DNA of 64,000 nucleotides from Scenedesmus sp. PABB004 (lineage: Eukaryota). The position numbers and the translations under genes were made by a program. The stretch covers positions 4,402,001 to 4,466,000 of the forward strand of contig CM026547.1 of the NCBI GenBank assembly GCA_014905635.1, given 5' to 3'. Under the pieces are notes generated by a model that had not been told where the DNA came from, searched no databases, and was given only the letters and a program-made list of their open reading frames with translations. Below are positions 1-64,000 of this stretch, one piece after another (the first letter of the stretch is position 1; the number at the start of each line of letters is the position of its first letter).

Positions 1-964
1 GCTCGCCCACTGCGACGCTGCGCGCGGGCGCGGGCGCGGGCGCGGCGCCGCGTGCGCGCGGCGGTCGGCGGGGCCGGCGCGCTCGCGCGGCGCGTGCGCG
101 TGCGCGTGCGGCGGTGCGGGGTTTAGGTCCTTCTGAGCCACGGGCATGGCGCCCCTAAACCCCGTACCTGTACACGGTGACCACGAGCATGAAGGTCATC
201 ACAGTCTCCCAGCCAAACGCACGCCACAAGCCCACGCCCTGCCGCGGGCGCGGGCGACGGTGGCGCGCGCGTGGGCGCGGGCGCGGGCGTCGAAGCCGGC
301 AGCGGCGGCGGCGGCGCCGGGGGCTCGCGTGCGTGTGGGCGCGTGTGCGCGGGCGCGGGCGCGTGCACGCACGATGTGGGGCGCGAAGCAGCCGACGTCC
401 GAGGCGCGGGGGATCAGGGCCATCTGTGCGTGGCGCAGAGCGGGCGAGCGTCAGCGGGCCCCTCGGCATCGGCGGGCCCCGGCGGGAGCTCCCGCTCGAG
501 CGCGCGGCGGGAGCGCGCGGCGGCGCGGACGCGCGGGCGCGCGGCGCGGCGCGCACGTGCAGCAGGGAGGCGAGCACCGCGCCGCCGGTCTGCGCGAGGA
601 TGTAGTAGAGCGCGCGCGAGCCGCTGCTGTGCCCCGTCACGGTCGTGGCAAAGCTGACGGCGGGGTTGAGGTGTCCGCCCGACACGTTGGCCGCGACATA
701 GACTGCGCGCGGCGCGGCGGCGCGGCGGCGCGGGCGGCTCGGCAGCGTGCGCGCGCGGGCGGCGCGGGCGGCGCGGCGGCGCGGCGGCGCGGGCAGGGGC
801 GACGCACTGAGCACGGCGAGGCCGAGCCCGTTGGCGGCCGCCGCCGCGCCGCCGGGCGCGGCGCCGCCAATGAAGGCAAACAGGAAGGTGCAGGCCGCCT
901 CGCACGCGACCGCGGCGGCGAGCTTGCTGGAGGTCGAGGCCTCGGTCTGCAGCAGGCCCGGCAT
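1..964 (-). CDS. Aquaporin / major intrinsic protein (MIP), spliced; 3' end runs off the window start
   Basis: ATG at 964 (MPGLLQTEAST..). Exons encode EAACTFLFAFIGG, VYVAANVSGGHLNPAVSFA (MIP signature with first NPA), YYILAQTGGAVLASLL and AFGWETVMTFMLVVTVY. Second NPA exon not seen in the window. Confidence 0.9.
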
Positions 965-1599
965 CGCGGCTGGACTGCGCGAGCGGGCAGGGGGGGGGGG
1001 TGGCGGGCGGGGGTTGGCCGCGGCGCCAGGCTGCGCGCGGCGCGGCGTGCGCGCTGCCCGCTGGCTGCTCGGCGCGCGTGCCACAGGCTGGCAGCTGCCT
1101 GGCCAGGCGCCCCACGGGCGCCGGGGAGCTGCGCGCGCCCCGACGCGCCTGGCAGCAGCAGCAGGAGTGAGTGCGCTCAGCTGGCGCGCGCGGCCGGCGC
1201 GCAGGCAGGCGGCGGGGCGGCGGCAGGGGGCGCGGGAGTCGCGATCGGTGGCGGTGGGATGGCGGCGGGAGGGCGCGGCACGTGGATCAGAGCGGAGGGG
1301 GCTGCCAAAAGTGGCGGTGCGTCAACCTTTACGCACCTCCGCCGGGACCCCAAACCGCCGCCGCACGTGGCCGCCATCGCAGCTGCGACACACGCGCAAA
1401 GGACGTCACGGCGGCCCGTAACCCCGCGCCGCGCGGTCGCCGCCGCTCCCCCCGACAGCGCCGCTGCAGCCCGCCGCGCCGTTCGCGGCCGCCGCCGCCC
1501 TGCGCCCCCGGCTCGCTTCCGCTCCGGCGCGGGACTGGCCGGTCTCCCGCGGCAGCTGCGCGCCCGGCGGCGCCCGCAGCCACCGCAGCCCGCGGCGCG

Positions 1600-3602
1600 A
1601 TGCCGGAGCCGCTCCCGCCGGCGGTGCTCGACGCGGCGGTCGCGGGCGCCACGCCGCGGCAGCGCGCGGCGCTGGCGCTCGTGTGCCGCGAGTGGCGCGC
1701 GGCGGTCCTGCGTGCGGCGCCGCGCGTGGACGCGCCGCTGCGCAGCGACGCCGGCGCCGCGTCCCTGGCCGCCTGGCTGGGCGCGCACGGGGGCGAGCTG
1801 CTGGAGGTCAGCGTCTCGACCGAGGGCCTGTTCGGGCGCCACTGCACCCCAGCGACGCGTCTTTCGATTTTTGCCGCCCTCCACGCCGCCGCCGGCAGTG
1901 CGCCGCCCGCGGTCGCCGCCGGGGCCGGCAGCGACGGCGACGGCGACGGCGACGGCAGCAGCGACGGCGAGGACGAGGCGCCCCCGGGACAGCTGGAGCC
2001 GCAGGCAGGACAGCAGTCGCGGGCGGTGCGGCCGCTGCGGCTGCGGAGCCTGCGGGCGAGCATGCGCATCGGCGCCCCCGAGTGCGCCGCCCTCGCCTCG
2101 CTGCCCGCGCCCGCGCTGGCGAGCCTCGAGCTCACCGGCTCGCGCACGCGGCGGCTCGGCCTCGACGGCGTCCGTGCGCTGGCCGAGGGGCTGTCGCAGC
2201 TCACGTGCCTCAAGGTGCAGCACCTTGGCATCGGCAACGACGCCGCGGCGCTGCTGGCGCAGCGCCTGCCGCGGCTGGTGGACGTCTCCCTCGCGGGCAA
2301 CAACCTCGGCCCCCCGGCCGCCGCCAGCGTTGCACAGCACAGCACCGCGCTGACCGCGCTCGACCTCTCCATCAACAGGTGGGCGGGCGTGCGTGCGGGC
2401 GGGGCCGCCGCAGCCGCAGCCGCCCGCCGCCGCCGCGGGGGGCCGCCGCAGACCGCGCGCGCGCCGCGGCCGCGCGCCGCGCAGGGTCCAGGACGCCGGT
2501 CTGATCAGCCTGTGCGCGCTGGCGCGCCTCGAGGCGCTGGACGTGTCTGGCAACGTAAAGTTTGCGCCCGCAGCACTCGGCGCGCTGCGCGGCCTGACCG
2601 CGCTGCGCCGCCTCGGCGCCGCGAGCGCGGGGCTCTGCAACGCGGGCCTCGCCGCGCTCGCGGCCGCGGCGCCGCGCGGCTGGAGGCGCTCAACGTAGCC
2701 GGCAACCGCCTCAGCAAAGCGGAGCCGCTCGCCGCGCTGCTCCACCTCAGCTCGGTCGTCCTGTCGCGCAACCCGCTGCAGCTGTCGGCCGGCCGCGTGC
2801 TGGCGGGCCTGCCGGAGCTGCGCGAGCTGGTGCTCTTTGAGGCCCTCGCCTCGCCCAAGGGCGTGGCGCCGCTGTCCGCGCTCGCCGCCGTCACGTCGCT
2901 CACGCTCGGCGCCGACCCCGCGCTGCACCCGGAGGGCGAGGCCGGCGCCAAGCTGGCGCTCGCGGGCGCGCGCGGCGCGGGCAAGCTGCTGGCCGGCCTT
3001 GCCGCCGGGGGCCGGCTCGGGTCGCTCGCCGCGCCGTGCAGCGGGCTCGACGACGGCGGCGCCCGCGCGCTCGGCCGCCTCGGCGGCAGCCTGGTGCACC
3101 TCAACCTCGGCTACAACCCCATCAGCGCCGCCGGCCTGCGCGTGCTCCGCGAGCTGCCCGCGCTCGCGCGGCTCGAGCTGCGCAGCCTGCGGCCCGAGCT
3201 GGGCGACGACGGGGCGGCCGCCTCGCGGGCTGCAGCGCGCTCACGCGGCTCACGCTGCTGGACCTGGCCTTCAATGACCTCGGCGGCGAGGGCGTGCGGC
3301 GCCTCGGCGCCGCGGCGTGGGCGCCGAGGCTGCGGCACCTCAACCTGCGCGGCAACGCCCAGGTGGAGCAGGCGGCGGTGCTCGCCGCGGTCGCGGCGGG
3401 GCTGCGCGGCCTGACCTACATCAACCTGGAGGAGATCGGCGACGTCAGCGACCGCGCCGGGCGGGGCGGGCACGCCGCGCTGTGGGCGGCGCTGCCAGAT
3501 CTGTGCGTGCTTGCCGCGCGCAGCTACGGCAGAGGCGGCCCCGGCACCAGCACCGGCGGCGCGGCGTTCCGCAGCGGGCGCGTGATGATCAGCTGCGGCT
3601 GA
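1600..3602 (+). CDS. F-box-like / leucine-rich repeat (RNI-like) protein; two apparent frameshifts in this assembly
   Basis: N-terminus MPEPLPPAVLDAAV..LALVCREWR is F-box-like. Many LxxLxLxxN repeats (LTALDLSIN, LEALDVSGN, LVHLNLGYN, LTLLDLAFN, LRHLNLRGN). Intron 2379-2484 (GT..AG). Frame changes near 2675 and 3221 lack splice sites. Confidence 0.8.
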
Positions 3603-3816
3603 GCGAGGGCGTGGGCTGTGAGTGAGTGGCCACGGGCGGGGCCATGCTGGCCGCTGCGCAGCGTGTTGCGTCAACTGCCCGCCGCGCCTGTGACGCCCTT
3701 CGGAACCTCGCCAACGGCGGCAGGGAGACGCGCTTACAGCCGCCAGCCAGCCACGCAGCCGCGGCCGCGCCCCGGCCGCCGGCGGTTCTGCGCCGGCGGC
3801 CGGCGCCCCCCCCCCC

Positions 3817-6800
3817 CTAGTCGACGCCGGGCGTCGCCGGCCGCGGCGTCCCGCTGCCGCCTGGCGCGCCGCCGCCGCCGCCGCTGCTCCCGCCGCCGCC
3901 GCCGCCGCCGCCCGCGGCCGCGGCGACCTCTTCGAGCAGGTGGCGCACCACGTTCTTGCCCTTAATGAGGTTGATGCGCCGCAGGCGCTCGTTGGCGAGG
4001 TGGCAGTTGTCGCTCGACTGGCCCATCGGGATCATGAGCGCCGGCGCGCCGAGCAGCTTCTCGATCAGGCTCGCGACCGGCATCGTCCCGCCCTCGCGCA
4101 CCGCGAGCGGCGGCACGCCCCACTCGCGCCGCACCGCCGCCTCGGCCATCTGGAAGAGCTGGCTCTGCGGGTCGGCCTCCCACCAGTCGCCGACCGAGTG
4201 GACCTGCGCGCCGGCCGCGCGCGCGCGCGCCGTGGGCCGGCCGCCGCGCCGCGCGCAGCGCACGCGCGCCCTGGTTTGTGGCCGCCGCCGCCGCCGCCGC
4301 GCGCCCGCGCCGCGCGCGCCGCGCCTGCAGCTCCACGTGGTTGGCCGACCAGAGCTGCGCAAACTTGCGGTCGATGTGCTGCTGCAGGCACTCGATGAGC
4401 GCCGTGTGCGCCTGCGCCGGCACAAAGCGCAGGCTCAGCTTGCCGACGGCGACCTTTGGGATGACGCTGAAGCGGGTCGGGCCAAAGCGGTAGCACGACC
4501 TGGCGCCGCCGGCGGCGGCGGCGGCCACGTGAAGTGGGGGGACAGCGGCGTGTGGGTGGCACAGGGCGCGGGGGCAGGGCGCGGCGGCGGGCGCGGTGCG
4601 GTCGGCCCGCACCGGTCGTCGCCGCCGCCGTGCTTGTCGGTGTGGCTGACTGCGAGGTGGCTCAGGTGCGCCGGCAGCGCGGTCGGCCAGAGCCGGCCGT
4701 CGTCGTGGCCCGCGTGCACGCAGCCGCCGTGGTGCGCCGGCGGCGCGTGCGCCGCGAGCGCCGGGCTGTGCGGCGGCGTGCGCGAGCTGTGGCCGCCGCC
4801 GCGGTCGGGGCTGCCCGGCGCGGAGGCCGGCGCGGCCTGCGCCGGCGCGGCCGCAGCGGCGCTGCCGAGGCCACCGGACGTGGCGGTCGTGGTGCGGACG
4901 TCCACGATGCTCAGCGTGGGGCTGCACCAGCGCTTGTTGAGCAGCTCGTAGGTGTCGGGGCCGGTGAGCTGCGGCACGCCGATCGCCTCGCTGCGCGGCG
5001 GCAGCGTGGCGGCGCGCGAGCGTGTGCGCGCGCGAGTGCACGTGCGCGCGGCGACACGCGCCGGCCGCCGCCGCCCACGCGCGCGCGGGCCTTGCCGCCG
5101 CCGGCGCGTGGCGGCGGCCGGCCCGCGGAGCCCCGGCCCCTCCCCCTGCTGCCCACCGCACCGGTAGCTGTCCATGCGGAACTCGTCCGACTGCGCGAGC
5201 CCCGTCCACGCGAGCTCCATGAGCCCCGGGCGCACGCCGTTGTGAAAGCCCGGCACCGCGACGCGCCCGCCCGCGCCCTGCAGGCTGCCCAGCAGCTGCA
5301 CCAGGTCGGCCATCGGCTCGCTGAACACGCCGCCGTCGTTGCCGCTGTGCAGGTCGCGCGACGGCCCCGACACCTGCCGCGCCGCGCAGCGCCGGCGGGC
5401 GGGCGCGGTCGGCGCGCCGCGCCGCGGCGCGCCACGGCGGGCCGGCGGGCCGCACTGGCCGGCGCGGCGCGGCGCCGCCGCCGTGCGGCGGCGCCGGCGG
5501 GGGCTCACCACGAGGCTCGCGGTGACCATGCCGCGCATGCCGTAGGTGAGGCAGGGCACGTTCTCGCCGACCCAGACCGTGTTGGAGATGAGCACGAGGC
5601 TCGCGTCGCCAAACCAGTCGAGGTTGGCCCGCAGGCTCTCCTGGAAGCCGATGCTGCCGTTCTCCTCCTCGCCCTCAAACATAAACGCAAAGTTGAGCGG
5701 CGCCGACGCGCCCGCGACGCGCCAGCAGTCTAGCATCTCCTGCGGCGCCGCGCGTGCAGCGCCGCGCGGCCGGCGCTCTCGCCGCGCTCCCGCCGCCCGC
5801 GCCCGCCCGTGCCCGCGCGCGGTGCCCGCGGCCGCGGGGCCAGCATTGACCGCGGGCCAGGCAGCGTTGACCGCGCGGCGCGCACCTTGACCGCATAGAT
5901 GAAGGCCAGCACGGGGCCCTTGTTGTCGCTCGTGCCGCGGCCGCAGAGGTAGCCGTCGACCGCGCACAGCTCAAACGGGTTGGTGCGCCAGTCCGGCTCC
6001 TCCGCGGGCTGCGCCCGCAGCGCCGCGGCGGCGCCGCGTGAGCGCGGGGCGGGTGCGGCCGGCGAGCCGCGCGGGGCGGGCGCGGCCGGCGCGCTGTGGC
6101 GCGGCGCGAGCGCCGCGCAGCCCAGCCGGCGGGCCGCGCCGCACACCTGCACGTCGTAGTGGCCGTAAAAGGCGACCGTCGGGTGGGCGGGGTTGTTGCC
6201 GAGCCGGCCCAGCACGACGGGGTTCTTCCCCTCAAACGGCTGCGCCATGCGCACCTCGGCGCCGAGCGCCTCGAGCAGGCGTGAGAGGTACTTGGCGCCG
6301 CGCAGGCACTCGTCGCGCAGCACCTGGTGGCGGCGCGGCGACGGCGGGCGAGTCAGAGCGCGGCGCGCGTCAGCCGGGGCGCTGCGGGCGCGCAGCGCCT
6401 GCGCGGCGGGCAGGCAGCGCGGCGGCCGCCGCCGCCGCGGCGCCCGTGCGCGCGCGGCGTGGACCTTGTTGGCGCTGACGGTGCGGATCGCCACAAACTC
6501 GCGCAGCGCCCGCACCAGCTGCTGGTCCTGCGAGCCGCACGCGGGGCACAGCAGCGCCCCGCCGCCCGCGACGGCCGCGCCCTGCGGCGGCGCGCCGCCG
6601 CCGCTGCCGCCGCAGCAGCCGGCGTCGCGCAGGCGCGCGCACCAGGCGCCGCGCTTGCGCTGCCGCTCCGCCTGCAGCACCTCCACGCCGAGCAGGTGGC
6701 CGCTGCCCTCGCTCAGCAGGTGGCCGCTGGGCAGCAGGCCCTGCGCCGCAAGCAGCTGCCCCGCGAGCTGGCTGGCGAGGCACGTCGGCGACATCGGCGG

Positions 6801-9800
6801 CGACGCGAGCAGCGCGCCCGAGCCGCCGCGCACGGCGGCGCCGAGCGCGCCGCACGCGCCGTCGCCGCCCGTGAGCTGGCTCGCGCTCGCGCTGAAGCTC
6901 AGCGCCTGGAAGGGGCTGAAACTCGCCGCGGGCAGGCGGAGCTGGTCGGACCAGGCCAGCACGTCGGCGCAGATCTGCCCGCTGACCAGCTGCTCGGTGA
7001 GGTCGGCGAGGTACACGTCGTCCATGTGCCACAGCCGGATGCTGCTGTCGCTGTACCCGCCGACCACGTGCGCGCTGCTGATCGCGACCACGAGCGCCGC
7101 GGTGGCGGGCGCGGCGTGGCGGCCGCGGCCGTGGCCGTGCGCGCGCCGCGCGCGCCGCTGCTGCTGCGCCTGCTGCTGCTGCTGCTGCTGCTGCGACTGC
7201 TGCTGCTGCTGCTGCTGCGACTGCTGGTGGTGCGCGTGGCCGCAGCCGTGCGCCGCCTGCTCCTGCGGCGCCACCCAGCCGCTGAGGCTCGTGCTCACCG
7301 CGAGGCTGCGGTCCATGCTGTGCAGCGGCACCCCGAACGAGGCGTCCGCTGCCGTGCCGTTGCCCGCATGCTGCTGCTCCAGTGCCCCGACAGGGCCGCC
7401 CGCGAAGCCCACAATTGCAGCGGGCAAGGGCGACGAGCGCCCCGGCGGCGCGGGCGACATGCGCCCTGGCGGCGCGGGCGACGCGCGCCCTGGCGGCGCG
7501 GGCGACGCGCGCCCTGGCGGCGCGGGCGCGGCCGCGGCCGCCGCGCTGGCGGTGCGCCAGTCGGCGCACGGCGCGCAGATGGTGAGGATGCGGAGGCACG
7601 CCCAGTTGCTGCCCCACACGCGCACGGTGCCGTCCGCCGACGCGCTGGCGACGAGCACCGTGCTCGCCGCGCCCGCCGCGGCCGGGCCGAACAGCGCCGG
7701 GCTGGGCGCGCGCGCCGCGGCGGCCGCCGCGTGCAGCTCGCTCGCCGTCAGGCCGCCCGGCAGCCCGCTGCCCGCGCGGCCGAGGCTGGCAGCGCCGGGC
7801 GGCGCCGGCGCGCTGCCCGCGGCGCCGCCGCCGCCGGGCGCGGCGGCCTGGCCGCTCGACTTGCTCAGCCCGAGCGCGTCGAGGTGCACCACGTCGTCCT
7901 TGTGGCCGATCAGCGTGCGGCGGCACATGAAGTCAAGATCGAGGTCCCACACCCTGGCGGCGGGCGGGCAGGCAGGGGCAGGGAGGCGCGGCGCGGTGAA
8001 CGGGGCGCGGCGCGGTGAGTGGGGCGCGCGGCGCGGGCGAGGGAAGGGCGGCGGCGCGCGGCGCGGCGTGGCGCGGGCGCGCGCGCCTGATCGTGTTGTC
8101 GCGCGAGCCGGACAGCAGCATCGTGCCGACCGCGAGCAGCGACAGCACCGAGCCGCGGTGCCCGCGCAGCACGCGCACGAGCGAGAGGTCGCTCGCGCGC
8201 CACACGCGCACCGTGGTGTCGCCGCCTGCGGCGCGCGACGCGGGCGCGGCGCGTGGGCGGGGCTGCGACGCACGCGAGGCGCCGGGGGAGGGGCGCCGGC
8301 GGCGGCGCCCCAGGCCCAGCGGGCGCGCGCGCGCACCCGCGCTGCAGATGTAGGCGCCGCACGCGACCAGGTCGTTCACGGGGCCCACATGGCTCACGGC
8401 AATGTCCGTCTGCGCGTCCGGCGACCGGATCGGCCCGCCCAGGCCGCCCGCCGCGCGGGCTGAGCGGGCCGCCGCCGGCCCGACGCCGACGCCGGCGGCG
8501 GAGCAGCGCGGGCTCAGCGGGCTCAGCGGCCCGCTGCCGCCGGCGGCGCCGGCGCCGGCGGCCGAGGAGCGCCGGCTGAGCGGGCTGAGCGGGGCTCCGC
8601 CCGCCGAGCAGCGGGGGCTCGCGCCGTCGGGCCCGCAGGTGCTCCCGTCTGGGCAGAGGGGCAGGTATTTCTTGACCGTCGTGTCCTGGTGGCCCACGTA
8701 GATGCTGCCGTCGTCGGTCACCTGCCGGCGGCGTGCGCGGGCCGCGCAGGGCGTCGGGCGGGCCGCGGCGCGCGCGCGCGCGCCGCCCCCGCCCGCCCCG
8801 CCCGGCGGCGCACCAGCATCGAGCGGATCGCGCCCGCGTAGAGGCTGGTGCGTATCTTTGCGAGGCAGGCGAAGCTGCGCGTGTCCCACACGCGCACCGC
8901 GCCGCCGGCGCCCGTGAAGAGCAGGCGGCCGCCGAGGAGCTGCAGGTGCGTGACGGGCTTGGGGTGGCCACGGATGACAGCGAGGCAGGCCATGTCGGCG
9001 AGGTCCCACGCGCGCACTGTCGCGTCGGTGCTGCTGCTGTACATGCGCCCGCGCGGCTCGTCCAGCACGAGCGCCAGCACCGCGCGGGTGTGCCCCGTCA
9101 GCAGGTGCTCCTCCTCCATGGTCACGGTCTCGGGCTCTGCGCGCGCGCGGCGCGGGAGCCCGGCGGCGGCGGCGGGGTGGGGGGCGGGGCCGCGGCGCGC
9201 CGGCCGAGGCAGCGCGCGCGGGCGCGACGCGGCGCCCTTCGGGTGCGCCGCGCACCGGCGCCGCCCAAGCTTATGCTGCGCGCGAGGCCCAGCAGGCTGT
9301 CGGCGAGGCCCGGCATGTCGCCGCCCAGCCCCGCGTCGGCAACGGCGCTGTAGAGCCCGAACGGCGACGCCGCGCCCGGCGGCTGCGGCTGCTGCTGCGG
9401 CTGCTGCTGCGGCCCACGCCGCGCGACCCACGCGCGGCTCTTGGTGTGCACGCCCTGTGCAATCGACGCGAGGCACGTGGACACCTGCGGACGTGCGGAG
9501 CGGCGGCAGTGGCGGGGGTGGCGGTCCGCGCTCGGTCAGGGGCCGGCGGCGGCGCCCTGGACCGCGCGCCGCGCAAGCGCGCCGCACCTCCTGCAGGCGC
9601 GCGTCGGGCGCGGCGCCCGCGCTGAGGCTGCTCTGCAGGCTGCTGATGAAGCCGCCCTTCTCCCGCGTGACCACGAGCACGGTGTTCTTGGGCACGCTCA
9701 CCTGCGGCCGCGGCGGCGGCGGCGGCGGGGACGCGGCTGGGCCGCGGCGGCGGCGGCGGGCGCAGGGGCGACGGGTGCGCGGGCGCGGACGGCGGGCGCG

Positions 9801-11594
9801 CGGGCGCGGGCGCGGCGCGCACCCAGTCGGTGGTGGAGCCGGTGATGGGCTCGCTCGCCACGAACGCCACGCTCGCGCCGCGCTCGCGGTAGCTGATGCT
9901 GTAGCTCGCCTCGCGCAGCACGCTGCTGCCGACGAGGTTGTTGGCGCCGCACAGGCTGCAGCCGTCCGCGCCCGCCAGCCCGCCCGCGGCGCCCGCGCCC
10001 GCGGGCCGAGCTCCTCGTCGCTGCTGCCGTCGCTGCTGTCGCCGCGCGCGCCCGACGCGACCGCGGCCGCCGCCGCCGCCGCGGCGACGGCCGCGGGGCA
10101 GCCGCTGTCGTGGCGGTGCGCGGCGGCGCCGGGCTCGGCGCCCTGGCGGTCAAACGAGGCGCCCTCGGCGTAGTACAGCGTCGCTGCGGCCTCGCCCTCG
10201 GGGCGCACGAAGCGCGTGGCGATGAGCGTGGAGCCGTCGCTGACCACAAAGTTCAGCAGGCTGATGTCGGTCACGCCCAGCTGGTCCTGCACGCCGCAGA
10301 TCGTGGAGATGGCCGCCTGCGCCGCACGCAGCGATCCCAGCCCAGCGCGCGGTGGGGAGGGGTGGGGCGGGAGGCGTCGGCGCGCGGGGGCGGCCGGCCG
10401 CGAGCGTGGCGGCGGCGGGGCGCGCGCGCCGGCGCCCCGGCGGCGCGCGCGCCTGCATCGCGGTGACCAGCACGTCGGGCGACTGCTGGTGCGTGAGGTT
10501 GGGCAGGTGGCTCAGGAAGACGGCGAACGAGACGGCGCTGTCGGAGTGGAAGCTCTGGATGCTGTCGTACGCCGCGTCGCTCAGCTGCGGCCGAGGCGCG
10601 GCGCGCGGCGCACGGCGCGGCGGGGCGCGGGCGGCGTGTGCGGCGGGGCGCGGGCGGCGTGGGCGGACGGGCGCGGGCGGCGTGGGCGGCGGGGCGCGGG
10701 CGGCGTGGGCGGAGGCCCCCGCCGCGGCGGCGGCGGCGCGGCGCAGCCCATGCAGCGCGCTGCACCTGCTCCAACAGGCGGCGCTTGATGGCGGAGAAGC
10801 CCCCGACCACGCCGTTGTGCATCCAGATGTAGCGCCCCCACTGGAAGGGGTGGCAGTTCTGCTCGCTCACGGGCATGCCGGGGTAGGCGGCGCGCACGTG
10901 CGCAAAGACGAGCGGGCTGATGATCTTGCAGGACAGGCGCGCGAGGTTCTCGTTGTTCCTGCCAGAGCGCGCGCGCAGCGCGCAGCGCGCAGCACGGCGC
11001 ACCACGGCGCGGCGGGGTCACGCGCGCGACTGCGGCCACCGCCGCGGTGCGCAGCCACAGTGCGGCCACGCTGGCCGCGGTGCGCGGTGCGCGGTGCGCG
11101 GCCGCACCATGCGGGCGTGATGCTTTTGTACATGCACGGCGTGGGGTCGCCCTCGCGCAGCTCGTCGGGCGTGTACCAGCCGATGCCAAAGCCGTCGCCG
11201 TTGAGGTTGCCAAAGCCCAGGTGGTTGGGCAGCGACGGGTCCTGCAGGCGCTCGCGCGCGTCGTACGACTGCTTGATGATGGAGCGGTCGGGCCCTGCGG
11301 GGCCGGGGGGCGGCGGCGGGCAGCCGTCCGAGAGTCGGCGGCGGCCCACAGGCGCCCGGCCCACTGCTGGGGGTGGTGGTGGCGGGGGGGGGGGGGGACG
11401 GCGGCGCGGGCACCGCGCGGCGCGGCGGCAGCGGGCGCACGGCGGCGCCGCTGCTGCCGCGTCCGGCGCCGCTGCCGCCGCGAGCCGGCCGGTGCTGCGC
11501 GGCCTCCACGACTAGTGTTAGTGTCTCGCCACTCACAGAGCACCACGTCCGCTATGAGGCGCGGCGGCCCGATGTAGGCCATGAGCCGGCACAT
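3817..11594 (-). CDS. Fusion protein: class II glutamine amidotransferase (Dug3-like) + WD40 repeats + M20 peptidase-like domain (Dug2-like); multi-exon
   Basis: Starts MCRLMAYIG (Cys2 Ntn nucleophile), then NGDGFGIGWY, FAHVRAA, NCHPF..WMHNG and ASEPIT. WD40 repeats follow (GHTRAV..VRAWD, GHRGSV..SGSRDNTIRVWD). M20 motifs: FYGHYDVQP, GRGTSDNKGP, EGEEENGS, DLHSG, EGGTMP, GQSSDNCHLANE. Stop at 3817. One apparent 1-nt frameshift near 10004. Confidence 0.88.
7428..7523 (-). repeat. Coding tandem repeat, 24 nt x4 (APPGRASP/APPGRMSP/APPGRSSP)
   Basis: Directly visible gggcgac..gcgccc(t/c)ggcggcgc units inside the WD40 region of the fusion gene. Confidence 0.85.
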
Positions 11595-12356
11595 CCTGCT
11601 GTCCTGCTGCTGTTTGCCGCCCCCCGGATCCCCCCCGGGTCCTGCGTCCGGCGTCCAGGCGTGGAGGCGGCGCTACGCAGTCACGCGGACGCGAGCCGAG
11701 CGCCCAGCTGGCACAGTTCACGCCGGGTGGGACGCTAGGGCTGCGGCCGCTGCTCTCGCCCGCCCGCTGCGGCCGCGGCGCTGTGTGGGTGTGGTGCCGG
11801 CAGCGGCGGCGGCGGCGGCTGGGCGGCGGCGGCCGCAGTGGGAGCCGCACCGCGCTGGGGCGCAGCGGGACAGGGCTTTGGGGTTTGGCCCTGTCCCGTG
11901 GGCGCGCACGTACTGCCGACATGCAATTGCTTACCCGCTGCGGTCCTCACCATCACTCGGCGCGCGCGTGGCGTGCGCGCCTTCATTGCGCTGCAAGCCA
12001 CACGAGATCCCTCAGCCCCCTCGCCGCCGGAGACAACATGGACATCGCGTACAATCCGCCCCGCCCGCTGGTCGATGTACACACACAAGCCCTGGCACCT
12101 CTCTCGCGGGTCTGGAATAAGGGGAGGAGCTGCTGCGGGGAATGGGTGGCGCCGCCTTCTTCCCGGCCGTGGCCGAGTGCCAACTGCCGGAGCGCGCCGC
12201 CATTCAGGTACAGGTCCCGGGAGAAACAAAGGGCACTTGCGCGGCAGTCCCACAGATGCAGACGCACGCTGCAACGCGGCCCACAGTTCAAGGCCGCCGG
12301 CGCCAATTTGGCGCACGGGCGGTGTGCGGGCGAGAGCCCCCCCCCCCCCCAAAGCG

Positions 12357-13938
12357 TCAGCCGTCGGCGGGCGCCGGCGCCGAATTGGGCGCCTGCGCGG
12401 GCGCGGCGCCGGCGCGGTGCGGAAGCGACGCCACCACGGCGCCCAGGTCGGCCGCGTCGCCAGCGTCCTGTTCGTCCGTGTCGCTGCCGCCGCTGGTGCT
12501 GGCGCTGCTGCTGCCGCCGCGGATGCTGTCGTCGCCGGCGCCGCCGCCCGCGCCCGCGGCGCCGGGCTTGAGCCCCAGCGCGAGCGCCGCGTGCCCCGGC
12601 ACGAGCAGGCCCCTGCCCGCGCGGATGTCGAGCCCCGCCAGCACCGCGCTGAGGGCATACATGATGAAATTGATAAAGCCCAGCGTGATGCACGCGTCCC
12701 ACGACGCGCACAGCAGCGCCGCGCGGTGCCGCGCCCCCGAGCCCGCGGCGGGCGGCTCGCCCAGCAGGCGCCGCGCGGCGCGGCGCGCCGCCGCCGCCGC
12801 CGCGGCGCGGGCGCCGCCGGCGCGCGCCAGGCGGCGCCCCGGCGCCGCGCCGGCGCCGGCGCCGCGGGCCGCGGACCGCAGGCGCCGCCCCGCAGGGGGC
12901 GCGCCAAAGACGACGCCGCCGTCGCCGCCGCCGCCGCCGCCCGCATCGTCGCGCGCGCGCGGCGCCGCCTGGCTTGGGTCCACGCCGCCGCCGGCCGACG
13001 CGGCCGCCGCGACCGCGGCGTCATACATCGCCTCGATTGCCGACGGCCGCCGCGCCTCGGACGCCGGCGCCGCCAGCTGCTGCGGCGCCGCCGGCTGCTG
13101 CGCCGCGGCCGCCGCCGGCGGCGGCGGCGGCGTTTGCCACTGCGGCGGCGGCGCCGGCCGCTGCGGCGCCGCCGGCTGCTGTGCCGCAGCCGCCGCCGGC
13201 GGCGGCGGCGACGACGGCGGCGCTTCAAAGTAGGCCGACGGCACGGGCCGCGCGATCACGGCGCGGCCGCCGTCGACGCGGCAGGTGCCCTGCATCGCCA
13301 CGAGCGCCGCCGTCACCAGGAAGAGCGCGCTGAGCGTGCCGCAGACCGCCAGGTCGACGATGCCGGGCAGCACCCTGCGGCCGGCGGCGGCGCTCAGCGG
13401 GCGCCGCGCGCGCTGGCCGCGGGCTGCGCCGCCGCGCGCAGCGACGGCCGGCCCCGCCAGCGCGCGCGTCTGCGCTCACTTGGCGATCTTGCGGCTGCAG
13501 CGGCCCGCGGCCGCGAAGAAGAGCGCCGCCGCGAGGCCCAGCGCGCTGGCCGCAATCGCCAGCCGCACGCCCGGCGGCGCCCCCGCGTGCGCCGCCGCCG
13601 CGATGGAGGACGAGGTGGCCAGGCAGATGGCGCAGAATATGGCCTGCGGGGCGGGCGGCGGGCGGCGGGCGTGGGTTGCGGCGGCTGGCGTCGGGCGCCA
13701 CTGCCGTCGCTGCTGCTGCTGCTGCTGCCGGCAGCGTGCGCGTCCGCGCGAGAGGCGCGCCACGCAGCGCCGGGAGGGGCAGGCGGACCGCGCCAGGCCG
13801 CGAGCTGCCCAGGGCGAGAGCTCTCTCACCCTCCGGTGGGCTGCTGCGGCCGCCCGCCCGGCGTCGCCCCAACCCAGGAAGGCTGCCACGCACCTGGGAC
13901 ACGCGCGGCAGGTGCTGCAGGTGCGCCATGGCCATCAT
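12357..13938 (-). CDS. Uncharacterised ~4-TM membrane protein (MARVEL/CASP-like topology) with a Pro/Ala-rich loop
   Basis: Three exons: MMAMAHLQHLPRVSQ | AIFCAICLATSSSI..LAIAASALGLAAALFFAAA | VLPGIVDLAVCGTLSALFLVTAALVA..WDACITLGFINFIMYALSAVLAGLD. Four hydrophobic segments. Start codon uncertain. Confidence 0.6.
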
Positions 13939-14484
13939 TGGAAGGCGCTGCAGCCTTGGCGCTGCGGCCGGGTCGCACACGGCCCCTCACTCCCTGCGCG
14001 CGCGCATGCTGCGCCTCCCCGCTGGTCCCCTCTGACGGGTGTTCTGTACGCCGGCCGGCTCAGTGCCGGCGCTGCGCGGGCCGCTGACCCTAGGAGGCGG
14101 GCGCCCACCGGGCGCGCAGGAGGGAGGGCGCGGGGCGCTCCGCTCGGTGACCGACTGCCTGGACGCGGAACGGCCCTGAGCGCCGCCGAGGGGGCGGCGG
14201 AGGGGCGGCGGCGGCGGCGCCCAGAAGCGCAGGTGACGAGCAGCGCGCGCTAATCGGCCCGCGGCCGCTATCCCTGAACGCAACCCTCGGCCCCACGAGA
14301 CGCCACGCCACGCGCGCGGCAGATGGCAGGTGGCAGCAGCGTGCGCAGGGCGCAGCGCGCTGCGCGCAGCGCGCTGCGCGACCAGTGGGCGCGGGCGGCG
14401 CGCGGTCGCAAGCCGCGCAGCGCTGCGCGACTGGTCTCCGCGGCGGCAGCGGTTGCAAGCCCCGCGCCCGCTGCCGGAGCCCCC

Positions 14485-16653
14485 TCACGCCGCGGCCATG
14501 CAGGCGGGCATGCCTCGGCACTTGACCAGGGCCGCCAGGAAGTAGTAGTCGCCTGAGATAAGCCCCACGTCCACGTGGTTGCCCAGCGGGAAGCCGCCCG
14601 TCGCGTGCTGCGCGGCGGCGGCGGCGCGGGGCGGGCGGCGGCCGGGCGTCCGAGGCACGCGCGCGCCGGGGCGGCCGCCCCGGGGCTGCGCCGCGCGCGC
14701 GATCCCCGGCGCCCGCGCGCGCGGCGCATCGGCGCCGCGCCTTGAGCAGCGCGGGGAACGCGGCGTCGCCCGACGCCGAGAGGTACTTGGGCGCCCCGAG
14801 CGCGCGCAGCGTGTTGGCCGCGGCGCAGGCGTAGCGCGCGGCGCAGCCGGGGCTCGGGTGCGCCTCGGCGAGGTGCAGCAGCCCCAGCGCGGCGACCGCC
14901 GCGGCGCTCGTGTCGCGCGGGCCGTCGAGCTCGGCGTGCCACGGCGCGTCAAAGTCCCACTGGGGCACCCAGCCGTCCAGCGCGCCGCCCTCGTCCTCCC
15001 CGCCCTCCCCGCCCGCCGCCGCGGCGCCCGCGCCGGCGGCGGCGCGCGCGGCGGCGGCCTTTGCGGGCTGCGCGGCGAGTCGTGCCAGGTACGCGTCGGC
15101 GACGCGCACGGCGGTGCCGACAAACTCGGGCGCCGTGGTCGCGTTGAGCGCGCCGCCGAGCATCGCAAAGCCCGCGAGCGCCCACGCCTGCCCGCGCGCC
15201 CACGTGCTCTCGGCGGCGTGGCCCTGCGGCGGCCGCGGCGGCGGCGGCGCGGCGCGGGGTTGTGAGGCGCGGAGCCGCGCGCGAGGGCTCTGCCGACCTC
15301 GGCGCCCGACGCCCGCAGCCCTGAGCCCCAAACCCTGTGGGCGCTGCCCGCGCCTGGTACGAGTACTTGGCGTTCACTCCGCCCGTGCCTGGGTTGTACT
15401 CAACGATGTGGTACGTGCTGCCGTCCGGCCGGACGTGGTGCTTGGCGACCTGCGCCGCACGGCCCGGCGGGCGGGCGGGCGGCCGGCGGTGGGCGGCGGG
15501 CGCGGGCGGCAACGACGCTGGCGCGTGCAGGATGCGGCGGCGGCGGCCGCCGCCGCGCCTGGCGCGCGTGCGCTGCGGCCATCGCGAGCCACGTCTCGTG
15601 CGGCGCCATGTCCATGCGCAGCTCGCAGGACGGCCCCACGTGCGCCGCGCCCCAGACGAGCAGCTGGATATTGATCATAAAGTCTGGCGAGCGCCGGCGG
15701 CGGCGGCGGCAGGGTGTGTGTGTGTCTTGTCAGGTGTCAGGCGCGCCGCCTAGGGCGTCGGTGGCGGCGCGCGGACCGCGGACCGCGGACCGCGGATCGC
15801 GGACCGCGGACCGCAGCACGCGGCAGGGCGGGGGGCTCGCTCCCCGCGCAGCACGTGCACGTGCGCAGCGCCGGGGCGCTGCCGCCGGCGGCGCACCGAT
15901 GATGACAATCTGCTGGTACTCGTTGGTTGAGGCGGGCGTCTTCCAGCCCTCAAACGTGCGCAGGCTCTGCGTCGAGGGCACAAACGCCCACGAGAGCGCC
16001 TCGGCCGCCGCGAGCGCCTGGCGCTTGTGCTCGGACGAGTTGGTCACGGCGTAGGCGTGCGCGAAGCTGGGCTGGTAGATGAACCCTGGCGGCGGCGGCA
16101 GTGAGGCGGGGGCGGCAGTGAGGCGGCAGCGCGCAGGCCGTGCTGTGCGCGCTGCCGCCGCGCGCTGCCAGGGGGCATGCAGCGCTGCCGCACCAAAGTC
16201 GTGCTGCGAACCAAAGTCGCGCTGCCGGTCCGCGAGCGCGGCCTGCCAGCGCTGCGCGGCGTCCGACCACGCGCGCTCGGCGCGGCCTGAGAGCTCGAAC
16301 AGCTGCCACAGCACGCCGGGGAAGAACCCGCTCATCCAGTGGCCCGGAGACACGGTCTCCCAGTCGGGGCTGCCATGCTGGGTGGCGGTGGGGTAGCGGT
16401 CGGGCGGCAGCGCCGCGAGCGCGGCCGCGACCTTGGCGCCGGCCGCGGCCGTCACGCGCTCCAGCAGCGCCTGCATGGGGTCCGCCGGCGCGGGCTGCGG
16501 CCTCGCAGACGCTGCGACGCACGTGGCCGAGCACAGGGCCGCGCAGGGCGGCGCCGCGCTGCACGCGCCGGCCGCCGCGGGCGCCGGCGTGGCAGCCAGC
16601 GCTCCCAGCAGCAGCAGGCATCGGGCCGCCACCGCCAACACGCGCCCAGGCAT
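14485..16653 (-). CDS. Secreted unsaturated glucuronyl hydrolase-like protein, glycoside hydrolase family 88
   Basis: Signal peptide MPGRVLAVAARCLLLLGALAA. GH88 motifs WMSGFFPGVLW, HDFGF, IIDFMIN, VRPDGSTYH, STWARGQAW, VPQWDFDAP, RDTSAAA and GDYYFL across spliced exons. Confidence 0.9.
15770..15811. repeat. Intronic 7-nt tandem repeat (cgcggac) x6
   Basis: Directly visible in a GH88 intron. Confidence 0.85.
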
Positions 16654-17084
16654 CGGGCCGCGACTCAAACGGAAGCCTCAATATGACTTCAAGCTCTCCG
16701 CGGCTAGGCGGAGCTGGCCGGGGCCCGGTCGCGCGGGGGGCCTCGGGGCTCGCTGGCGCGCTTTCCTGCGCTCCGCCTCCGAGTCCGCGGAGCGCCGCTG
16801 AGCTCCGCGCTGACGCCGGCGTGACTGGCGCAGCGATCGCGAAGGCACTTACAGAAGCGTGCCCCCGCCGCGCCCGCCCGGCTGCCGTGCGCGGCAGCTG
16901 CGCAGCTGCCGCCGCCCGCGCGGGCGTTCAGGGCGCAGTCAGTCTCAGTCTCCCCCGCCCGTGCTCGTCTGTTGTACAGTGCGACAACACACAGCAACGC
17001 AAAAATCGGCGCGCGTAGAGGGCGCGACCGAGCCTCCTGCACAAGTCCGCCCACACACCCCGGCCGACACCCGCGCGCGGCGCG

Positions 17085-18781
17085 TCAGCCCCGCCAGAGC
17101 TGCTTGGCGCGCAGGCGCGCGGTGAAGCTCTCCTCGCCTGGCAGCAGGCCCCCGCCGCCGCCGGCGCCGCCGCCGGCCTCGGACAGCGTGACCGCGACGC
17201 TCAGGCCGTCGCTGCGCACCGAGTGCACCGACGCCGGGCTAGACGCGCCGCTGCCGCCCGCGTCGCTGCCGCCGCCGCGCCGCAGCGCGAAGCGCACGTC
17301 GGTGGCGAGGAAGCGCTGCCAGCCGCGGCGCCAGGCGGCGGCGCCGCCGCGCGCGCCCGGCTGCTCGCCGGCGGCGCCCGCGTCCGAGCCGGAGCCGGAG
17401 CCGCTGTCGCTGCCGCCGCCGCACGGCGCCGCGGGCGGCCGCGGCGGGCTGCGCGGGTGCGCGCCGCGCCACGCGAGCGCCTGGCCGCCGGCGGCCGCGG
17501 CGGCGGCCCCGAAGTGCTCCGGCCCCGCCGCCGCCAGCTGGCTCGCGCGCGCGCGCCGCCGCCGGCGCCAGCGCAGCGCCAGGTACGCGCCCGCACCGGC
17601 GAGCAGCAGCGACGCCGCGAGGCTGGGCCAGAGCGCGGCGTGCAGGTTGGCGGCCGCGCCGAGGCGCGCGCGGCGCGTGGTCTGCGTGATGAGGCCCTGC
17701 ACGGACGCCGACTCGGCGCCCAGCGTCTGCGTGGTGCGCAGGAAGGTGCTGGGGTCGTCCACCAGCCGCTGGACGAGCGCATCTGCGCACGCAGGGGCGG
17801 CGCAGGCGCGGCGGTGAGGCGCGCCGGGACAGGCGCGGCGGCGGCGTGGCGGCGGCGGCGGCGGCGGCGCGGGCCCGCGGGGGCGCGGCGCGCCGCACCC
17901 GCCGACAGGTCCTCCCTCGCCGCCGCCGCGGCGCCGTCGTCGCCGGGCACGGGCAGCGTGGCCGACACGTTGACGAGCAGCTGCCGCGTGCCGCTGATCT
18001 GCGTGACGCCCAGCACCGTCACGCTGCCGAGGCTGACGTTGAGCGCGCTCGCCGTGTCGGAGCGCACGAGCACGCCGACGATGCCCTCGCTGCTGCCGTT
18101 GATGCCGGTCGTCGTGCGGCTGACCGCCTCCAGCAGCGCGCCGTCCAGCACGACGCCAAAGCTCAGCAGCATCGCGTACTCCGAACCGCCGCCCCCGCCG
18201 CCGCCGCCGTCGTCGGCGCCCGAGGCGTCGCACGCGGTTGCGCCCTCCGCGTACGCGGTCGTGCCGTCCCTGCGACGCGCGGCGCGCGGCGGCGTCGGCG
18301 GCGCGCGGCGCGCGCCGCGCGCCGCGCGCGGCTGCCTCGAGCAGCCGCGTGCCGCGCGCGCCCGGCCGCCGCGCGCGCCTGCAGATCGTGCAGAACAGCG
18401 ATCCGCGCGCCGCGGCAAACGTGCCCGGCAGGCAGCGCCGGCACGCGGGCGCGCCCCAGTAATAGCTGAAGGTCCCCGGCGGGCAGGAGAGGCAGGCCGT
18501 GGAGAAGGGCGAGCCGGCGTACTTGCCCGGCGGGCACACCTGCGCGCGCCACGCGGGGGTCGGGGGTCGGCGGCCACGCGGGCGGCGGGCGGCGGGCGCG
18601 GGCGCGGCGGCGCCTGGCGCCGGCGCGGGCGCGCCTTGCAGTCGGAGGCGTCGATGCGCGTGCTGTACGTGCCGTTGGGGCACACGGAGCAGTTGGCGCT
18701 CTGCGCCGGCGACGCCGGCCAGCCCGCCGGGCGGTCCGCGAAGAACGCCACGCTGAAGGCCGCCGCGTCGGCGCGCGGCCC

Positions 18782-18813
<32 letters not shown>

Positions 18814-20079
18814 GCGCGGCCGCCCCGCCCGCCGCCGCCGCCGCCGCCGCGGCGGCCTCCTGCGGCAGCGCGAGGTGCGTGACCGCCGCCGCGGCGCTCT
18901 CGTTGCTGTAGAGGAGGAGGGTGTAGGTCTTTGAGCTGCGGCCCTCGTCGGCGGTGATGATCACGGGCAGCTCCGCGTTGACGCCGGGCAGCGCCAGCCC
19001 GCACGCGGGGCCCTCCAGCGGCGCGCCGCGCGTGCGGTTGCCGGCGCCGCCGCCGGGCGCGCTGGCGTTGGCGCCGGCGCCGGCGGCGCCGCCGCACCCC
19101 GCGGCGGCCGCGATGCTGGCGGCGCCAAAGCCGCCGACGCCGGCGCCGCCGTCGACGCCGGCCGCGGCGGCGCCGGGGACGTGCCCCGCCGCGGCGCCCT
19201 TGTCTGCGCCCGGCGGCCTGCCCCCGGCCGCGCCCGCGGTCGCGTTGGCGCCGGCCGGCGGCGGGGCAGCCGCCGCGAGCGCGACCGCGGCCTCGCTCAT
19301 TGTGATGTTCACGCCCGACTCGTCGGCGTCGGCGAGCTCGGGCAGCATGGCCATGTCTGGCCGCACCTGCGCGAGCGGGACCAGGATGTGCCGCCCCTGC
19401 GCGCACTCGACCGTCGTGAAGCGGCTCCACACGACCGTCTTGTTGCTCGCGCGGTCCCACAGGCTGTACTGCTGCTGCCGCGAGCGGCCGCCGCCGGCGT
19501 GCCCGTCGTCCCCCTCCGCCGTGTCCGAGGAGGGCGGCGCCGCCGTGCCGGCCCTGGCGCTGCCACTGGCGCTGCCGTTGCTGGGTGGCGCCCCCGGCTG
19601 CGCCATGATGAGGTACGCGACCTGCACCACCTGCCCCGGCGCCGCCACGAGCGGCCGCGGGGCGGCGCCGCCGCCCGCCGCGAGCGCTAGGCCGTCGCCG
19701 CCGTCGCCGCCGTCGCCGCCGGCGGGGCCGGCGGGGCCGCCGTCGACGGGCGTGAACCCCTCAAACGCCTGCGCGCGCGGCGGCTTGCCGGCGCCGGCGC
19801 CGCCGCGGCGCGGGAGCGGCGGCGCCGCCTCGAAGAGGTGCGCGAGGCCGCGCGGCACGCCGCAGGCGATGACGGTCGTGTCTGCGTTGGTGAAGCTGAT
19901 CGCGCGCAGGCTCAGCGCCTCGGGGCGGCGCAGCGGGATGAAGCGCAGCGTGTAGCTGCGGTACAGCACGTACCCCGCTGGCAGCGCCCACGCCGCGCTG
20001 CTGCTGTTGGCGCCGGCGCTGGCGCTGCTGTTGGCGCCGGCGTGCGGCGCGCCGCTGCCGCTGGGCTCCCGCAGCGTGC

Positions 20080-20112
<33 letters not shown>

Positions 20113-22556
20113 TGGCGCCGCCGGGGCCCCGGCCGCCGGGCGCGCCGTCGCCGCGCGTGAGCACGTGCACGCGCAGCCAGCAGGGCACGTGCTGCCCCGC
20201 GAGCGGGAAGCGCGCGCGCCACATGGCCTCGTCCCCGGCCCACGCCACCGCGTAGCTGCGGCGCGGCGGCCGCGGCGCGCAGCGCGCGCGTGAGCGCGGG
20301 CGGCCGCTGAGCGCGCGCAGCGGCGGGTCGGGCCGGGCGCGCGCGCCGCCGACCCGACTCGGCCCCGGCCCCCGGCGCACCGCTTGCTCTCCAGGCCGCC
20401 GCAGCCCGCCGCGTCGACGACGACGACGTCGCCCCGCCGGCTGCTCGCGAGCAGCAGCTGCCCCGTGCCCGCCGGCTTTGGCGGCAGCAGCGCGACGTAG
20501 CTCCCCGTCAGCGGCCGAAAGGGAGGGTCAAGGTCCAGCACCACCGCCGGCGTGGCGCCGCCGCTGCTCGCGCCGCCGCCGCTGCTCTCGCCGCCGCCGC
20601 CGCCGCTGCCGGCCTGCCGCAGGCTGCGCCCTGAGCCGCCGTCCCCGCTGCCGTCCCCGCCGCCGCTCCCGGCGCTGTCCCTGCTGCCGCTGCTGCGGCT
20701 GCGGTCGGCGCCGCTGGCGGCGGGCTCGTCGGGGAAGATGGCCAGCACCATCTCCTGCAGCGCCGCGACCTGCGTGTAGGTGGGGCCCGAGCGGCCCGCG
20801 GCGCCGCCGGCGAGCAGCGCGGAGCCTGCGCGGCGGCGCGCGGGGGGCGCGTCAGTCGCGGCGGCCCGCGGCGGCCCCGGGCGGCGGCGGCGGGCCGCGC
20901 CGGGCGCAGCACGCGCCGCACCCGGCGGGCAGTGGCCCGGCGGCGTGCCAAAGACGATTGCCGCCGCCTGGCCCTGCTGCGGCGCGGCGCGCGCGTTGGC
21001 GCGCGGCACGATCTTGACGCCGATGCGCAGCTCCGCCTCGGGCGGCAGCCGCCCCCACGCGATCGGCAGCGTGACGGGCTCCAGCGCCGTCTGCCCCGGC
21101 GCGAGCCAGCGCTCGCCCGAGACGCTCGCGTTGCGCGCGGCCTCGACGTCCGCGAGCGAGCACGCCGCCGCGAGCGGGTGGCACGGCTCCGCCGCGGGGC
21201 GGCTGCCGGGCAGCAGGAACGTCGTGAACGCGACGCGCGAGGGGAACGCCGACGCGCCGGTCACGGTGAACTGCAGCGTCGGCGGCGGCCCGCCCCCGCC
21301 GCGAGGGTAGTAGCCCTGTGCGACGCGCGCCGTGGTCGGTCAGCGTGGCCGGTCAGCGGCGGCGGCGGCGGCGGCGGTGGCCCGGGCGCTGCCTGTCCTC
21401 TCGCCGCGCGGCGGCCGCGCGGGCGGGCGGGCGGGCGGGCGCACCAGGTTGGTCCGGAAGCCGACCAGCGGCGACTGCACCAGCACCTCGGTCGCCGCGG
21501 CGCCGGGGTCGAGCACCGCGCCCTGCGCCTGCGCCAGCCGCACCAGCAGCCGCCCGCCCGGCGGCGCGGCCTGGAGACTGAGCCAGAACGACTGCACCCC
21601 CGACGCGCCGGGCGCCCAGGTGAGCGTGTCCTGAATGACCTGCGCACCGCCGCGGCACGGCGCGGCACGGCGCGGCACGGCGTGTCAGCTGCCGCCGCCG
21701 GCGCTGCCGCCGCCGCCCGCCCGCCCCTCGCCGCCCGCCGCGCGCGGCTCACGCGCACGGGTCCCCAGTCCTGCAGCTGCAGGCGGACGCTCGCGCCGCC
21801 ACGCGGCGCCGGCGCGCTCAGCCGCACGCCGACGGCAAACGCGCTGGTGTCGGCCGACGCGTTCACCGCGCGCGCCGTCACGCCCAGCAGCGGGGGCACG
21901 ACCACAATCACGCGGCCCGGCAGCGGCAGCGCGAGCCCCAGGCGCGGCAGCGCGACGTGGCCCGCGAACTCGCCCGCCCGCGCGCTCGCGTTGAGCAGCA
22001 CGCGCGGGAAGAGCAGCGCGCTGCAGTTGGGCGCGAGCGCGCCGCCGCGCACGACCAGGTCGCGCCCCCCCTCGCCGCCGCGGCGCAGCACCAGCGTCGC
22101 CTCGCCCGCGTCGCCGGGCGCCTGCGCGGCGGCGGCAGCGGTCGGCGGGCGCTGTGCTGCCGATGGCGGCCCCGCCCGGCCCAGCCCCCCTGCGCCGCCG
22201 CCGCCGCACCGTCGTGCCGGGCGCGCAGACGCTGGCGTTGAGGTGCACGGCGACAGCGCTCGCGGCGTGCTGCGTCCACACCGCCGGCGCCAGCCCCAGC
22301 ACGGCCGGCGGGCCCGGCTGCCAGCCGGCGCCCTGCGGGGGGCGCGGGGGCGGGGCGGGCGGAGGGTGGGCGGGGGCGCAACCGTCGACTGCTGCTGCTG
22401 CGGCTCGCCTGGGCGCCCTGGCGGCCCTGCGCGGCCCCGCCCGCGCGCCAAACGCCTGCCCTGGCCGCGTCGGCGCCGCACCGCGCGGCAGACGCCGGCA
22501 TGGGCCGCGCTGAGCAGCAGGAGGAGGCCCAGGCGCACGCCCCGCCCCCGATCCAT
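17085..22556 (-). CDS. Large type-I membrane/cell-surface protein: signal peptide, Calx-beta-like and cadherin-like beta-sandwich segments, Cys-rich GCC2/GCC3 (ephrin-receptor-like) repeats, C-terminal TM
   Basis: MDRGRGVRLGLLLLLSAAHAG; DTLTWAPGASGVQSFWL..AQGAVLDPGAAATEVLV; LDLDPPFRPLTGSYVALL; CSVCPNGTYS..VCPPGKYA..CLSCPPGTFS..CRRCLPGTFA; TM LWPSLAASLLLAGAGAYLAL followed by RWRRRRR. Exon structure only partly resolved. Confidence 0.7.
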
Positions 22557-22932
22557 GGCGCAGCGCGCCTCAGCCGGTCCACGCGTTCGCCGAGCGTGAT
22601 GACATCGCACCACGGGCCATGCACAGGCCTGCGCGCGGCGGGAGCACGCAAGCGAGCGCGCGGGCCCCAGCTGTCTCGTGGTCGCCCTGTCGCTGAGCTG
22701 GGGCCGTCGCCGTGACGCGCGAGCGCCGTTGGTGTGGACGAGGGAGGCCGCAACGGGCGTCAAGTCGCGGGCTCGCCAGCGGGCAACTCAAGCGGCGCAG
22801 CCATTCGGGAAAAGCTGCGCTCGGGCTCTGGTTCGGTCTCCTTCACCCGCGTGACGCCAGCCACGAGCGCGCAGACGCAGCAGCAGGGCGTGCGCCGCAG
22901 CAGAGGCCGCAGCAGCTTTGGCGGGCGGCGCG

Positions 22933-23883
22933 ATGCAGGCCCTGGCGCGGAGCAGCGGGCTGGGCGCAGCTGGTGAGCTGAGGGACGCCCCGGGCGGGCC
23001 ATGGCGCGGCCGGGCGCGGCGTGGGGGGGCCGAGGCGCCGGCGGCCTCCGCGGCCGCGCCGGCGCCTGGCGGGCGCGGTGCTCGCGGCGCTCCACGGCGG
23101 GGCGGCGTGGATGTGCGGGGCGGCAGCGCATTGCGCGCGGACCGCGCGGCGCCCGCGGACCAGCAGCCGGGCGCCCTTGTGGCCGGGCGGGCTCGGCGCC
23201 TGCTGCAGCGCTTCGGGGGCGCGCGGGGCCGCATTGGGGGCGGCAGCACCGCCCAGGGCGCCTGGACGGCCGGCGGCGGTCAGCGGGGCACCGCCGGCGC
23301 TGGCGCCGCCGCGGCGGCGGGTCGGCGGCAGCGGCGGGCCCAGTCGCCGCCGGCGCGCGCGCCCACGCCGCCCGCGCCGCCCGTGCCGCCCGCCCGCCCC
23401 GCGCAGCGCCCACCCGCCGCGGTGCGGTGCGCGTGGCGGCGACGTACCAGCAGGACGACCGCGGCAGCCGAGGCGGCGGCCAGCGCGGGCGCGGCCGCTT
23501 CTCCCGCAGGCGCGCGCGCGCGCGCCCGCGGCGGCTGGCCGCAGCGCGCGGGCGGCAGCTGGCTGCAGCGCGCGCCGGCGGCGGCCCGCCCTCCACGCCC
23601 GGCCTCGCTCACCCGCTCTCCGTCCGCGCCCTCCTGCCCCCGCCGCCGCCGCCGCCCCGCCGCCGCCCGCTGCCGCCGCCGCGCGCCGCGCAGGCCGCAG
23701 GAGGAGCGCGTGGAGCACAAGGAGTTCCTCTACCTCCCCAAGCCCAACCACCTGGTCTACATCAAGCCGACCGTCGCGGTCGTCGCCGATGTCGCGAGCC
23801 GCGCGAGCGTGGGGCTCAAGATGACCATCGGCACCAACCAGCTCGAGCGCTACGTCATCGAGTATTACTCCAAGCGCCTGTGA
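22933..23883 (+). CDS. Small hypothetical protein, spliced
   Basis: ATG 22933 with a GTGAG donor near 22973. Final exon with strong coding bias: [62 protein letters not shown]. Internal exons uncertain. Confidence 0.6.
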
Positions 23884-24290
23884 GCAGTCGCCGGCGCACC
23901 GCTCGCGCGGCGAGCAGCGGCGCCGCTGACTCGGCGCCGGGCGGCGGGCGGCCGACGACGAGCCCGGCACGCGGGCGGCGCCGGGGCGCGCGCGCGCGCG
24001 AGCGCGCCAGCAGCTGCTGGCGCGCCCGGGCGCGTGCGGGCGCGCAGGATGGCGGGCGCGGCGCACTGACGGGGCGGCGGGGCGGGGACGGGCGGGGCGC
24101 GTGTGCGGTCGGGGAGTGCGGGCGAGCGCTGCGGCGCGGTAACGGCCCGCCGCTGCGTGCTCTCCCGCGGCGGCGACGGGGGCTGCGGGCCCGTGAGAGT
24201 TGGTTCAAAAAGTGAGTTCGAGCCCAGCGCCCACGCGCCAGCTCCGCTAGCCGGCCAGCCCTGGCGGCGAGCCCGGGGCCGCGCGCGGGC

Positions 24291-24585
24291 TCACGCGGCG
24301 CCGCGGCGCTCCGCCTCGACCGCGGCGGCCTTGCCGAGGACCATCGCCCGCATGCCGTCCTGGTAGTCCAGCATGCGCTGCAGCAGCGCGGGGTCGGTGG
24401 AGCCGAGGATGCGCAGCGCGAGCAGGCCCGCGTTGGCGGCGTTGCCGATCGCGACCGTCGCGACGGGGACGCCCTTGGGCATCTGCACGATGCTCAGCAG
24501 CGCGTCGACGCCGTCAAGGTATGCGCCCGCGGGCTTGACCGGCACGCCCACGACAGGCAGCGGCGTCATCGCCGCGACCATGCCG

Positions 24586-24619
<34 letters not shown>

Positions 24620-27056
24620 TCACCTGCACGGCCGGCGCGGCGGCGACGCGCCGCGGCGGTGAGCCGCGGCGGCGGCGGCGGCGCGGGCGCAGCGGCGCGC
24701 GGGGCGCTCCCCGGGTGGCGCGGCGTCGTGCGCGCCTGCAGGCCGCGCGTGTGCGCGGAGCGGGCGTAGTCCATCATGCGCTCGGGCGTGCGGTGCGCCG
24801 ACACGATGGTCAGCTCGCACGGCACGCCAAACTCGCGCAGCACGTCCTCCGCTGCGCGCATCGTGGGCAGGTCGGAGTCGGAGCCCATGATGATACCCAC
24901 CTGGGCGCGGCCACGGGGTGCGAGAGGGGCGGGCGGGTGGGTGGTGGGCGCGCGCGGGAGAGCGGGCGTGCGGCGTGGCGCCGCGGGAGGGCGCGGCGAC
25001 ACGCGGCTGCGCACCTTGGGCGCGCCCGCGCCGGCGCCCGCGGCGGCGGCCGGGGCCGCCGCGGACGCCGCGCGCGGCGCGAGCCCCGCGGCGGCCGCCG
25101 CGGCGTCGCTCGCCGCGAGCGCGGCGGCGGCGGAGGGGTCGAGCCGCGCGAGCCGCGCGCGCCCGGTCGCGGCGTCGGGCGCGACGACGTTGATGTGCCC
25201 GATCTTCCGCCCCGCGCGCATGCCGGGCTTGTCGTACCAGTGCACGCTCGCGCCGGGCGTCGCGTACGCGGCCGCCATGAGCGCGTGCGCCGCGGCGACG
25301 CCGGGCTCGCCGTCGGCCTCGCCGAGCATGTTGAGCATGAGGCAGCTCCCGACGTTGAGCCCCGTGTCGCCGAGCGGCCAGCCGAGCACCGCGCGCAGGT
25401 GGTTCTCAAACTGGCTCGTCACGCAGCCGTCCATGGTGTAGTGCCCGCTGTTGTGCGGCCGCGGCGCGACCTCGTTCAGGCTCAGCGAGCCGTCGGGCAG
25501 CAGGAACATCTCCACGCTGCGAGTGCGCGGCGGCGGGGAGGGGGGGGGGGGTGCGTGTGACGCGGCGCGGCGCGGCGCGGCGCACGGTGCGTGTGACGCG
25601 GCGCGGCGCGCGGTGCGTGCGACGCGGCGCTCGCGGCGGGAGCAAGCCACGGGCGGCGCGCGCGCGGCGCGCGGCGTGACCGCAGCGCGGGCCGCACCCG
25701 AAGATGCCCGCGCCGTCGAGCGCCGCGACGGCGCGCTCCGCGACGCCCGCCGCGGCGGCCGCCACGGCGTCGGGCACGCGCGCGGGCGCCTCTGTGACGT
25801 GGCAGACGTTGTTCTTGTGGATCGTCTCGACCACGGGGTACGACGCGACGGTGCCGTCGCGGCTGCGGACCACCATGACGGCGAGCTCCTTGACAAACGG
25901 CGCCCACGCCTCGGCGTAGAGCCCGTGGCCGTAGCCGCCCAGCGCGGCGACGCCGGGCGCGAGGTCGGCCGCACAGCGCACGACGTAGTTGCCGCGCCCG
26001 TCGTACGCGAGGCTGCGGCGGCGGCGCGGCGGCGCGGCGCGGCGGGCGCGGCGGGCGCGGCGCGGCGGGCGCGTGGGCGGCCGCGCGGGCGGCGCGCCGA
26101 GGGGCTCCGCGCGGCGCGACGGGGCTCGCACGCGCCCGCGCTCACCGCTTGCTCTTGAGCATGAGGGGGAAGCCAAAGCGCTCCGCCGCCGCCGCCAGCG
26201 CGGCCTCGTCGGGCGCGTCGGCAAACGGCGCGACCGGCACGCCCGCGGCCGCAAAGTGCTGCTTCTGCCGGAACTTGTCCTGGATCGTGCGCAGCGTCGC
26301 GGGCGTCGGCTCGACGTCCACGCCCGTCGACGCGCCGGCCGCCTCCATCGCGTCGGCGTCGATGTGCTCGATCTCAACAGTCAGCACGTCGCACCCGCCC
26401 GCAAAGCCTGCGCCGCGGCGGGCGGGCGCGCGCGCGCGTGGGCGCGCGCGGCCGCGGGCGCGCCGCCGCCGCGCCGGCGCCCGCGCCGGGGGCGGCGGCG
26501 GCGGCGGCGGCGGCGGGCGCGCGCACCCGCGATCGCCGCGGCGTCGCGGAAGTGGCCCACGGTCTGCTGCGCCGCGACCGCGGCGGGCGCGGGGTCGGCG
26601 GGGTCCAGGAACTTCACCGCCACGCCCATGTTGCCCTGCGGCGGCGCGGCGGCGCGGGTGAGCGCGGGCACGGCGCGGCGCGCCGCGGCCGCGCCGGGGC
26701 CTCGCTCCGCGCAGCCGCCGCCTCACCGCCGCGAGGGCCATCATGCGGCCCAGCTGCCCCCCGCCCAGGACGCCCACCACCGCGGTGCGGGGCAGGCCAG
26801 TGTCGCTGACCGCGGTGAGCGGGTCGGCCGCGCGCCGCTCCGCGGCGGCGGCGCCCGCCGCGGCGGCCACGCCGCGCCGCCGCCCGGCGGCCGCGGCGGC
26901 GGCGCCGCCGGGCCGCGTCGCCATGCGCGTCACGGGGTGCGCGCCCACGGTCCAGGGCCGGCGCGCGGCCGGCCGCGGCGCGCGGGCCGCCGCCGCCGGC
27001 GGCGCAGCAGCGAGGCCAGCCGCCGGCGCAGCGGCACGCCGCCCCGCCAGCAGCAT
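24291..27056 (-). CDS. ADE2: Phosphoribosylaminoimidazole (AIR) carboxylase, PurK+PurE bifunctional, with N-terminal transit peptide
   Basis: [59 protein letters not shown]; PurE part [63 protein letters not shown]. Confidence 0.96.
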
Positions 27057-27570
27057 GGGCGCGGCGGCGCCGGGGTCGAGGGTCGGGTCTGCCGGGGAGG
27101 CCGCAGCGGCGACCTGTCGCGCGCCGCGATCGGGGGCACTCGCGTGCTGCTGCTGCTGCTGCTGCTCTCCCGCGGTGCGCAGGGGCGAGCGCGCGCGGCC
27201 GGGCTGTGCGCGGGCGCGGTGCGGGTGCGGAGGAGCAGCCCGGCGCGCTCCCGGGACAACCTCGCACCGCGACACGTTTGCTGGGCGTGTTTCCGGGCGT
27301 GTTTTGCCAGCGATCGCAGCGCGCCGGGCGCGCTGCATGACGGGGCACGACGACACCACGGGCGAGTGCCGGACCGTGCCGCGCGAGCACCACACGAGCA
27401 GCGTGGCAGCGGCGGCGCGGTTGACCAAGCGAGCGCAGCGGCCGCGCTCAAACGGCCGCCAGGGGGCTCCCCGGCCCGTGATAACGCCGACGCGACCAAT
27501 CTCCCGTCTCCCGAGCGCACGCGGCGCCAGCGGCGCAGCCCGCACGCGCCAAAGCAGCGGCGCTGCCGGC

Positions 27571-28880
27571 ATGCCACCCAAGAAGAAGGCCGCCAAGAAG
27601 GCGGCGGAGCCGGCCGAGCCGCCGCACGACCCCAGCTGGGAGCGGGTGCGGCGGCGGCCTGCTCGGGGCCGCCCGCGCGCCGCCGCCGCCGCCGACAGCG
27701 CGCGCCGCGCCGCCGCCGCCGACAGCGCGCGCCGCGCCGCACGCACGCACGCGCGCCGTAGGCAGTCGTGAGCGGGGTGTGGGAGCGGCCCGTCACCGCG
27801 CTGCCAGGTGGGCGGCGGCTCCGGCGCCCACGTGGCAGGCGGCCACCACGCGCGCCGCGCAGCGGCCGGCTGGCCGCCGACGCGCGCCGCCGCGCCACGC
27901 GGCAGACGCGTGCACCTGGCCGTCGTGGGGTGTGCTGCGCGAGCGCGTGCTGACGTCCTGCCGCGAGGCGTGCGCGCCGCGCCGGCGTGCCCCGGGGCCG
28001 GCCGCGCAGGCCGGCGCGGGCGCGGAGCGGCGCGGCGCGGCGCGGCGCGGCGCGGCGCCCGACGGGCCACCTGCCGCCCGCGCCCCCGGCCGGCGGCGCT
28101 CACAGGTCCGCGTCGTCGACGCGCCGTCGGTGCGCGACGCGTTTGCGTCGGAGCTGTTTGCGCTCTCGCCGCCGCTGCTCCGCCGCGTGGACCTGAGCGG
28201 CTGCCACAACCTGCGCCACGTCGCGCTGAGCCCGGCGGCCGCGTGCCCGAGCCTCGAGGCCGTCGTCCTGCGCGGCTGCCCCAGCCTCGGGAGTGTGCTC
28301 CTCCAGAGCTCGAGCCTGCGCAGCGCCGACCTCAGCGACTGCGGCGCGCTCACCAAGGTCGGCGCCCAGGGGCTGAACCCAATGCAACGACGTTGCACGG
28401 GCTGCATGCGCGCCGCCGCCCATGCTCCCGCCGCCGCCGCGTGCCGCCGCCGCCAGGTGCTGCTGCACACGCCGCGCCTGTCGGCACTGGCCATCACGGG
28501 CTGCCCCAACCTGGAGGCACTGCTGCTCTGGAGCGACGAGCTGACCGCGCTCGACCTCACGGGTGCGGTGCGGGGCACCCGCGGCGCGGGCCACAGCGCC
28601 GCCGGCTCCTGGGCTGGGCGCCCGCAGACGCCTGCGCCGCCAACCATCGCTCGCAGGCGCGGGCCGGATGACCAAGCTCGAGCTCGCCTGCCCCGCGCTC
28701 GTCGCCGCGGCGAGCGTGCTGCCGGCGGTGCCGGTCGCGCCGGTGGCGGTGCGGCCGGTGCACCCGCCCATCTCGGCCATGCTGCGCGAGAACGCACGCG
28801 AAGCCGCGCTCGCGGCGGCGGAGCGGCGCGGCGCCAGCGCGAGCGCGGCGGGCGCCAGCGCGCCGCTGCGCGTGCGGTGA
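27571..28880 (+). CDS. Leucine-rich repeat protein (Cys-containing LRRs, FBXL15-like repeats)
   Basis: MPPKKKAAKK..HDPSWER | ..WERPVTALP | DACTWPSWGVLRERVL | LRRVDLSGCHNL, LEAVVLRGCPSL, ADLSDCGAL, LAITGCPNLE. The 3' end is uncertain because the TGA overlaps a possible GTGAGT donor. Confidence 0.75.
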
Positions 28881-29433
28881 GTGGGTGACCGTGACCGGGC
28901 AGCGCGGCTCCTGGCCCCCGAGCAGCTGCGCGCCAACGGCCGCGGCGGCGGCCCGCGGCCGCGGCGCGGAGCAGCGGCGCGCGGCGTCGGCGTGCGGTCG
29001 GGCGCGCCGCGAACGCTCGCGCTGCGGCCATGCGCACGGGAGGGGCACTGACGTGCGCGGCGGGGCGCGCATGGCGCCGGCGGCCCGCAAAAGCCCGAAG
29101 GACAGGCGCCCGCCCGCTTCCCGCGTCTGCCCAGTGCTCCACGGGCCGGCCCCGCTGTCAATGGGCGACCCCGCGCGCTGAGGCGGCCCAGCAGCAGCAG
29201 CGGGCGTCGGCGCCCGCCATCGCCGGCACTCAGGCGCCCCCCCCCCGCTCGCAGCGCGCGCAGCCCGGGGCCAGCCAGCCGCCGCCCACGCGCCGCCAGA
29301 GCCCGGGCGTCCAACCGCCCCGCCGGCAGCGGCGCCTGGGCGCCCGAGCGCGCAGGCAGCGGCGGCGGCAGCAGCGGCAGCAGCAGCGCCGCCCGGCGCG
29401 CCCGCGCCGGGGCGCAGGCCGTCCGCCGGCGCC

Positions 29434-31249
29434 ATGGCGGACGATGACTTCCCGGACTGCCCGCTGTGCATGGACCCGCTGGACGCGACGGACCAGGCCA
29501 TCAACTTTTGCGCGTGCGGCTACAAGATGTGCCTGTGGTGCTGGAACCAGCTCATGGAGACGGCGAGCCGCGAGTCGCTGCCGGGGCGCTGCCCCAACTG
29601 CCGCAAGGACTACGACAAGGACAAGATCACGATGACGCAGCTCGACCCCGAGGCGCTGCAGAAGGAGCAGGCGAAGCGCAAGCACGGCAAGAAGGCGGTG
29701 CCGCCGCCGCCCGCGCCGCCGCCGGCGGCGGCAGCCGCGCACCACGGGCACGGGCACGGCCAGGCACACGGCCACGGGCACGGGCACGGCCACGGCCACG
29801 GGCACCACGCGCCGCCGGCGGAGCCCGCGCCGTGCGGCGCGGCGGCGGCCGCGGCGGCCGCGGCGCACCGCCCGCCCAAGGCGCTCGGCCAGGTGCGCGT
29901 GGTGCAGCGCAACCTGGTCTACGCGGTCGGCATGCCCCTCTCCATCTGCCGCGACGACACGCTCGCGGACCGGGCCTACTTTGGCGCGTTTGGGCGCATC
30001 AAGAAGGTCTCAGTCAACCGCAGCACGCCCTTCAGCCAGGTTCAGAAGAACGGCCCGAGCGGCAGCGCCTACGTGACGTACGTGCGCCCCGAGGACGCGC
30101 TGCGCGCGATCGAGGCCATCGACGGCGCCGTGTGGGAGGGCAAGACCATCAAGGCGCGCCGCGCGCCGCGCCGCGCGCGGGCGCGCGCCGCCGCCCGCCG
30201 GCGCACGCACCCTCGCGCTCCCCTCTGCCCCTCTCTCTCGCGCCCGCTCACCCCCTCCGCTCACCCTCCGCCCGCGCGCCGCCGCCCCGCCGCCGGCGCC
30301 GCGCCGCCGCGCGCAGGCGTGCTTTGGCACCACCAAGTACTGCAACGCCTTCCTCAAGGGCGTGCCCTGCAGCAACACCGACTGCCTCTACCTCCACGAC
30401 ATCGCCGCGCCCGGGGACTCGTTCAGCAAGGAGGACATGATGGCCAACGGCCTCGCCAGCGGGCGCAGCGCCTTCTTCGACATGGTGCACCCCACCAACA
30501 CGCAGGAGGCCTCCGCGCACGCGCACGCCGTGCTCAGCAGCATGGCCGCGGCCAGCGCGGCGGCGGCGGCGGCCGGCGGCGCCGGCGCCGGCAGCAGCGG
30601 GCGCGCGGCGTCGCAGCCGGTGGCGATCACGGGGGTGAGAGACAGGCGGCCGCGCGCGCGGCGCGCGCGGCGGGCGGCCGCGTGGCGCGCGCCCACCCAG
30701 CGTTTGCCGCTCCGAGCGCTGACCCGCCGCCGCCACGGCGCGCGCGCAGGCGCGGCGCACGAGCGGCTCGGCGCCCTGGTCGGGCGACGGCGGCCCCGGG
30801 ACGGCGTCGCCGAGCAGGCCCGGCGCGGCGGCGATGGCAGCGGCCGCGGGCGCGCGCTGGGGCGGCGCGCCCGCGCCGCCCGCGGGCGGCGCGCTCGTCG
30901 ACATGGAGTGGCCGAGCCTGGGCGGCGCGCCGGACGGCCGCGACGTCGGCGCGGGCAGCAGCAGCGGCGCGCGCACGGCGGCGGCGGTGCTCGGCGGCGG
31001 CGGCGGCGGCGGCGGCCCGCCGCAGCACCCGAGCACGAGCGCGAGCAGCCACCCGGTGAGCCACCCGGTCATTGGGCCGGGCGCGCCCACGGCGGCGGCG
31101 ATCGTCGCCGGCAAGGCCTCGGTCGCGCCCAAGCCCCAGAAGCCGCAGGCGCCGCCGCCCAAGCCGCTCGCCACGCTGACCAAGCCCAAGGCCAAGGCGG
31201 CCGCGGCGGCGGCGGCTGCGGCGGCGGCGCAGCAGGCGCAGCAGCAGCA

Positions 31250-31281
<32 letters not shown>

Positions 31282-31945
31282 AGCAGCAGGAGCACGCGCA
31301 GCAGCAGCAGGAGCAGCAGCAGGACCAGCAGGCGCCGGCCGCCGCGCCCGGGGCGCCCAAGGGCAAGGCCAGCAAGCAGGAGAGCCGCAAGGCGGCCAAG
31401 GCGGCGGCCAAGGCTGCGGCCAGGGAGGCGGCCGAGGCCGCTGAGGCCGCCGCGCAGGCGGAGCGGCAGGCGGCCGAGGCGGCGGCCGCCGCGCCGCCCA
31501 CCAAGCTGCCGCCGCCTGGCTTCGCCAGGGGGCCGCCGCCGGGCTTTTCCGGCGCGCCGGCGGCGGGGCAGCAGCGCGCGCCGCCGCCGGGGTTCGACCC
31601 CACACTGCTGGCGCTCGCGCGCGGCGGCAGCAGCGGCAGCCTGCACGTCGGCCTCGGCAGCAGCGGCGGTGGCGCGCCGCCCGGCATGGGCCCGCCCGGC
31701 AGCGGCCCCGGCAGCGCGGCCAACGGCCACGCCGGCAGCCGACGCAGCAGCGACGTCGGCAGCGGCGCGCCGCCCGGCGCCGGCGACGGCGCGAGCCGGC
31801 CGGCGTCGCGCGGCTCACTGCACGGCAATGGCTCGCTCGGCACGCCGGGCAGGCCGCAGCCGCCGGCTGCCGCCGGCGACGCCGCCGGCGACGCCGCCGG
31901 CGACGCCGCCGGCGGCACGCCCGCGCGGGCGCAGGCGCTCTTTGG

Positions 31946-31976
<31 letters not shown>

Positions 31977-32588
31977 GGTGGCGCGGCGGGCGGCTCGCCG
32001 CTCATCACCTTCCCCGCGGGCCAGGCGCCGCCGCAGCTGTTTGGCGGGAGCGGCGGCCGCGCGTCGGGCGCGTTTGACATCAACGCCTTCCTGGGCGGCT
32101 CAGGCGCGGCCGGCGCCGGGGGGCCGCTCTTTGGCGCCCCCACGCCGTCCGCGGCCGCGCAGCCGGGCGGCGGCGCCGGCGCGGCGGGCGACGCGGCCGT
32201 GCCGCTGAGCGCGCGCAAGCAGAGCCGGTGGGGCTTCGCACAGCAGCCGCAGCCCGCGCCCGCGGCGGCGCAGCCGACGGCGCCGCTGCCGGCGGCGCGG
32301 CCGCCGCCGGGCTTTGCCGCCGCCGCCGGCGCGCCCGAGGCGGCGCCGGTCTACGGCTCGCCCGCGTACGCGGCGCAGCACGCGACCAGCTTCTTCAAGC
32401 ACCTGCTGCCGGGCGTCAACGTGCACGTCGCGGCCTCGCCGCCCACGCCGCCGGCGCCCCTCGGCGCGGCCGCGGCGGCCGGGGGCGCGCTGCCGCACCC
32501 CGGGCCCGCGGGCGCAGGCGGCACGTCGCCGGCGCCCAACCCGGGCCTGGCGTTGCTGCAGCAGCTTCAGCGCAGCCAGCACCACTGA
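29434..32588 (+). CDS. NOT4: CCR4-NOT E3 ubiquitin ligase subunit NOT4/CNOT4
   Basis: C4C4 RING CPLCMDPLD..CACGYKMCLWCW..GRCPNCR; RRM VRVVQRNLVY..YFGAFGRIKK..SAYVTY; ACFGTTKYCNAFL..CSNTDCLYLH zinc finger; long low-complexity tail containing RKQSRWGFA. Confidence 0.95.
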
Positions 32589-32889
32589 GCTGAGCTGGCG
32601 GCTGGCGGCCGGGGCGGGACGGAGAGCCGGGGCAGGAGCGAGCGAGTTGGAGCCGGGCGGCGTGGCGGCAGGCGTTGGCCGCGAGCGGCGGCGGTGGCGG
32701 CGGCGTGCGGGCTGTGAGTGAGCGGAGGCGGCGCCGCTGCCTGCTCGACGAGGGCATCAGCAGAGTTGCCCCGTCGGCGGCGCGGCGGCGGCCGCGGACT
32801 GGTGCCGCGCGCGCGTCGCGCGCGGCGCGCGGTAACGCCGCGCGAGCAAGGCTTCCTGCAACGCGTCCGCCTCTTTCGCCGCCCCCCGC

Positions 32890-34289
32890 TCACTCGCCCT
32901 CCTCGCCTGCCGCGCCCTTGAGCACGCCCGCGCTCCAGCCCGTGGCCGGGTGCGTGAAGGCCGCCTCGAACGCGCGCAGTGCCTTGGCCTGTGCTGCGCT
33001 CACCCTGGCCGGCAGCAGCAGGGCCGCGCGCAGCAGCGCCTTTTGCTGCTGGCTGAGCGTCGCCGGGAAGCGCAGCTCAAACTCCAGCACCAGGTCGCCC
33101 TGCGCACGCGCGGCGGGAGGCGGCGCGTCAAAACTGGGGCCAGCCAGCGCCGCGCCAGTTGCGCGGCCGGCCGCCGGCCCAGCTGACTGCGCCCGCACCC
33201 GTGCGCCGCCGCCGCCCGGGATGGGCATGCCCTCGCCCGCCACGCGCATCGACAGCCCCGGCGTCACCACCTCCTCCAGCGGCACGCGCAGCACGCTGCG
33301 GCGGCGGCGGCCGGGCAGGCGGGCGGCCGCGGCTCAGCGGCGGCCAGGGCTTTGGGCGCGCGCGGCTCGGCGGCGCCGCGCGCTCGCCCGCGGCGCCCGG
33401 CCAGCTGCGCACCGGCCGTCCAGCGTGGTGATGCTGACCGCGCCGCCCGCGAGCGCCTGCAGGAGCGGCAGCTGCACGCGCGCGACCAGGTCTGCGCCGA
33501 CGCCGCGCCGGAACACCGGGTGCGGCGCCGAGCCGAGCACCACGACGACGGCGCCCGGCGGCGCGCCGCCGGGCTCGGCGTCGCCCTCACCCTCAAACAC
33601 ATAGCGCGTGCCGTCCGGCAGGCCCGGCTCGACTGCGACGGTCAGGCTGCGCTGCTGCGCGGCCGGCGCGCCGCCCTCGCCGGGCACGCTGCGCGTGTGC
33701 GAGACGACCTTGACGCAGCCGGCGTGGATCTCCTCCAGCGGCACCGGCAGGTCGAGCTGGGCGCGGCCGGCGGCCGGCGGCGCGCGCCTGAGCGTGCCAG
33801 GCCAGGCATGGCCGCGCGCGCCCGCCCCGTGCGCGCCCGCCTCGCCCCTCACCTCGAGCTGCTTGCCGGGCGCCGGCTTGGCCTGCGTCGTGAGCCGCTC
33901 AAAGTGCGCTGCCAGCGCTGCGAGGGAGCAAGGAGGGAGCACGGGCGGGCGGGTGGTGGGCCGCTGCGCGCGCCGGGCGGCGAGCGCTCGCCGCCGCCGC
34001 TGGCTGCGCTCACAGTTGAGCGCCTCAAAGGGGTTGCTCATGCCGAAGAAGCGCGCAAACGTGGCCCCCGGGCCGGCCGCCGCGTCAAACGTGTAGCCGC
34101 ACCCCCCGCCTGCACCGCGGCGGCATTTGGGGGCCGGCGGATGCCGCGCAGCACTCGCAGCGCGGTCGACCGCGCGGTTTCGACGTCGAAACCGCGCGCA
34201 TCGCTCGCCGCGCGCCGCGCGCCGCACCGTCAGCGCTGGCCTTGAGCGCCGCCTCGCCGTAGAGGTCGTACGCGCCCTTGGTCCTTGCT

Positions 34290-34329
<40 letters not shown>

Positions 34330-34797
34330 GGCTCGCAGGACGGATCGCGGGCGCGCCGGCGGCGCGGGCTGGCGTCGCGCTGCGCACCGCAGCTGAGCAC
34401 GTCGTAGGCCTCGCAGATGCGCGCAAACTCGCGCGCGCCCTCCGGTGAGCCGTCCGCGTCGGGGTGGTGCTTCAGCGCGAGGCGCCGGAACCTGCGCCGC
34501 GCGTGCGGGCGCCGCGTGGGCGGCGAGTGCGCGTCGCGAGCCTGCAGCGCTGGCTGCGGGGCTGCTCGCTCGCGCGCGCGTGACGCGCGGCGCACGGCGC
34601 ACGAGCACTCACGCCTTCTTGATCGCCACGTCGTCGGCGCTCCTGCCGTCAACGGGGCGCGCACCAGAGCAGCGGCGCGCTGGTCGGCGCGGCGCGGCGG
34701 CACGCAGCGCGCGGCGGCGGCGCGGCGCGGCAGCGCGCAGCGCCCGCCCGCGCCTGGCCAGGCCCAGCGCGTCGTAGTAGTCCTGCTCCGGCGCCAT
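32890..34797 (-). CDS. Class B HSP40, DNAJB13 / flagellar radial spoke protein 16 (RSP16)-like
   Basis: J-domain DYYDALGL..FRRLALKHHPD..EAYDVLS..YDLYGE; FARFFGMSNPFEAL; C-terminal domain LPVPLEEIHAGC..FEGEGD..TTLDGR..GEGMP..GDLVLEFELRFP. The tail KALLRAALLLP..KALRAFEAAF..GW resembles algal RSP16 (from memory). Confidence 0.85.
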
Positions 34798-35188
34798 GTG
34801 CGCAGCCGGGTGCGAAGAGCGGCGGCGCGGCGCTGCGGTTGACTGCGTGCCGCGGGCCGCCTGCGGGCCTGGCGAGTGCGCGGCGGCTTGAAGGGGTGGC
34901 GGGCTCTCACACGCCGGCCCCCGCACGGCGCGTGCGACCCCGACCGCGCGCCGGCCGGGCGTAACAGTGTCACGCCCCCCGCTGCTCCACGCCTCGCCCG
35001 GCCGCGCTGCCGGCGCGTCCACACTCCCGCACGCGCCCAGCGCCCAGCGCGCCGCCGGCAGCCCGCGCACGCCCCGCCCAGGCGCCGCCCAGGCCCCAGG
35101 CGATGGCCGCAGCAGCGGCGCGCGCGTGAGCACGCAAGCAGTGATCGGCGCGGCGCGGCCGCTGGGATAGACCAGGCCGACCGTCACC

Positions 35189-38100
35189 ATGGCGGCGGCG
35201 CTGCCCAAGCAGAAGGAGGTCACCACCCGCGAGGTGGCGTCCATCCAGTTCGGCATGTACACCGACGACGAGGTGCGCGACGGGGGCCGGCCAGGCCCAG
35301 GGGCCCGCCGGCGGCGCCGCGCGCCCGGCGGCGGCGGCGCGGCGGCGCGGCGGCCGGCGCCGTGCGCGCGGCGGCAGCAGCGCCGGCGGCCGCCGGCCCG
35401 CCGGCGCCGGCGCGGGCCGCCGCGGCGGCGCCGGCGCCGCCTGCGCGCAGCAGCCGCGCGTCCCACCCGAACGCGGTCGCCGCGGCGCCCCGCCGCCGTG
35501 CGCGGGGGCCGCCGGCCGCCGCGCGGCGGCGGCCGCAGCGGCCCCACCGCCGGCCGCCGCGCCGCGCCCGCGCTGCGCGGCCCCCCGTGCACCACGCGCC
35601 GTGCGGCCTCCCGCGCCCACGCGCCACGCGCCGCGTGGCCCACGCGCCGCCGCGCCGCGCGCCGCGCGCCGCAGGTGCGCAAGCTGAGCGTGAAGCGCGT
35701 GCTGTCGCCGCTCACGTACGACGCGTTCAACAACATCATCCCCGACGGCCTCTACGACCCCGCGATGGGCCCCGTCGACTTCAACGGCCGCTGCAGCACG
35801 TGCGGGCTCGGGCACAGCCAGTGCCCCGGGCACTTTGGGCACATTGAGCTGCCCGTTGTCGTGTACAACCCGCTAGTGTTCGGGTGCGGCGGCCGCGGCG
35901 CAGCGGCGGCACAGCGGCGGCGGCAGCGGCAGCGGCGGCGGCCGCACGCGCGCGCGGTTGCGTGCTCCGCGCCGCGCGCGCCGCTCACGCGCCCGCGCCG
36001 GCGCCGCGCCGCGCCCGCGCGCCCGCAGCACGCTGTACCGGCTGCTGAAGCACACCTGCCTCAACTGCCACCAGTTCAAGATGGGCCGCAAGGAGGTGCG
36101 GCGGCGGCGGACACGCGCGCTTCCGCGCCCCTGGCCCGCCGCCTCGGCTGACTGACGCTGCCGCGCCGGTCGACGCCTTGCGCCCCTGCCCCTAAACCCC
36201 AGATGTCAAAGTTTCTCGTCAAGTTCAACTGCCTCAGCCGCGGCGACCTCGTCGCGGCGAGCCTCATCTCCACGTCGGGCGCCGGCCCGCGCGCGTCGGC
36301 GCTGGAGGAGGTCCTCGGCGTCGCCAAGGCGCCCAAGGCGCGCGGCAAGAAGAAGGGCGACGCCGCGGACGGCGACGGCGGCACCGAGGAGGCGGAGGCC
36401 GCCGCGGCGGGGCTGCTGCTCGACGGCGACCTCGGCAGCGGCCTCGGCGCGTACGAGGCCGCGTACGGTGCGGGCAGCGGGCGGTCGCTGCAGCGCCTGC
36501 CGCGCACGAGCCACATCCAGGAGGCGCTGCGCGTCGCGGTCGCCGAGTTTTTCGCGCGCATGCCCGGCCAGCGCTGCCAGAACTGCGGGTGCATGAACCC
36601 GGCCATCCGCAAGCAGGGCAGCACCAAGCTGTTCAAGCAGTACAGCCGCAAGGCGCTGCTGCAGAACGCGATGCGCGGCATCGACGTCGCGTCGCTCGTT
36701 GGCGCCGGCGGCCGCAGCGCGGCGCGCCAGCTCGGCGCCGCGCTCTCGCCGCCGCCGCGTGGCGGCGCCAACGGCGTCGGCGCCGGCGGCGAGGAGAAGA
36801 AGCGCAAGCGCGACGCCGCCGGCGACGGGGGCGAGGGCGCGCCCAAGAAGGGCGCCGGCGCGGGCCTCGCGCGCGGCTACGCCGACGGCGAGCTCAAGCG
36901 CGGCGCCAAGGCGGAGGAGCCCGACGCCACGCTGGTGCGGGCGCCCCGCCGCCGGCCACCGCCCGGGCGCGGCGCCCGCCGCTCACGCGCGCGCGGGACG
37001 GGCGGCAGCCGCGCGGCGCGCTCACGGCGCCGCCGCCGCCGCCGCCGCGCGCAGGGCGACGAGGGCGAGGATGCGGGCAGCGACGACGAGCAGATGGCCT
37101 CGCCGCCGCCGGCTGCAGGCGCCGCCGGCGGCAAGCCGCGCGCCCCCACCAAGGCGCAGGCCGCCGAGGCGGCGGCGGTCAAGTCGCTGGAGCAGGACAT
37201 CAGCCTGTGAGCGGCCGCCGCGCGCCGCCGCGCCCGCCTGGCGCTGCCCCAGCCACGCGCGCCGGCCGCCGCCGCGCCGCCCGCCGCCGCGCCGCCCGCG
37301 CCGCTGACCGTGCGCCGCCGCGCCTGCGCCGCCGCTCTGCGCGCAGGGACGACAAGACCAAGCCCAAGTTCATGGCGCCCGACGAGGTCGAGGGCCACGT
37401 CGCCGCGCTGTGCCGCGCCGAGAGCGGCGTGCTGCGCCACCTCTACGGCGGCGCCGACCTGCGCGAGCTCTCGCGCGGCGGGCTCGGCGGCCTCGGCGGC
37501 GTCGCCACCGCGGCGCGGGCCGACCCCGGGCGCCTGTACAAGAGCTTCTTCCTCCGCGCCCTCGCAGTGCCGCCCAACAGGCGCGCGCCCCCGCAGGCCG
37601 CGCGCTCCTCGACGGGCGCCGCGGCGCCGCGCCGCCGCGGCGGCCGCGCTGGCTTGGCTGACACACGCCCACCGTCTGCGCGGCCGCGTGGTGCCCAACA
37701 GGTTCCGGCCGCCGAGCGTGATGGGCGAGACCAAGTACGAGCACACGCAGAACGTGACGATGCAGCGCATCCTGCAGCACACGATCGCGCTCGGCTCGAT
37801 CCAGCAGGACATGGCCAACGCCGCGGCCGCGGCGGGCGGCGCCGGCGGCGCGCCGCTCTCGGCCGCCGACGCGGCGGCCGTCGCGGCGGCGCGGCGCGGC
37901 GAGGCGCTGCAGCGCTTCACCGCGGCGTGGCTGCGCCTGCAGAACGAGGTCAACGCCCTCATCGACTCGACCGCCGCCGACAACACCGACCAGGCGGTGC
38001 GCCGCCGCGCGCCGGCTCCTGCGGCCCGCGCACGGCGCGCCCGCACGCACCCGCCGCCCACACGCACGCACCCGCCCCGGTCGCCCGCCGCCGTTGTTGC

Positions 38101-39053
38101 ATTGTGTGACAGGGCGTGCGGCAGCAGCTGGAGAAGAAGGAGGGCCTGTTCCGCAAGAACATGATGGGCAAGCGCGTCAACTACGCGGCGCGCTCCGTCA
38201 TCAGCCCAGACCCCTACATCGGTGTGTGCCTCGCTCGCACGCGTGCGCTTTGTGCCTCGCCCGCACGCGTGCGCGCGGTCAGCGACGGCCCGGCCCCGGG
38301 CCGCGCCGCCGGGCGCACGTGCGCACGCGCGCGCGCCCACACCACACCGCCGCCGCCCCGCCGTCGCCGCGGGCGCAGGCGCTGGCGAGATCGGCGTGCC
38401 GCCCTACTTTGCGACGCGGCTGTCCTTCCCCGAGGCGGTCACGCCGTGGAACGTGGAGCGCCTGCGCGCGATGGTCACCAACGGCCACGAGACCCACCCC
38501 GGCGCGCTCGCTGTCGAGGACTGCAACGGCAAGACCGTGCTGCTCTCGCGGCTCAAGCCCCAGGTGCGCGCCGCGCGCCGGCGGCGGCAGCGGGGCGGCG
38601 GCGAGGGTGCTGCGCGCGCGCGTGTGCGCGCCCCGCGCGGCGACCGGCGGTCGCCGGCGTTGTCGGCGCTTCTCTCACCCCCGCCCGCCCGCCCGCCCGC
38701 CCGTGCCGGCTGCGACCGCAGCAACGCGAGGCGATCGCGAAGCAGCTGCTGCAGCCCAGCTTCACCGCGGGCGGCGGCCGGCGCGCGGGGCGGGGCGGCG
38801 CCGGCGCCGCGCCGGGCGGCGCGGGCGGCGTCGGCGTCGGCGGCGGGCGCGGCAAGGTGGTGCACCGGCACCTGCTCGACGGCGACGTCATGCTGACCAA
38901 CCGCCAGCCCACGCTGCACAAGCCGGGCCTCATGGCGCACAGGCGAGCCGCGCGCGCTCGCCGCCGGCTGCTGCTACACGGCGCCCGCGCCCCGCGCCCG
39001 CGCGCGCCGCGCCGCGTCCGCGGCCTGGGCCGCCGGGGCGGCGCCGACCGGCG

Positions 39054-39086
<33 letters not shown>

Positions 39087-42000
39087 ACGGCCGCAGGGCG
39101 CGCGTGCTGGCGGGCGAGCGCACCATCCGCATGCACTACGCCAACTGCGCGACGTTCAACGCCGACTTTGACGGCGACGAGATCAACCTCCACCTCCCGC
39201 AGGCGCGCCAGGGGGGGCGGCGGTTCAGGGCGTGGTTCAGGGCGCGGTTCAGGGCGCGGTTCAGGGCGGCTCAGGGCTGAGGGCCCGGGGGCGGAGGGGC
39301 GATCCCCCGCCGCACCGCGTCCGCGGCGCCGCCGCCGGCGCCGGGCCTCGCCGAGCGTGCCGGCCGCGCGCCGCGCCGCGCGCCGCGCGCAGGACCACCT
39401 GGGGCGCGCCGAGGGCTACGGCATCGTCCACGCGGACCGGCAGTTCATCGTGCCCACCGACGGCAAGCCCATCCGTGGCCTCATCCAGGACCACGTCGTC
39501 GCCGGCGTCATCCTCACCTGCAGGGACGCGTTCTTCACGCGCGCCGACTTCAGCCAGCTGCTGTTCGCGGCGTGCACGCCCTGGCGCCCGGGTGCGGCGG
39601 CGGCAGCGCCGCCGCACCCGCGCCGCGGCGTGCCGCGCAAGCGGCACGCGCGCCCCGTCCTGACCCCCCGCCTGCCCGCGCCGGCCCCCTGCAGGCGGCA
39701 CGCCCGCGGTGCAGCTCGTGCTGCCGCCGCCGGCGCTGCTCAAGCCGCGGCAGCTGTGGACGGGCAAGCAGCTGCTGAGCAGCGTCATCTGCCACTTTGC
39801 GGGCGGGCGGCCGCCGCTCACCTTCAGCAGCAGCAGCAAGGCGCGGCGCGCGCCCCCGCCGTCGCCCGCGCCCGCCGTTGCCCGCGCCTGCCGCGCCTGC
39901 CGCCCGCCCGCGCGCCGCGCCGAGCAGCGCGCCGCCGCCCGCCGCACCGCGCCGCGCCGCGCCGCCGCAGGTCCCGCTGAGCTACTGGGGCTCCGACAGC
40001 GACGAGGGCACCTTCCTGCTGCACAAGGGCCAGCTGCTCGCGGGCTGCCTCGACAAGGCGCAGTTTGGCAAGTTTGGCCTCGTGCACGCGATGCAGGAGC
40101 TCTACGGCGACGAGGTCGCCGGCGCGATGCTCAACGCGCTGAGCCGCCTCTTCACCATCTTCCTCCAGGGCCACGGCTTCACGTGCGGCATGGACGACCT
40201 GCTGCTCCAGGGCCGCGCCGAGGCGGCGCGCACGCGGGTGCGTGTGCGCGGCTCGGCGGCGCCGCGGCGGCGCCGCGGCGCGCGGTCGCGCGGCGCCGCA
40301 GCGGGGGCCGGCCACACCCTGTCGCCGCCGCGCGTGCGCCGCCGCGTGCGCGACAGGTGCTGGCCAAGGCCGAGCCGACCGCGCTGGCGGGCAGCGCCGA
40401 GGTCGTGCGCACCAAGCTGGTCGTCGCCAGCGCCATCGCGCAGGGGCAGGTGCGCGTGTGTGCGGGGCGGGGCAGTGGCGGCGTCGCAGCGCACACAGCG
40501 CGGCCAGCCTGCAGCCAGCGGCGCACAGCAGCACACGCGCAGCACACGCGCACGGACCGAGGGTGGGCCCGCGGGCACCTTTAGCCGGGCGCCTGCGGGC
40601 CGTTGACCAGGAGCACCCGGCCAGCCGGCCGCCCCCCGTGGGTGCACAGTCCTCAAGTGAACACCCGAGAGCGACGGCGCGCGGCCGAGCCTCGCCCGCG
40701 GGGCTCCCGCGCGCCCGCGACTGCTGATTCCATCACCTTGGGGAGCCCCGTCGGGGCAGTTACCTCGTGGGTCTTACCCAGCATGCGACACCGCCACAGC
40801 ACACAGCACACAGCGCAGCACAGCATGCACAGCACGCACAGCACGCAGCACAGCACGCGGCTCCCACCTCCCCCTCCCGTTCCCTGCACGCCGCGCGATA
40901 GCTCTCGCGCCGCGGCCGCCGCCGCCCCGCTGCGCACGTGCCCGCCCCCCGCGCCCTGCGCCCTGCGCCGCGGCACACAGGCGCGGCACCCCAAGTGGCC
41001 GCAGCTCGCCCCCGACGACGCTGCGCTCATCGCGCAGCAGCCGGGCAGCCGGCTCGCGGGGCTGCTCGCCGCGGAGCGCCTCGTCGTCGCGCGGCAGCTG
41101 GAGCAGCACTACTGCACCAACGGCGCCGCCACGGGCGCGGTGCACGACGCCAAGGTCACGGGTGCGCCGCGCCGCCCCGCGCCGCCCCGCGCCCTGCGCT
41201 CGCCGCCCGCCGCCCGCCGTGCCCGTCCCCCGCCCCGCGCCGCGCACGCCGCCGCCGGCCCGCGCCGCCGCCGGCCCACGCCGCCGCTAAAAACCCCGCG
41301 CCGCCGCTTAACCCCGACGCCTGTCCCGCTCGCCAGGCGTGATGCACCCGCTCGCGAGCGAGGTGATCAAGGCCTGCATCCCCGGCGGCCAGGCCAAGCC
41401 CTTCCCCGCCAACTGCATGTCCCTCATGACCGTCAGCGGCGCCAAGGGCAGCACGGTCAACTTCAGCCAGATCGCGTGCCTGCTCGGCCAGCAGGCGCGC
41501 GCCGCGCCGCGCGCGCCAGCCCCGCCCGCGCACGCGCCGCAAGAACAGCCCCGCCCGGCCCGCTCACGCGCGCGCGCGCGCGCGCGCGGCCGCGGCGCGC
41601 GCGCGCGGCGAGCTCGCGCAGGAGCTGGAGGGCCGCCGCGTGCCGCGCACGAGCGCGGGCAAGTCGCTGCCGTGCTTCCGGCCCTACGACGGCGGCGCGC
41701 GCGCGGGCGGCTTTGTGGGCGACCGCTTCCTCACGGGCCTGCGCCCCCAGGAGTACTACTTCCACTGCATGGCCGGGCGGTGCGTGGGCGGTGTGTTTGT
41801 GTGTTTGTGTGTGTGTGGTGGGTGGGTGTGTGTGCGTGTGTGGGAGTGGGTGTGAGGGGAGGGGAGGGGGACACACACGCAGAGGCTGAGCCGCGCACGC
41901 GCGCCTCACGCGGCCCGCGCGCCTCACGCGCCGCCGCCGCCGCCGCCGCTGCACGCGCGCGCGCGCGCGCGCAGCGAGGGCCTCGTCGACACGACGGTCA

Positions 42001-45000
42001 AGACGAGCCGCTCCGGGTACCTGCAGCGCTGCCTGGTCAAGAACCTCGAGGCGCTGCGCGTCGGCTACGACGGCACCGTGCGCGACGTGTGCGACGGCAG
42101 CATCGTGCAGCTCTACTACGGCGACGACGGCCTCGACGTCACGCGCGTGAGCTACATGAAGCAGACCGCCTTCCTCGCCGCCAACGCCGCGAGCGCGGCG
42201 CGCCAGCTCGGCCTCGCCGACGGCGGCGGCGGCGGCGGCGGCGACGGCGGCGCCGCCGCGCTCGCAGCGCGGCTGCAGGCGCGGCTGCGCGAGCTCGGGC
42301 TGCTCGGCGGCCGCCAGGCGGAGGCCGCGGCCGCGCTCGCGTCGCGCGGGCGGCTGCTGGAGGCGGCGGCGCGCGGCGACGCGCGCGCGGCGCGGGAGCT
42401 GCGCGAGGCGTTGCCCCTCATGGGCAGGTGCGGCGCGGCACGCGGCGCGCGCCGGCACGCGCCCGCCGTCGGCACGCGTCTCTATCCGCAGCGCCCGCGC
42501 CCCTCCCCGACTCGACCGCCCGTGCGCCGCGCCGCGCCGCCGCGCGCGCCGCGCGCAGGTTCTTCCCGTCTGTGCTGGGCGCGACGAGCGAGGCGTTTGC
42601 CGACGCGGTGGAGGCCTTCTGCGCGGCGCCGCCGCAGCACCTGCTGCTCACGGCCGACGGCGCGGCCGCGGCGGCCGACGCGGCCGCGGCGGCGGCTGAG
42701 CTCGAGGCCGCCGCCGGCGGCAAGGGCAAGAAGGACAAGGCCGGCGGCAAGGCGGAGCGGCGGCGCGAGGAGCTGGTGCAGCGCCTCGTGTCGCGGCAGC
42801 TCGTGGCCTCGGAGACCAAGATGGCCCAGATGGCCGCTGAGGGTGCGGCGCGCGCGCGCGCGCGCGGCGCAGCGGCCGGCCGGGGGCGCCGCGTCACGAC
42901 GCGCACTCCTGCCCTGCCCCGCGCCGCCGCGTCCGCCGCCCTCAAACCCTCGACCCTCAACCCCTGCCCCGCGCTGACGCCGACAGACTTCCGGGCGCTG
43001 ATGCAGCTCAAGTTTATGTCGGCGCTCGCGGCGCCGGGCGAGGCGGTCGGCGTCATCGCGGCGCAGAGCGTTGGCGAGCCCTCCACGCAGGCGCGCAGCG
43101 CGCGGCGCGCGGCAGCGGCGCACGCGGGGCGCTGCGGCGCTGCGGCGGCCACGGGCGGCCGGGGGCGGCGGGGCGGGGGGCGCGCGCCCGTGTGTCCATA
43201 CCTGAAATGGCAATGACGGTCAAACTGACGCGCCTGCTGCCCTGGCGCAGATGACGCTCAACACCTTCCACATGGCCGGCCGCGGCGAGGCCAACGTCAC
43301 GCTCGGCATCCCGCGCCTGCGCGAGATCCTGATGACCGCGGCGCCGCGCATCAAGGTGCGGCCCGCGCAGCACGGCAGCGCGCGCGGCGCGGCGCGGCGC
43401 GGCGCTGCTCGGTCTGTCCCGCGCCTCGCCGCCGCGGCCGCCGCCGCCGCCCGCCTGCGCGCGCCGCACTCACAATCAATTGTGTGGCGCCGCGCTGCCA
43501 GACGCCGACGATGACCATGCCGCTGCGGTCGAGCGTGGACGACGCCGCCGCGCAGCTGCTGGCCAACCGCATGCGGCGGCTGCGGCTCGCAGAGTGCCTG
43601 CGCGGCATCAAGGTGCGCGGCCGGCCGGGGCGGGAGCCGTCGGGCGCTGCGGGGCGGCTTGGGGCTGTGGCAGGGCTTAAGGGTTTGTCCAGCGGGGGTG
43701 GTTGTGTGCGGGGTTCAGTTGCCGACGCCCCTCACTCACCATGGCGAAGCCCCTCAATGGCGCGCCGCGGCCTTTGATGGGCGCACAGCGCAGCCCAGCG
43801 GAGCACCATCAGGCAAGCGGGCGCCCACCCGTGGCGGACCGCTGTTCTTTGGCCCGCACATGTTGTGATTGTCTTTCTTTTTTTTTCTTTCTCCTCTCCC
43901 CCGAGCACACACGCACACACACCAGCGCGCCGCTGCCGCGCTCCTCAACGAGCCGCGCCACCCGCGCGCCGCGCCGCCCTTTTCCCGCGCGCGCAGCTGT
44001 GGGAGCGGCCCGTCGTGCCGGCGCCGCACCTGCCCGGCGGCGGGCGCTGGGGCAAGGGCTACGACCTGCAGCTGCGCTTCTACGACATGGAACAGTACCC
44101 CAAGGTGCGCCCACTGGTCAGCTGCTTGTTGTGTGACTGTGCAGCTGCCTGTTTAATTGCTCGCTTATGTCAAGCAGTCGAGGGAGCGCTCGGCCGCGGC
44201 GCGCCCGCTCCAGCCGCCGACCGGGCGTTGAGCGTGGCCGCGGGACGGGCGCCGCGCGCGAGCTGACCGCCGGCCGCCGGCCGCCGCCGCAGGGCGCGGA
44301 GCTGACGTGGGCGGCGCTCGAGGAGGCGCTGGTCAAGGGCTTTGTGCCGCAGCTGCGCGCGGCGCTGCGCAAGCAGCTCAAGGTGCAGGGCCTCGCCATC
44401 GGCAAGGGCGTCGCCGTCAGCGCGGCCGGCGACGAGGGCGGCGGCGGCGGCGCCCGCGGCGCAGGTGCGCGCGCTGTCGGTTGTGTGCGGGCGCGGTTTT
44501 TCTGCGTGGTTTTGTGTGGTTGGCCGCCAGGTTTCTATGCACATTGCACACTGCAGCAGCCCTCAGCCAGCCAGCCGCCCTCACTCACCATGGCGAAGCC
44601 CCTCAATGGCACGCCGCGGCCTTTCAGGGGCGCACAGCGCAGCCCAGCGGAGCACCATCAGGCAAGCGGGCGCCCACCCCGTGGCGGACCGCTGTTCTTT
44701 GGCCCGCACACGACCTCCACCCCTCTCCCCACCCCAAACCTCCCCTCACCGCCGTGCCGCCCAGCTCACGCGCCGCCCCCGCGCCGCCCCCGCGCCGCCC
44801 GCGGGCCGCCGCCCAGCGGCCGCCGACGAGGACGGCGGTGACGGCGAGGGCGGAGAGGGCGGCGGCAGCAGCCGCGGCCGCGCCAAGGCGGCGGAGCGGC
44901 AGGAGGTGGACGCCGACGACGACCGGCCGGACGAGGCAGCAGAGGACGAGGAGGTGCGGCGGCGCGCCCTGGCGGCGCCTGGGAGGCGCCTGGGAGGCGC

Positions 45001-46577
45001 CCCAGGCCGCCGGCTGCGCCTGCGCGCGCTCGCCGGCCCCCGCTCACGCCGCGCGCGGCCGCGGCCGGCAGGCGGACGAGGAGCTGCGCGAGGGCAAGCT
45101 GCGCTTCCGCGGCGGCCGCGGCGAGGCGGCGACGTACGACGACGGCGACGAGGTGCGGCGCCGCGCCGGCGCGGGCGCGGGACTGGGGCTGAGGAGGGTT
45201 GAGGGCTGGTGGTCCCGTGGGCCGCGCCGCGCTGACGGCCGGGCCGACGGCCGCCGCGCGGGCTCGCGCGCTGGGCGCCGCCGCAGGAGGACGCCGACCT
45301 CAACGCGGCCATTGACGTCGCGATGAAGCAGCGCCTGGGCGAGGAGGAGTCGGAGGAGACCGACGACGGCGCGGACGGCGAGCAGCAGCAGCAGGAGCAG
45401 GAGCAGCGCGGCGGCTCGCCCGACGGCGCCGCGCCGCCGGCCGGCGCCCGGGGCCAGCAGGCGCTGGCCGCGGCGGCCGCCGCGGCGGCGGCCAAGCGCG
45501 GCGGCGGCGCCGCCGCCACGCCGGCAGCGGCCAAGGCTGCGGCCCGCCGCGCCGGCGCGCGGATGGTCGGCGACGAAACGGTGAGCTGCCGCATCGACGA
45601 GGAGCGCCACCGCTGCTACATCCAGGTGCGCCCCGCCGCGCCCCGCCGTGCTCGCCCGCTCGCGCGCCGCGCCCGCGCCGGGGCTCTCACACGCCCGCGC
45701 CGGCAGGTGGTGCTGCCGCTGGCCGCGCCCAAGGTGCTCATGCTGGAGCTGGCGGAGGAGGTCGCCGCGAGCGTGCTGGTGCACCACGTGTCCGGCATCC
45801 AGGCGGTGCGCCGCGCGCAGCCGCAGCACCCGCCGCCGCTCGCCGCCGCCGCGTCCGCGCGTGCCCGCTGCCGCTCGCTGCCGCAGCGCGCGCCCGCCGA
45901 CGCCGGCGCCGCGCCGCCGCCGGGCGCCAGGTGCACCTGCTGGACCCGGACAAGCCCGGCCAGCCGCGGCGGCTGCAGACGGAGGGCATCAACTTCCCGG
46001 GCGTGTGGGCGCAGGGCGGGCTGCTGGACGTCGACGCGATTGCCTGCAACGACGTCCACGCCATGCTCACCACGTATGGCGTCGAGGCGGCGCGCGCGAC
46101 GATCCTCAAGGAGGTCCAGGTGCGCTAGCTAACAGCAGCAGCGCACGCCCGGGCACGCGGCGGCGGCGCGGCGCGGCGCGGCCGCCGGGGCGCCGCACAC
46201 GGCCGGCCAACGCCGCCGCCGCCGCCGCCCGCCGCCGCCGCGCCGCCGCCGCGCGCCGCCGCCGCCGCCGCCCGCGCGCGCGTGCTGCGCAGTCTGTGTT
46301 TGGCGCGTACGGCATCGGCGTCGACCCGCGGCACCTGGGGCTCATCGCCGACTTTATGACCCACACGGGCGGCTACCGCGCGTGCAACCGTCTCGGCATC
46401 GACTGCGAGACGAGCCCGCTGCTGAAGATGTCGTTCGAGACGGCGGCCAAGTTCCTCATGGACGCCGCGCTCACGGGCGACGGCGACGCGCTCACCAGCC
46501 CCGCCGCGCGGCTCGTGGTCGGCCAGGTCACGCAGGTCGGCACGGGGTGCTGCAAGGTGCTGCACATGCTCGCGTGA
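35189..46577 (+). CDS. RPA1: DNA-directed RNA polymerase I largest subunit, about 31 exons
   Basis: [59 protein letters not shown]; catalytic [16 protein letters not shown] (near 39158); [73 protein letters not shown]. Confidence 0.98.
39219..39276. repeat. Intronic ~12-nt tandem repeat (gcggttcagggc) x4-5
   Basis: Directly visible in the RPA1 intron starting at 39203. Confidence 0.75.
40575..40793 (+). ncRNA. Possible intronic cluster of single-hairpin H/ACA-like RNAs
   Basis: Within the long RPA1 intron 40450-40980. Hairpin A GCACC(40575)..GGUGC then ACA(40646). Hairpin B UGCUG(40722)..CAGCA then ACA(40788), with the upper stem ending about 15 nt before ACA. Composition differs from typical introns. 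Confidence 0.4.
43725..43863 (+). ncRNA. Candidate intronic H/ACA-type snoRNA(s), copy 1
   Basis: Hairpin CGCCC..GGGCG with upper stem CCAUGGCG/CGCCGCGG ending exactly 14 nt before ACA(43785). Second hairpin GCGGGC..GCCCGC immediately followed by ACA(43858). Near-identical copy at 44576-44713. Confidence 0.7.
44576..44713 (+). ncRNA. Candidate intronic H/ACA-type snoRNA(s), copy 2
   Basis: Same sequence and structure as 43725-43863 with few differences; ACA at 44634 and 44708. Similarity stops right after the last ACA. Confidence 0.7.
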
Positions 46578-47207
46578 GGCGCACGCGGTCGAGGCGGTCA
46601 ACGGCGGTTGCGCGCCGCGCAGCGCGGCGCGGCGGCGGTCGCGGTAGCAGCAGCAGGGGTGTGTGCAGGTGTGCAGGCGTGCAGGGAGCGAGCGGAGGGC
46701 GGCGCCGGGCCTTGCAACCGCGCGGGCCGGTGAGCAGCGGCCCCCGCGGCGCAGGCGGCGCGCGGGTCAAGCACGCGCCAGCGCGACCGCAGTAGCCGTG
46801 ACCGCGGCGGCGTGTGTGCGCAAAGGGGCTGGTCGCGGGGTGGGCAGCTGGCCGAGCCGCCGATGACGAGAGCGTCGCGACGCGCGCCGCCGGGCACCCG
46901 GCGCTCCAAGACCGCCCCCGCGCCGCCCCGCGCGTCACGCACAATTACGAACCACACGCGCACGTCTCCAACGACACCCAGAGAGAGCGCAGCGCTCGAC
47001 GCCACCGCGCACGCAGCCGACAGCGACAGCGACGCAGCGCGCGACACACCTGCAGGCCGCCGCGCTGCGTGGCGTAGTCGTCCAGACTTTCGGACGCCCA
47101 GTTCAGGCGCCATTGGCATCGCGGCGTGCACCTAGGCGCGACAGCAGGACAGCTCGCAGGCGCCTCCCTCGCCAGGCCCCCGCGCCCTCGGCCGCGGCCT
47201 CCCCGAC

Positions 47208-48078
47208 ATGCTGCAGGCGGTCTCCACCGCCCTGCTGGCGCGCGGCGTCGGCGCGGCGCTGGCGCCGGCGCTGGGCACCGCCGGCCTGCGCGCCCTCGCG
47301 TCGCTCCGCGGCCTCGCCACCGGCGCCGCGTCCGGGCACCCCGGCGTGCGCTGCAGCTGCAGCGGCGCCGCGGGAACGGCGGGCGCGGCGGGCGCTGGCG
47401 CCGCGCGCGCGTACGGACAGCCTGCGTTTGCAGAGTCCGACGCCGCGCCGGGCGGCACGGCCGGCGGCGCGCCGCTGGCCATCCCCGACGTCCGGGGCCG
47501 CATCCACAGCACCGAGAGCTTCAGCGCCGTCGACGGCCCGGGCGTGCGCTTCCTGGTCTTCACGCAGGCGCGCGGCCGCGCGCGCGGCAGGGGCGGCGCG
47601 CGCGACGCGCGCGGTGGGCCAGCGCTCGCCCCGCTCAGCAGCGCGCTCACGCCGCGCCCCGTCACCCACCGCGCCCGCGCGCGCAGGGCTGCGCGATGCG
47701 CTGCCTCTTCTGCAGCAACCCCGACACCTGGAGCCCGCACGCGGGCGAGGAGGTGTCGAGCAAAGACATCGCCGCCCAGATCCGCTCCGTCGCGCCCTAC
47801 CTGCGCCCCGGCGGCGGCGGCGTGACCTGCTCCGGCGGCGAGCCGCTCCTGCAGGTGCGCGCGCGCGGCAGCGGGCGGGCGGCGGGCGGCGGGCGGGCGC
47901 AACGGGCCGCGCGACCTGCGCCCCCCGCGTGTCCGCTCACGCGCGTTCCGCCGCACGCCGCGCGCAGCCCGACTTCACGGCCGCGATCTTCCAGGAGGCG
48001 CACGCGCTCGGCCTGACGACCTGCCTGGACACCACGGGCCAGGGCAGCAAGCACCACAACTGGGACAAGGTGCGCCGC

Positions 48079-48144
<66 letters not shown>

Positions 48145-48933
48145 ACGCGCGCGCCGGACGCGCCGCGCGCGCCGCCGCTGAGGCCGCGGCCCTGCCGCAC
48201 GCGCGCCGCCCAGGTGCTGCCGCACACCGACATGGTGCTGTTCTGCGTGAAGCACCTCGACCCCGCGCGCTACACCTCGCTCACCGGCCTGCGCCAGCTC
48301 GGCGCGCTGCGCTTCGCCGACGAGCTCCGTGCCGCCGCCATCCCCTTCTGGCTGCGGTGCGCGCCCGCCCGCGCGCGCGCGCGCGCGCCGCGGGGGGCCG
48401 GCGGCGGTGCGCCCGCGGGGCCCGCGCTGCTCGCGCGGGTCGGGGCCCTGCGCCTCACCGCCGCGCCTGCTGCCCCGCCGCCGCCGCCGCCCCGCGCGCG
48501 CCTGTCACGCAGGTATGTGCTCATCCCGGGGCACACCGACGACGCGGCCGGCATCGACAAGCTCATCGCATTCTGCCAGAGCCACCCGAGCCTCATGGTG
48601 CGCGCGCGCCCGCGCACCAGCCCGGCCGGCGCCGCGCGCGCGGCGCAGCCCGGCCGGCGCCGCCCGTGCGGCCGCCCGCGCACCCGCCCGCGCGGCCGCC
48701 CGCCGACTGGCCCCGCCGCCGCGCGCGCCGGGGCGCAGGGCGTGGAGCTGTTGCCGTACCACCTGCTCGGGCGCAACAAGTGGGACGAGATGAACATGGC
48801 CTACCCCCTCGACGGCGTGGCGCCGCCGCCGCTCGAGGCGACGCTGGCGGTGGTCGACCGGCTCGAGGCGGCGGGGCTGAATGTCATCTGCGACGCCAAG
48901 CGCGCGCGCGGGCCCGCGCCGGGCGCGCTGTGA
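47208..48933 (+). CDS. pflA: Pyruvate formate-lyase activating enzyme (radical SAM), organelle-targeted
   Basis: Targeting peptide MLQAVSTALLARG..; GRIHSTESFSAVDGPGVRFLVFTQ|GCAMRCLFCSNPDTW (CxxxCxxC); GGVTCSGGEPLLQ; CLDTTG; WLRYVLIPGHTD; VELLPYHLLGRNKW. Confidence 0.96.
48083..48143. repeat. (GCC)n microsatellite, about 20 units, intronic
   Basis: Directly visible in a PFL-AE intron. Confidence 0.9.
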
Positions 48934-50005
48934 CGCGGCCGCACGCGGGCGCGGCGCGCGCGCGACGCGGCGGCGCGCAGCCGCGCGGCCGCGCGGCCCC
49001 CGCCTTCCTGTGGGGCGCCGCCGGCGGCGCGGCGCGTGCGTCGGCGCGTGTGTGTGCATCGGCGAACGCTCCGGGCTCCCGGCGCTCGCTCGGCCAGCAT
49101 TTTTTGATGCGCCTTTTCCAGCAGCGTGCGCCTCTCTGTGTCTGCCTCTCTCTCTCTCTCTGCACTGCCTGGCGGGCGGGCGGCGGCGGCGCGCCGACAG
49201 CCGCGTGCAGAGGCGGCGCGCCGCCGCCCCCGCCCGCGCGCGACGCATCCCGCAGCTGCCTGCGTCCGCAGGCGCCGTCGCCGCGCGCCTCGCGCCGTGC
49301 GCGGCGCGCCCATCGCACCGTCATTCATGCTTGTTGTTGCTCCGGCCGGCCCACGCCGGCCCATTTGCGCCCCGCGCAGAACCCACCCACTAACCCCGGC
49401 TGCTGCGCAGGCGCGCGCGCGCCCGCCCGTGCAGGCACGGCGGCGGCGCGCACGCGCCGACTCGCGCGCCGGGCTTGCAGGCTGCTATGCCATGATCAGG
49501 GGCATTCAGGGCACAATTAGGGCATTTTTCAGGGCACGCGATCGCGTACATCAAGAAGCACACCGCGGGAACGAGGAGGGCAGCGCGCGTGTGCCACGAC
49601 CGACCTCGGTCGTGTGCGGGCAAGGCGCCGGCCGCCGCGCTGCGACGCGCGGCGCGCCACCCCAAGGTGCCGCCTCCCGCGAGCAAGGTTTGGAGTACTG
49701 CGCCTTGACCAACGCAACCCCACGTGCGGGGCGGCGGGCTGGCCGCGAAGAGGGTGATCGGAAGGGGGCGGGAGATGACAGCGGGGGGATGAACAGCGAG
49801 GGGCCGCGCCTTGGCGGCAGCAGCAGCCGCGCGGCTGGCTGGCGACGGGCTGCTGCCGAGGCGCGCGGGATGCACGTGTTACGCCGCTACGAGCCCCCCG
49901 CCCCGCGCGTTCACCGACGACCCCCGCCGCCGCGCGGCGCCGCGCCCCTGCTGCCGCTGCAGCAGGGGTCCGCGCGCGCCGCGCTGCCGCGCCGCTGCCG
50001 GCGCG

Positions 50006-51404
50006 TCAGCGGTAGAGCGCCTCCTGCCGCAGGTTGGTCGCGATCTCGGTCTCCCAGCGGTCCCCGTTCTCCAGCAGCTTCTGCTTGTCGTACAGCAGCT
50101 CCTCGCGCGTCTCGGTGCTAAACTCAAAGTTGGGCCCCTCCACGATCGCGTCGACGGGGCACGCCTCCTGCGCGAGGCGGAGGGGCGCGGCGCAGCGACG
50201 AGCGCGGCGCGCGTGAGCCGGAGGCGGGGCGGCCGCCGCGCCCGGGGGGCTGCGCGCGTGCGCAGCGCCGCTGGGCCGCGCTCCACCACCCGCCGCCGTG
50301 CGCTTGACGTGCCTGGCAGAAGCCGCAGTAGATGCACTTGGTCATGTCGATGTCGTACCGCGTCGTGCGCCGGCTGCCGTCCTCGCGCTCCTCCGCCTCG
50401 ATCGTGATCGCCTGCGCGCGGCGGCGCGTGGCGGCGCGTGGGTGGCGGCCGCGCCGCCGCACGGCGCGGCTGCGCCGAGCCGGGCAGGCGCGGGCGCGGC
50501 GGCGGGCGCGGCGGCGGCGGGCGCGCGCCTGCGCGGGGCAGACGGCCTCGCAGAGCTTGCATGCGATGCAGCGCTCCTCGCCGGTCGGGTAGCGGCGCAG
50601 CACGTGCTCGCCGCGGAAGCGCGGGCTGATGGCGCCCTTCTCAAAGGGGTAGTTCAGCTGGGGGCGGGAGGAGGGGGGGCGCGAGGCGGGAGGGTCGGCG
50701 CTGCGGCGGTGCGCGCTGCTGCTGCTGCCGCCGCCGCTGCTGCTTTGACCGCCGCTGCTGCTTCGACCGCCGCTGCTGCTTTGACCGCCGCCGCCGCAGC
50801 GCTCACCGTGACCTTGGGCTCAAAGTACGCCTTGATGGTGTAGGCCATGCCGCGCACGATCTCCGTCACGAACAGCGCGTTGGCGCTGTCGTCCAGGACT
50901 GCGTGCGGGCGCGGTGGCGGGCGTGGGCGTGGCGGCGGGCGTGGGCGCGGGCGCAGCAGCGCGCGGCGGCAGCGGCGGCGGCGGCGGCAGCAGCGCCCCG
51001 CTGCGCTGCCGCCGCCGGTGCGGCCCGCGCGCTCACTCGCTGCCACGTCCTTTGGCTGCTTGCGGAAGGTGGGGTCGCGCTCCTTCTTGTCTGCGGGCGG
51101 GGCGCGCGGCGCGAGCAGCGAGCAGCGGCGCGGCGGGTCGGCGGCGCGGCGCGGCCACGCGCGCGCGCGGCGCAGCCCGGCGGCGGGCCGATTGGCGGCC
51201 CGACCCGCCCCGACGCCCGTGGGCCCCGCGCCGGCGCCGGGCGGGCGCACCGCGCTCCGCATTCGTGCCAAAGGTGAAGTGATACTTCTCGCCGCTCGTG
51301 TAGAGGCTCATGGCGCGGCTCTGGCTGCCCAGCGCGGCCAGGGCAGGCCCTAGGCGGCCCAGGCCGCCCAGGCCGCCCGCCAGCGCCTGCAGCAGCGCCG
51401 GCAT
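50006..51404 (-). CDS. NDUFS8: Mitochondrial complex I Fe-S subunit TYKY (NuoI homologue)
   Basis: Presequence [11 protein letters not shown]..; [112 protein letters not shown]. Confidence 0.98.
50731..50784. repeat. Intronic 18-nt tandem repeat x3 (ccgccgctgctgctt(t/c)ga)
   Basis: Directly visible in an NDUFS8 intron. Confidence 0.85.
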
Positions 51405-51752
51405 CGCGCCGCGGGCAGGCGCCCCGACTCGATCGACGCCTGCTGCCGCGGTGGGCGCCCGGCTGGCGCGGGCGGGCTGTCGGGCGTGGCGCACGGGGGG
51501 CCCTCCTCGCGGACTGGCGCGCTGCGGGGCGCCTGGTCGGGTCCGGGGCGCGCCGGGCTTTGCGACTCGCAGAGCCCCCTCCAGCTCCAGGCCCGCGCCC
51601 GCACGCCCGCCCCCCAGTCGGGACCGGCGCAGCGGCCCACAGAGACGTTGGGGAGCAGCCGCACCCCCCGAAGGGCGGGCCCGTTCCGCACCGACCGGCC
51701 CGCGCGCCCACAAAACGCCCGGGAGCGCGCCGCAGCCCGCCCGAGCGCGCCC

Positions 51753-52910
51753 ATGGCGCTGCCACGCGGCGCGTGGGCGCCGCCCGCCCGCGCGCCCGGC
51801 GGCGGCGGCGTGCGGCGCGCCGTTGTCGGCGGCACCGGCACGCAACCGCTCCTCCGCCGCCGGCGCGCGGTCGTGCCGCGGGTGTCGAGCAGCAACCAGG
51901 CGCAGGAGCAGTGGTCCCTCTCCCGCCTCCTGCCTCTCCGCCGCCGGCGCGCGGTCGTGGCGCGGGCGTCGAGCAGCAACCAGGAGCAGGAGCAGTGGTC
52001 CCTCTCGCGCTTCCTGCCGCTCGGCGACGGCGACGCCATCCTGCTGCCGCGGGCGCGCGCCGAGGTGCGGTGCGGCGCCGTCAGCAGCAGCGGCGCCGCC
52101 GTGGCAGCAGCGCGCGCCGCGACCGCGCCGGCGCCGCTGCTCCGGCCGCAGGTCGGCCCCAGCTACGAGCTGAGCCGGGACGAGGCCATCGCGGTGCAGC
52201 TCGCGGCGCTCGCGGACAACGACAAGCCGTTCTATGACCACGGCATCGAGGTGCTCTACCGCTTTGCAAACTTCGACCCCTTCCAGCGCGCGCGCTACTT
52301 CGGGTGACCGCCGCACGCCCACGCGCAGCCGCACGCACGCACGCGCAGCCGCACGCGCAGCGCCGCGCCGCGCCGCGCCGCGCCGCGCCGCGCCGCGCCG
52401 CGCCGCGCCGCCGCGTGCCGCGCTCGCTCGCACAGCCGCGCCGCCGCCGCGCCGCCGCGCAGCAAGTCGTTTGACCTGGGCCAGTTTGAGCGCTTCCGGC
52501 GCATCCTGCACATCCCGGCCTACAAGCCCCTGCTGGGGCACGAGGGCGTGGAGACGCTCTCCGCGCTGCAGCTCAGCGAGCGCGTGTGGAAGACGAGGTT
52601 CGCCGTGCGCGGCGAGGCGGGCCGCGAGCAGGGCGTGTATGAGATCACGATGGTGCAGCGCCTCGGCGGCCGATACGGTGCGCGCGGGGGGGGGGGGGGG
52701 GGGGGGGGCGTGCGCCGCCGCTGCTGCGCCGCGCAGCCCTGCCCCCGCCCGCCACCCACTTCACCTTGCCCGCCCCCGCCCACCTTCCCTCGCCCGCCGC
52801 CCGCCCCGCCCACCCCACACCCCCGCGCACAAACCCCAGACGGCTACTGGTTCACCGAATCGCTCGTGGCCGACGGCAACGACTGGAAGGCGGCGCAGGT
52901 CACGTTCTGA
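51753..52910 (+). CDS. Conserved uncharacterised green-lineage protein, probably plastid-targeted
   Basis: Transit-peptide-like N-terminus; QLAALADNDKPFYDHGIEVLYRFANFDPFQRARYFG|KSFDLGQFERFRRILH..LLGHE..YEITMVQRLGGRY|DGYWFTESLVAD resembles a plant/algal protein family of unknown function (from memory). Confidence 0.85.
51852..52019 (+). repeat. In-frame 84-nt tandem duplication (28 aa x2)
   Basis: LRRRRAVVPRVSSSNQAQEQWSLSRLLP / LRRRRAVVARASSSNQEQEQWSLSRFLP. Confidence 0.92.
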
Positions 52911-53589
52911 GCCCCGCCGCCGCAGCCGGCGGCGGCGGGCAGCGGGCGGGCGCGCGGCGGCGGCGGCCTCGAGTGCACCGGCAGCCGCGGCGCTGCCGGC
53001 GAGGGCGGGGCGGGGCGGGGCGGGGGGCTGCGCGCCGCCGGGGGGGGGGGGGGGCTGCGTTGAGGCTCGCTCGCTCACCGTTGTGCCGAGGGGCAGCGGC
53101 GCCGTGCACTTGTATGGGGAGGGGGGAGCATCGCACGGCGCTGCTGCAAGCGCAGCGCCGGGGCCGCAGCGTGTGCTGCGTGCTGCCGTGTACCACCAGC
53201 GCCACCACCAGCACCACGTCCGGGGCCCCTGCCGCGGGGCAGCCCGGGGGCCGCGCGCGCGTGCCGTCGCTCTCCCTGCGGCGGCGCCGCCGCGTGCGCA
53301 CGTGTGTACACAACCTAAATTCAAGCCGCGGCCCCCGCCCAGATCGGCGGGGCGCGCGCGCGGCGTGTGTGAGCCTAGGCGCGCCCGGCCGCTGCACGTG
53401 TGCCGGGCGGCGCGCGTGTACACTAGATGGGGGGAGTCCCTGCTGCGGCGTGTCGGGCACTGCGCATTCGCTGCCGGGCCCTGCAAGGTCTGCGACACGA
53501 CCAGCACCCAGGGCGGAGGAGGTGACCCGAGGCAACGGTTTCAGGGCGCGCGCGCGCGCGACGGCTGCCGCGCCGCAGCCCGCGGTGCG

Positions 53590-54812
53590 TCACTCCGCGC
53601 TCGCCGCCTCGGCCTGCTGCGCCCGCAGCACGTCGAGCAGCAGCTGCAGCTTGTACGCCGCGGGTGGCGGCAGCGCGCCGCCGGCCTCGTCGGCCTGGCG
53701 CTGCACCTCAAACGCCACGCCCGCCGCGCGGTGCAGCAGCGTCGCCGCCTCGTCGCGCTCGCCGAGGGCGCGCGCCGCGTCCGAGACCTTGACGAGCGCC
53801 GCCGCGAGCTCCAGCTGCTCGCCCGGCCCCGCGCGCCCGCCGCTGAGCGGGCCGCACCGCGCCTCGCGCAGCGCCAGCGCGCGGCGGTACAGGCCCGCCG
53901 CCGCGGGCAGGGCCTGCTGGCTGTAGCGCAGGTCGCCGAGCTTGTTGAGCGACACGCTCAGCGCGTGCGCCGCCTCGCCGTCGTCGTCCGCAAAGCCCTC
54001 CACCGCCGCCGCGGCCTCGCCGAGCAGCGCCGCCGCGGCGGCGTCGTCGCCGAGGCGCCGGTGGCAGTCGGCGAGGCACCCGCACGCCGCCGCGAGCTGG
54101 CACGCCGCGCCGACGGCGCCCGGCGGCGGCGCCGTCGCGCCCGCGTCGAGCAGCGCCGCGCGGGCGCGCTCGAACCGGTGCAGCGCGGCGTGCGCGTTGC
54201 CGCCGGCGAGGGAGCGCAGGCCGTGGGCCATGAAGAACGAACCGGCGCTGTCGTCCGGCAGCGGGCCCAGGTCGACCTGCGCCGCCGCCACGAGCTGCGG
54301 CGAGCGGCTGTGCGTGTCGAGAAATGTGTCAACCATGCCTGCGCCGCCGCGGCGGCTGGCAGGGTCAGCGGCGCGGGCGCGGCGGCGGCGGCGGCGCGGC
54401 GGCGGCGGGCGCCGGGCCGGGCCGCGTGGTGCGGCGCGGCGCGGCGCGGCGCACCCGTGAGCTCGGCGTTTGGCTGCAGCGCCGCGTGGTCGACGTCCGC
54501 GCCGCACACGGGGCAGTCGCGCGCGCGCGCGATGCAGGCACGGCAGAAGGCGTGCCCGCACGGCGCTGCGCACGCGTCGTGCAGCAGCGCCTTGCACAGC
54601 GGGCAGTGCAGGCTGCTCAGCTGCGGGCCGCGCGAGGAGCCAAAGCCCAGCGGGCACACCGCGCGCGGCGCGGGCTCCGCGCCGGCCTGCGCCGCCTGCT
54701 GCCGCTGCTGCTGGGCCTGCGCCGCGGCGGCGGCGCCCGCAAACGGGCAGCCGCCGCCGTCGGTGCCGCCGCCGGGGGCGGCGGCGGCGCCTGAGAAGGG
54801 GCAGGTGGCCAT
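53590..54812 (-). CDS. NCA1: NCA1 (NO CATALASE ACTIVITY 1)-like RING + TPR-like catalase chaperone
   Basis: N-terminal CPF/CPLGFG motifs; RING CPLCKALL..PCGHAFCRACI..CPVCGAD; helical C-terminus GCLADCHRRLGD..HALSVSLNKLGDLRY..YRRALALR..LAAALVKVSD. One intron. Confidence 0.88.
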
Positions 54813-55169
54813 GCGCTCCGGCCGGGCGTGCGGGCGCGCGGCGGCGGGCGGCGTCGACGCGGCGCGCGGGTGGAGGGTTGGATCGCCGCGGGCTGCGCTC
54901 GCGCGTGGCGCGTGTGTGAGGTGGCCAGATCGCCGTGCCGGAAGCGGCGGCCGAGCCAAAGCGCCGCCGCCGGTCAGTGACGACGACGCGCGGGGTGCAG
55001 CGGTCGCGCCGCTGCTCGGCGCCGGCGCCGCTGCTCGGCGCCGCAGCCGCGCAGCGCCCCGCCCGCCCCCCACTCCTGCCCTGCCGCGCTCTGTCTGCGC
55101 GAGTCCGTACGCGACGCACGCGCACCGGGCTGTCCAGGCCGAGCTTCTGAGGACCACCCGCTGCGCAGG

Positions 55170-55602
55170 ATGGTGAAGGAGGCGGCCCTCACGCTCGTGA
55201 ACACCAAGATCAAGGAGAACAAGGTGGTCGTGTTCAGCAAGGTGCGGCTGCAAGGCGGCGTTGAGCGGGAGCGGCGCAGCCCCGGCGCGGCGCCGCGGCA
55301 TGCGATGCCGCCGCTGCCGCCGCCCGCCGCGATCGCCGCAGACCTACTGCCCCTACTGCATCAAGGCCAAGAAGGCGCTCACGAGCCTCATCAAGCCGGA
55401 GCAGATGGAGGTGGTCGAGATCGACGGCATGTCCCATGGCGAGGGCATCGACGTGCAGGACGCGCTGTACGAGGTCACCGGCGGGCGCAGCGTGCCGCGA
55501 GTCTTCATCGGCGGCAAGTTCATCGGCGGCGGCGACGACACGGCCGCCGCGCTCGCGAGCGGGCAGCTGGCGCAGCTGCTGTCGGCGGTCGGCCTGCCGT
55601 GA
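55170..55602 (+). CDS. CPYC-type glutaredoxin, 2 exons
   Basis: VVVFSK|TYCPYC; TGGRSVPRVFIGGKFIGGGDD; intron about 55242-55341. Confidence 0.96.
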
Positions 55603-56732
55603 GCGCGCAGCGCGCGCGTGGCGGCGGGAGCGAGCGGGGCCGCGCCGCGCAGCAGCGGCGAGGGAATAAGCGCGGCGGCGGCGGGGGCGGGGACGGCGAC
55701 GCGCGGGCGGCGGCCGGCGGGCGAGCGAGCGAGTTGGGCGCGGCGTGGTGGTGGTCACCCGCGCCGACGCTGCCGGGAGAGAGGGCAATAGACCTCCCTC
55801 CTGCGGCGCCCCCACCCCGCCTGCCTACCCGCACCCACACACACCACATGCGCGACCAGCCAATCTCGATCCTCCGGTCGCCGCGCGGCCGCCGGCGAGA
55901 TGCGAGTTGCGCGCGCCGCCGGGCAGCAGCGCCCGCTCAATGCGCGATGGCGCGCGCGTGCGGCGGCCTGATGTACACACACAGCCATGCCGGGCACACA
56001 CCGCTCGCGGTCCTGCGCTGCGGGGGCGAGCCGGCCGTCGTCGTCGTCCGCAGTCTTCGTGGCGCGCGGCGCGCCGCGCGGGGGCGGGCCCCGCTTCTTG
56101 GTCGTCTGCCGTCTCGAGCTGCGCGCCCCAAGTACAAATACAAGACTGAGGGGCACGAGGAGATGCCCGCACACGCTGCTGCACGCTGCCGCAGTGCCGC
56201 GCAGACACACGACGCACACCAAAACAGACACACGCGCGCGCGGTGTGCAAGAAAAGCAAGCAGGGCCTAGTGCCCCGCGGTCTACCTGTCGTCGGCGCTG
56301 GTGGTGGTGGTCTGGGCCGCGCGGCGGCGCGGCGCCGCGCGGCCCTGATCGCGGTCCCCTGTGTCAAGCAGGCGCGCGCGCTGGCCACGCCACGCCGCGC
56401 GCGCGCCCGCGCCCCTGTCGGCTGCGTCACGCCCTGAGAGGCTGCCCGCCGCTGTGCACTGTGCAGGAGCGCAGGGCGGTCGCAAGCGCCACAAGTGAAA
56501 CAGGCGGCCGCACGCCGGCGCCCGTCGACGGCGCCGGCGCGCGGCCGCCCGCGCTGGCAAAACTGCGCGCACCCACAAAATCGGCGGCACGCACGCCGCA
56601 GATCAAAGCCGCGCGCGGCAACGCAAAACTGGCCCCGGGCCCTGCCGAGAGAGGGGCCCGGCCGCGGCGCGGCGGCGCGGCGCGACACGCGCGCGCCCCG
56701 CGACGGCCCGAGCGGCCCGAGCAGCTTCATCA

Positions 56733-59700
56733 TCAGGGCGCGATGAAGTCAAGGCCCTCGTGCGCAGCGACCTCCTCGAGCGCGAGGGACGACGTCGCGA
56801 GCGGCAGCAGCGCGGCCCAGATGTCGGTCGTGGCGCTCGAGTCGCAGCAGTCGAGCTGGCGCGCGACCTCGGCCGCCGCCGCGGCGCTGCCGGCGCTGCC
56901 GCCGCTGCCGGCGCTCGCGGTGCTGCCGCTGCTGCTGCGCCGCCGCGGGTGCGCGCGGCGCGGGCTGCTGCTGCTGCTGCGCGTGCTGCTGCTGCCCGCG
57001 GCGCCGGCGGAGCTCGGCGAGCCCGGGTGGCCGTCCTCCTCGGCGAGGCAGTGCTTGCTGTCCAGCTGGACGAGCAGCCCGCCGCGGCGCCGCGCCGCCG
57101 CGGCCGCCACGGCCGCCGCCGCGCCGCCCGCCTGCTGCGCCGCCTGCGCCGCGAGCGCCGCGCGCAGCGCGCCGCCCGGGCCCTGCTGCTGCTGCTGCTG
57201 CTCCAGCGCCGCCGCCCAGGCGGCGGCGCGCGCGCCGGCGCCGCCGAGCGCGCCCGCGGCGGGGAAGTCGCTCACGCTGTCGGCGATGTCGTTGCTGCCC
57301 CAGCTCGCCACGCGCAGCGGCTTGTCGTCCGGCATGTTCTCGTGGATCGTGCGCCCCAGCACCGAGCCGGGGCTGCTGCCCAGCACGTGCGCGTGGTGCG
57401 CCGACTGCGCCGCCGCGGCGGTGTAGCTGTAGCCGCGGTGCAGGCCGCCGAGGTTGGCGCCGTTGGCCATGGCCGCCATCGCGTCGCCCACGGTCGCGGG
57501 CGCCGAGGGGCCGTCGCCGCGCGCCGCCGCCGACGCCTGCGCCGCCGCCGCCGCGGCCGCGTCGCCGCGCCCGCCGGCACCGCCCAGCAGCGCCGACGCC
57601 GAGAGCGCCGCGTTGCCGCCGGACAGGACAAAGCCGCCCGCCGCGGGCGAGGCCGCGGCGGAGAAGCTGCCGCCGCCGCCGCCCGCGGCCTGCTGCGCCT
57701 GCAGCAGCGCGGGCAGGTGGTTGAGGCTGCCCGCCCTGCCGCCGCCCCAGCCGCGGCCGCTCGGGCTGGTGCCGTCCAGCGGGTTGCCCCAGCTCGCGAC
57801 CGCCTGCTGCCCGATCGCCGAGATGCTGAGCCAGCTGGGGATGCGGCTCGTGAGCCCCGTGAGCGGGCGCTCGCGCGCCTTGTTGGTCAGGCGCGCGAGG
57901 CACGCGTCGAGCGTGGCCTCGATCGTGCAGTTGGTCTCGATCGCTGACAGCTTCTCCCAGATCGCGAGCTCGCCCTGCTTCGTCGCGGCGAGGATGTCGT
58001 GCGTCGTGGGGTTGACCATCGTCTTGCCGAGGTTCCACAGGTGGCTCGGCAGCACGAGCGTGATGTCGCCCTCCCACGGCTGCGTGAAGAGGCTCAGCCA
58101 CTTGGTCGGCAGCCAGTCGGGCAGGATGCACTGCATCTGCGCGCACCTGCGGCGCGGACACGCGCGGCCACGCGGCGCGCGGCGTCGGCCGACGGCGCCC
58201 GGCGCGACCGCGAGCGCGCGCGCGCGCGCGCCACCGCCGGCGCCCGCGCCGCACCGGTGGCGGAGCTCGAGCTCGAGCAGGTTGGCCCAGCGCCGGCTGA
58301 GGTTCTTCTTGAGGTTGAGCAGCGGCGCGATGTGGGGGTTGGTCTGGCTGACGATGAAGTGGTTGCAGTTGAACATCTCGGCCAGCAGGAAGGTCGGCAG
58401 GTCGAGCTCGAGGCTGCCGTCCCGCCAGCGGCGCGAGACGTTGTCGCTCATCGACGGGACGCTGAACCTGCGGGGCGCGGCGGCGGCGCGGCGGCGGGGC
58501 GTGGGCGCGGCGCGGGCTGCGGGCGCGGCGCGCGCGGCGCAAGCCCGGGCGGCTGCGGGCGGCGCAGCGTGGCGGGCGGCACGCGGCGCCGCGGGCGGCC
58601 TCACCTGACCTCCTCGCCGCGCGCGTTGCGCGCCAGCAGGTCCTGCGGGTGGAAGAGCCCCGGGAAGGCGCTGCTCGCCGCGACCGCGCTCCAGATGAGC
58701 GCCTGTTGTGCGCAGCGGCGGCGGATGCGGCGGACGCGGCGTGAGCGCGCGCGGCGCGGCGCGCCCGACGCGCGGCGCGGTGCCGCGCCCAGCACCCCGC
58801 ATGCGCCCCGCCCCAGTGCGCACCTGCGGGGCTGTGAGGTAGTTGAGCAGGCGCGCGGGCTCGTTGGTGTCGGCGGGGCAGACCGAGACGTTGAGGATGC
58901 GCCCCGTGCGCTCATAGGCCTCCAGGAAGGTGTAGTTGCCGATCAGGGCCTTCAGCTTGCGCTGCGCGGCGGCGCGGCGCGGGGCGCAGGGGGGAGGAAG
59001 ACGGGGCGCGCGGCGGGCGCGTGAGGCCGCTGCCGTGGCGCGGCGCCGGGCCCTGCCGTGCCGCCGCCGCCGCGCCGCGCCGCGCGCGCCGCCGTGCCTG
59101 GAGGTAGCTGATGTCGTGCAGCGCGCCCTTGGCCCAGAAGCTCTGCATGAGCTCCACGGCGCGGGAGTTGTTGAAGAAGCTCAGCTCGATGTTGTCCAGC
59201 TTGCGGAAGGTCTCGCGCAGCTCGTCGTCGGTGCGCGTCGCGATGATGCCCGCGACGATCGACCCCACGCTCGACCCCGCGACGACGCGCGGGAGCATGC
59301 GGTGCTCAAACAGCGCCTTGACCACGCCCTGGCGGCGGCGGCGACGCGGCGCGGCGCGGCGTGAGGCGGCGCGGAGAGGGGCCGGGGCCAGCTGCGGCGG
59401 CCGGCGCCGCGCCGCCGTCGCCGCCGCGGCGCGCACGATGTGGAAGCTCCCGAGCCCGCCGCCGCCGCTGAGGAGCAGCGCGGTACGGCCGAACGCGTGG
59501 CGCGTCTCCTTGAAGAACGCGAGCTTCTCCTCCATCTCCACGCCGCTGCCGTCGGGCCAGTCGGTCAGCTGCGCGAGCTGCGCCTTGACCTCGCCCAGGT
59601 ACTCGCGGATGGGCGCAGGCACGTCGTAAAAGTGCTCGTGCAGCCCGCTGCGCGGCGCGTGGCGTGCGGCGCGGCGTGCGGCGCGGCGTGCGGCACGTCA

Positions 59701-60696
59701 GCGGCCAGGGCGGCGCCGCGCGCGCGCGCGCGCGCACACACACTGCTGCCGCCGCCGCCGCCGCCCTGGCTGCGCTGCCGCCGCGCCGGCCCCCTGCCGT
59801 CCGTCCCTGCCGCCGTGCGCGGGCGCCCACGGGCGCCGCCGCACCTCTTGGCGATGTTGGCGATGTTGCGCACGAGGTCTGAGCGCAGCGCAAACATCAT
59901 CTCCCGCGCGTTGCCGGCCTCGCGCACCGCCGCGAGGTGCGCGGCCTTCTGCTGCAGCAGCTTCCTGTCGTAGAGCGACTCCCGGATCTTGCCCGCGCCC
60001 TCGCCGCCGCGCGGGTGGCCCATCGCGTCGAGCTGCTGCGCAAACTCGCGCCACTCGGCGTAGCTGCCCGCGGACGCCATGCGCTCCTGCACGCTGCGCA
60101 GCTGGCGCAGGCGCTCGTCAAAGCTCTCCCGCCAGCGCCGCGCCAGCGAGCTGGCCAGCGACGCCGCGACCATGAGCGCTGCGCGCGCGCGGCGGGGCGG
60201 CGCGCGCGGCGTCGGCCGCAGCAGCGGCGGTGCGCGCGCGCGGCGCGGCGCCGGCGCGCGGCGCGCGCTGCCTGCCAGCGCGCGGGGGCTGCCTGGGAAG
60301 CCTGGCCTGGCACCGGCGGAGCTCACCGACGACGACGTGCCACTTGCGGACGTCCAGGGGCACGTAGGCGCGCCCCCACTCGCGGAGCCATCGCGAGTGC
60401 GGGAAGGCGGGCGCCGCGAGCCAGCCGGCGAGGTGCCCGGCGAGCCGGGTGCTCCAGGCGGTGAGCCGGAGGAGGCTGCGGCCGGCCCAGATGTAGAAGC
60501 CGATGAGCCTGGCCAGGGGCAGGCTCAGAGTGCTCAGGCTGCGGCTCAGCGCGAGCACGGTCAGCTGCGTGATGAAGGAGAGCAGACGGTCGGTGGGATT
60601 CGGCGACCGCAGGCCCTTGCCGGGGCGCGTGCGGGCCTGCAGCCTCCCCGCGGGCGCGGGGTGGCTGCAGAGGGCCGCGGGCGGCTTGGCTCTCAT
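56733..60696 (-). CDS. SDP1: Patatin-like triacylglycerol lipase, SDP1/TGL4-like
   Basis: YAEWREFAQQLD; ETRHAFGRTALLLSGGGGLG; PRVVAGSSVGS (GxSxG); TFLEAYERTGRILNV; WSAVAASSAFPGLF; RWRDGSLELDLP; EMFNCNHFIVSQTNPH; QPWEGDIT. Start codon uncertain. Confidence 0.93.
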
Positions 60697-61329
60697 CCCC
60701 GGTTCATCGCTGCTGGCGCGACTGTGCCGGCTGGGGGCGGCGGGCGGCGAGTTGGGGGCCGCACGCGCGGCGCCACGCCCCCGCGCCGGACGAACTTCCG
60801 CACAGTCAGCAACGGGGGATGCCGACCACCCCGCAGCACTCATTCCCCGCCGCCGCCCGACGCGCCGCGCGCTCCATGCCGACGGCGCAGACGCGACGCG
60901 CGCCGCTGGCGCGGGGGCACATCGCCGCTGCCAGAGTGCCGCTGCTGCCCAGGCTTCATCAACGCAGCCTGCACAGACCCGCCGCGGAGGGCGCGTGCCA
61001 GCGCGCCCACCGCCTGGTCAGCCGCCAGGCGCACCCAGGGCGCATGCTGGCAACGCTCGACGGCGACGCAGCAGCTGCCAGGGCGCTGGCGCCGCCGCTG
61101 GCAGCGCCGCTGCCAGCCCCCGCGGCGAGCGTGCAAGGCGGGGCCGCGCTGCGGGCGGGTGGCTGACGAGCTGGCTGGCCCGGTCGGCGTGAGCTCGCCT
61201 CGAGCTCTCCAGCACGCGGGCGAGCCATGTGCAGCTTGGGGCCGTCACACACGCGCGCGTGCGTTCACCGGCAGGCACGCCCAGCCCTCTCCGCTCCTCG
61301 CCCGCCCCCGACGCGCGCTCGTTCACAGC

Positions 61330-63593
61330 TCACAGCTCCTGCTGCCCGCTGCCCCCTTGCTGCGCCAGCCACGCCTTGAGCGCCGCGACGTAGTCTCCCT
61401 TCTCAAAGCACCCCGCGCAGTCCACGCCCTTGGCCGCGACCAGCGCCTTGAGCTGCGCGACCTTGAGGGCGCCCAGGTCGGTGCCCGCGTCCAGCACGAC
61501 CTGCGCCGCGCACTTCTTGCCGCCGGCGTAGCTGCTGATAAAGCGCTGCAGCGGCTCGCTCTTCAGCGCCCCTGGCGGCGGCGGCGGAGGCGGCGGTCGC
61601 GGTCGCGTGAGGCCTGGCGGCGGCGCGGGCGCGGCCCTCGCGGCGCGCGCGCCGCGCTGCCGGCGCGCGCCGCACCCGCGTACGCCTCCGCCGTGCGCGC
61701 GTCGCCGTTGCAGATCGCCACGACCCTGCTCTTGGCGTCGCCGAGCTCGGCCGCGGTGCCGAGCGCGCCGAGCGCCGCGGCCGCGCTGTCCGCCGGCGCA
61801 AAGCCGAGCGCCGCCTTGCCCTTGTAGACCGCAGACAGCGCCTTCCACAGCGACGGCGCGCTGCCGCTGCGCGACACGAGCACGAGGCACAGCCCCCAGG
61901 CCGCGGCGCCCTTGCCTCCCTTCCTGGCGCCGCCGCCGCCGCCGCCGCCGCCGCAGCTCGCGAGCAGGCTCGTGAGGTGCGCGGCCTTGGTCAGCGTGGC
62001 GGCCTCGTTGGCGAGCAGACCGGTCGCCCACGCGCTGATCGCGGCGGCGCTGCGCTCGCCCTGGTAGGCCTGCCAGCTGGTGCTGCCGGGGGCGAGCGCC
62101 ATGATCGTGGGATAGCCGCGCACGCCCTGCAGGCAGCGAGCGGCGCGGGCGGCACGCGTCGGTCGCACGCCGCACCACGCACGCGCGGCGCGCGCGGCGC
62201 GGCGCGCGGCGGCGCGGCGGCGCGCGCGGCGGCGCGCCTGCGCGCTGCAGATGCTCTTGTGGTCGTCGCAGTTGATGGCCGCGACCTTGACGACGCCGCG
62301 CAGCGCGCCCGCGACCTTCTTCCACTTGGGCGCGAGCTGCTGGCAGTGCCCGCACCAGGGCGCGTAAAACTCAACCAGCCACACCCAGCCGCTGCCCGCG
62401 CCGCCGGTGGGGAAGCTGTCGCCGTCGAGCTGCTCCACCGCGTCGCCGTCGCCGTACAGGCCGCCGGCGCCGCCGCCACCGTGGCCGCCGGGGTGCCCGC
62501 CGCCGCCGCCGCCGCCGCCGCCGGGGAAGCCGCCGCCGGGGAAGCCGCCGCCGCCAAACTGGAACCCCCCGCCGCCGCCTGCGGGGGCACGCGGCGCGGC
62601 GCGGCGCGGCGCAGCGTCGGCGCCGGCGCCGGCCGGCGCGGCGGCTGCTGCGCGCGGCGCGGAGGCAGGCACGCGACGGCGGGCGCGCACCGCCCATGTT
62701 GAACTGGAACTGCCGCCCGCCGCCGCCGCCGGCCCCGCCGCCGCCGCCGCCGCCGCCGAAGAAGGCGTTGAACAGATCAAACGGGTCGCCCTGCGGGGCA
62801 GCGAGGCGTGGCGGCGCGCCGACGCCGTGAGGGGCCGCGCCGCGCCGCGCCGCGCCGCGCCGCCTCCGCCGCCGCCCGCGCCGCCGCCGCCGCACGTGGA
62901 ACTGGAAGCCGCCGCCGCCGCCGCCGCCCGGGCCGCCGCCGCCGCCCTGCTTCAGCCCCTCCTCGCCAAACTGCGTGGCGGCGCGGCGCGGCGGCGGCGC
63001 GGCGCGGCCGGGTCGGGGCGCCGTTGCCGCCTGCGCAGCCCGCGTGCCGCCGCCGGCGCGCCCCCTGGTGTGTGGGCCGCCGTGGCCGCCGCCCCTGGCG
63101 CGCCTGATCGTACACCCGGCGCTTCTCGGGGTCGCTCAGCGTCTCATACGCGGCGGCGACTTCCTTGAATTTCTCCTCGGCCGCCTTCTTGTCCGACGTG
63201 TGGCGATCGGGGTGCCATTTGCTGCGGTTGGCGGCGGCGCAGCGGGCGCTCGGCGCGGGCGGCGGGTGGCGCGGCAGCGGCGCGCCGGGCACAACCGCTG
63301 CCGCTGCCGCTGCGTCGGCGCACGCCCGCGAGCCCCTCCCTGGCGGCCGTGAGCGCCGCGCCAGCCGGCGCCCGCACGGCCTGCGCTGCGGCGGCTGCCG
63401 CGGCCGGGAGAGCCTTCCAGGCCCCTGCTGCTGCGCACAGCGCCTGCTTCTTGTAGGCGCGCTTGATGGTCCGGTCATCCGCGTCCTGGGAGATGCCCAG
63501 GATGTCGTAGTACTTGCTGCTGCGCGCCGCCTGGGCCGGCCCGCAGCACGCAAGGGCGAGCGCCAGCAAGATGATGGCCGCGCCTGCACGCAT
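61330..63593 (-). CDS. ER-lumenal J-domain + thioredoxin protein (ERdj3A / algal PDI-D-like) with a C-terminal ARMET/SAP-like motif
   Basis: Signal peptide [54 protein letters not shown]-rich region; [42 protein letters not shown]-terminal QQEL. Confidence 0.92.
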
Positions 63594-64000
63594 GCTCGCC
63601 ACGCCCCGCGCAGGAGCGCCGGGCAGTACGCGGCTGTTTGGTCGGGGCGTACCGCTGTGGCCGGCTGCGCGGCGGCGACGGCAACTGCGCGGCGCCGCAC
63701 GGCCGGGCGCGCGGAGGGACAGCGAGGCGCGGCGCCGCCGCGGGTTTTTCAGTTGTTCGGTTGCCAGCTGCCGCGCCGGCGTGAAAAAACTCCCATTCGC
63801 GTCCGCCATGCGCACGTCCTGCTTGCTTGCTGCTTGCTGCTGCTGCCGCGCGGCCGTCGACGGGGCGCGCGCTGCCGGGGCGCGTCGCTCGCCGCTGACC
63901 GAGCGGTCAAAGGGGGCTCGACGTTGCGTTGGGAGTGTTAGTGTTTTAGTGTTAAACACAAAGGGGTAGTAGACAACACAACGGTGAAGACAAGTAGTAC

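What the first reader, a model, noticed from the sequence alone, without database searches (positions are those of the whole stretch)
3817..11594. Single-gene Dug3-Dug2 fusion: a candidate one-polypeptide glutathione-degradation (DUG) machine in a green alga
Seen: one minus-strand transcript unit runs from a Cys2 class II amidotransferase (MCRLMAY.., NGDGFG, HVRAA, NCHPF, MHNG) into WD40 repeats and an M20 domain. The GATase/WD40 junction is a phase-compatible GT..AG intron (about 9255 to 9137; ..GGA-g|ag-PETVT), with no stop codon or intergenic space. Known: in yeast, Dug3 (GATase II) and Dug2 (WD40 + M20-like) are separate proteins forming the complex that cleaves the gamma-glutamyl bond of glutathione, and this pathway is generally described as fungal. 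Inference: this is a Rosetta-stone fusion of both subunits and a gamma-glutamyl-transpeptidase-independent route of glutathione turnover or sulfur recycling in algae. I know of no characterisation of it, but did not search.
Basis: partly seen in the sequence, partly recalled or inferred. Interest (0 to 1): 0.88.

Follow-up and report, generated by a model that had tools for sequence, protein, structure and literature searches.

The report
Fused Dug3-Dug2 glutathione-degrading enzyme gene
This green-alga gene joins in one protein the two subunits that yeast uses to start breaking down glutathione, and the same fusion turns out to be common in algae and some relatives of animals although the pathway is described as fungal.

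Summary
One minus-strand gene (11594-3817, 18 exons) encodes, letter for letter, the public 1800-aa model 'Cndp1 [Scenedesmus sp. PABB004]'. It has a Cys2 class II amidotransferase, a conserved linker, WD40 repeats and an M20 domain. The junction intron is exactly 9255-9137.

The fusion is real and not an annotation artefact:
- The linker exon has the same codon-position GC signature as the other exons.
- The only minus-strand TGTAA in 16 kb lies about 80 nt after the stop.
- 98 of 302 retrieved relatives carry GATase, WD40 and M20 in that order.
- These include complete transcript ORFs from choanoflagellates, an ichthyosporean and a red alga.
- A 1244-aa uninterrupted genomic ORF from a Picochlorum-like contig spans all three domains.

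The M20 half belongs with fungal WD40-M20 (Dug2-type) proteins and shares their Asp-to-Asn change at a CNDP metal-ligand position. The GATase half sits with fungal Dug3 on the eukaryotic side of a split from short bacterial-like proteins. It fails the EgtC cut-off.

Function (gamma-glutamyl cleavage of glutathione) is inferred and untested. The fusion is not special to this alga. I found no paper describing it. It probably still needs a separate Cys-Gly dipeptidase.

The parts
3817..11594 (-). Whole coding region of the fused gene. Exons: 11594-11537, 11294-11108, 10958-10766, 10584-10453, 10316-10057, 9925-9823, 9701-9588, 9484-9256, 9136-8814, 8721-8337, 8225-8087, 7953-6147, 6008-5886, 5739-5509, 5373-5162, 4990-4613, 4466-4325, 4203-3817.
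   Evidence: This is the only GT/GC..AG splice solution that reproduces public protein P0004 exactly. GC3 is 0.93-1.00 in every exon and flat in every intron.
9588..11594 (-). Exons 1-7: class II (N-terminal nucleophile) glutamine amidotransferase domain, Dug3-like. Cys2 follows the first in-frame ATG. Protein residues about 1-330.
   Evidence: Sequence read. NCBIfam TIGR03442 8e-48 over residues 1-241, below its cut-off. PDB 3mdn 6.5e-27. C2, the R of HVR, the N-G of HNG and the D of SDS are invariant in 30 fused proteins.
9256..9484 (-). Exon 8: conserved linker (STCLASIAQGVHTKSRAW...GLARSISLGGA) between the GATase and WD40 domains.
   Evidence: GC1/2/3 = 0.75/0.61/0.93, a coding signature. 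The motif EV.RCLEA....R.W aligns in relatives. The matching stretch of the Chloropicon orthologue is modelled as a helix, residues 310-335.
9137..9255 (-).
   Evidence: Splice solution. Flat GC by position, 0.95/0.93/0.87. Sequence is conserved on both sides of the junction in relatives whose ORFs are continuous.
6990..9136 (-). Exons 9-12 (part): WD40 beta-propeller with low-complexity inserts. Boundaries are approximate.
   Evidence: Pfam WD40 and beta-propeller families at residues 431-731. Alignment to relatives. In-frame tandem repeats.
3817..6530 (-). Exons 12 (part)-18: M20 metallopeptidase-like domain with dimerisation lid, Dug2-type, then stop TAG at 3819-3817. The start is approximate.
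   Evidence: Peptidase_M20 82.8 bits. CNDP2 2zof 1.4e-68 and Dug1 4g1p 1.5e-66. Tree and motif table.
3734..3738 (-). TGTAA, the candidate polyadenylation signal about 80 nt after the stop codon.
   Evidence: It is the only TGTAA on the minus strand in window positions 1-16000. Its role as the green-algal poly(A) signal is recalled knowledge, not tested here.
6324..6464 (-). Probable unannotated in-frame intron inside public exon 12: 141 nt, GTCCAC..CACCAG.
   Evidence: Flat GC, 0.91/0.81/0.91. The encoded Arg/Pro-rich stretch is absent from all aligned relatives.
4467..4499 (-). Probable true 5' extension of exon 17. An acceptor giving an exon start at 4499 adds SCYRFGPTRFS.
   Evidence: With the public donor, the alternative AG gives R-SCYRFGPTRFSVIPK. 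YRFGPTRFSVIP is conserved in green-algal relatives.

Best explanation
A single nuclear gene encodes one polypeptide with four parts in order:
- an N-terminal Dug3-like class II amidotransferase, whose Cys2 becomes the free N-terminal nucleophile after Met removal;
- a conserved, probably helical linker;
- a WD40 propeller;
- a Dug2-type M20 domain with its dimerisation lid.

Most likely it works like the yeast (Dug2p-Dug3p)2 enzyme with the two subunits tethered. It would be a cytosolic homodimer, held by the M20 lid, in which the amidotransferase domain hydrolyses the gamma-glutamyl bond of glutathione and of other gamma-Glu peptides. The products would be glutamate plus Cys-Gly. The WD40/M20 part would act as scaffold and as the site for the Cys-Gly moiety, not as a dipeptidase. 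A separate Dug1/CNDP-type enzyme would then be needed to split Cys-Gly.

Shown: gene structure, domain order, conservation of catalytic residues, and the reality and wide distribution of the fusion.
Inferred: substrate, dimerisation, cytosolic location (no room for a transit peptide ahead of Cys2) and the role of the M20 domain.
For: Gene and fusion:
- The exon map is exact and identical to the public model.
- All 18 exons, the linker exon included, have GC3 0.93-1.00, and the introns are flat.
- There is no TGTAA between the two halves. The only minus-strand TGTAA in 16 kb lies about 80 nt after the stop.
- 98 of 302 proteins fetched carry GATase before WD40 before M20, and 52 of those 98 start with MC.
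- The linker and the junction are conserved.
- Complete transcript ORFs with the fusion exist in Salpingoeca helianthica, Mylnosiga fluctuans, S. kvevrii, Amoebidium parasiticum and Gracilaria changii.
- In a 42-48% GC metagenome contig related to Picochlorum (76% identity), one uninterrupted 1244-aa ORF holds GATase_4, WD40, M20 and M20_dimer.

Identity of the halves:
- All 40 WD40-linked or related M20 domains split from 5 animal CNDP domains with 100% SH-aLRT.
- At the CNDP 'ISD' Asp, the 40 have N in 35, S in 4, H in 1 and D in none. CNDP has D in 5 of 5. The window has N and keeps the other ligand and catalytic positions.
- In the GATase tree the short bacterial-like proteins form one side of a 99/98 branch. 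The fused and fungal Dug3-named proteins lie on the other side.
- The EgtC model scores 163 bits, against 153-179 for fungal Dug3 proteins and a cut-off of 218.65.

Structure: the AlphaFold2 model of the Chloropicon orthologue has pLDDT 83.6 and pTM 0.77, with the linker as a helix.

Yeast mechanism: quoted in passages of PMC9804317 and PMC7617739.
Against: - There are no RNA data for this organism, so splicing of intron 8 is inferred.
- No activity data exist for any fused form.
- S. cerevisiae Dug2 and Dug3 themselves were not among the sequences retrieved. 'Dug2-type' rests on fungal WD40-M20 proteins and on an Atlas cluster named DUG2 at score 0.88, which is a lead only.
- The GATase tree does not resolve whether the fused clade is sister to fungal Dug3 or to the bacterial-like group unless the root is placed among the latter.
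- The M20 outgroup was animal CNDP only. No fungal or algal Dug1 was included.
- The catalytic Glu pair of the M20 domain is kept in green algae, so some peptidase activity is not excluded.
- Some relatives appear unfused: Rhodelphis has separate transcripts (P0194, P0234), and Chlamydomonas sp. UWO 241 has separate models.
Confidence: 0.62

Rival explanations
1. The protein is fused as described, but its physiological substrate is not glutathione. It could act on another gamma-glutamyl compound, such as gamma-Glu dipeptides, phytochelatins, glutathione conjugates or an EgtC-like thiol intermediate. Alternatively the amidotransferase could pass ammonia to something bound by the M20 domain.
For: The GATase half scores as well on the EgtC model as fungal Dug3 proteins do, 163 against 153-179 bits. 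Short bacterial-like relatives are equally similar, at about 43% identity. Yeast Dug2p/Dug3p also cleaves gamma-Glu-Met (passages of PMC7617739). No assay exists for any fused form.
Against: All scores are below the EgtC cut-off of 218.65. The covalent link to a Dug2-type WD40-M20 partner is the one known context of this amidotransferase type, the yeast complex (passages). The M20 half is vertically related to the fungal WD40-M20 proteins.
Confidence: 0.22
2. The strong form of the reader's idea: the M20 domain is an active Cys-Gly dipeptidase, so one polypeptide takes glutathione all the way to Glu, Cys and Gly.
For: The window's M20 domain keeps His and Asp of GHYD, Asp of SDNKG, both Glu of GEEENGS, the lid His of DLHSG and the last His of CHLANER.
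Against: The Asp aligned with the CNDP 'ISD' ligand is Asn here, and is never Asp in 40 of 40 Dug2-type domains. It is Asp in 5 of 5 CNDP domains. The first Glu of the pair is lost in 9 of 40 relatives, so peptidase chemistry is not under uniform constraint. In yeast a separate Dug1 does this step (passages).
Confidence: 0.1
3. There are two products from the locus, not a fusion. Either the gene model wrongly joins two neighbouring genes, or intron 8 is retained. Retention would give a Dug3-like ORF stopping at TGA 9124-9122, with a Dug2-like ORF starting at ATG 9119-9117, read from one bicistronic message.
For: Intron 8 is 119 nt, not a multiple of three. Its retention ends the linker frame at 9124-9122, two bases before the in-frame ATG of MEEEH. 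There are no RNA data for this organism.
Against: The Met is not conserved in close relatives (Raphidocelis AAAEEDHRL, jgi1392 RAVEHVL). Residues on both sides of the junction are conserved within continuous ORFs. No TGTAA lies between the halves. Intron 8 has the same GTGCGC..GCAG ends as most of the other introns.
Confidence: 0.05

Closest known systems
Saccharomyces cerevisiae (Dug2p-Dug3p)2 glutathione-degrading amidotransferase complex (Kaur, Ganguli and Bachhawat 2012). I saw it only through citing passages in PMC9804317 and PMC7617739; the paper itself is not held.
   Same: The two protein types and the domain set are the same: a class II GATase with N-terminal Cys, plus WD40 and an M20 domain. 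The M20 half groups with fungal WD40-M20 proteins. The GATase half lies with fungal proteins named Dug3, opposite the bacterial-like group.
   Different: Here both are one polypeptide joined by a conserved linker of about 100 residues, so stoichiometry is fixed and no assembly step is needed. There are large low-complexity inserts. Activity is untested. The yeast sequences themselves were not compared.
Dug1p / CNDP2 / CNDP1 Cys-Gly and carnosine dipeptidases (PDB 4g1p, 2zof, 4ruh, 3dlj)
   Same: These are the best solved-structure matches of the M20 half, at 1.4e-68 to 8.6e-64. The fold elements are shared, as are most ligand positions and the lid His.
   Different: They are stand-alone proteins of about 480 aa without WD40. 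They keep Asp at the 'ISD' ligand position, where the window has Asn. A 100% SH-aLRT branch separates them.
EgtC (NCBIfam TIGR03442) and short YafJ-like class II amidotransferases (PDB 3mdn)
   Same: Same GATase_4/GATase_6 fold family with an N-terminal Cys. They hydrolyse a gamma-glutamyl amide bond without a fused synthase domain.
   Different: The window scores 163 bits against a cut-off of 218.65. The short proteins of about 285 aa form their own clade at 99/98 and have no WD40-M20 partner.
Arabidopsis GGP1/GGP3 gamma-glutamyl peptidases (PMC9804317)
   Same: They do the same cytosolic job, glutathione to Glu plus Cys-Gly, and rescue yeast dug2 and dug3 mutants (passages).
   Different: They are named gamma-glutamyl peptidases in that paper and act without a partner. 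From recall, they are class I amidotransferase-like enzymes. I made no sequence comparison here. They are an analogue, not a relative shown by my data.

Membership tests
Class II (Ntn) glutamine amidotransferase, GATase_4/GATase_6 (YafJ/Dug3 type) | Cys directly after the initiator Met, as N-terminal nucleophile | tested here: met
   ATG 11594 is followed by TGC, with no upstream in-frame ATG in the open frame. M1 and C2 are invariant in 30 fused proteins.
Class II (Ntn) glutamine amidotransferase, GATase_4/GATase_6 (YafJ/Dug3 type) | Profile match to the family | tested here: met
   PDB 3mdn 6.5e-27. TIGR03442 8e-48 as a family-level match. Orthologue P0100 scores 52.5 bits on GATase_4 against a cut-off of 23. 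The window's single exon alone reaches only 23.8 bits against 27 on GATase_6.
Class II (Ntn) glutamine amidotransferase, GATase_4/GATase_6 (YafJ/Dug3 type) | Conserved Arg, Asn-Gly and Asp of the glutaminase site. Their roles are recalled from GlmS/PurF and come from no call. | tested here: met
   HVR, MHNG and SDS are present in the window. R99, N125, G126 and D156 (P0100 numbering) are invariant in 30 sequences.
Dug3 orthologue | Groups with fungal Dug3 and not with bacterial EgtC/YafJ-like proteins | tested here: inconclusive
   11 short bacterial-like proteins are one side of a 99/98 branch. Fused proteins (clade 100/99) and fungal proteins (clade 100/100) are on the other side. The order among the three is unresolved and the root is assumed. 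True actinobacterial EgtC was not in the set.
Dug3 orthologue | Works with a WD40-M20 (Dug2) partner | tested here: met
   It is covalently fused to one. Physical cooperation was not tested.
Dug3 orthologue | Cleaves glutathione to Glu + Cys-Gly | not testable with these tools
   Needs an enzyme assay or yeast complementation.
Dug2 orthologue | N-terminal WD40 propeller followed by a C-terminal M20 domain with dimerisation lid | tested here: met
   Pfam on P0004 and relatives. The order GAT, WD, M20 holds in 98 of 98 fused proteins.
Dug2 orthologue | M20 domain groups with fungal WD40-M20 proteins and not with CNDP/Dug1 | tested here: met
   A 100% SH-aLRT split separates 40 rows from 5 animal CNDP rows (quick method). 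P0100's M20 scores 290-297 bits to fungal WD40-M20 proteins, against 225-254 to Dug1/CNDP structures. No fungal or algal Dug1 was in the tree.
Dug2 orthologue | Direct comparison with S. cerevisiae Dug2p | not tested
   The sequence was not among those retrieved. The Atlas cluster 'Di- and tripeptidase DUG2' scored 0.88, a lead only.
Dug1 / CNDP2 dipeptidase | Full set of metal ligands. Numbering and roles are recalled from CNDP2; positions are taken from the 2zof alignment. | tested here: not met
   The Asp of 'ISD' is Asn in the window. CNDP has D in 5 of 5 and Dug2-type has D in 0 of 40. The other positions are kept.
EgtC (TIGR03442 equivalog) | Score at or above the curated cut-off of 218.65 bits | tested here: not met
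   163.0 bits for P0004 and 172.7 for P0100.

The most novel reading that the evidence does not exclude
The tethered Dug3-Dug2 enzyme, not the split fungal pair, is the common eukaryotic form of the DUG glutathione-degrading enzyme. On this reading it arose once. Each half of the fused proteins forms one group apart from the fungal ones. It is now the main cytosolic route for turnover of glutathione and gamma-glutamyl peptides, perhaps including phytochelatins, in green and red algae, choanoflagellates and ichthyosporeans. The fungal two-gene system would then be either a later fission or the unfused sister. In this alga, retention of the 119-nt junction intron could additionally switch output from one fused protein to two ORFs separated by only two bases.
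Probability: 0.3. Interest if true: 0.65.

Novelty: new variant of a known kind. Interest (0 to 1): 0.5.

Why it matters
The DUG route is treated in the papers I could search as a yeast or fungal speciality. One abstract calls it 'fungus-specific' (PMC9012958, seen in the listing).

A conserved single-chain version in algae and in unicellular relatives of animals would widen the known distribution of gamma-glutamyl-transpeptidase-independent glutathione turnover. It would independently confirm that Dug2 and Dug3 act as one enzyme. It would also offer a naturally tethered, compact protein (about 1150 aa in Chloropicon and Picochlorum relatives) for the structure of an enzyme that had no entry in my sequence search of the Protein Data Bank.

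For algal biology it names a candidate for sulfur and nitrogen recycling from glutathione under starvation.

It is not a new kind of chemistry. The gene models are already public, so the value is moderate.

Tried and rejected
- RNA evidence: no RNA holder was listed for window 3817-11700. Read laying could therefore not be used and intron 8 splicing remains inferred.
- Own genome: none is held. I could not look for a separate Dug1, GGT or ChaC gene, or for a second unfused copy.
- Complex prediction: GATase residues 1-335 against M20 residues 685-1155 of the Chloropicon orthologue gave no verdict (score 0.00, controls not run, alignment not used).
- Kaur et al. 2012: not held by DOI or by PMC id. 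Statements on the yeast complex come from citing passages. My memory of that paper is not used as evidence.
- Bacterial promoter/terminator scan of 9000-9700: nothing found, and it is not suited to a eukaryote.
- Plus-strand ORFs across the locus: six long ORFs had no Pfam family, as expected for GC-driven open frames.
- One literature search was badly built. With min_terms 2 it returned only general algal papers.
- 'Unfused' green-algal hits rejected as evidence for a split gene: P0131, P0133, P0144, P0124 and P0125 start inside the GATase or the first WD40 blade, so they are truncated models. P0184 (Spirogloea) starts MCRFMAY and is fused, although no GATase Pfam was listed for it.
- Pseudogene: rejected. 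All exons are open, catalytic residues are conserved and GC3 is coding-like.

Full report
OBSERVATION. The window is about 80% G+C, so long open frames occur in all six frames and 'no stop codon' alone means little. The minus strand between 11594 and 3817 nevertheless carries real coding exons. The quoted amidotransferase motifs (MCRLMAY from ATG 11594, NGDGFG, HVRAA, NCHPF, MHNG) are there. Downstream frames hit WD40 and Peptidase_M20.

A search with the 64-aa third exon returned a 1800-aa public protein, P0004, named by its source 'Cndp1 [Scenedesmus sp. PABB004]', at 100% identity. P0004 maps letter for letter to the window. One unique set of 18 exons with GT/GC..AG introns reproduces it. 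The junction intron is 9255..9137, 119 nt, GTGCGC..GCGCGCAG, phase 1.

IS IT ONE GENE? There are four lines of evidence from the window itself.
- Every exon, including the linker exon 8 (9484-9256), has the strong codon-position signature of this genome, GC3 0.93-1.00 with GC2 0.34-0.70. All 17 introns are flat.
- Most introns share the ends GTGCG./..GCAG, intron 8 included.
- The only TGTAA on the minus strand in the first 16 kb lies at 3738-3734, about 80 nt after the stop codon TAG 3819-3817. None lies between the two halves. That TGTAA is the green-algal poly(A) signal is recalled, not tested.
- The first in-frame ATG is followed by Cys, as an N-terminal-nucleophile amidotransferase needs.

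No RNA run could be listed, so splicing in this organism is not directly shown.

EVIDENCE FROM RELATIVES. Of the 302 proteins fetched by my three homology searches, 98 carry amidotransferase, WD40 and M20 in that order, and 52 of these begin with Met-Cys. Most of the rest are N-terminally cut calls.

Named fused examples span these groups:
- Chlorophyta: Raphidocelis, Volvox, Pleodorina, Chlamydomonas eustigma, Coccomyxa, Trebouxia, Chlorella, Auxenochlorella, Prototheca, Picochlorum, Bryopsis, Caulerpa, a pedinophyte, Chloropicon, Cymbomonas.
- Streptophyte algae: Mesostigma, Spirogloea.
- Red algae: Gracilaria, Porphyridium.
- Thecamonas.
- Ichthyosporeans: Creolimax, Amoebidium.
- Three choanoflagellates.

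Several of these are complete ORFs of assembled transcripts: Salpingoeca helianthica, Mylnosiga fluctuans, S. kvevrii, Amoebidium and Gracilaria changii.

A stretch after the amidotransferase domain (EV.RCLEA....R.W) and the residues on both sides of the junction (GL.R.IS ... EEH.LTGH) are conserved. The Met of MEEEH is not conserved.

The cleanest test is a metagenome contig of 42-48% G+C, 76% identical to Picochlorum. After one small 5' intron it has a single uninterrupted ORF of 1244 aa containing GATase_4, WD40, Peptidase_M20 and M20_dimer. At that base composition such an ORF cannot be a chance open frame, and no splice prediction is involved.

WHAT THE HALVES ARE: THE M20 HALF. Its best solved relatives are CNDP2, yeast Dug1 and CNDP1, at 1.4e-68 to 8.6e-64. 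No Dug2 or Dug3 structure appears. In a tree, all 40 WD40-linked or related M20 domains separate from five animal CNDP domains with 100% SH-aLRT (quick method; outgroup limited to animal CNDP). These 40 comprise fused proteins, unfused fungal proteins and others. Within them the order roughly follows organismal groups.

A residue-level marker agrees. The Asp aligned with the CNDP2 'ISD' position is Asn in the window (alignment to 2zof; its role as a metal ligand is recalled). It is N in 35, S in 4, H in 1 and D in none of the 40, but D in 5 of 5 CNDP domains. The other positions are kept in the window: H and D of GHYD, D of SDNKG, the Glu pair, the lid His and the last His. The protein-language Atlas puts fungal clusters of WD40+M20 proteins, one named 'Di- and tripeptidase DUG2', next after the fused cluster, at 0.88, a lead only.

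WHAT THE HALVES ARE: THE AMIDOTRANSFERASE HALF. Its nearest unfused relatives include fungal proteins named 'DUG3', 'related to DUG3' and 'glutamine amidotransferase subunit', at 40-44% identity. Bacterial-like proteins of about 285 aa are equally similar. In the tree the fused sequences form a clade (100/99), the fungal ones a clade (100/100) and the short ones a clade (99/98). The order among the three is unresolved. If the root lies among the short bacterial-like proteins, fused and fungal sequences are together.

Against the EgtC model the window scores 163 bits, within the 153-179 range of fungal Dug3 proteins and below the cut-off of 218.65. Cys2, the Arg of HVR, the Asn-Gly of HNG and the Asp of SDS are invariant in 30 fused proteins.

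HOW IT PROBABLY WORKS. [quoted passage not shown] The complex also cleaves gamma-Glu-Met (passages in PMC7617739). The fused protein fixes the two subunits at 1:1. The amidotransferase must be N-terminal because its nucleophile is the free amino-terminal Cys, and this explains the invariant domain order in 98 of 98 fused proteins. The same constraint leaves no room for a cleavable targeting peptide, which suggests a cytosolic enzyme.

An AlphaFold2 model of the 1155-aa Chloropicon orthologue is confident overall (pLDDT 83.6, pTM 0.77) and makes the conserved linker a long helix. No inter-domain geometry was available to me.

Because the Dug2-type M20 lacks the Asp and, in 9 of 40 relatives, the first Glu of the pair, I read it as scaffold, dimeriser and Cys-Gly-side pocket, not as the dipeptidase. 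The 'whole pathway in one chain' reading is therefore unlikely but not excluded in green algae, which keep both Glu.

KNOWN OR NEW. The gene model and many fused orthologues are already in public databases under uninformative or misleading names (Cndp1, 'Cys-Gly metallodipeptidase DUG1', 'Glutamine amidotransferase type-2 domain-containing protein').

In the held library I found no description of a fused or algal DUG enzyme. The searches were:
- Dug2+Dug3+alga (4 papers).
- Dug2+Dug3+fusion (16 papers; the uses I checked were lacZ fusions, cell fusion or reference lists).
- Dug2p+Dug3p+glutamine amidotransferase+WD40 (1 paper).
- 'DUG pathway'+Chlamydomonas (1 paper).
- Dug2+Dug3+glutathione degradation+plants (18 papers).
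- Dug3+fused (8 papers).
- Dug3+alga (4 papers).

One abstract calls the pathway 'fungus-specific' (PMC9012958, listing). A Euglena paper notes a transcript contig encoding 'GSH degradosome' orthologues without describing architecture (passage; its supplementary figure was not seen). Subscription papers, including the 2012 mechanistic paper and the 2017 review, were not available to me. 'Not in print' therefore holds only for this library.

FUSION OR FISSION. Both halves of the fused proteins group apart from the fungal ones, including the holozoan fused forms. This does not follow the species tree. One fusion or one fission suffices, but the trees are unrooted. Transfer between eukaryotes and rate effects in fungi cannot be told apart here.

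MODEL DETAILS. The public model probably keeps one in-frame intron (6464-6324, 141 nt, flat GC, absent from relatives). It also uses an acceptor 33 nt too far downstream at exon 17. A start at 4499 restores the conserved SCYRFGPTRFS. Low-complexity inserts in the WD40 region keep the coding GC3 signature and include in-frame tandem repeats.

VERDICT. The fusion is real with about 0.93 confidence. The function is inferred by orthology of architecture at about 0.6-0.65. It is a fused variant of a known enzyme, widespread but apparently undescribed, and of moderate interest.

Noticed in passing
window 9117-9124 (minus strand): If the 119-nt junction intron were retained, the linker frame would stop at TGA 9124-9122. 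The in-frame ATG of MEEEH (9119-9117) follows two bases later, a stop-then-restart layout. The Met is not conserved in relatives, so this is probably chance.
   Followed up: partly
window 6324-6464 and 4467-4499 (minus strand): The public gene model seems to keep a 141-nt in-frame intron. It also seems to start exon 17 33 nt too late, losing the conserved SCYRFGPTRFS.
   Followed up: yes
window 7428-7528, 8455-8592, 7157-7226: In-frame tandem repeats lie inside WD40-region exons: 24 nt x 4.2 (PAPPGRAS units), 63 nt x 2.2, and a GCT/CAG run giving poly-Gln. They are lineage-specific low-complexity inserts in propeller loops.
   Followed up: partly
window 10617-10712: A 23-nt unit is repeated 4.2 times (93% matches) inside intron 3 of the gene.
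   Followed up: no
window 1171-3414 (+): The neighbouring plus-strand frame has leucine-rich repeat hits (LRR_8 2.6e-07). It is probably a separate LRR protein gene converging on the 3' end of the fused gene.
   Followed up: no
window 53825-53907 (-): ARAGORN calls a tRNA-Ala (anticodon GGC).
   Followed up: no
proteins P0059 and P0130 (Chlamydomonas sp. UWO 241); P0194 and P0234 (Rhodelphis marinus): In these two organisms the amidotransferase and the WD40-M20 parts are separate gene models or transcripts. In UWO 241 the amidotransferase model also carries an Exo_endo_phos Pfam domain. These are possible secondary fissions or assembly artefacts.
   Followed up: no
L001 306-4284: A Picochlorum-like metagenome contig carries the fused gene with only one small 5' intron, after MCRLMAYVGPEILVADVVLYPSRSIIK. 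It is a compact orthologue suited to expression.
   Followed up: yes

What the first reader, a model, noticed from the sequence alone, without database searches (positions are those of the whole stretch)
43725..44713. Duplicated intronic H/ACA-like snoRNA in the Pol I largest-subunit gene with a predicted LSU rRNA target
Seen: a ~135-nt sequence occurs almost identically in two RPA1 introns (43725-43863 and 44576-44713) with unrelated flanks, and similarity ends at a terminal ACA. Hairpin 1 has lower stem CGCCC/GGGCG, upper stem CCAUGGCG/CGCCGCGG, pocket strands CACUCA and CCUUU, and exactly 14 nt to ACA in both copies; the differences between copies spare the pocket. The pocket predicts target 5'-AAAGG-U-N-UGAGUG-3'. 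This matches my recollection of green-algal LSU rRNA GAAAGGUUUGAGUG, the region of yeast 25S Psi776 (snR80). No ANANNA H box is evident, so these may be tandem single-hairpin ACA guides, a type reported in Chlamydomonas introns. Inference: rRNA modification guides are co-expressed with the rRNA polymerase.
Basis: partly seen in the sequence, partly recalled or inferred. Interest (0 to 1): 0.75.

Follow-up and report, generated by a model that had tools for sequence, protein, structure and literature searches.

The report
Duplicated intronic pseudouridine-guide snoRNA candidate
Two introns of a green alga's RNA polymerase I gene each carry a copy of a small RNA that looks like a guide for a conserved pseudouridine in large-subunit ribosomal RNA, which is a credible but ordinary kind of gene.

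Summary
A 133-nt block occurs twice (43729-43860 and 44578-44710), 97% identical, with unrelated flanks, and ends on ACA. Both copies lie on the sense strand in separate introns of the Pol I largest-subunit gene of a 79% GC chlorophyte.

The 5' half folds into a well-defined hairpin with an internal loop, with ACA exactly 14 nt after the upper stem in both copies. The loop pairs 5+6 bp (copy A) or 6-7+6 bp (copy B) around a U in a conserved LSU rRNA site. I found that site in at least 110 metagenomic rDNA contigs. By offsets to published Gm805, Am807 and Am817 it corresponds to yeast 25S Psi776, the snR80 site.

Shuffled pockets reach this match in 3-8 of 2000 trials. None of 135 other ACA-hairpins in the window reaches it.

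Weak points:
- There is no ANANNA H box.
- The 3' hairpin has no support from folding and no significant target.
- There is no Rfam hit.
- I had no RNA data, no genome-wide copy count, no orthologous introns and not the species' own rRNA.

Verdict: a probable new member of the intronic H/ACA snoRNA class, of modest interest.

The parts
43726..43863 (+). Copy A of the snoRNA-like element. The predicted mature RNA runs from the 5' stem to 3 nt past the terminal ACA.
   Evidence: Repeat limits. The ends are inferred from the H/ACA rule and were not mapped.
43726..43783 (+). Copy A hairpin 1. Lower stem 43726-30 / 43779-83; 5' pocket strand CUCACUCA 43731-38; upper stem 43739-46 / 43763-70 with an apical GCC/GGC stem-loop; 3' pocket strand CCUUUGAU 43771-78.
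   Evidence: MFE of the isolated half is -26.9 kcal/mol, takes 78% of the ensemble, z = -2.37, and 6 of 200 shuffles fold as well.
43785..43787 (+). Copy A internal ACA in the hinge (H-box position, read as ACAGCG), 14 nt after the upper stem.
   Evidence: Counted. Found by the window-wide scan.
43788..43857 (+). Copy A 3' half, the putative hairpin 2. Pairs GCG/CGC, GCC/GGC and CAGCGG/CCGCUG, with a one-sided UUCUUU loop.
   Evidence: This is the MFE of the isolated half, but z = +0.72 and it takes 6% of the ensemble, so folding does not support it.
43858..43860 (+). Copy A terminal ACA, at the exact 3' limit of the repeat.
44576..44713 (+). Copy B of the element.
44576..44632 (+). Copy B hairpin 1. 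Lower stem 44576-80 / 44628-32; 5' pocket strand UCACUCA 44581-87; upper stem 44588-95 / 44612-19; 3' pocket strand CCUUUCAG 44620-27.
   Evidence: MFE of the isolated half is -24.0 kcal/mol, z = -1.37.
44634..44636 (+). Copy B internal ACA, 14 nt after the upper stem.
44637..44707 (+). Copy B 3' half, the putative hairpin 2. It carries the one-base C insertion in its apical part.
   Evidence: z = +0.66.
44708..44710 (+). Copy B terminal ACA at the repeat limit.
43613..43996 (+). Host intron carrying copy A (GT..AG, phase 0, 384 nt).
   Evidence: Reading frames and sequence. The transcript-derived relative P0001 aligns residues 434-484 to 43475-43627 and 479-541 to 43994-44182, with nothing in between.
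44465..44816 (+). Host intron carrying copy B (GT..AG, phase 1, 352 nt).
   Evidence: Frames. P0001 residues 514-551 end at 44400 and residues 585-616 start at 44867, which leaves room only for the flanking exon ends.
35213..46577 (+). Host gene: RNA polymerase I largest subunit (RPA1), many exons.
   Evidence: Two exon translations hit the four Pol I RPA1/RPA190 chains first, at E 3.7e-30 to 2.9e-20 and 1e-21 to 6.2e-20, ahead of Pol II, Pol III and archaeal chains. Exon HSPs are colinear with chlorophyte RPA1 proteins.

Best explanation
The two blocks are paralogous copies of an intron-encoded, box H/ACA-type pseudouridylation guide RNA of about 138 nt.

Proposed mechanism:
1. Each copy is transcribed as part of the RPA1 pre-mRNA.
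2. It is released from the spliced, debranched intron and trimmed by exonucleases up to the bound core proteins (Cbf5/dyskerin, Nop10, Nhp2, Gar1).
3. The internal loop of the 5' hairpin pairs with LSU rRNA on both sides of a U-N dinucleotide. The target reads 5'-(U)(G)AAAGG-U-N-UGAGUG-3'.
4. This places the U, the counterpart of yeast 25S U776, in the Cbf5 active site, 14 nt from an ACA that occupies the H-box position.
5. The 3' half with the terminal ACA is the second protein-binding module, needed for accumulation. It has no convincing target of its own.

Copy B is the better guide (12-13 Watson-Crick pairs). Copy A is slightly weaker (11 pairs).

Shown here: the repeat, its intronic sense position, the predicted 5' hairpin, the box spacing, and complementarity to LSU rRNA of other eukaryotes.

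Inferred: expression, processing, RNP assembly, actual pseudouridylation, and that this species' own LSU rRNA has the motif.
For: 1. Only the element is duplicated, between two non-adjacent introns with unrelated flanks, and similarity stops at ACA. ACA is rare in this window: 738 sites on 128,000 strand positions.
2. The 5' half folds on its own into lower stem, internal loop and upper stem in both copies. Copy A has z = -2.37 and 78% of the ensemble. The sum of the two half-folds is -53.5 and -50.9 kcal/mol, within about 2 kcal/mol of the full-length MFEs of -55.3 and -53.2.
3. ACA lies exactly 14 nt after the upper stem in both copies.
4. The target motif implied by the pocket is present at a fixed place in at least 110 rDNA contigs. 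All 4 of the 4 contigs I tested are Rfam LSU_rRNA_eukarya.
5. Over the 110 sites, copy A pairs 5+6 bp in 100, 5+8 in 9 and 5+7 in 1. Copy B pairs 6+6 in 44, 7+6 in 43, 5+6 in 12, 6+7 in 8, 5+7 in 2 and 8+6 in 1.
6. Shuffled pockets reach 11 or more Watson-Crick pairs anywhere in a full rDNA unit in 3 of 2000 trials (L004) and 8 of 2000 (L052).
7. In a window-wide scan, 137 of 738 ACA sites had an H/ACA-like hairpin. Only the two copies reach 11 or more pairs. The other 135 reach at most 10, and that only in one of three rDNAs.
8. The target U is LSU position 770 in L004. G, A and A lie at +29, +31 and +41 from it, matching published yeast Gm805, Am807 and Am817 if the U is U776. Psi776 is guided by snR80 (tables seen in passages of PMC5699541 and PMC8307265).
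9. The host is a chlorophyte ribosome-biogenesis gene. In Ostreococcus tauri 72 of 131 snoRNAs are intronic and 33% sit in ribosome-biogenesis genes (passages of PMC7671301).
Against: - No ANANNA H box. The hinge reads ACAGCG, so the last A is missing.
- The 3' half folds no better than shuffles (z = +0.72 and +0.66; the MFE takes 4-6% of the ensemble). Its loop is one-sided.
- The best rRNA match of the 3' half (10 pairs including one G.U) is reached by 204 of 2000 and 273 of 2000 shuffles.
- The whole element on the + strand is no more stable than shuffles (z = +0.30 and +0.72), while the - strand folds better (z = -1.91 and -1.49).
- No Rfam family matches at E<=10. This is weak evidence, because plant snoRNA families have almost no identifiable homologues in green algae (PMC5122169 passage).
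- The rDNA contigs were retrieved with the predicted motif, so the presence of the site in them is by construction. This species' own rRNA was not seen.
- With two copies at 97% identity there is no covariation evidence.
- 19% of all ACA sites in this GC-rich window (137 of 738) pass my hairpin criteria, so structure alone is weak evidence.
Confidence: 0.65

Rival explanations
1. H-box-less variant. The element is not a canonical two-hairpin H/ACA RNA. It is two tandem single-hairpin ACA units, or one functional 5' hairpin-ACA guide of about 62 nt plus an unrelated 3' tail. It would be processed and bound like the single-hairpin guides of trypanosomatids, Euglena or archaea.
For: Each half ends in ACA, and the hinge has ACA instead of ANANNA. 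Each half folds alone into a hairpin that stops just before its ACA. Only the 5' unit has a significant target.
Against: The total length (about 138 nt) and the hairpin-hinge-hairpin-ACA layout are what a canonical eukaryotic H/ACA RNA looks like. ACAGCG keeps the A-N-A core of the H box. The 12 papers listed by my search showed no report of single-hairpin guides in green algae. The size of the mature RNA is unknown.
Confidence: 0.15
2. A neutral duplicated intron segment, or a fragment of a dispersed repeat or mobile element. Its hairpin, ACA boxes and rRNA complementarity would be coincidental.
For: 97% identity shows a recent copy or gene conversion, which needs no function. Stems form easily at 79% GC: 137 of 738 ACA sites pass the hairpin criteria. 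The 3' half is not structurally supported. The genome-wide copy number could not be tested.
Against: Only two copies lie in 64 kb, both on the sense strand and both in introns of one gene. By eye I saw no terminal inverted repeats, target-site duplications or poly(A) tail. The repeat limit falls on an ACA. The 11-13-bp bipartite match to a conserved, known pseudouridylation site is reached by 0.15-0.4% of shuffled pockets and by 0 of 135 decoy hairpins.
Confidence: 0.15
3. Another kind of structured RNA, for example an intronic hairpin small-RNA precursor or a minus-strand transcript.
For: The minus strand folds better than its shuffles (z = -1.91 and -1.49).
Against: The extra minus-strand stability is expected from G.U pairing opposite C/A-rich stretches. 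There is no long perfect hairpin of the miRNA-precursor type. The box positions and rRNA complementarity exist only on the + strand. No C/D boxes are visible: by eye I found no CUGA in the element.
Confidence: 0.05

Closest known systems
Saccharomyces cerevisiae snR80 (box H/ACA snoRNA guiding 25S Psi776 and 18S Psi759)
   Same: It is predicted to guide the same LSU uridine. The mapping uses the +29, +31 and +41 offsets to Gm805, Am807 and Am817. It has a bipartite pocket and a box about 14 nt away.
   Different: There is no detectable sequence homology, and no Rfam family matches at E<=10. snR80 is, as I recall, an independent gene and not intronic. A canonical H box is absent here. A second target like 18S Psi759 is not evident.
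Intron-encoded H/ACA snoRNAs of green algae (Ostreococcus tauri, PMC7671301; Chlamydomonas reinhardtii, Chen et al. 2008 Genetics 179:21)
   Same: The element lies on the sense strand in introns of a protein-coding gene tied to ribosome biogenesis. Multi-copy isoforms are described as common in Chlamydomonas and plants (passage of PMC7671301).
   Different: The O. tauri authors required an ANANNA hinge box, which is missing here. I could not compare sequences or targets, because the O. tauri supplement could not be read and Chen et al. is not held (seen only in reference lists).
Single-hairpin H/ACA-like guides of trypanosomatids and Euglena (AGA box) and archaeal one- to three-hairpin ACA sRNAs
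   Same: Each hairpin is followed directly by an ANA triplet (ACA), with no H box.
   Different: Those RNAs are either single hairpins of about 60-70 nt or archaeal RNAs with K-turns bound by L7Ae. Here the two units are joined, sit in a spliceosomal intron of a chlorophyte, and the mature size is unknown. These descriptions are recalled. Only titles and abstracts of the trypanosome papers were seen.

Membership tests
box H/ACA snoRNA | [quoted passage not shown] | tested here: inconclusive
   The 5' hairpin is well supported (z = -2.37 and -1.37). The 3' hairpin is the MFE of its half but is no better than shuffles (z = +0.72 and +0.66).
box H/ACA snoRNA | H box ANANNA in the single-stranded hinge | tested here: not met
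   The hinge reads C-ACAGCG-CAG, and no ANANNA lies between the hairpins. ACAGCG keeps A at positions 1 and 3 only.
box H/ACA snoRNA | ACA triplet 3 nt from the mature 3' end | not testable with these tools
   ACA lies at the exact 3' limit of the repeat in both copies, which fits. No RNA ends are available: no RNA holder was listed.
box H/ACA snoRNA | Internal-loop pocket with bipartite antisense elements flanking an unpaired U-N of the target, 14-16 nt upstream of the H or ACA box | tested here: met
   The spacing is 14 nt in both copies. There are 11 (copy A) and 12-13 (copy B) Watson-Crick pairs around a U in LSU rRNA of other eukaryotes. Shuffles reach this in 3-8 of 2000 trials.
box H/ACA snoRNA | The target is a uridine that is actually pseudouridylated | not testable with these tools
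   The equivalent yeast position is Psi776. The mapping assumes yeast has the same spacing as all 110 contigs. This species' rRNA and its modifications are unknown.
box H/ACA snoRNA | Stable nucleolar RNA bound by Cbf5, Nop10, Nhp2 and Gar1 | not testable with these tools
   There are no RNA or protein-binding data.
box H/ACA snoRNA | Conservation with compensatory changes in related species | not tested
Any curated Rfam snoRNA family (including snR80 and plant snoR families) | Covariance-model score at or near the gathering threshold | tested here: not met
   There were 0 matches on the elements at E<=10 and 0 in the whole window at gathering thresholds.
box C/D snoRNA | C box RUGAUGA and D box CUGA near the ends with a terminal stem | tested here: not met
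   By eye there is no CUGA in either copy. UGAUGG occurs in copy A only.
MITE / SINE | Terminal inverted repeats with target-site duplication (MITE), or an A/B box with an A-rich tail (SINE), and many dispersed copies | tested here: inconclusive
   By eye there are no TIRs, TSDs or A-tail, and only 2 copies lie in the window. The genome-wide copy number is not testable.

The most novel reading that the evidence does not exclude
A chlorophyte pseudouridylation guide in which the H box is replaced by a second ACA. This would be a double-ACA RNA, either functioning as a dimer of archaeal- or trypanosome-style single-hairpin units or processed into two RNAs of about 65 nt. It is hosted twice in the gene for the polymerase that makes its substrate, which would couple guide supply to Pol I expression.
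Probability: 0.2. Interest if true: 0.5.

Novelty: new member of a known kind. Interest (0 to 1): 0.3.

Why it matters
If real, this adds an unannotated snoRNA pair to a very GC-rich chlorophyte. It also predicts that the LSU pseudouridine known in yeast as Psi776 is kept in green algae by a guide with no recognisable sequence homology to snR80. Hosting in RPA1 fits the general rule that snoRNAs ride in ribosome-biogenesis genes. The only unusual point is the ACA in place of an H box, which bears on how strictly eukaryotic H/ACA RNPs need the ANANNA motif. None of this would surprise a snoRNA specialist.

Tried and rejected
- Rfam: nothing on the elements. The only weak hit, snoU82P at 41360-41428 (E = 1.1, 16.6 bits against a gathering score of 42), lies in an exon and is taken as chance.
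- Whole genome: not held, so copy number is untested.
- Earlier findings of this scan: nothing for this sequence or genome. A words search returned only unrelated intronic snoRNA reports from other genomes.
- Sequencing runs: no RNA holder listed. One DNA run, X1 (a freshwater metagenome), holds 0.05 of the words.
- Laying X1: mostly short partial matches, 90 of 93 only partly on the stretch. There are a few near-exact short contigs, for example 171 nt at 43605-43775 with 0 differences. This says nothing about expression or copy number.
- Viral-contig scan with a conserved LSU motif: one chimeric contig, L001, carrying GAAAGGUUUGAGUAAG. It has no Rfam hit at gathering. I used it only as a lead.
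- Hairpin 2 targets: the best is 10 pairs at GGAAAAGGA[U]UGGCUC of LSU, not significant.
- Second site for the hairpin 1 pocket, in SSU rRNA at GAAAGG[U]CUGGGUAAUC: 10-11 pairs including one G.U. It appears in 2 of the 3 rDNAs with a complete SSU. Matches of 11 or more pairs with G.U allowed occur in 5-7% of shuffles, so I did not pursue it.
- Box C/D, MITE and SINE readings: rejected on the missing motifs.
- Literature: Chen et al. 2008 is not held. The O. tauri supplement could not be read and may list a guide for the same site. The Arabidopsis review (PMC8351944; a term search, the outline and the first part of section 9 read) gave no mapping for this site.
Full report
**Observation**

The region holds a genuine two-copy repeat. 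The repeat finder reports 43729-43830 / 44578-44679 at 97% and 43828-43860 / 44678-44710 at 100%. MAFFT and BLAST give 133 aligned columns with three substitutions (43762 G/A, 43776 G/C, 43778 T/G) and one single-C indel, 96.99% identity.

Downstream, similarity stops two bases after an ACA triplet. Upstream, only a faint resemblance continues for about 20 nt. A sensitive BLAST of both copies with flanks against the whole window found no third copy on either strand. The window is 79.1% G+C.

**Host gene and position**

Translations of two conserved exons hit the four solved Pol I largest subunits first, at E 3.7e-30 to 2.9e-20 and 1e-21 to 6.2e-20. These are well ahead of Pol II, Pol III and archaeal subunits.

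A search of the large protein collection with the last exon returned chlorophyte RPA1 proteins. The best is a transcriptome-derived protein, P0001, at 86% identity. The best named hit is Monoraphidium minutum at 76%, followed by Micractinium, Gonium, Chlamydomonas and others.

tblastn of P0001, P0003, P0008 and P0010 against 34000-48000 gives colinear exon matches from about 35213 to 46568. P0001 comes from spliced RNA. It jumps from 43627 to 43994 with no residues in between. Between 44400 and 44867 it leaves room only for the ends of the flanking exons.

Together with reading frames and GT..AG ends, this places copy A in intron 43613-43996 and copy B in intron 44465-44816. Both are on the sense strand, 113 and 111 nt from the 5' splice sites. 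An intron without a copy (44105-44292) lies between them. The flanking exons are unrelated, so only the element was copied.

**Structure**

Folded whole, the + strand is no more stable than shuffles (z = +0.30 and +0.72). Folded as halves split after the internal ACA, the picture differs.

It has a lower stem CGCCC/GGGCG, an internal loop, an upper stem CCAUGGCG/CGCCGCGG (one A.C mismatch, one U.G pair), a small internal loop, and an apical GCC/GGC stem-loop.
- For copy A this fold takes 78% of the ensemble with z = -2.37. For copy B z = -1.37.
- The upper stem is followed by 14 nt and then ACA in both copies.
- The 3' half has as its MFE a hairpin that ends directly before the terminal ACA. 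It is no better than shuffles (z = +0.72 and +0.66), takes 4-6% of the ensemble, and its loop (UUCUUU) is one-sided.
- The sum of the two half-folds is -53.5 and -50.9 kcal/mol, within about 2 kcal/mol of the full-length MFEs.
- No ANANNA lies in the hinge, which reads ACAGCG.
- Of the four differences between copies, one is in a small internal loop of hairpin 1, one is in the apical part of the 3' half, and two are in the distal part of the 3' pocket strand.

**Target**

The pocket implies a target 5'-AAAGG-U-N-UGAGUG-3'. I could not obtain this species' rRNA because no genome is held.

A conserved LSU motif searched in viral contigs gave one chimeric contig carrying GAAAGGUUUGAGUAAG just upstream of it. 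I then scanned metagenome contigs for the predicted motif followed, within 8-30 nt, by that conserved LSU motif. All 110 have the same 18-nt spacing.

I ran Rfam on 4 of the 110 contigs (L004, L052, L058, L071), and all 4 are eukaryotic LSU rRNA with SSU and 5.8S alongside. The G+C-richest contigs read ...CUUCUGUGAAAGGUUUGAGUGCGAGC....

Pairing over the 110 sites:

| Copy | Left + right Watson-Crick pairs (number of sites) |
|---|---|
| A | 5+6 (100), 5+8 (9), 5+7 (1) |
| B | 6+6 (44), 7+6 (43), 5+6 (12), 6+7 (8), 5+7 (2), 8+6 (1) |

**Controls**

The rDNAs were chosen by the motif, so the fair question is how often any pocket finds such a match.

- Shuffling both pocket strands 2000 times and scanning complete rDNA units gave 11 or more contiguous Watson-Crick pairs (each arm at least 4) in 3 trials (L004) and 8 trials (L052). 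With G.U allowed the figures rise to 108 and 131.
- I wrote a snoGPS-like scan of the whole window on both strands. It found 738 ACA sites, of which 137 have an H/ACA-like hairpin by my loose criteria. This shows how cheap stems are at 79% GC.
- Only the two internal ACAs of the copies reach 11 or more pairs against three rDNAs. The other 135 reach at most 10, and only in one rDNA.

**Which uridine**

In L004 the target U is LSU position 770. Counting on the contig sequences, G, A and A lie at +29, +31 and +41 from it. Published tables list yeast 25S Psi776 (snR80), Gm805, Am807 and Am817 (passages of PMC5699541 and PMC8307265), which are exactly those offsets. Neighbouring registers put the wrong base at 805 or 807.

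The mapping assumes yeast shares the spacing seen in all 110 contigs. I did not check that on a yeast sequence.

**Other pairings**

- The same pocket also fits an SSU site, GAAAGG[U]CUGGGUAAUC, with 10-11 pairs including one G.U, in 2 of the 3 rDNAs with a complete SSU. By the G.U-allowing control this is not significant.
- The putative pocket of hairpin 2 has its best match at GGAAAAGGA[U]UGGCUC of LSU, with 10 pairs including one G.U. Shuffles reach that in 204 of 2000 and 273 of 2000 trials. I assign hairpin 2 no target.

**Interpretation**

The best reading is a recently duplicated, intron-encoded H/ACA-type pseudouridylation guide whose 5' hairpin targets the U776-equivalent of LSU rRNA. 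It would be released from RPA1 introns after splicing. I give this 0.65.

The missing H box and the weak 3' hairpin keep open a variant in which the units act as single-hairpin ACA guides (0.15). A neutral or mobile repeat with coincidental features (0.15) cannot be excluded without the genome. It has to explain the ACA at the repeat limit, the 14-nt spacing and the rare bipartite match together. Another kind of structured RNA, or a minus-strand product, gets 0.05.

**Comparison with what is known**

Functionally this is the counterpart of yeast snR80 for 25S Psi776, but without detectable homology: Rfam gives nothing at E<=10. That is expected, since land-plant snoRNA families have almost no identifiable homologues in green algae, and 131 families are known only from Chlamydomonas (PMC5122169 passages).

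Intronic location, hosting in ribosome-biogenesis genes and multi-copy isoforms are all described for green algae (PMC7671301 passages). None of the 12 papers listed by my search held both terms, and Chen et al. 2008 is not held.

**What remains open**

- Expression: no RNA holder listed.
- Genome-wide copy number.
- The species' own rRNA and its modification.
- Conservation in orthologous introns.
- The supplement of the O. tauri paper, which may list a guide for the same site, could not be read.

**Verdict**

A real feature and a well-supported snoRNA candidate. It is a new member of a known kind, and interest is modest.

Noticed in passing
window 1-64000: The whole window is 79.1% G+C, which is extreme for a nuclear genome with spliceosomal introns. 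The nearest named RPA1 relative is Monoraphidium minutum at 76% on one exon, and no identical protein is in the collection.
   Followed up: partly
window 40760-40880 and 41780-41900: CA-rich and GT-rich microsatellite-like tracts form low-GC islands in RPA1 introns (strong AT and GC skews in the composition profile).
   Followed up: no
window 43865-43925: A long pyrimidine tract (T-rich, then CA repeats) lies directly downstream of copy A. Copy B is followed by a C-rich pyrimidine tract. Their role, whether branch or polypyrimidine region or a processing signal, is unknown.
   Followed up: no
window ~46900-49000 (+): The next gene downstream looks like a pyruvate formate-lyase activating enzyme (radical-SAM motif CLFCSNPDTW in an ORF translation). 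The name is recalled from the motif and was not tested.
   Followed up: no
L058 1-8095: This metagenomic rDNA contig has four Rfam group I intron matches (711-1095, 1926-2250, 3196-3547, 7467-7818). It also has a tRNA-model hit at 3645-3717 inside the span assigned to LSU rRNA.
   Followed up: no
L001 2950-3099 (-): An IMG/VR 'viral' contig ends in a fragment of about 100 nt that looks like eukaryotic LSU rRNA (GAAAGGUUUGAGUAAG...CCCGAAAGAUGGUGAACUAUGCC), then continues into unrelated AT-rich sequence. It is likely a chimera or a captured fragment. There is no Rfam hit at gathering.
   Followed up: partly
L071 SSU position 1922; L052 SSU position 1510: The hairpin 1 pocket also fits an SSU rRNA site, GAAAGG[U]CUGGGUAAUC, with 10-11 pairs including one G.U. 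This is a possible second target, but it is not significant by the G.U-allowing shuffle control.
   Followed up: partly
window 41360-41428 (+): A weak Rfam match to box C/D snoU82P (16.6 bits, E = 1.1, gathering score 42) lies inside an RPA1 exon. It is probably chance.
   Followed up: no
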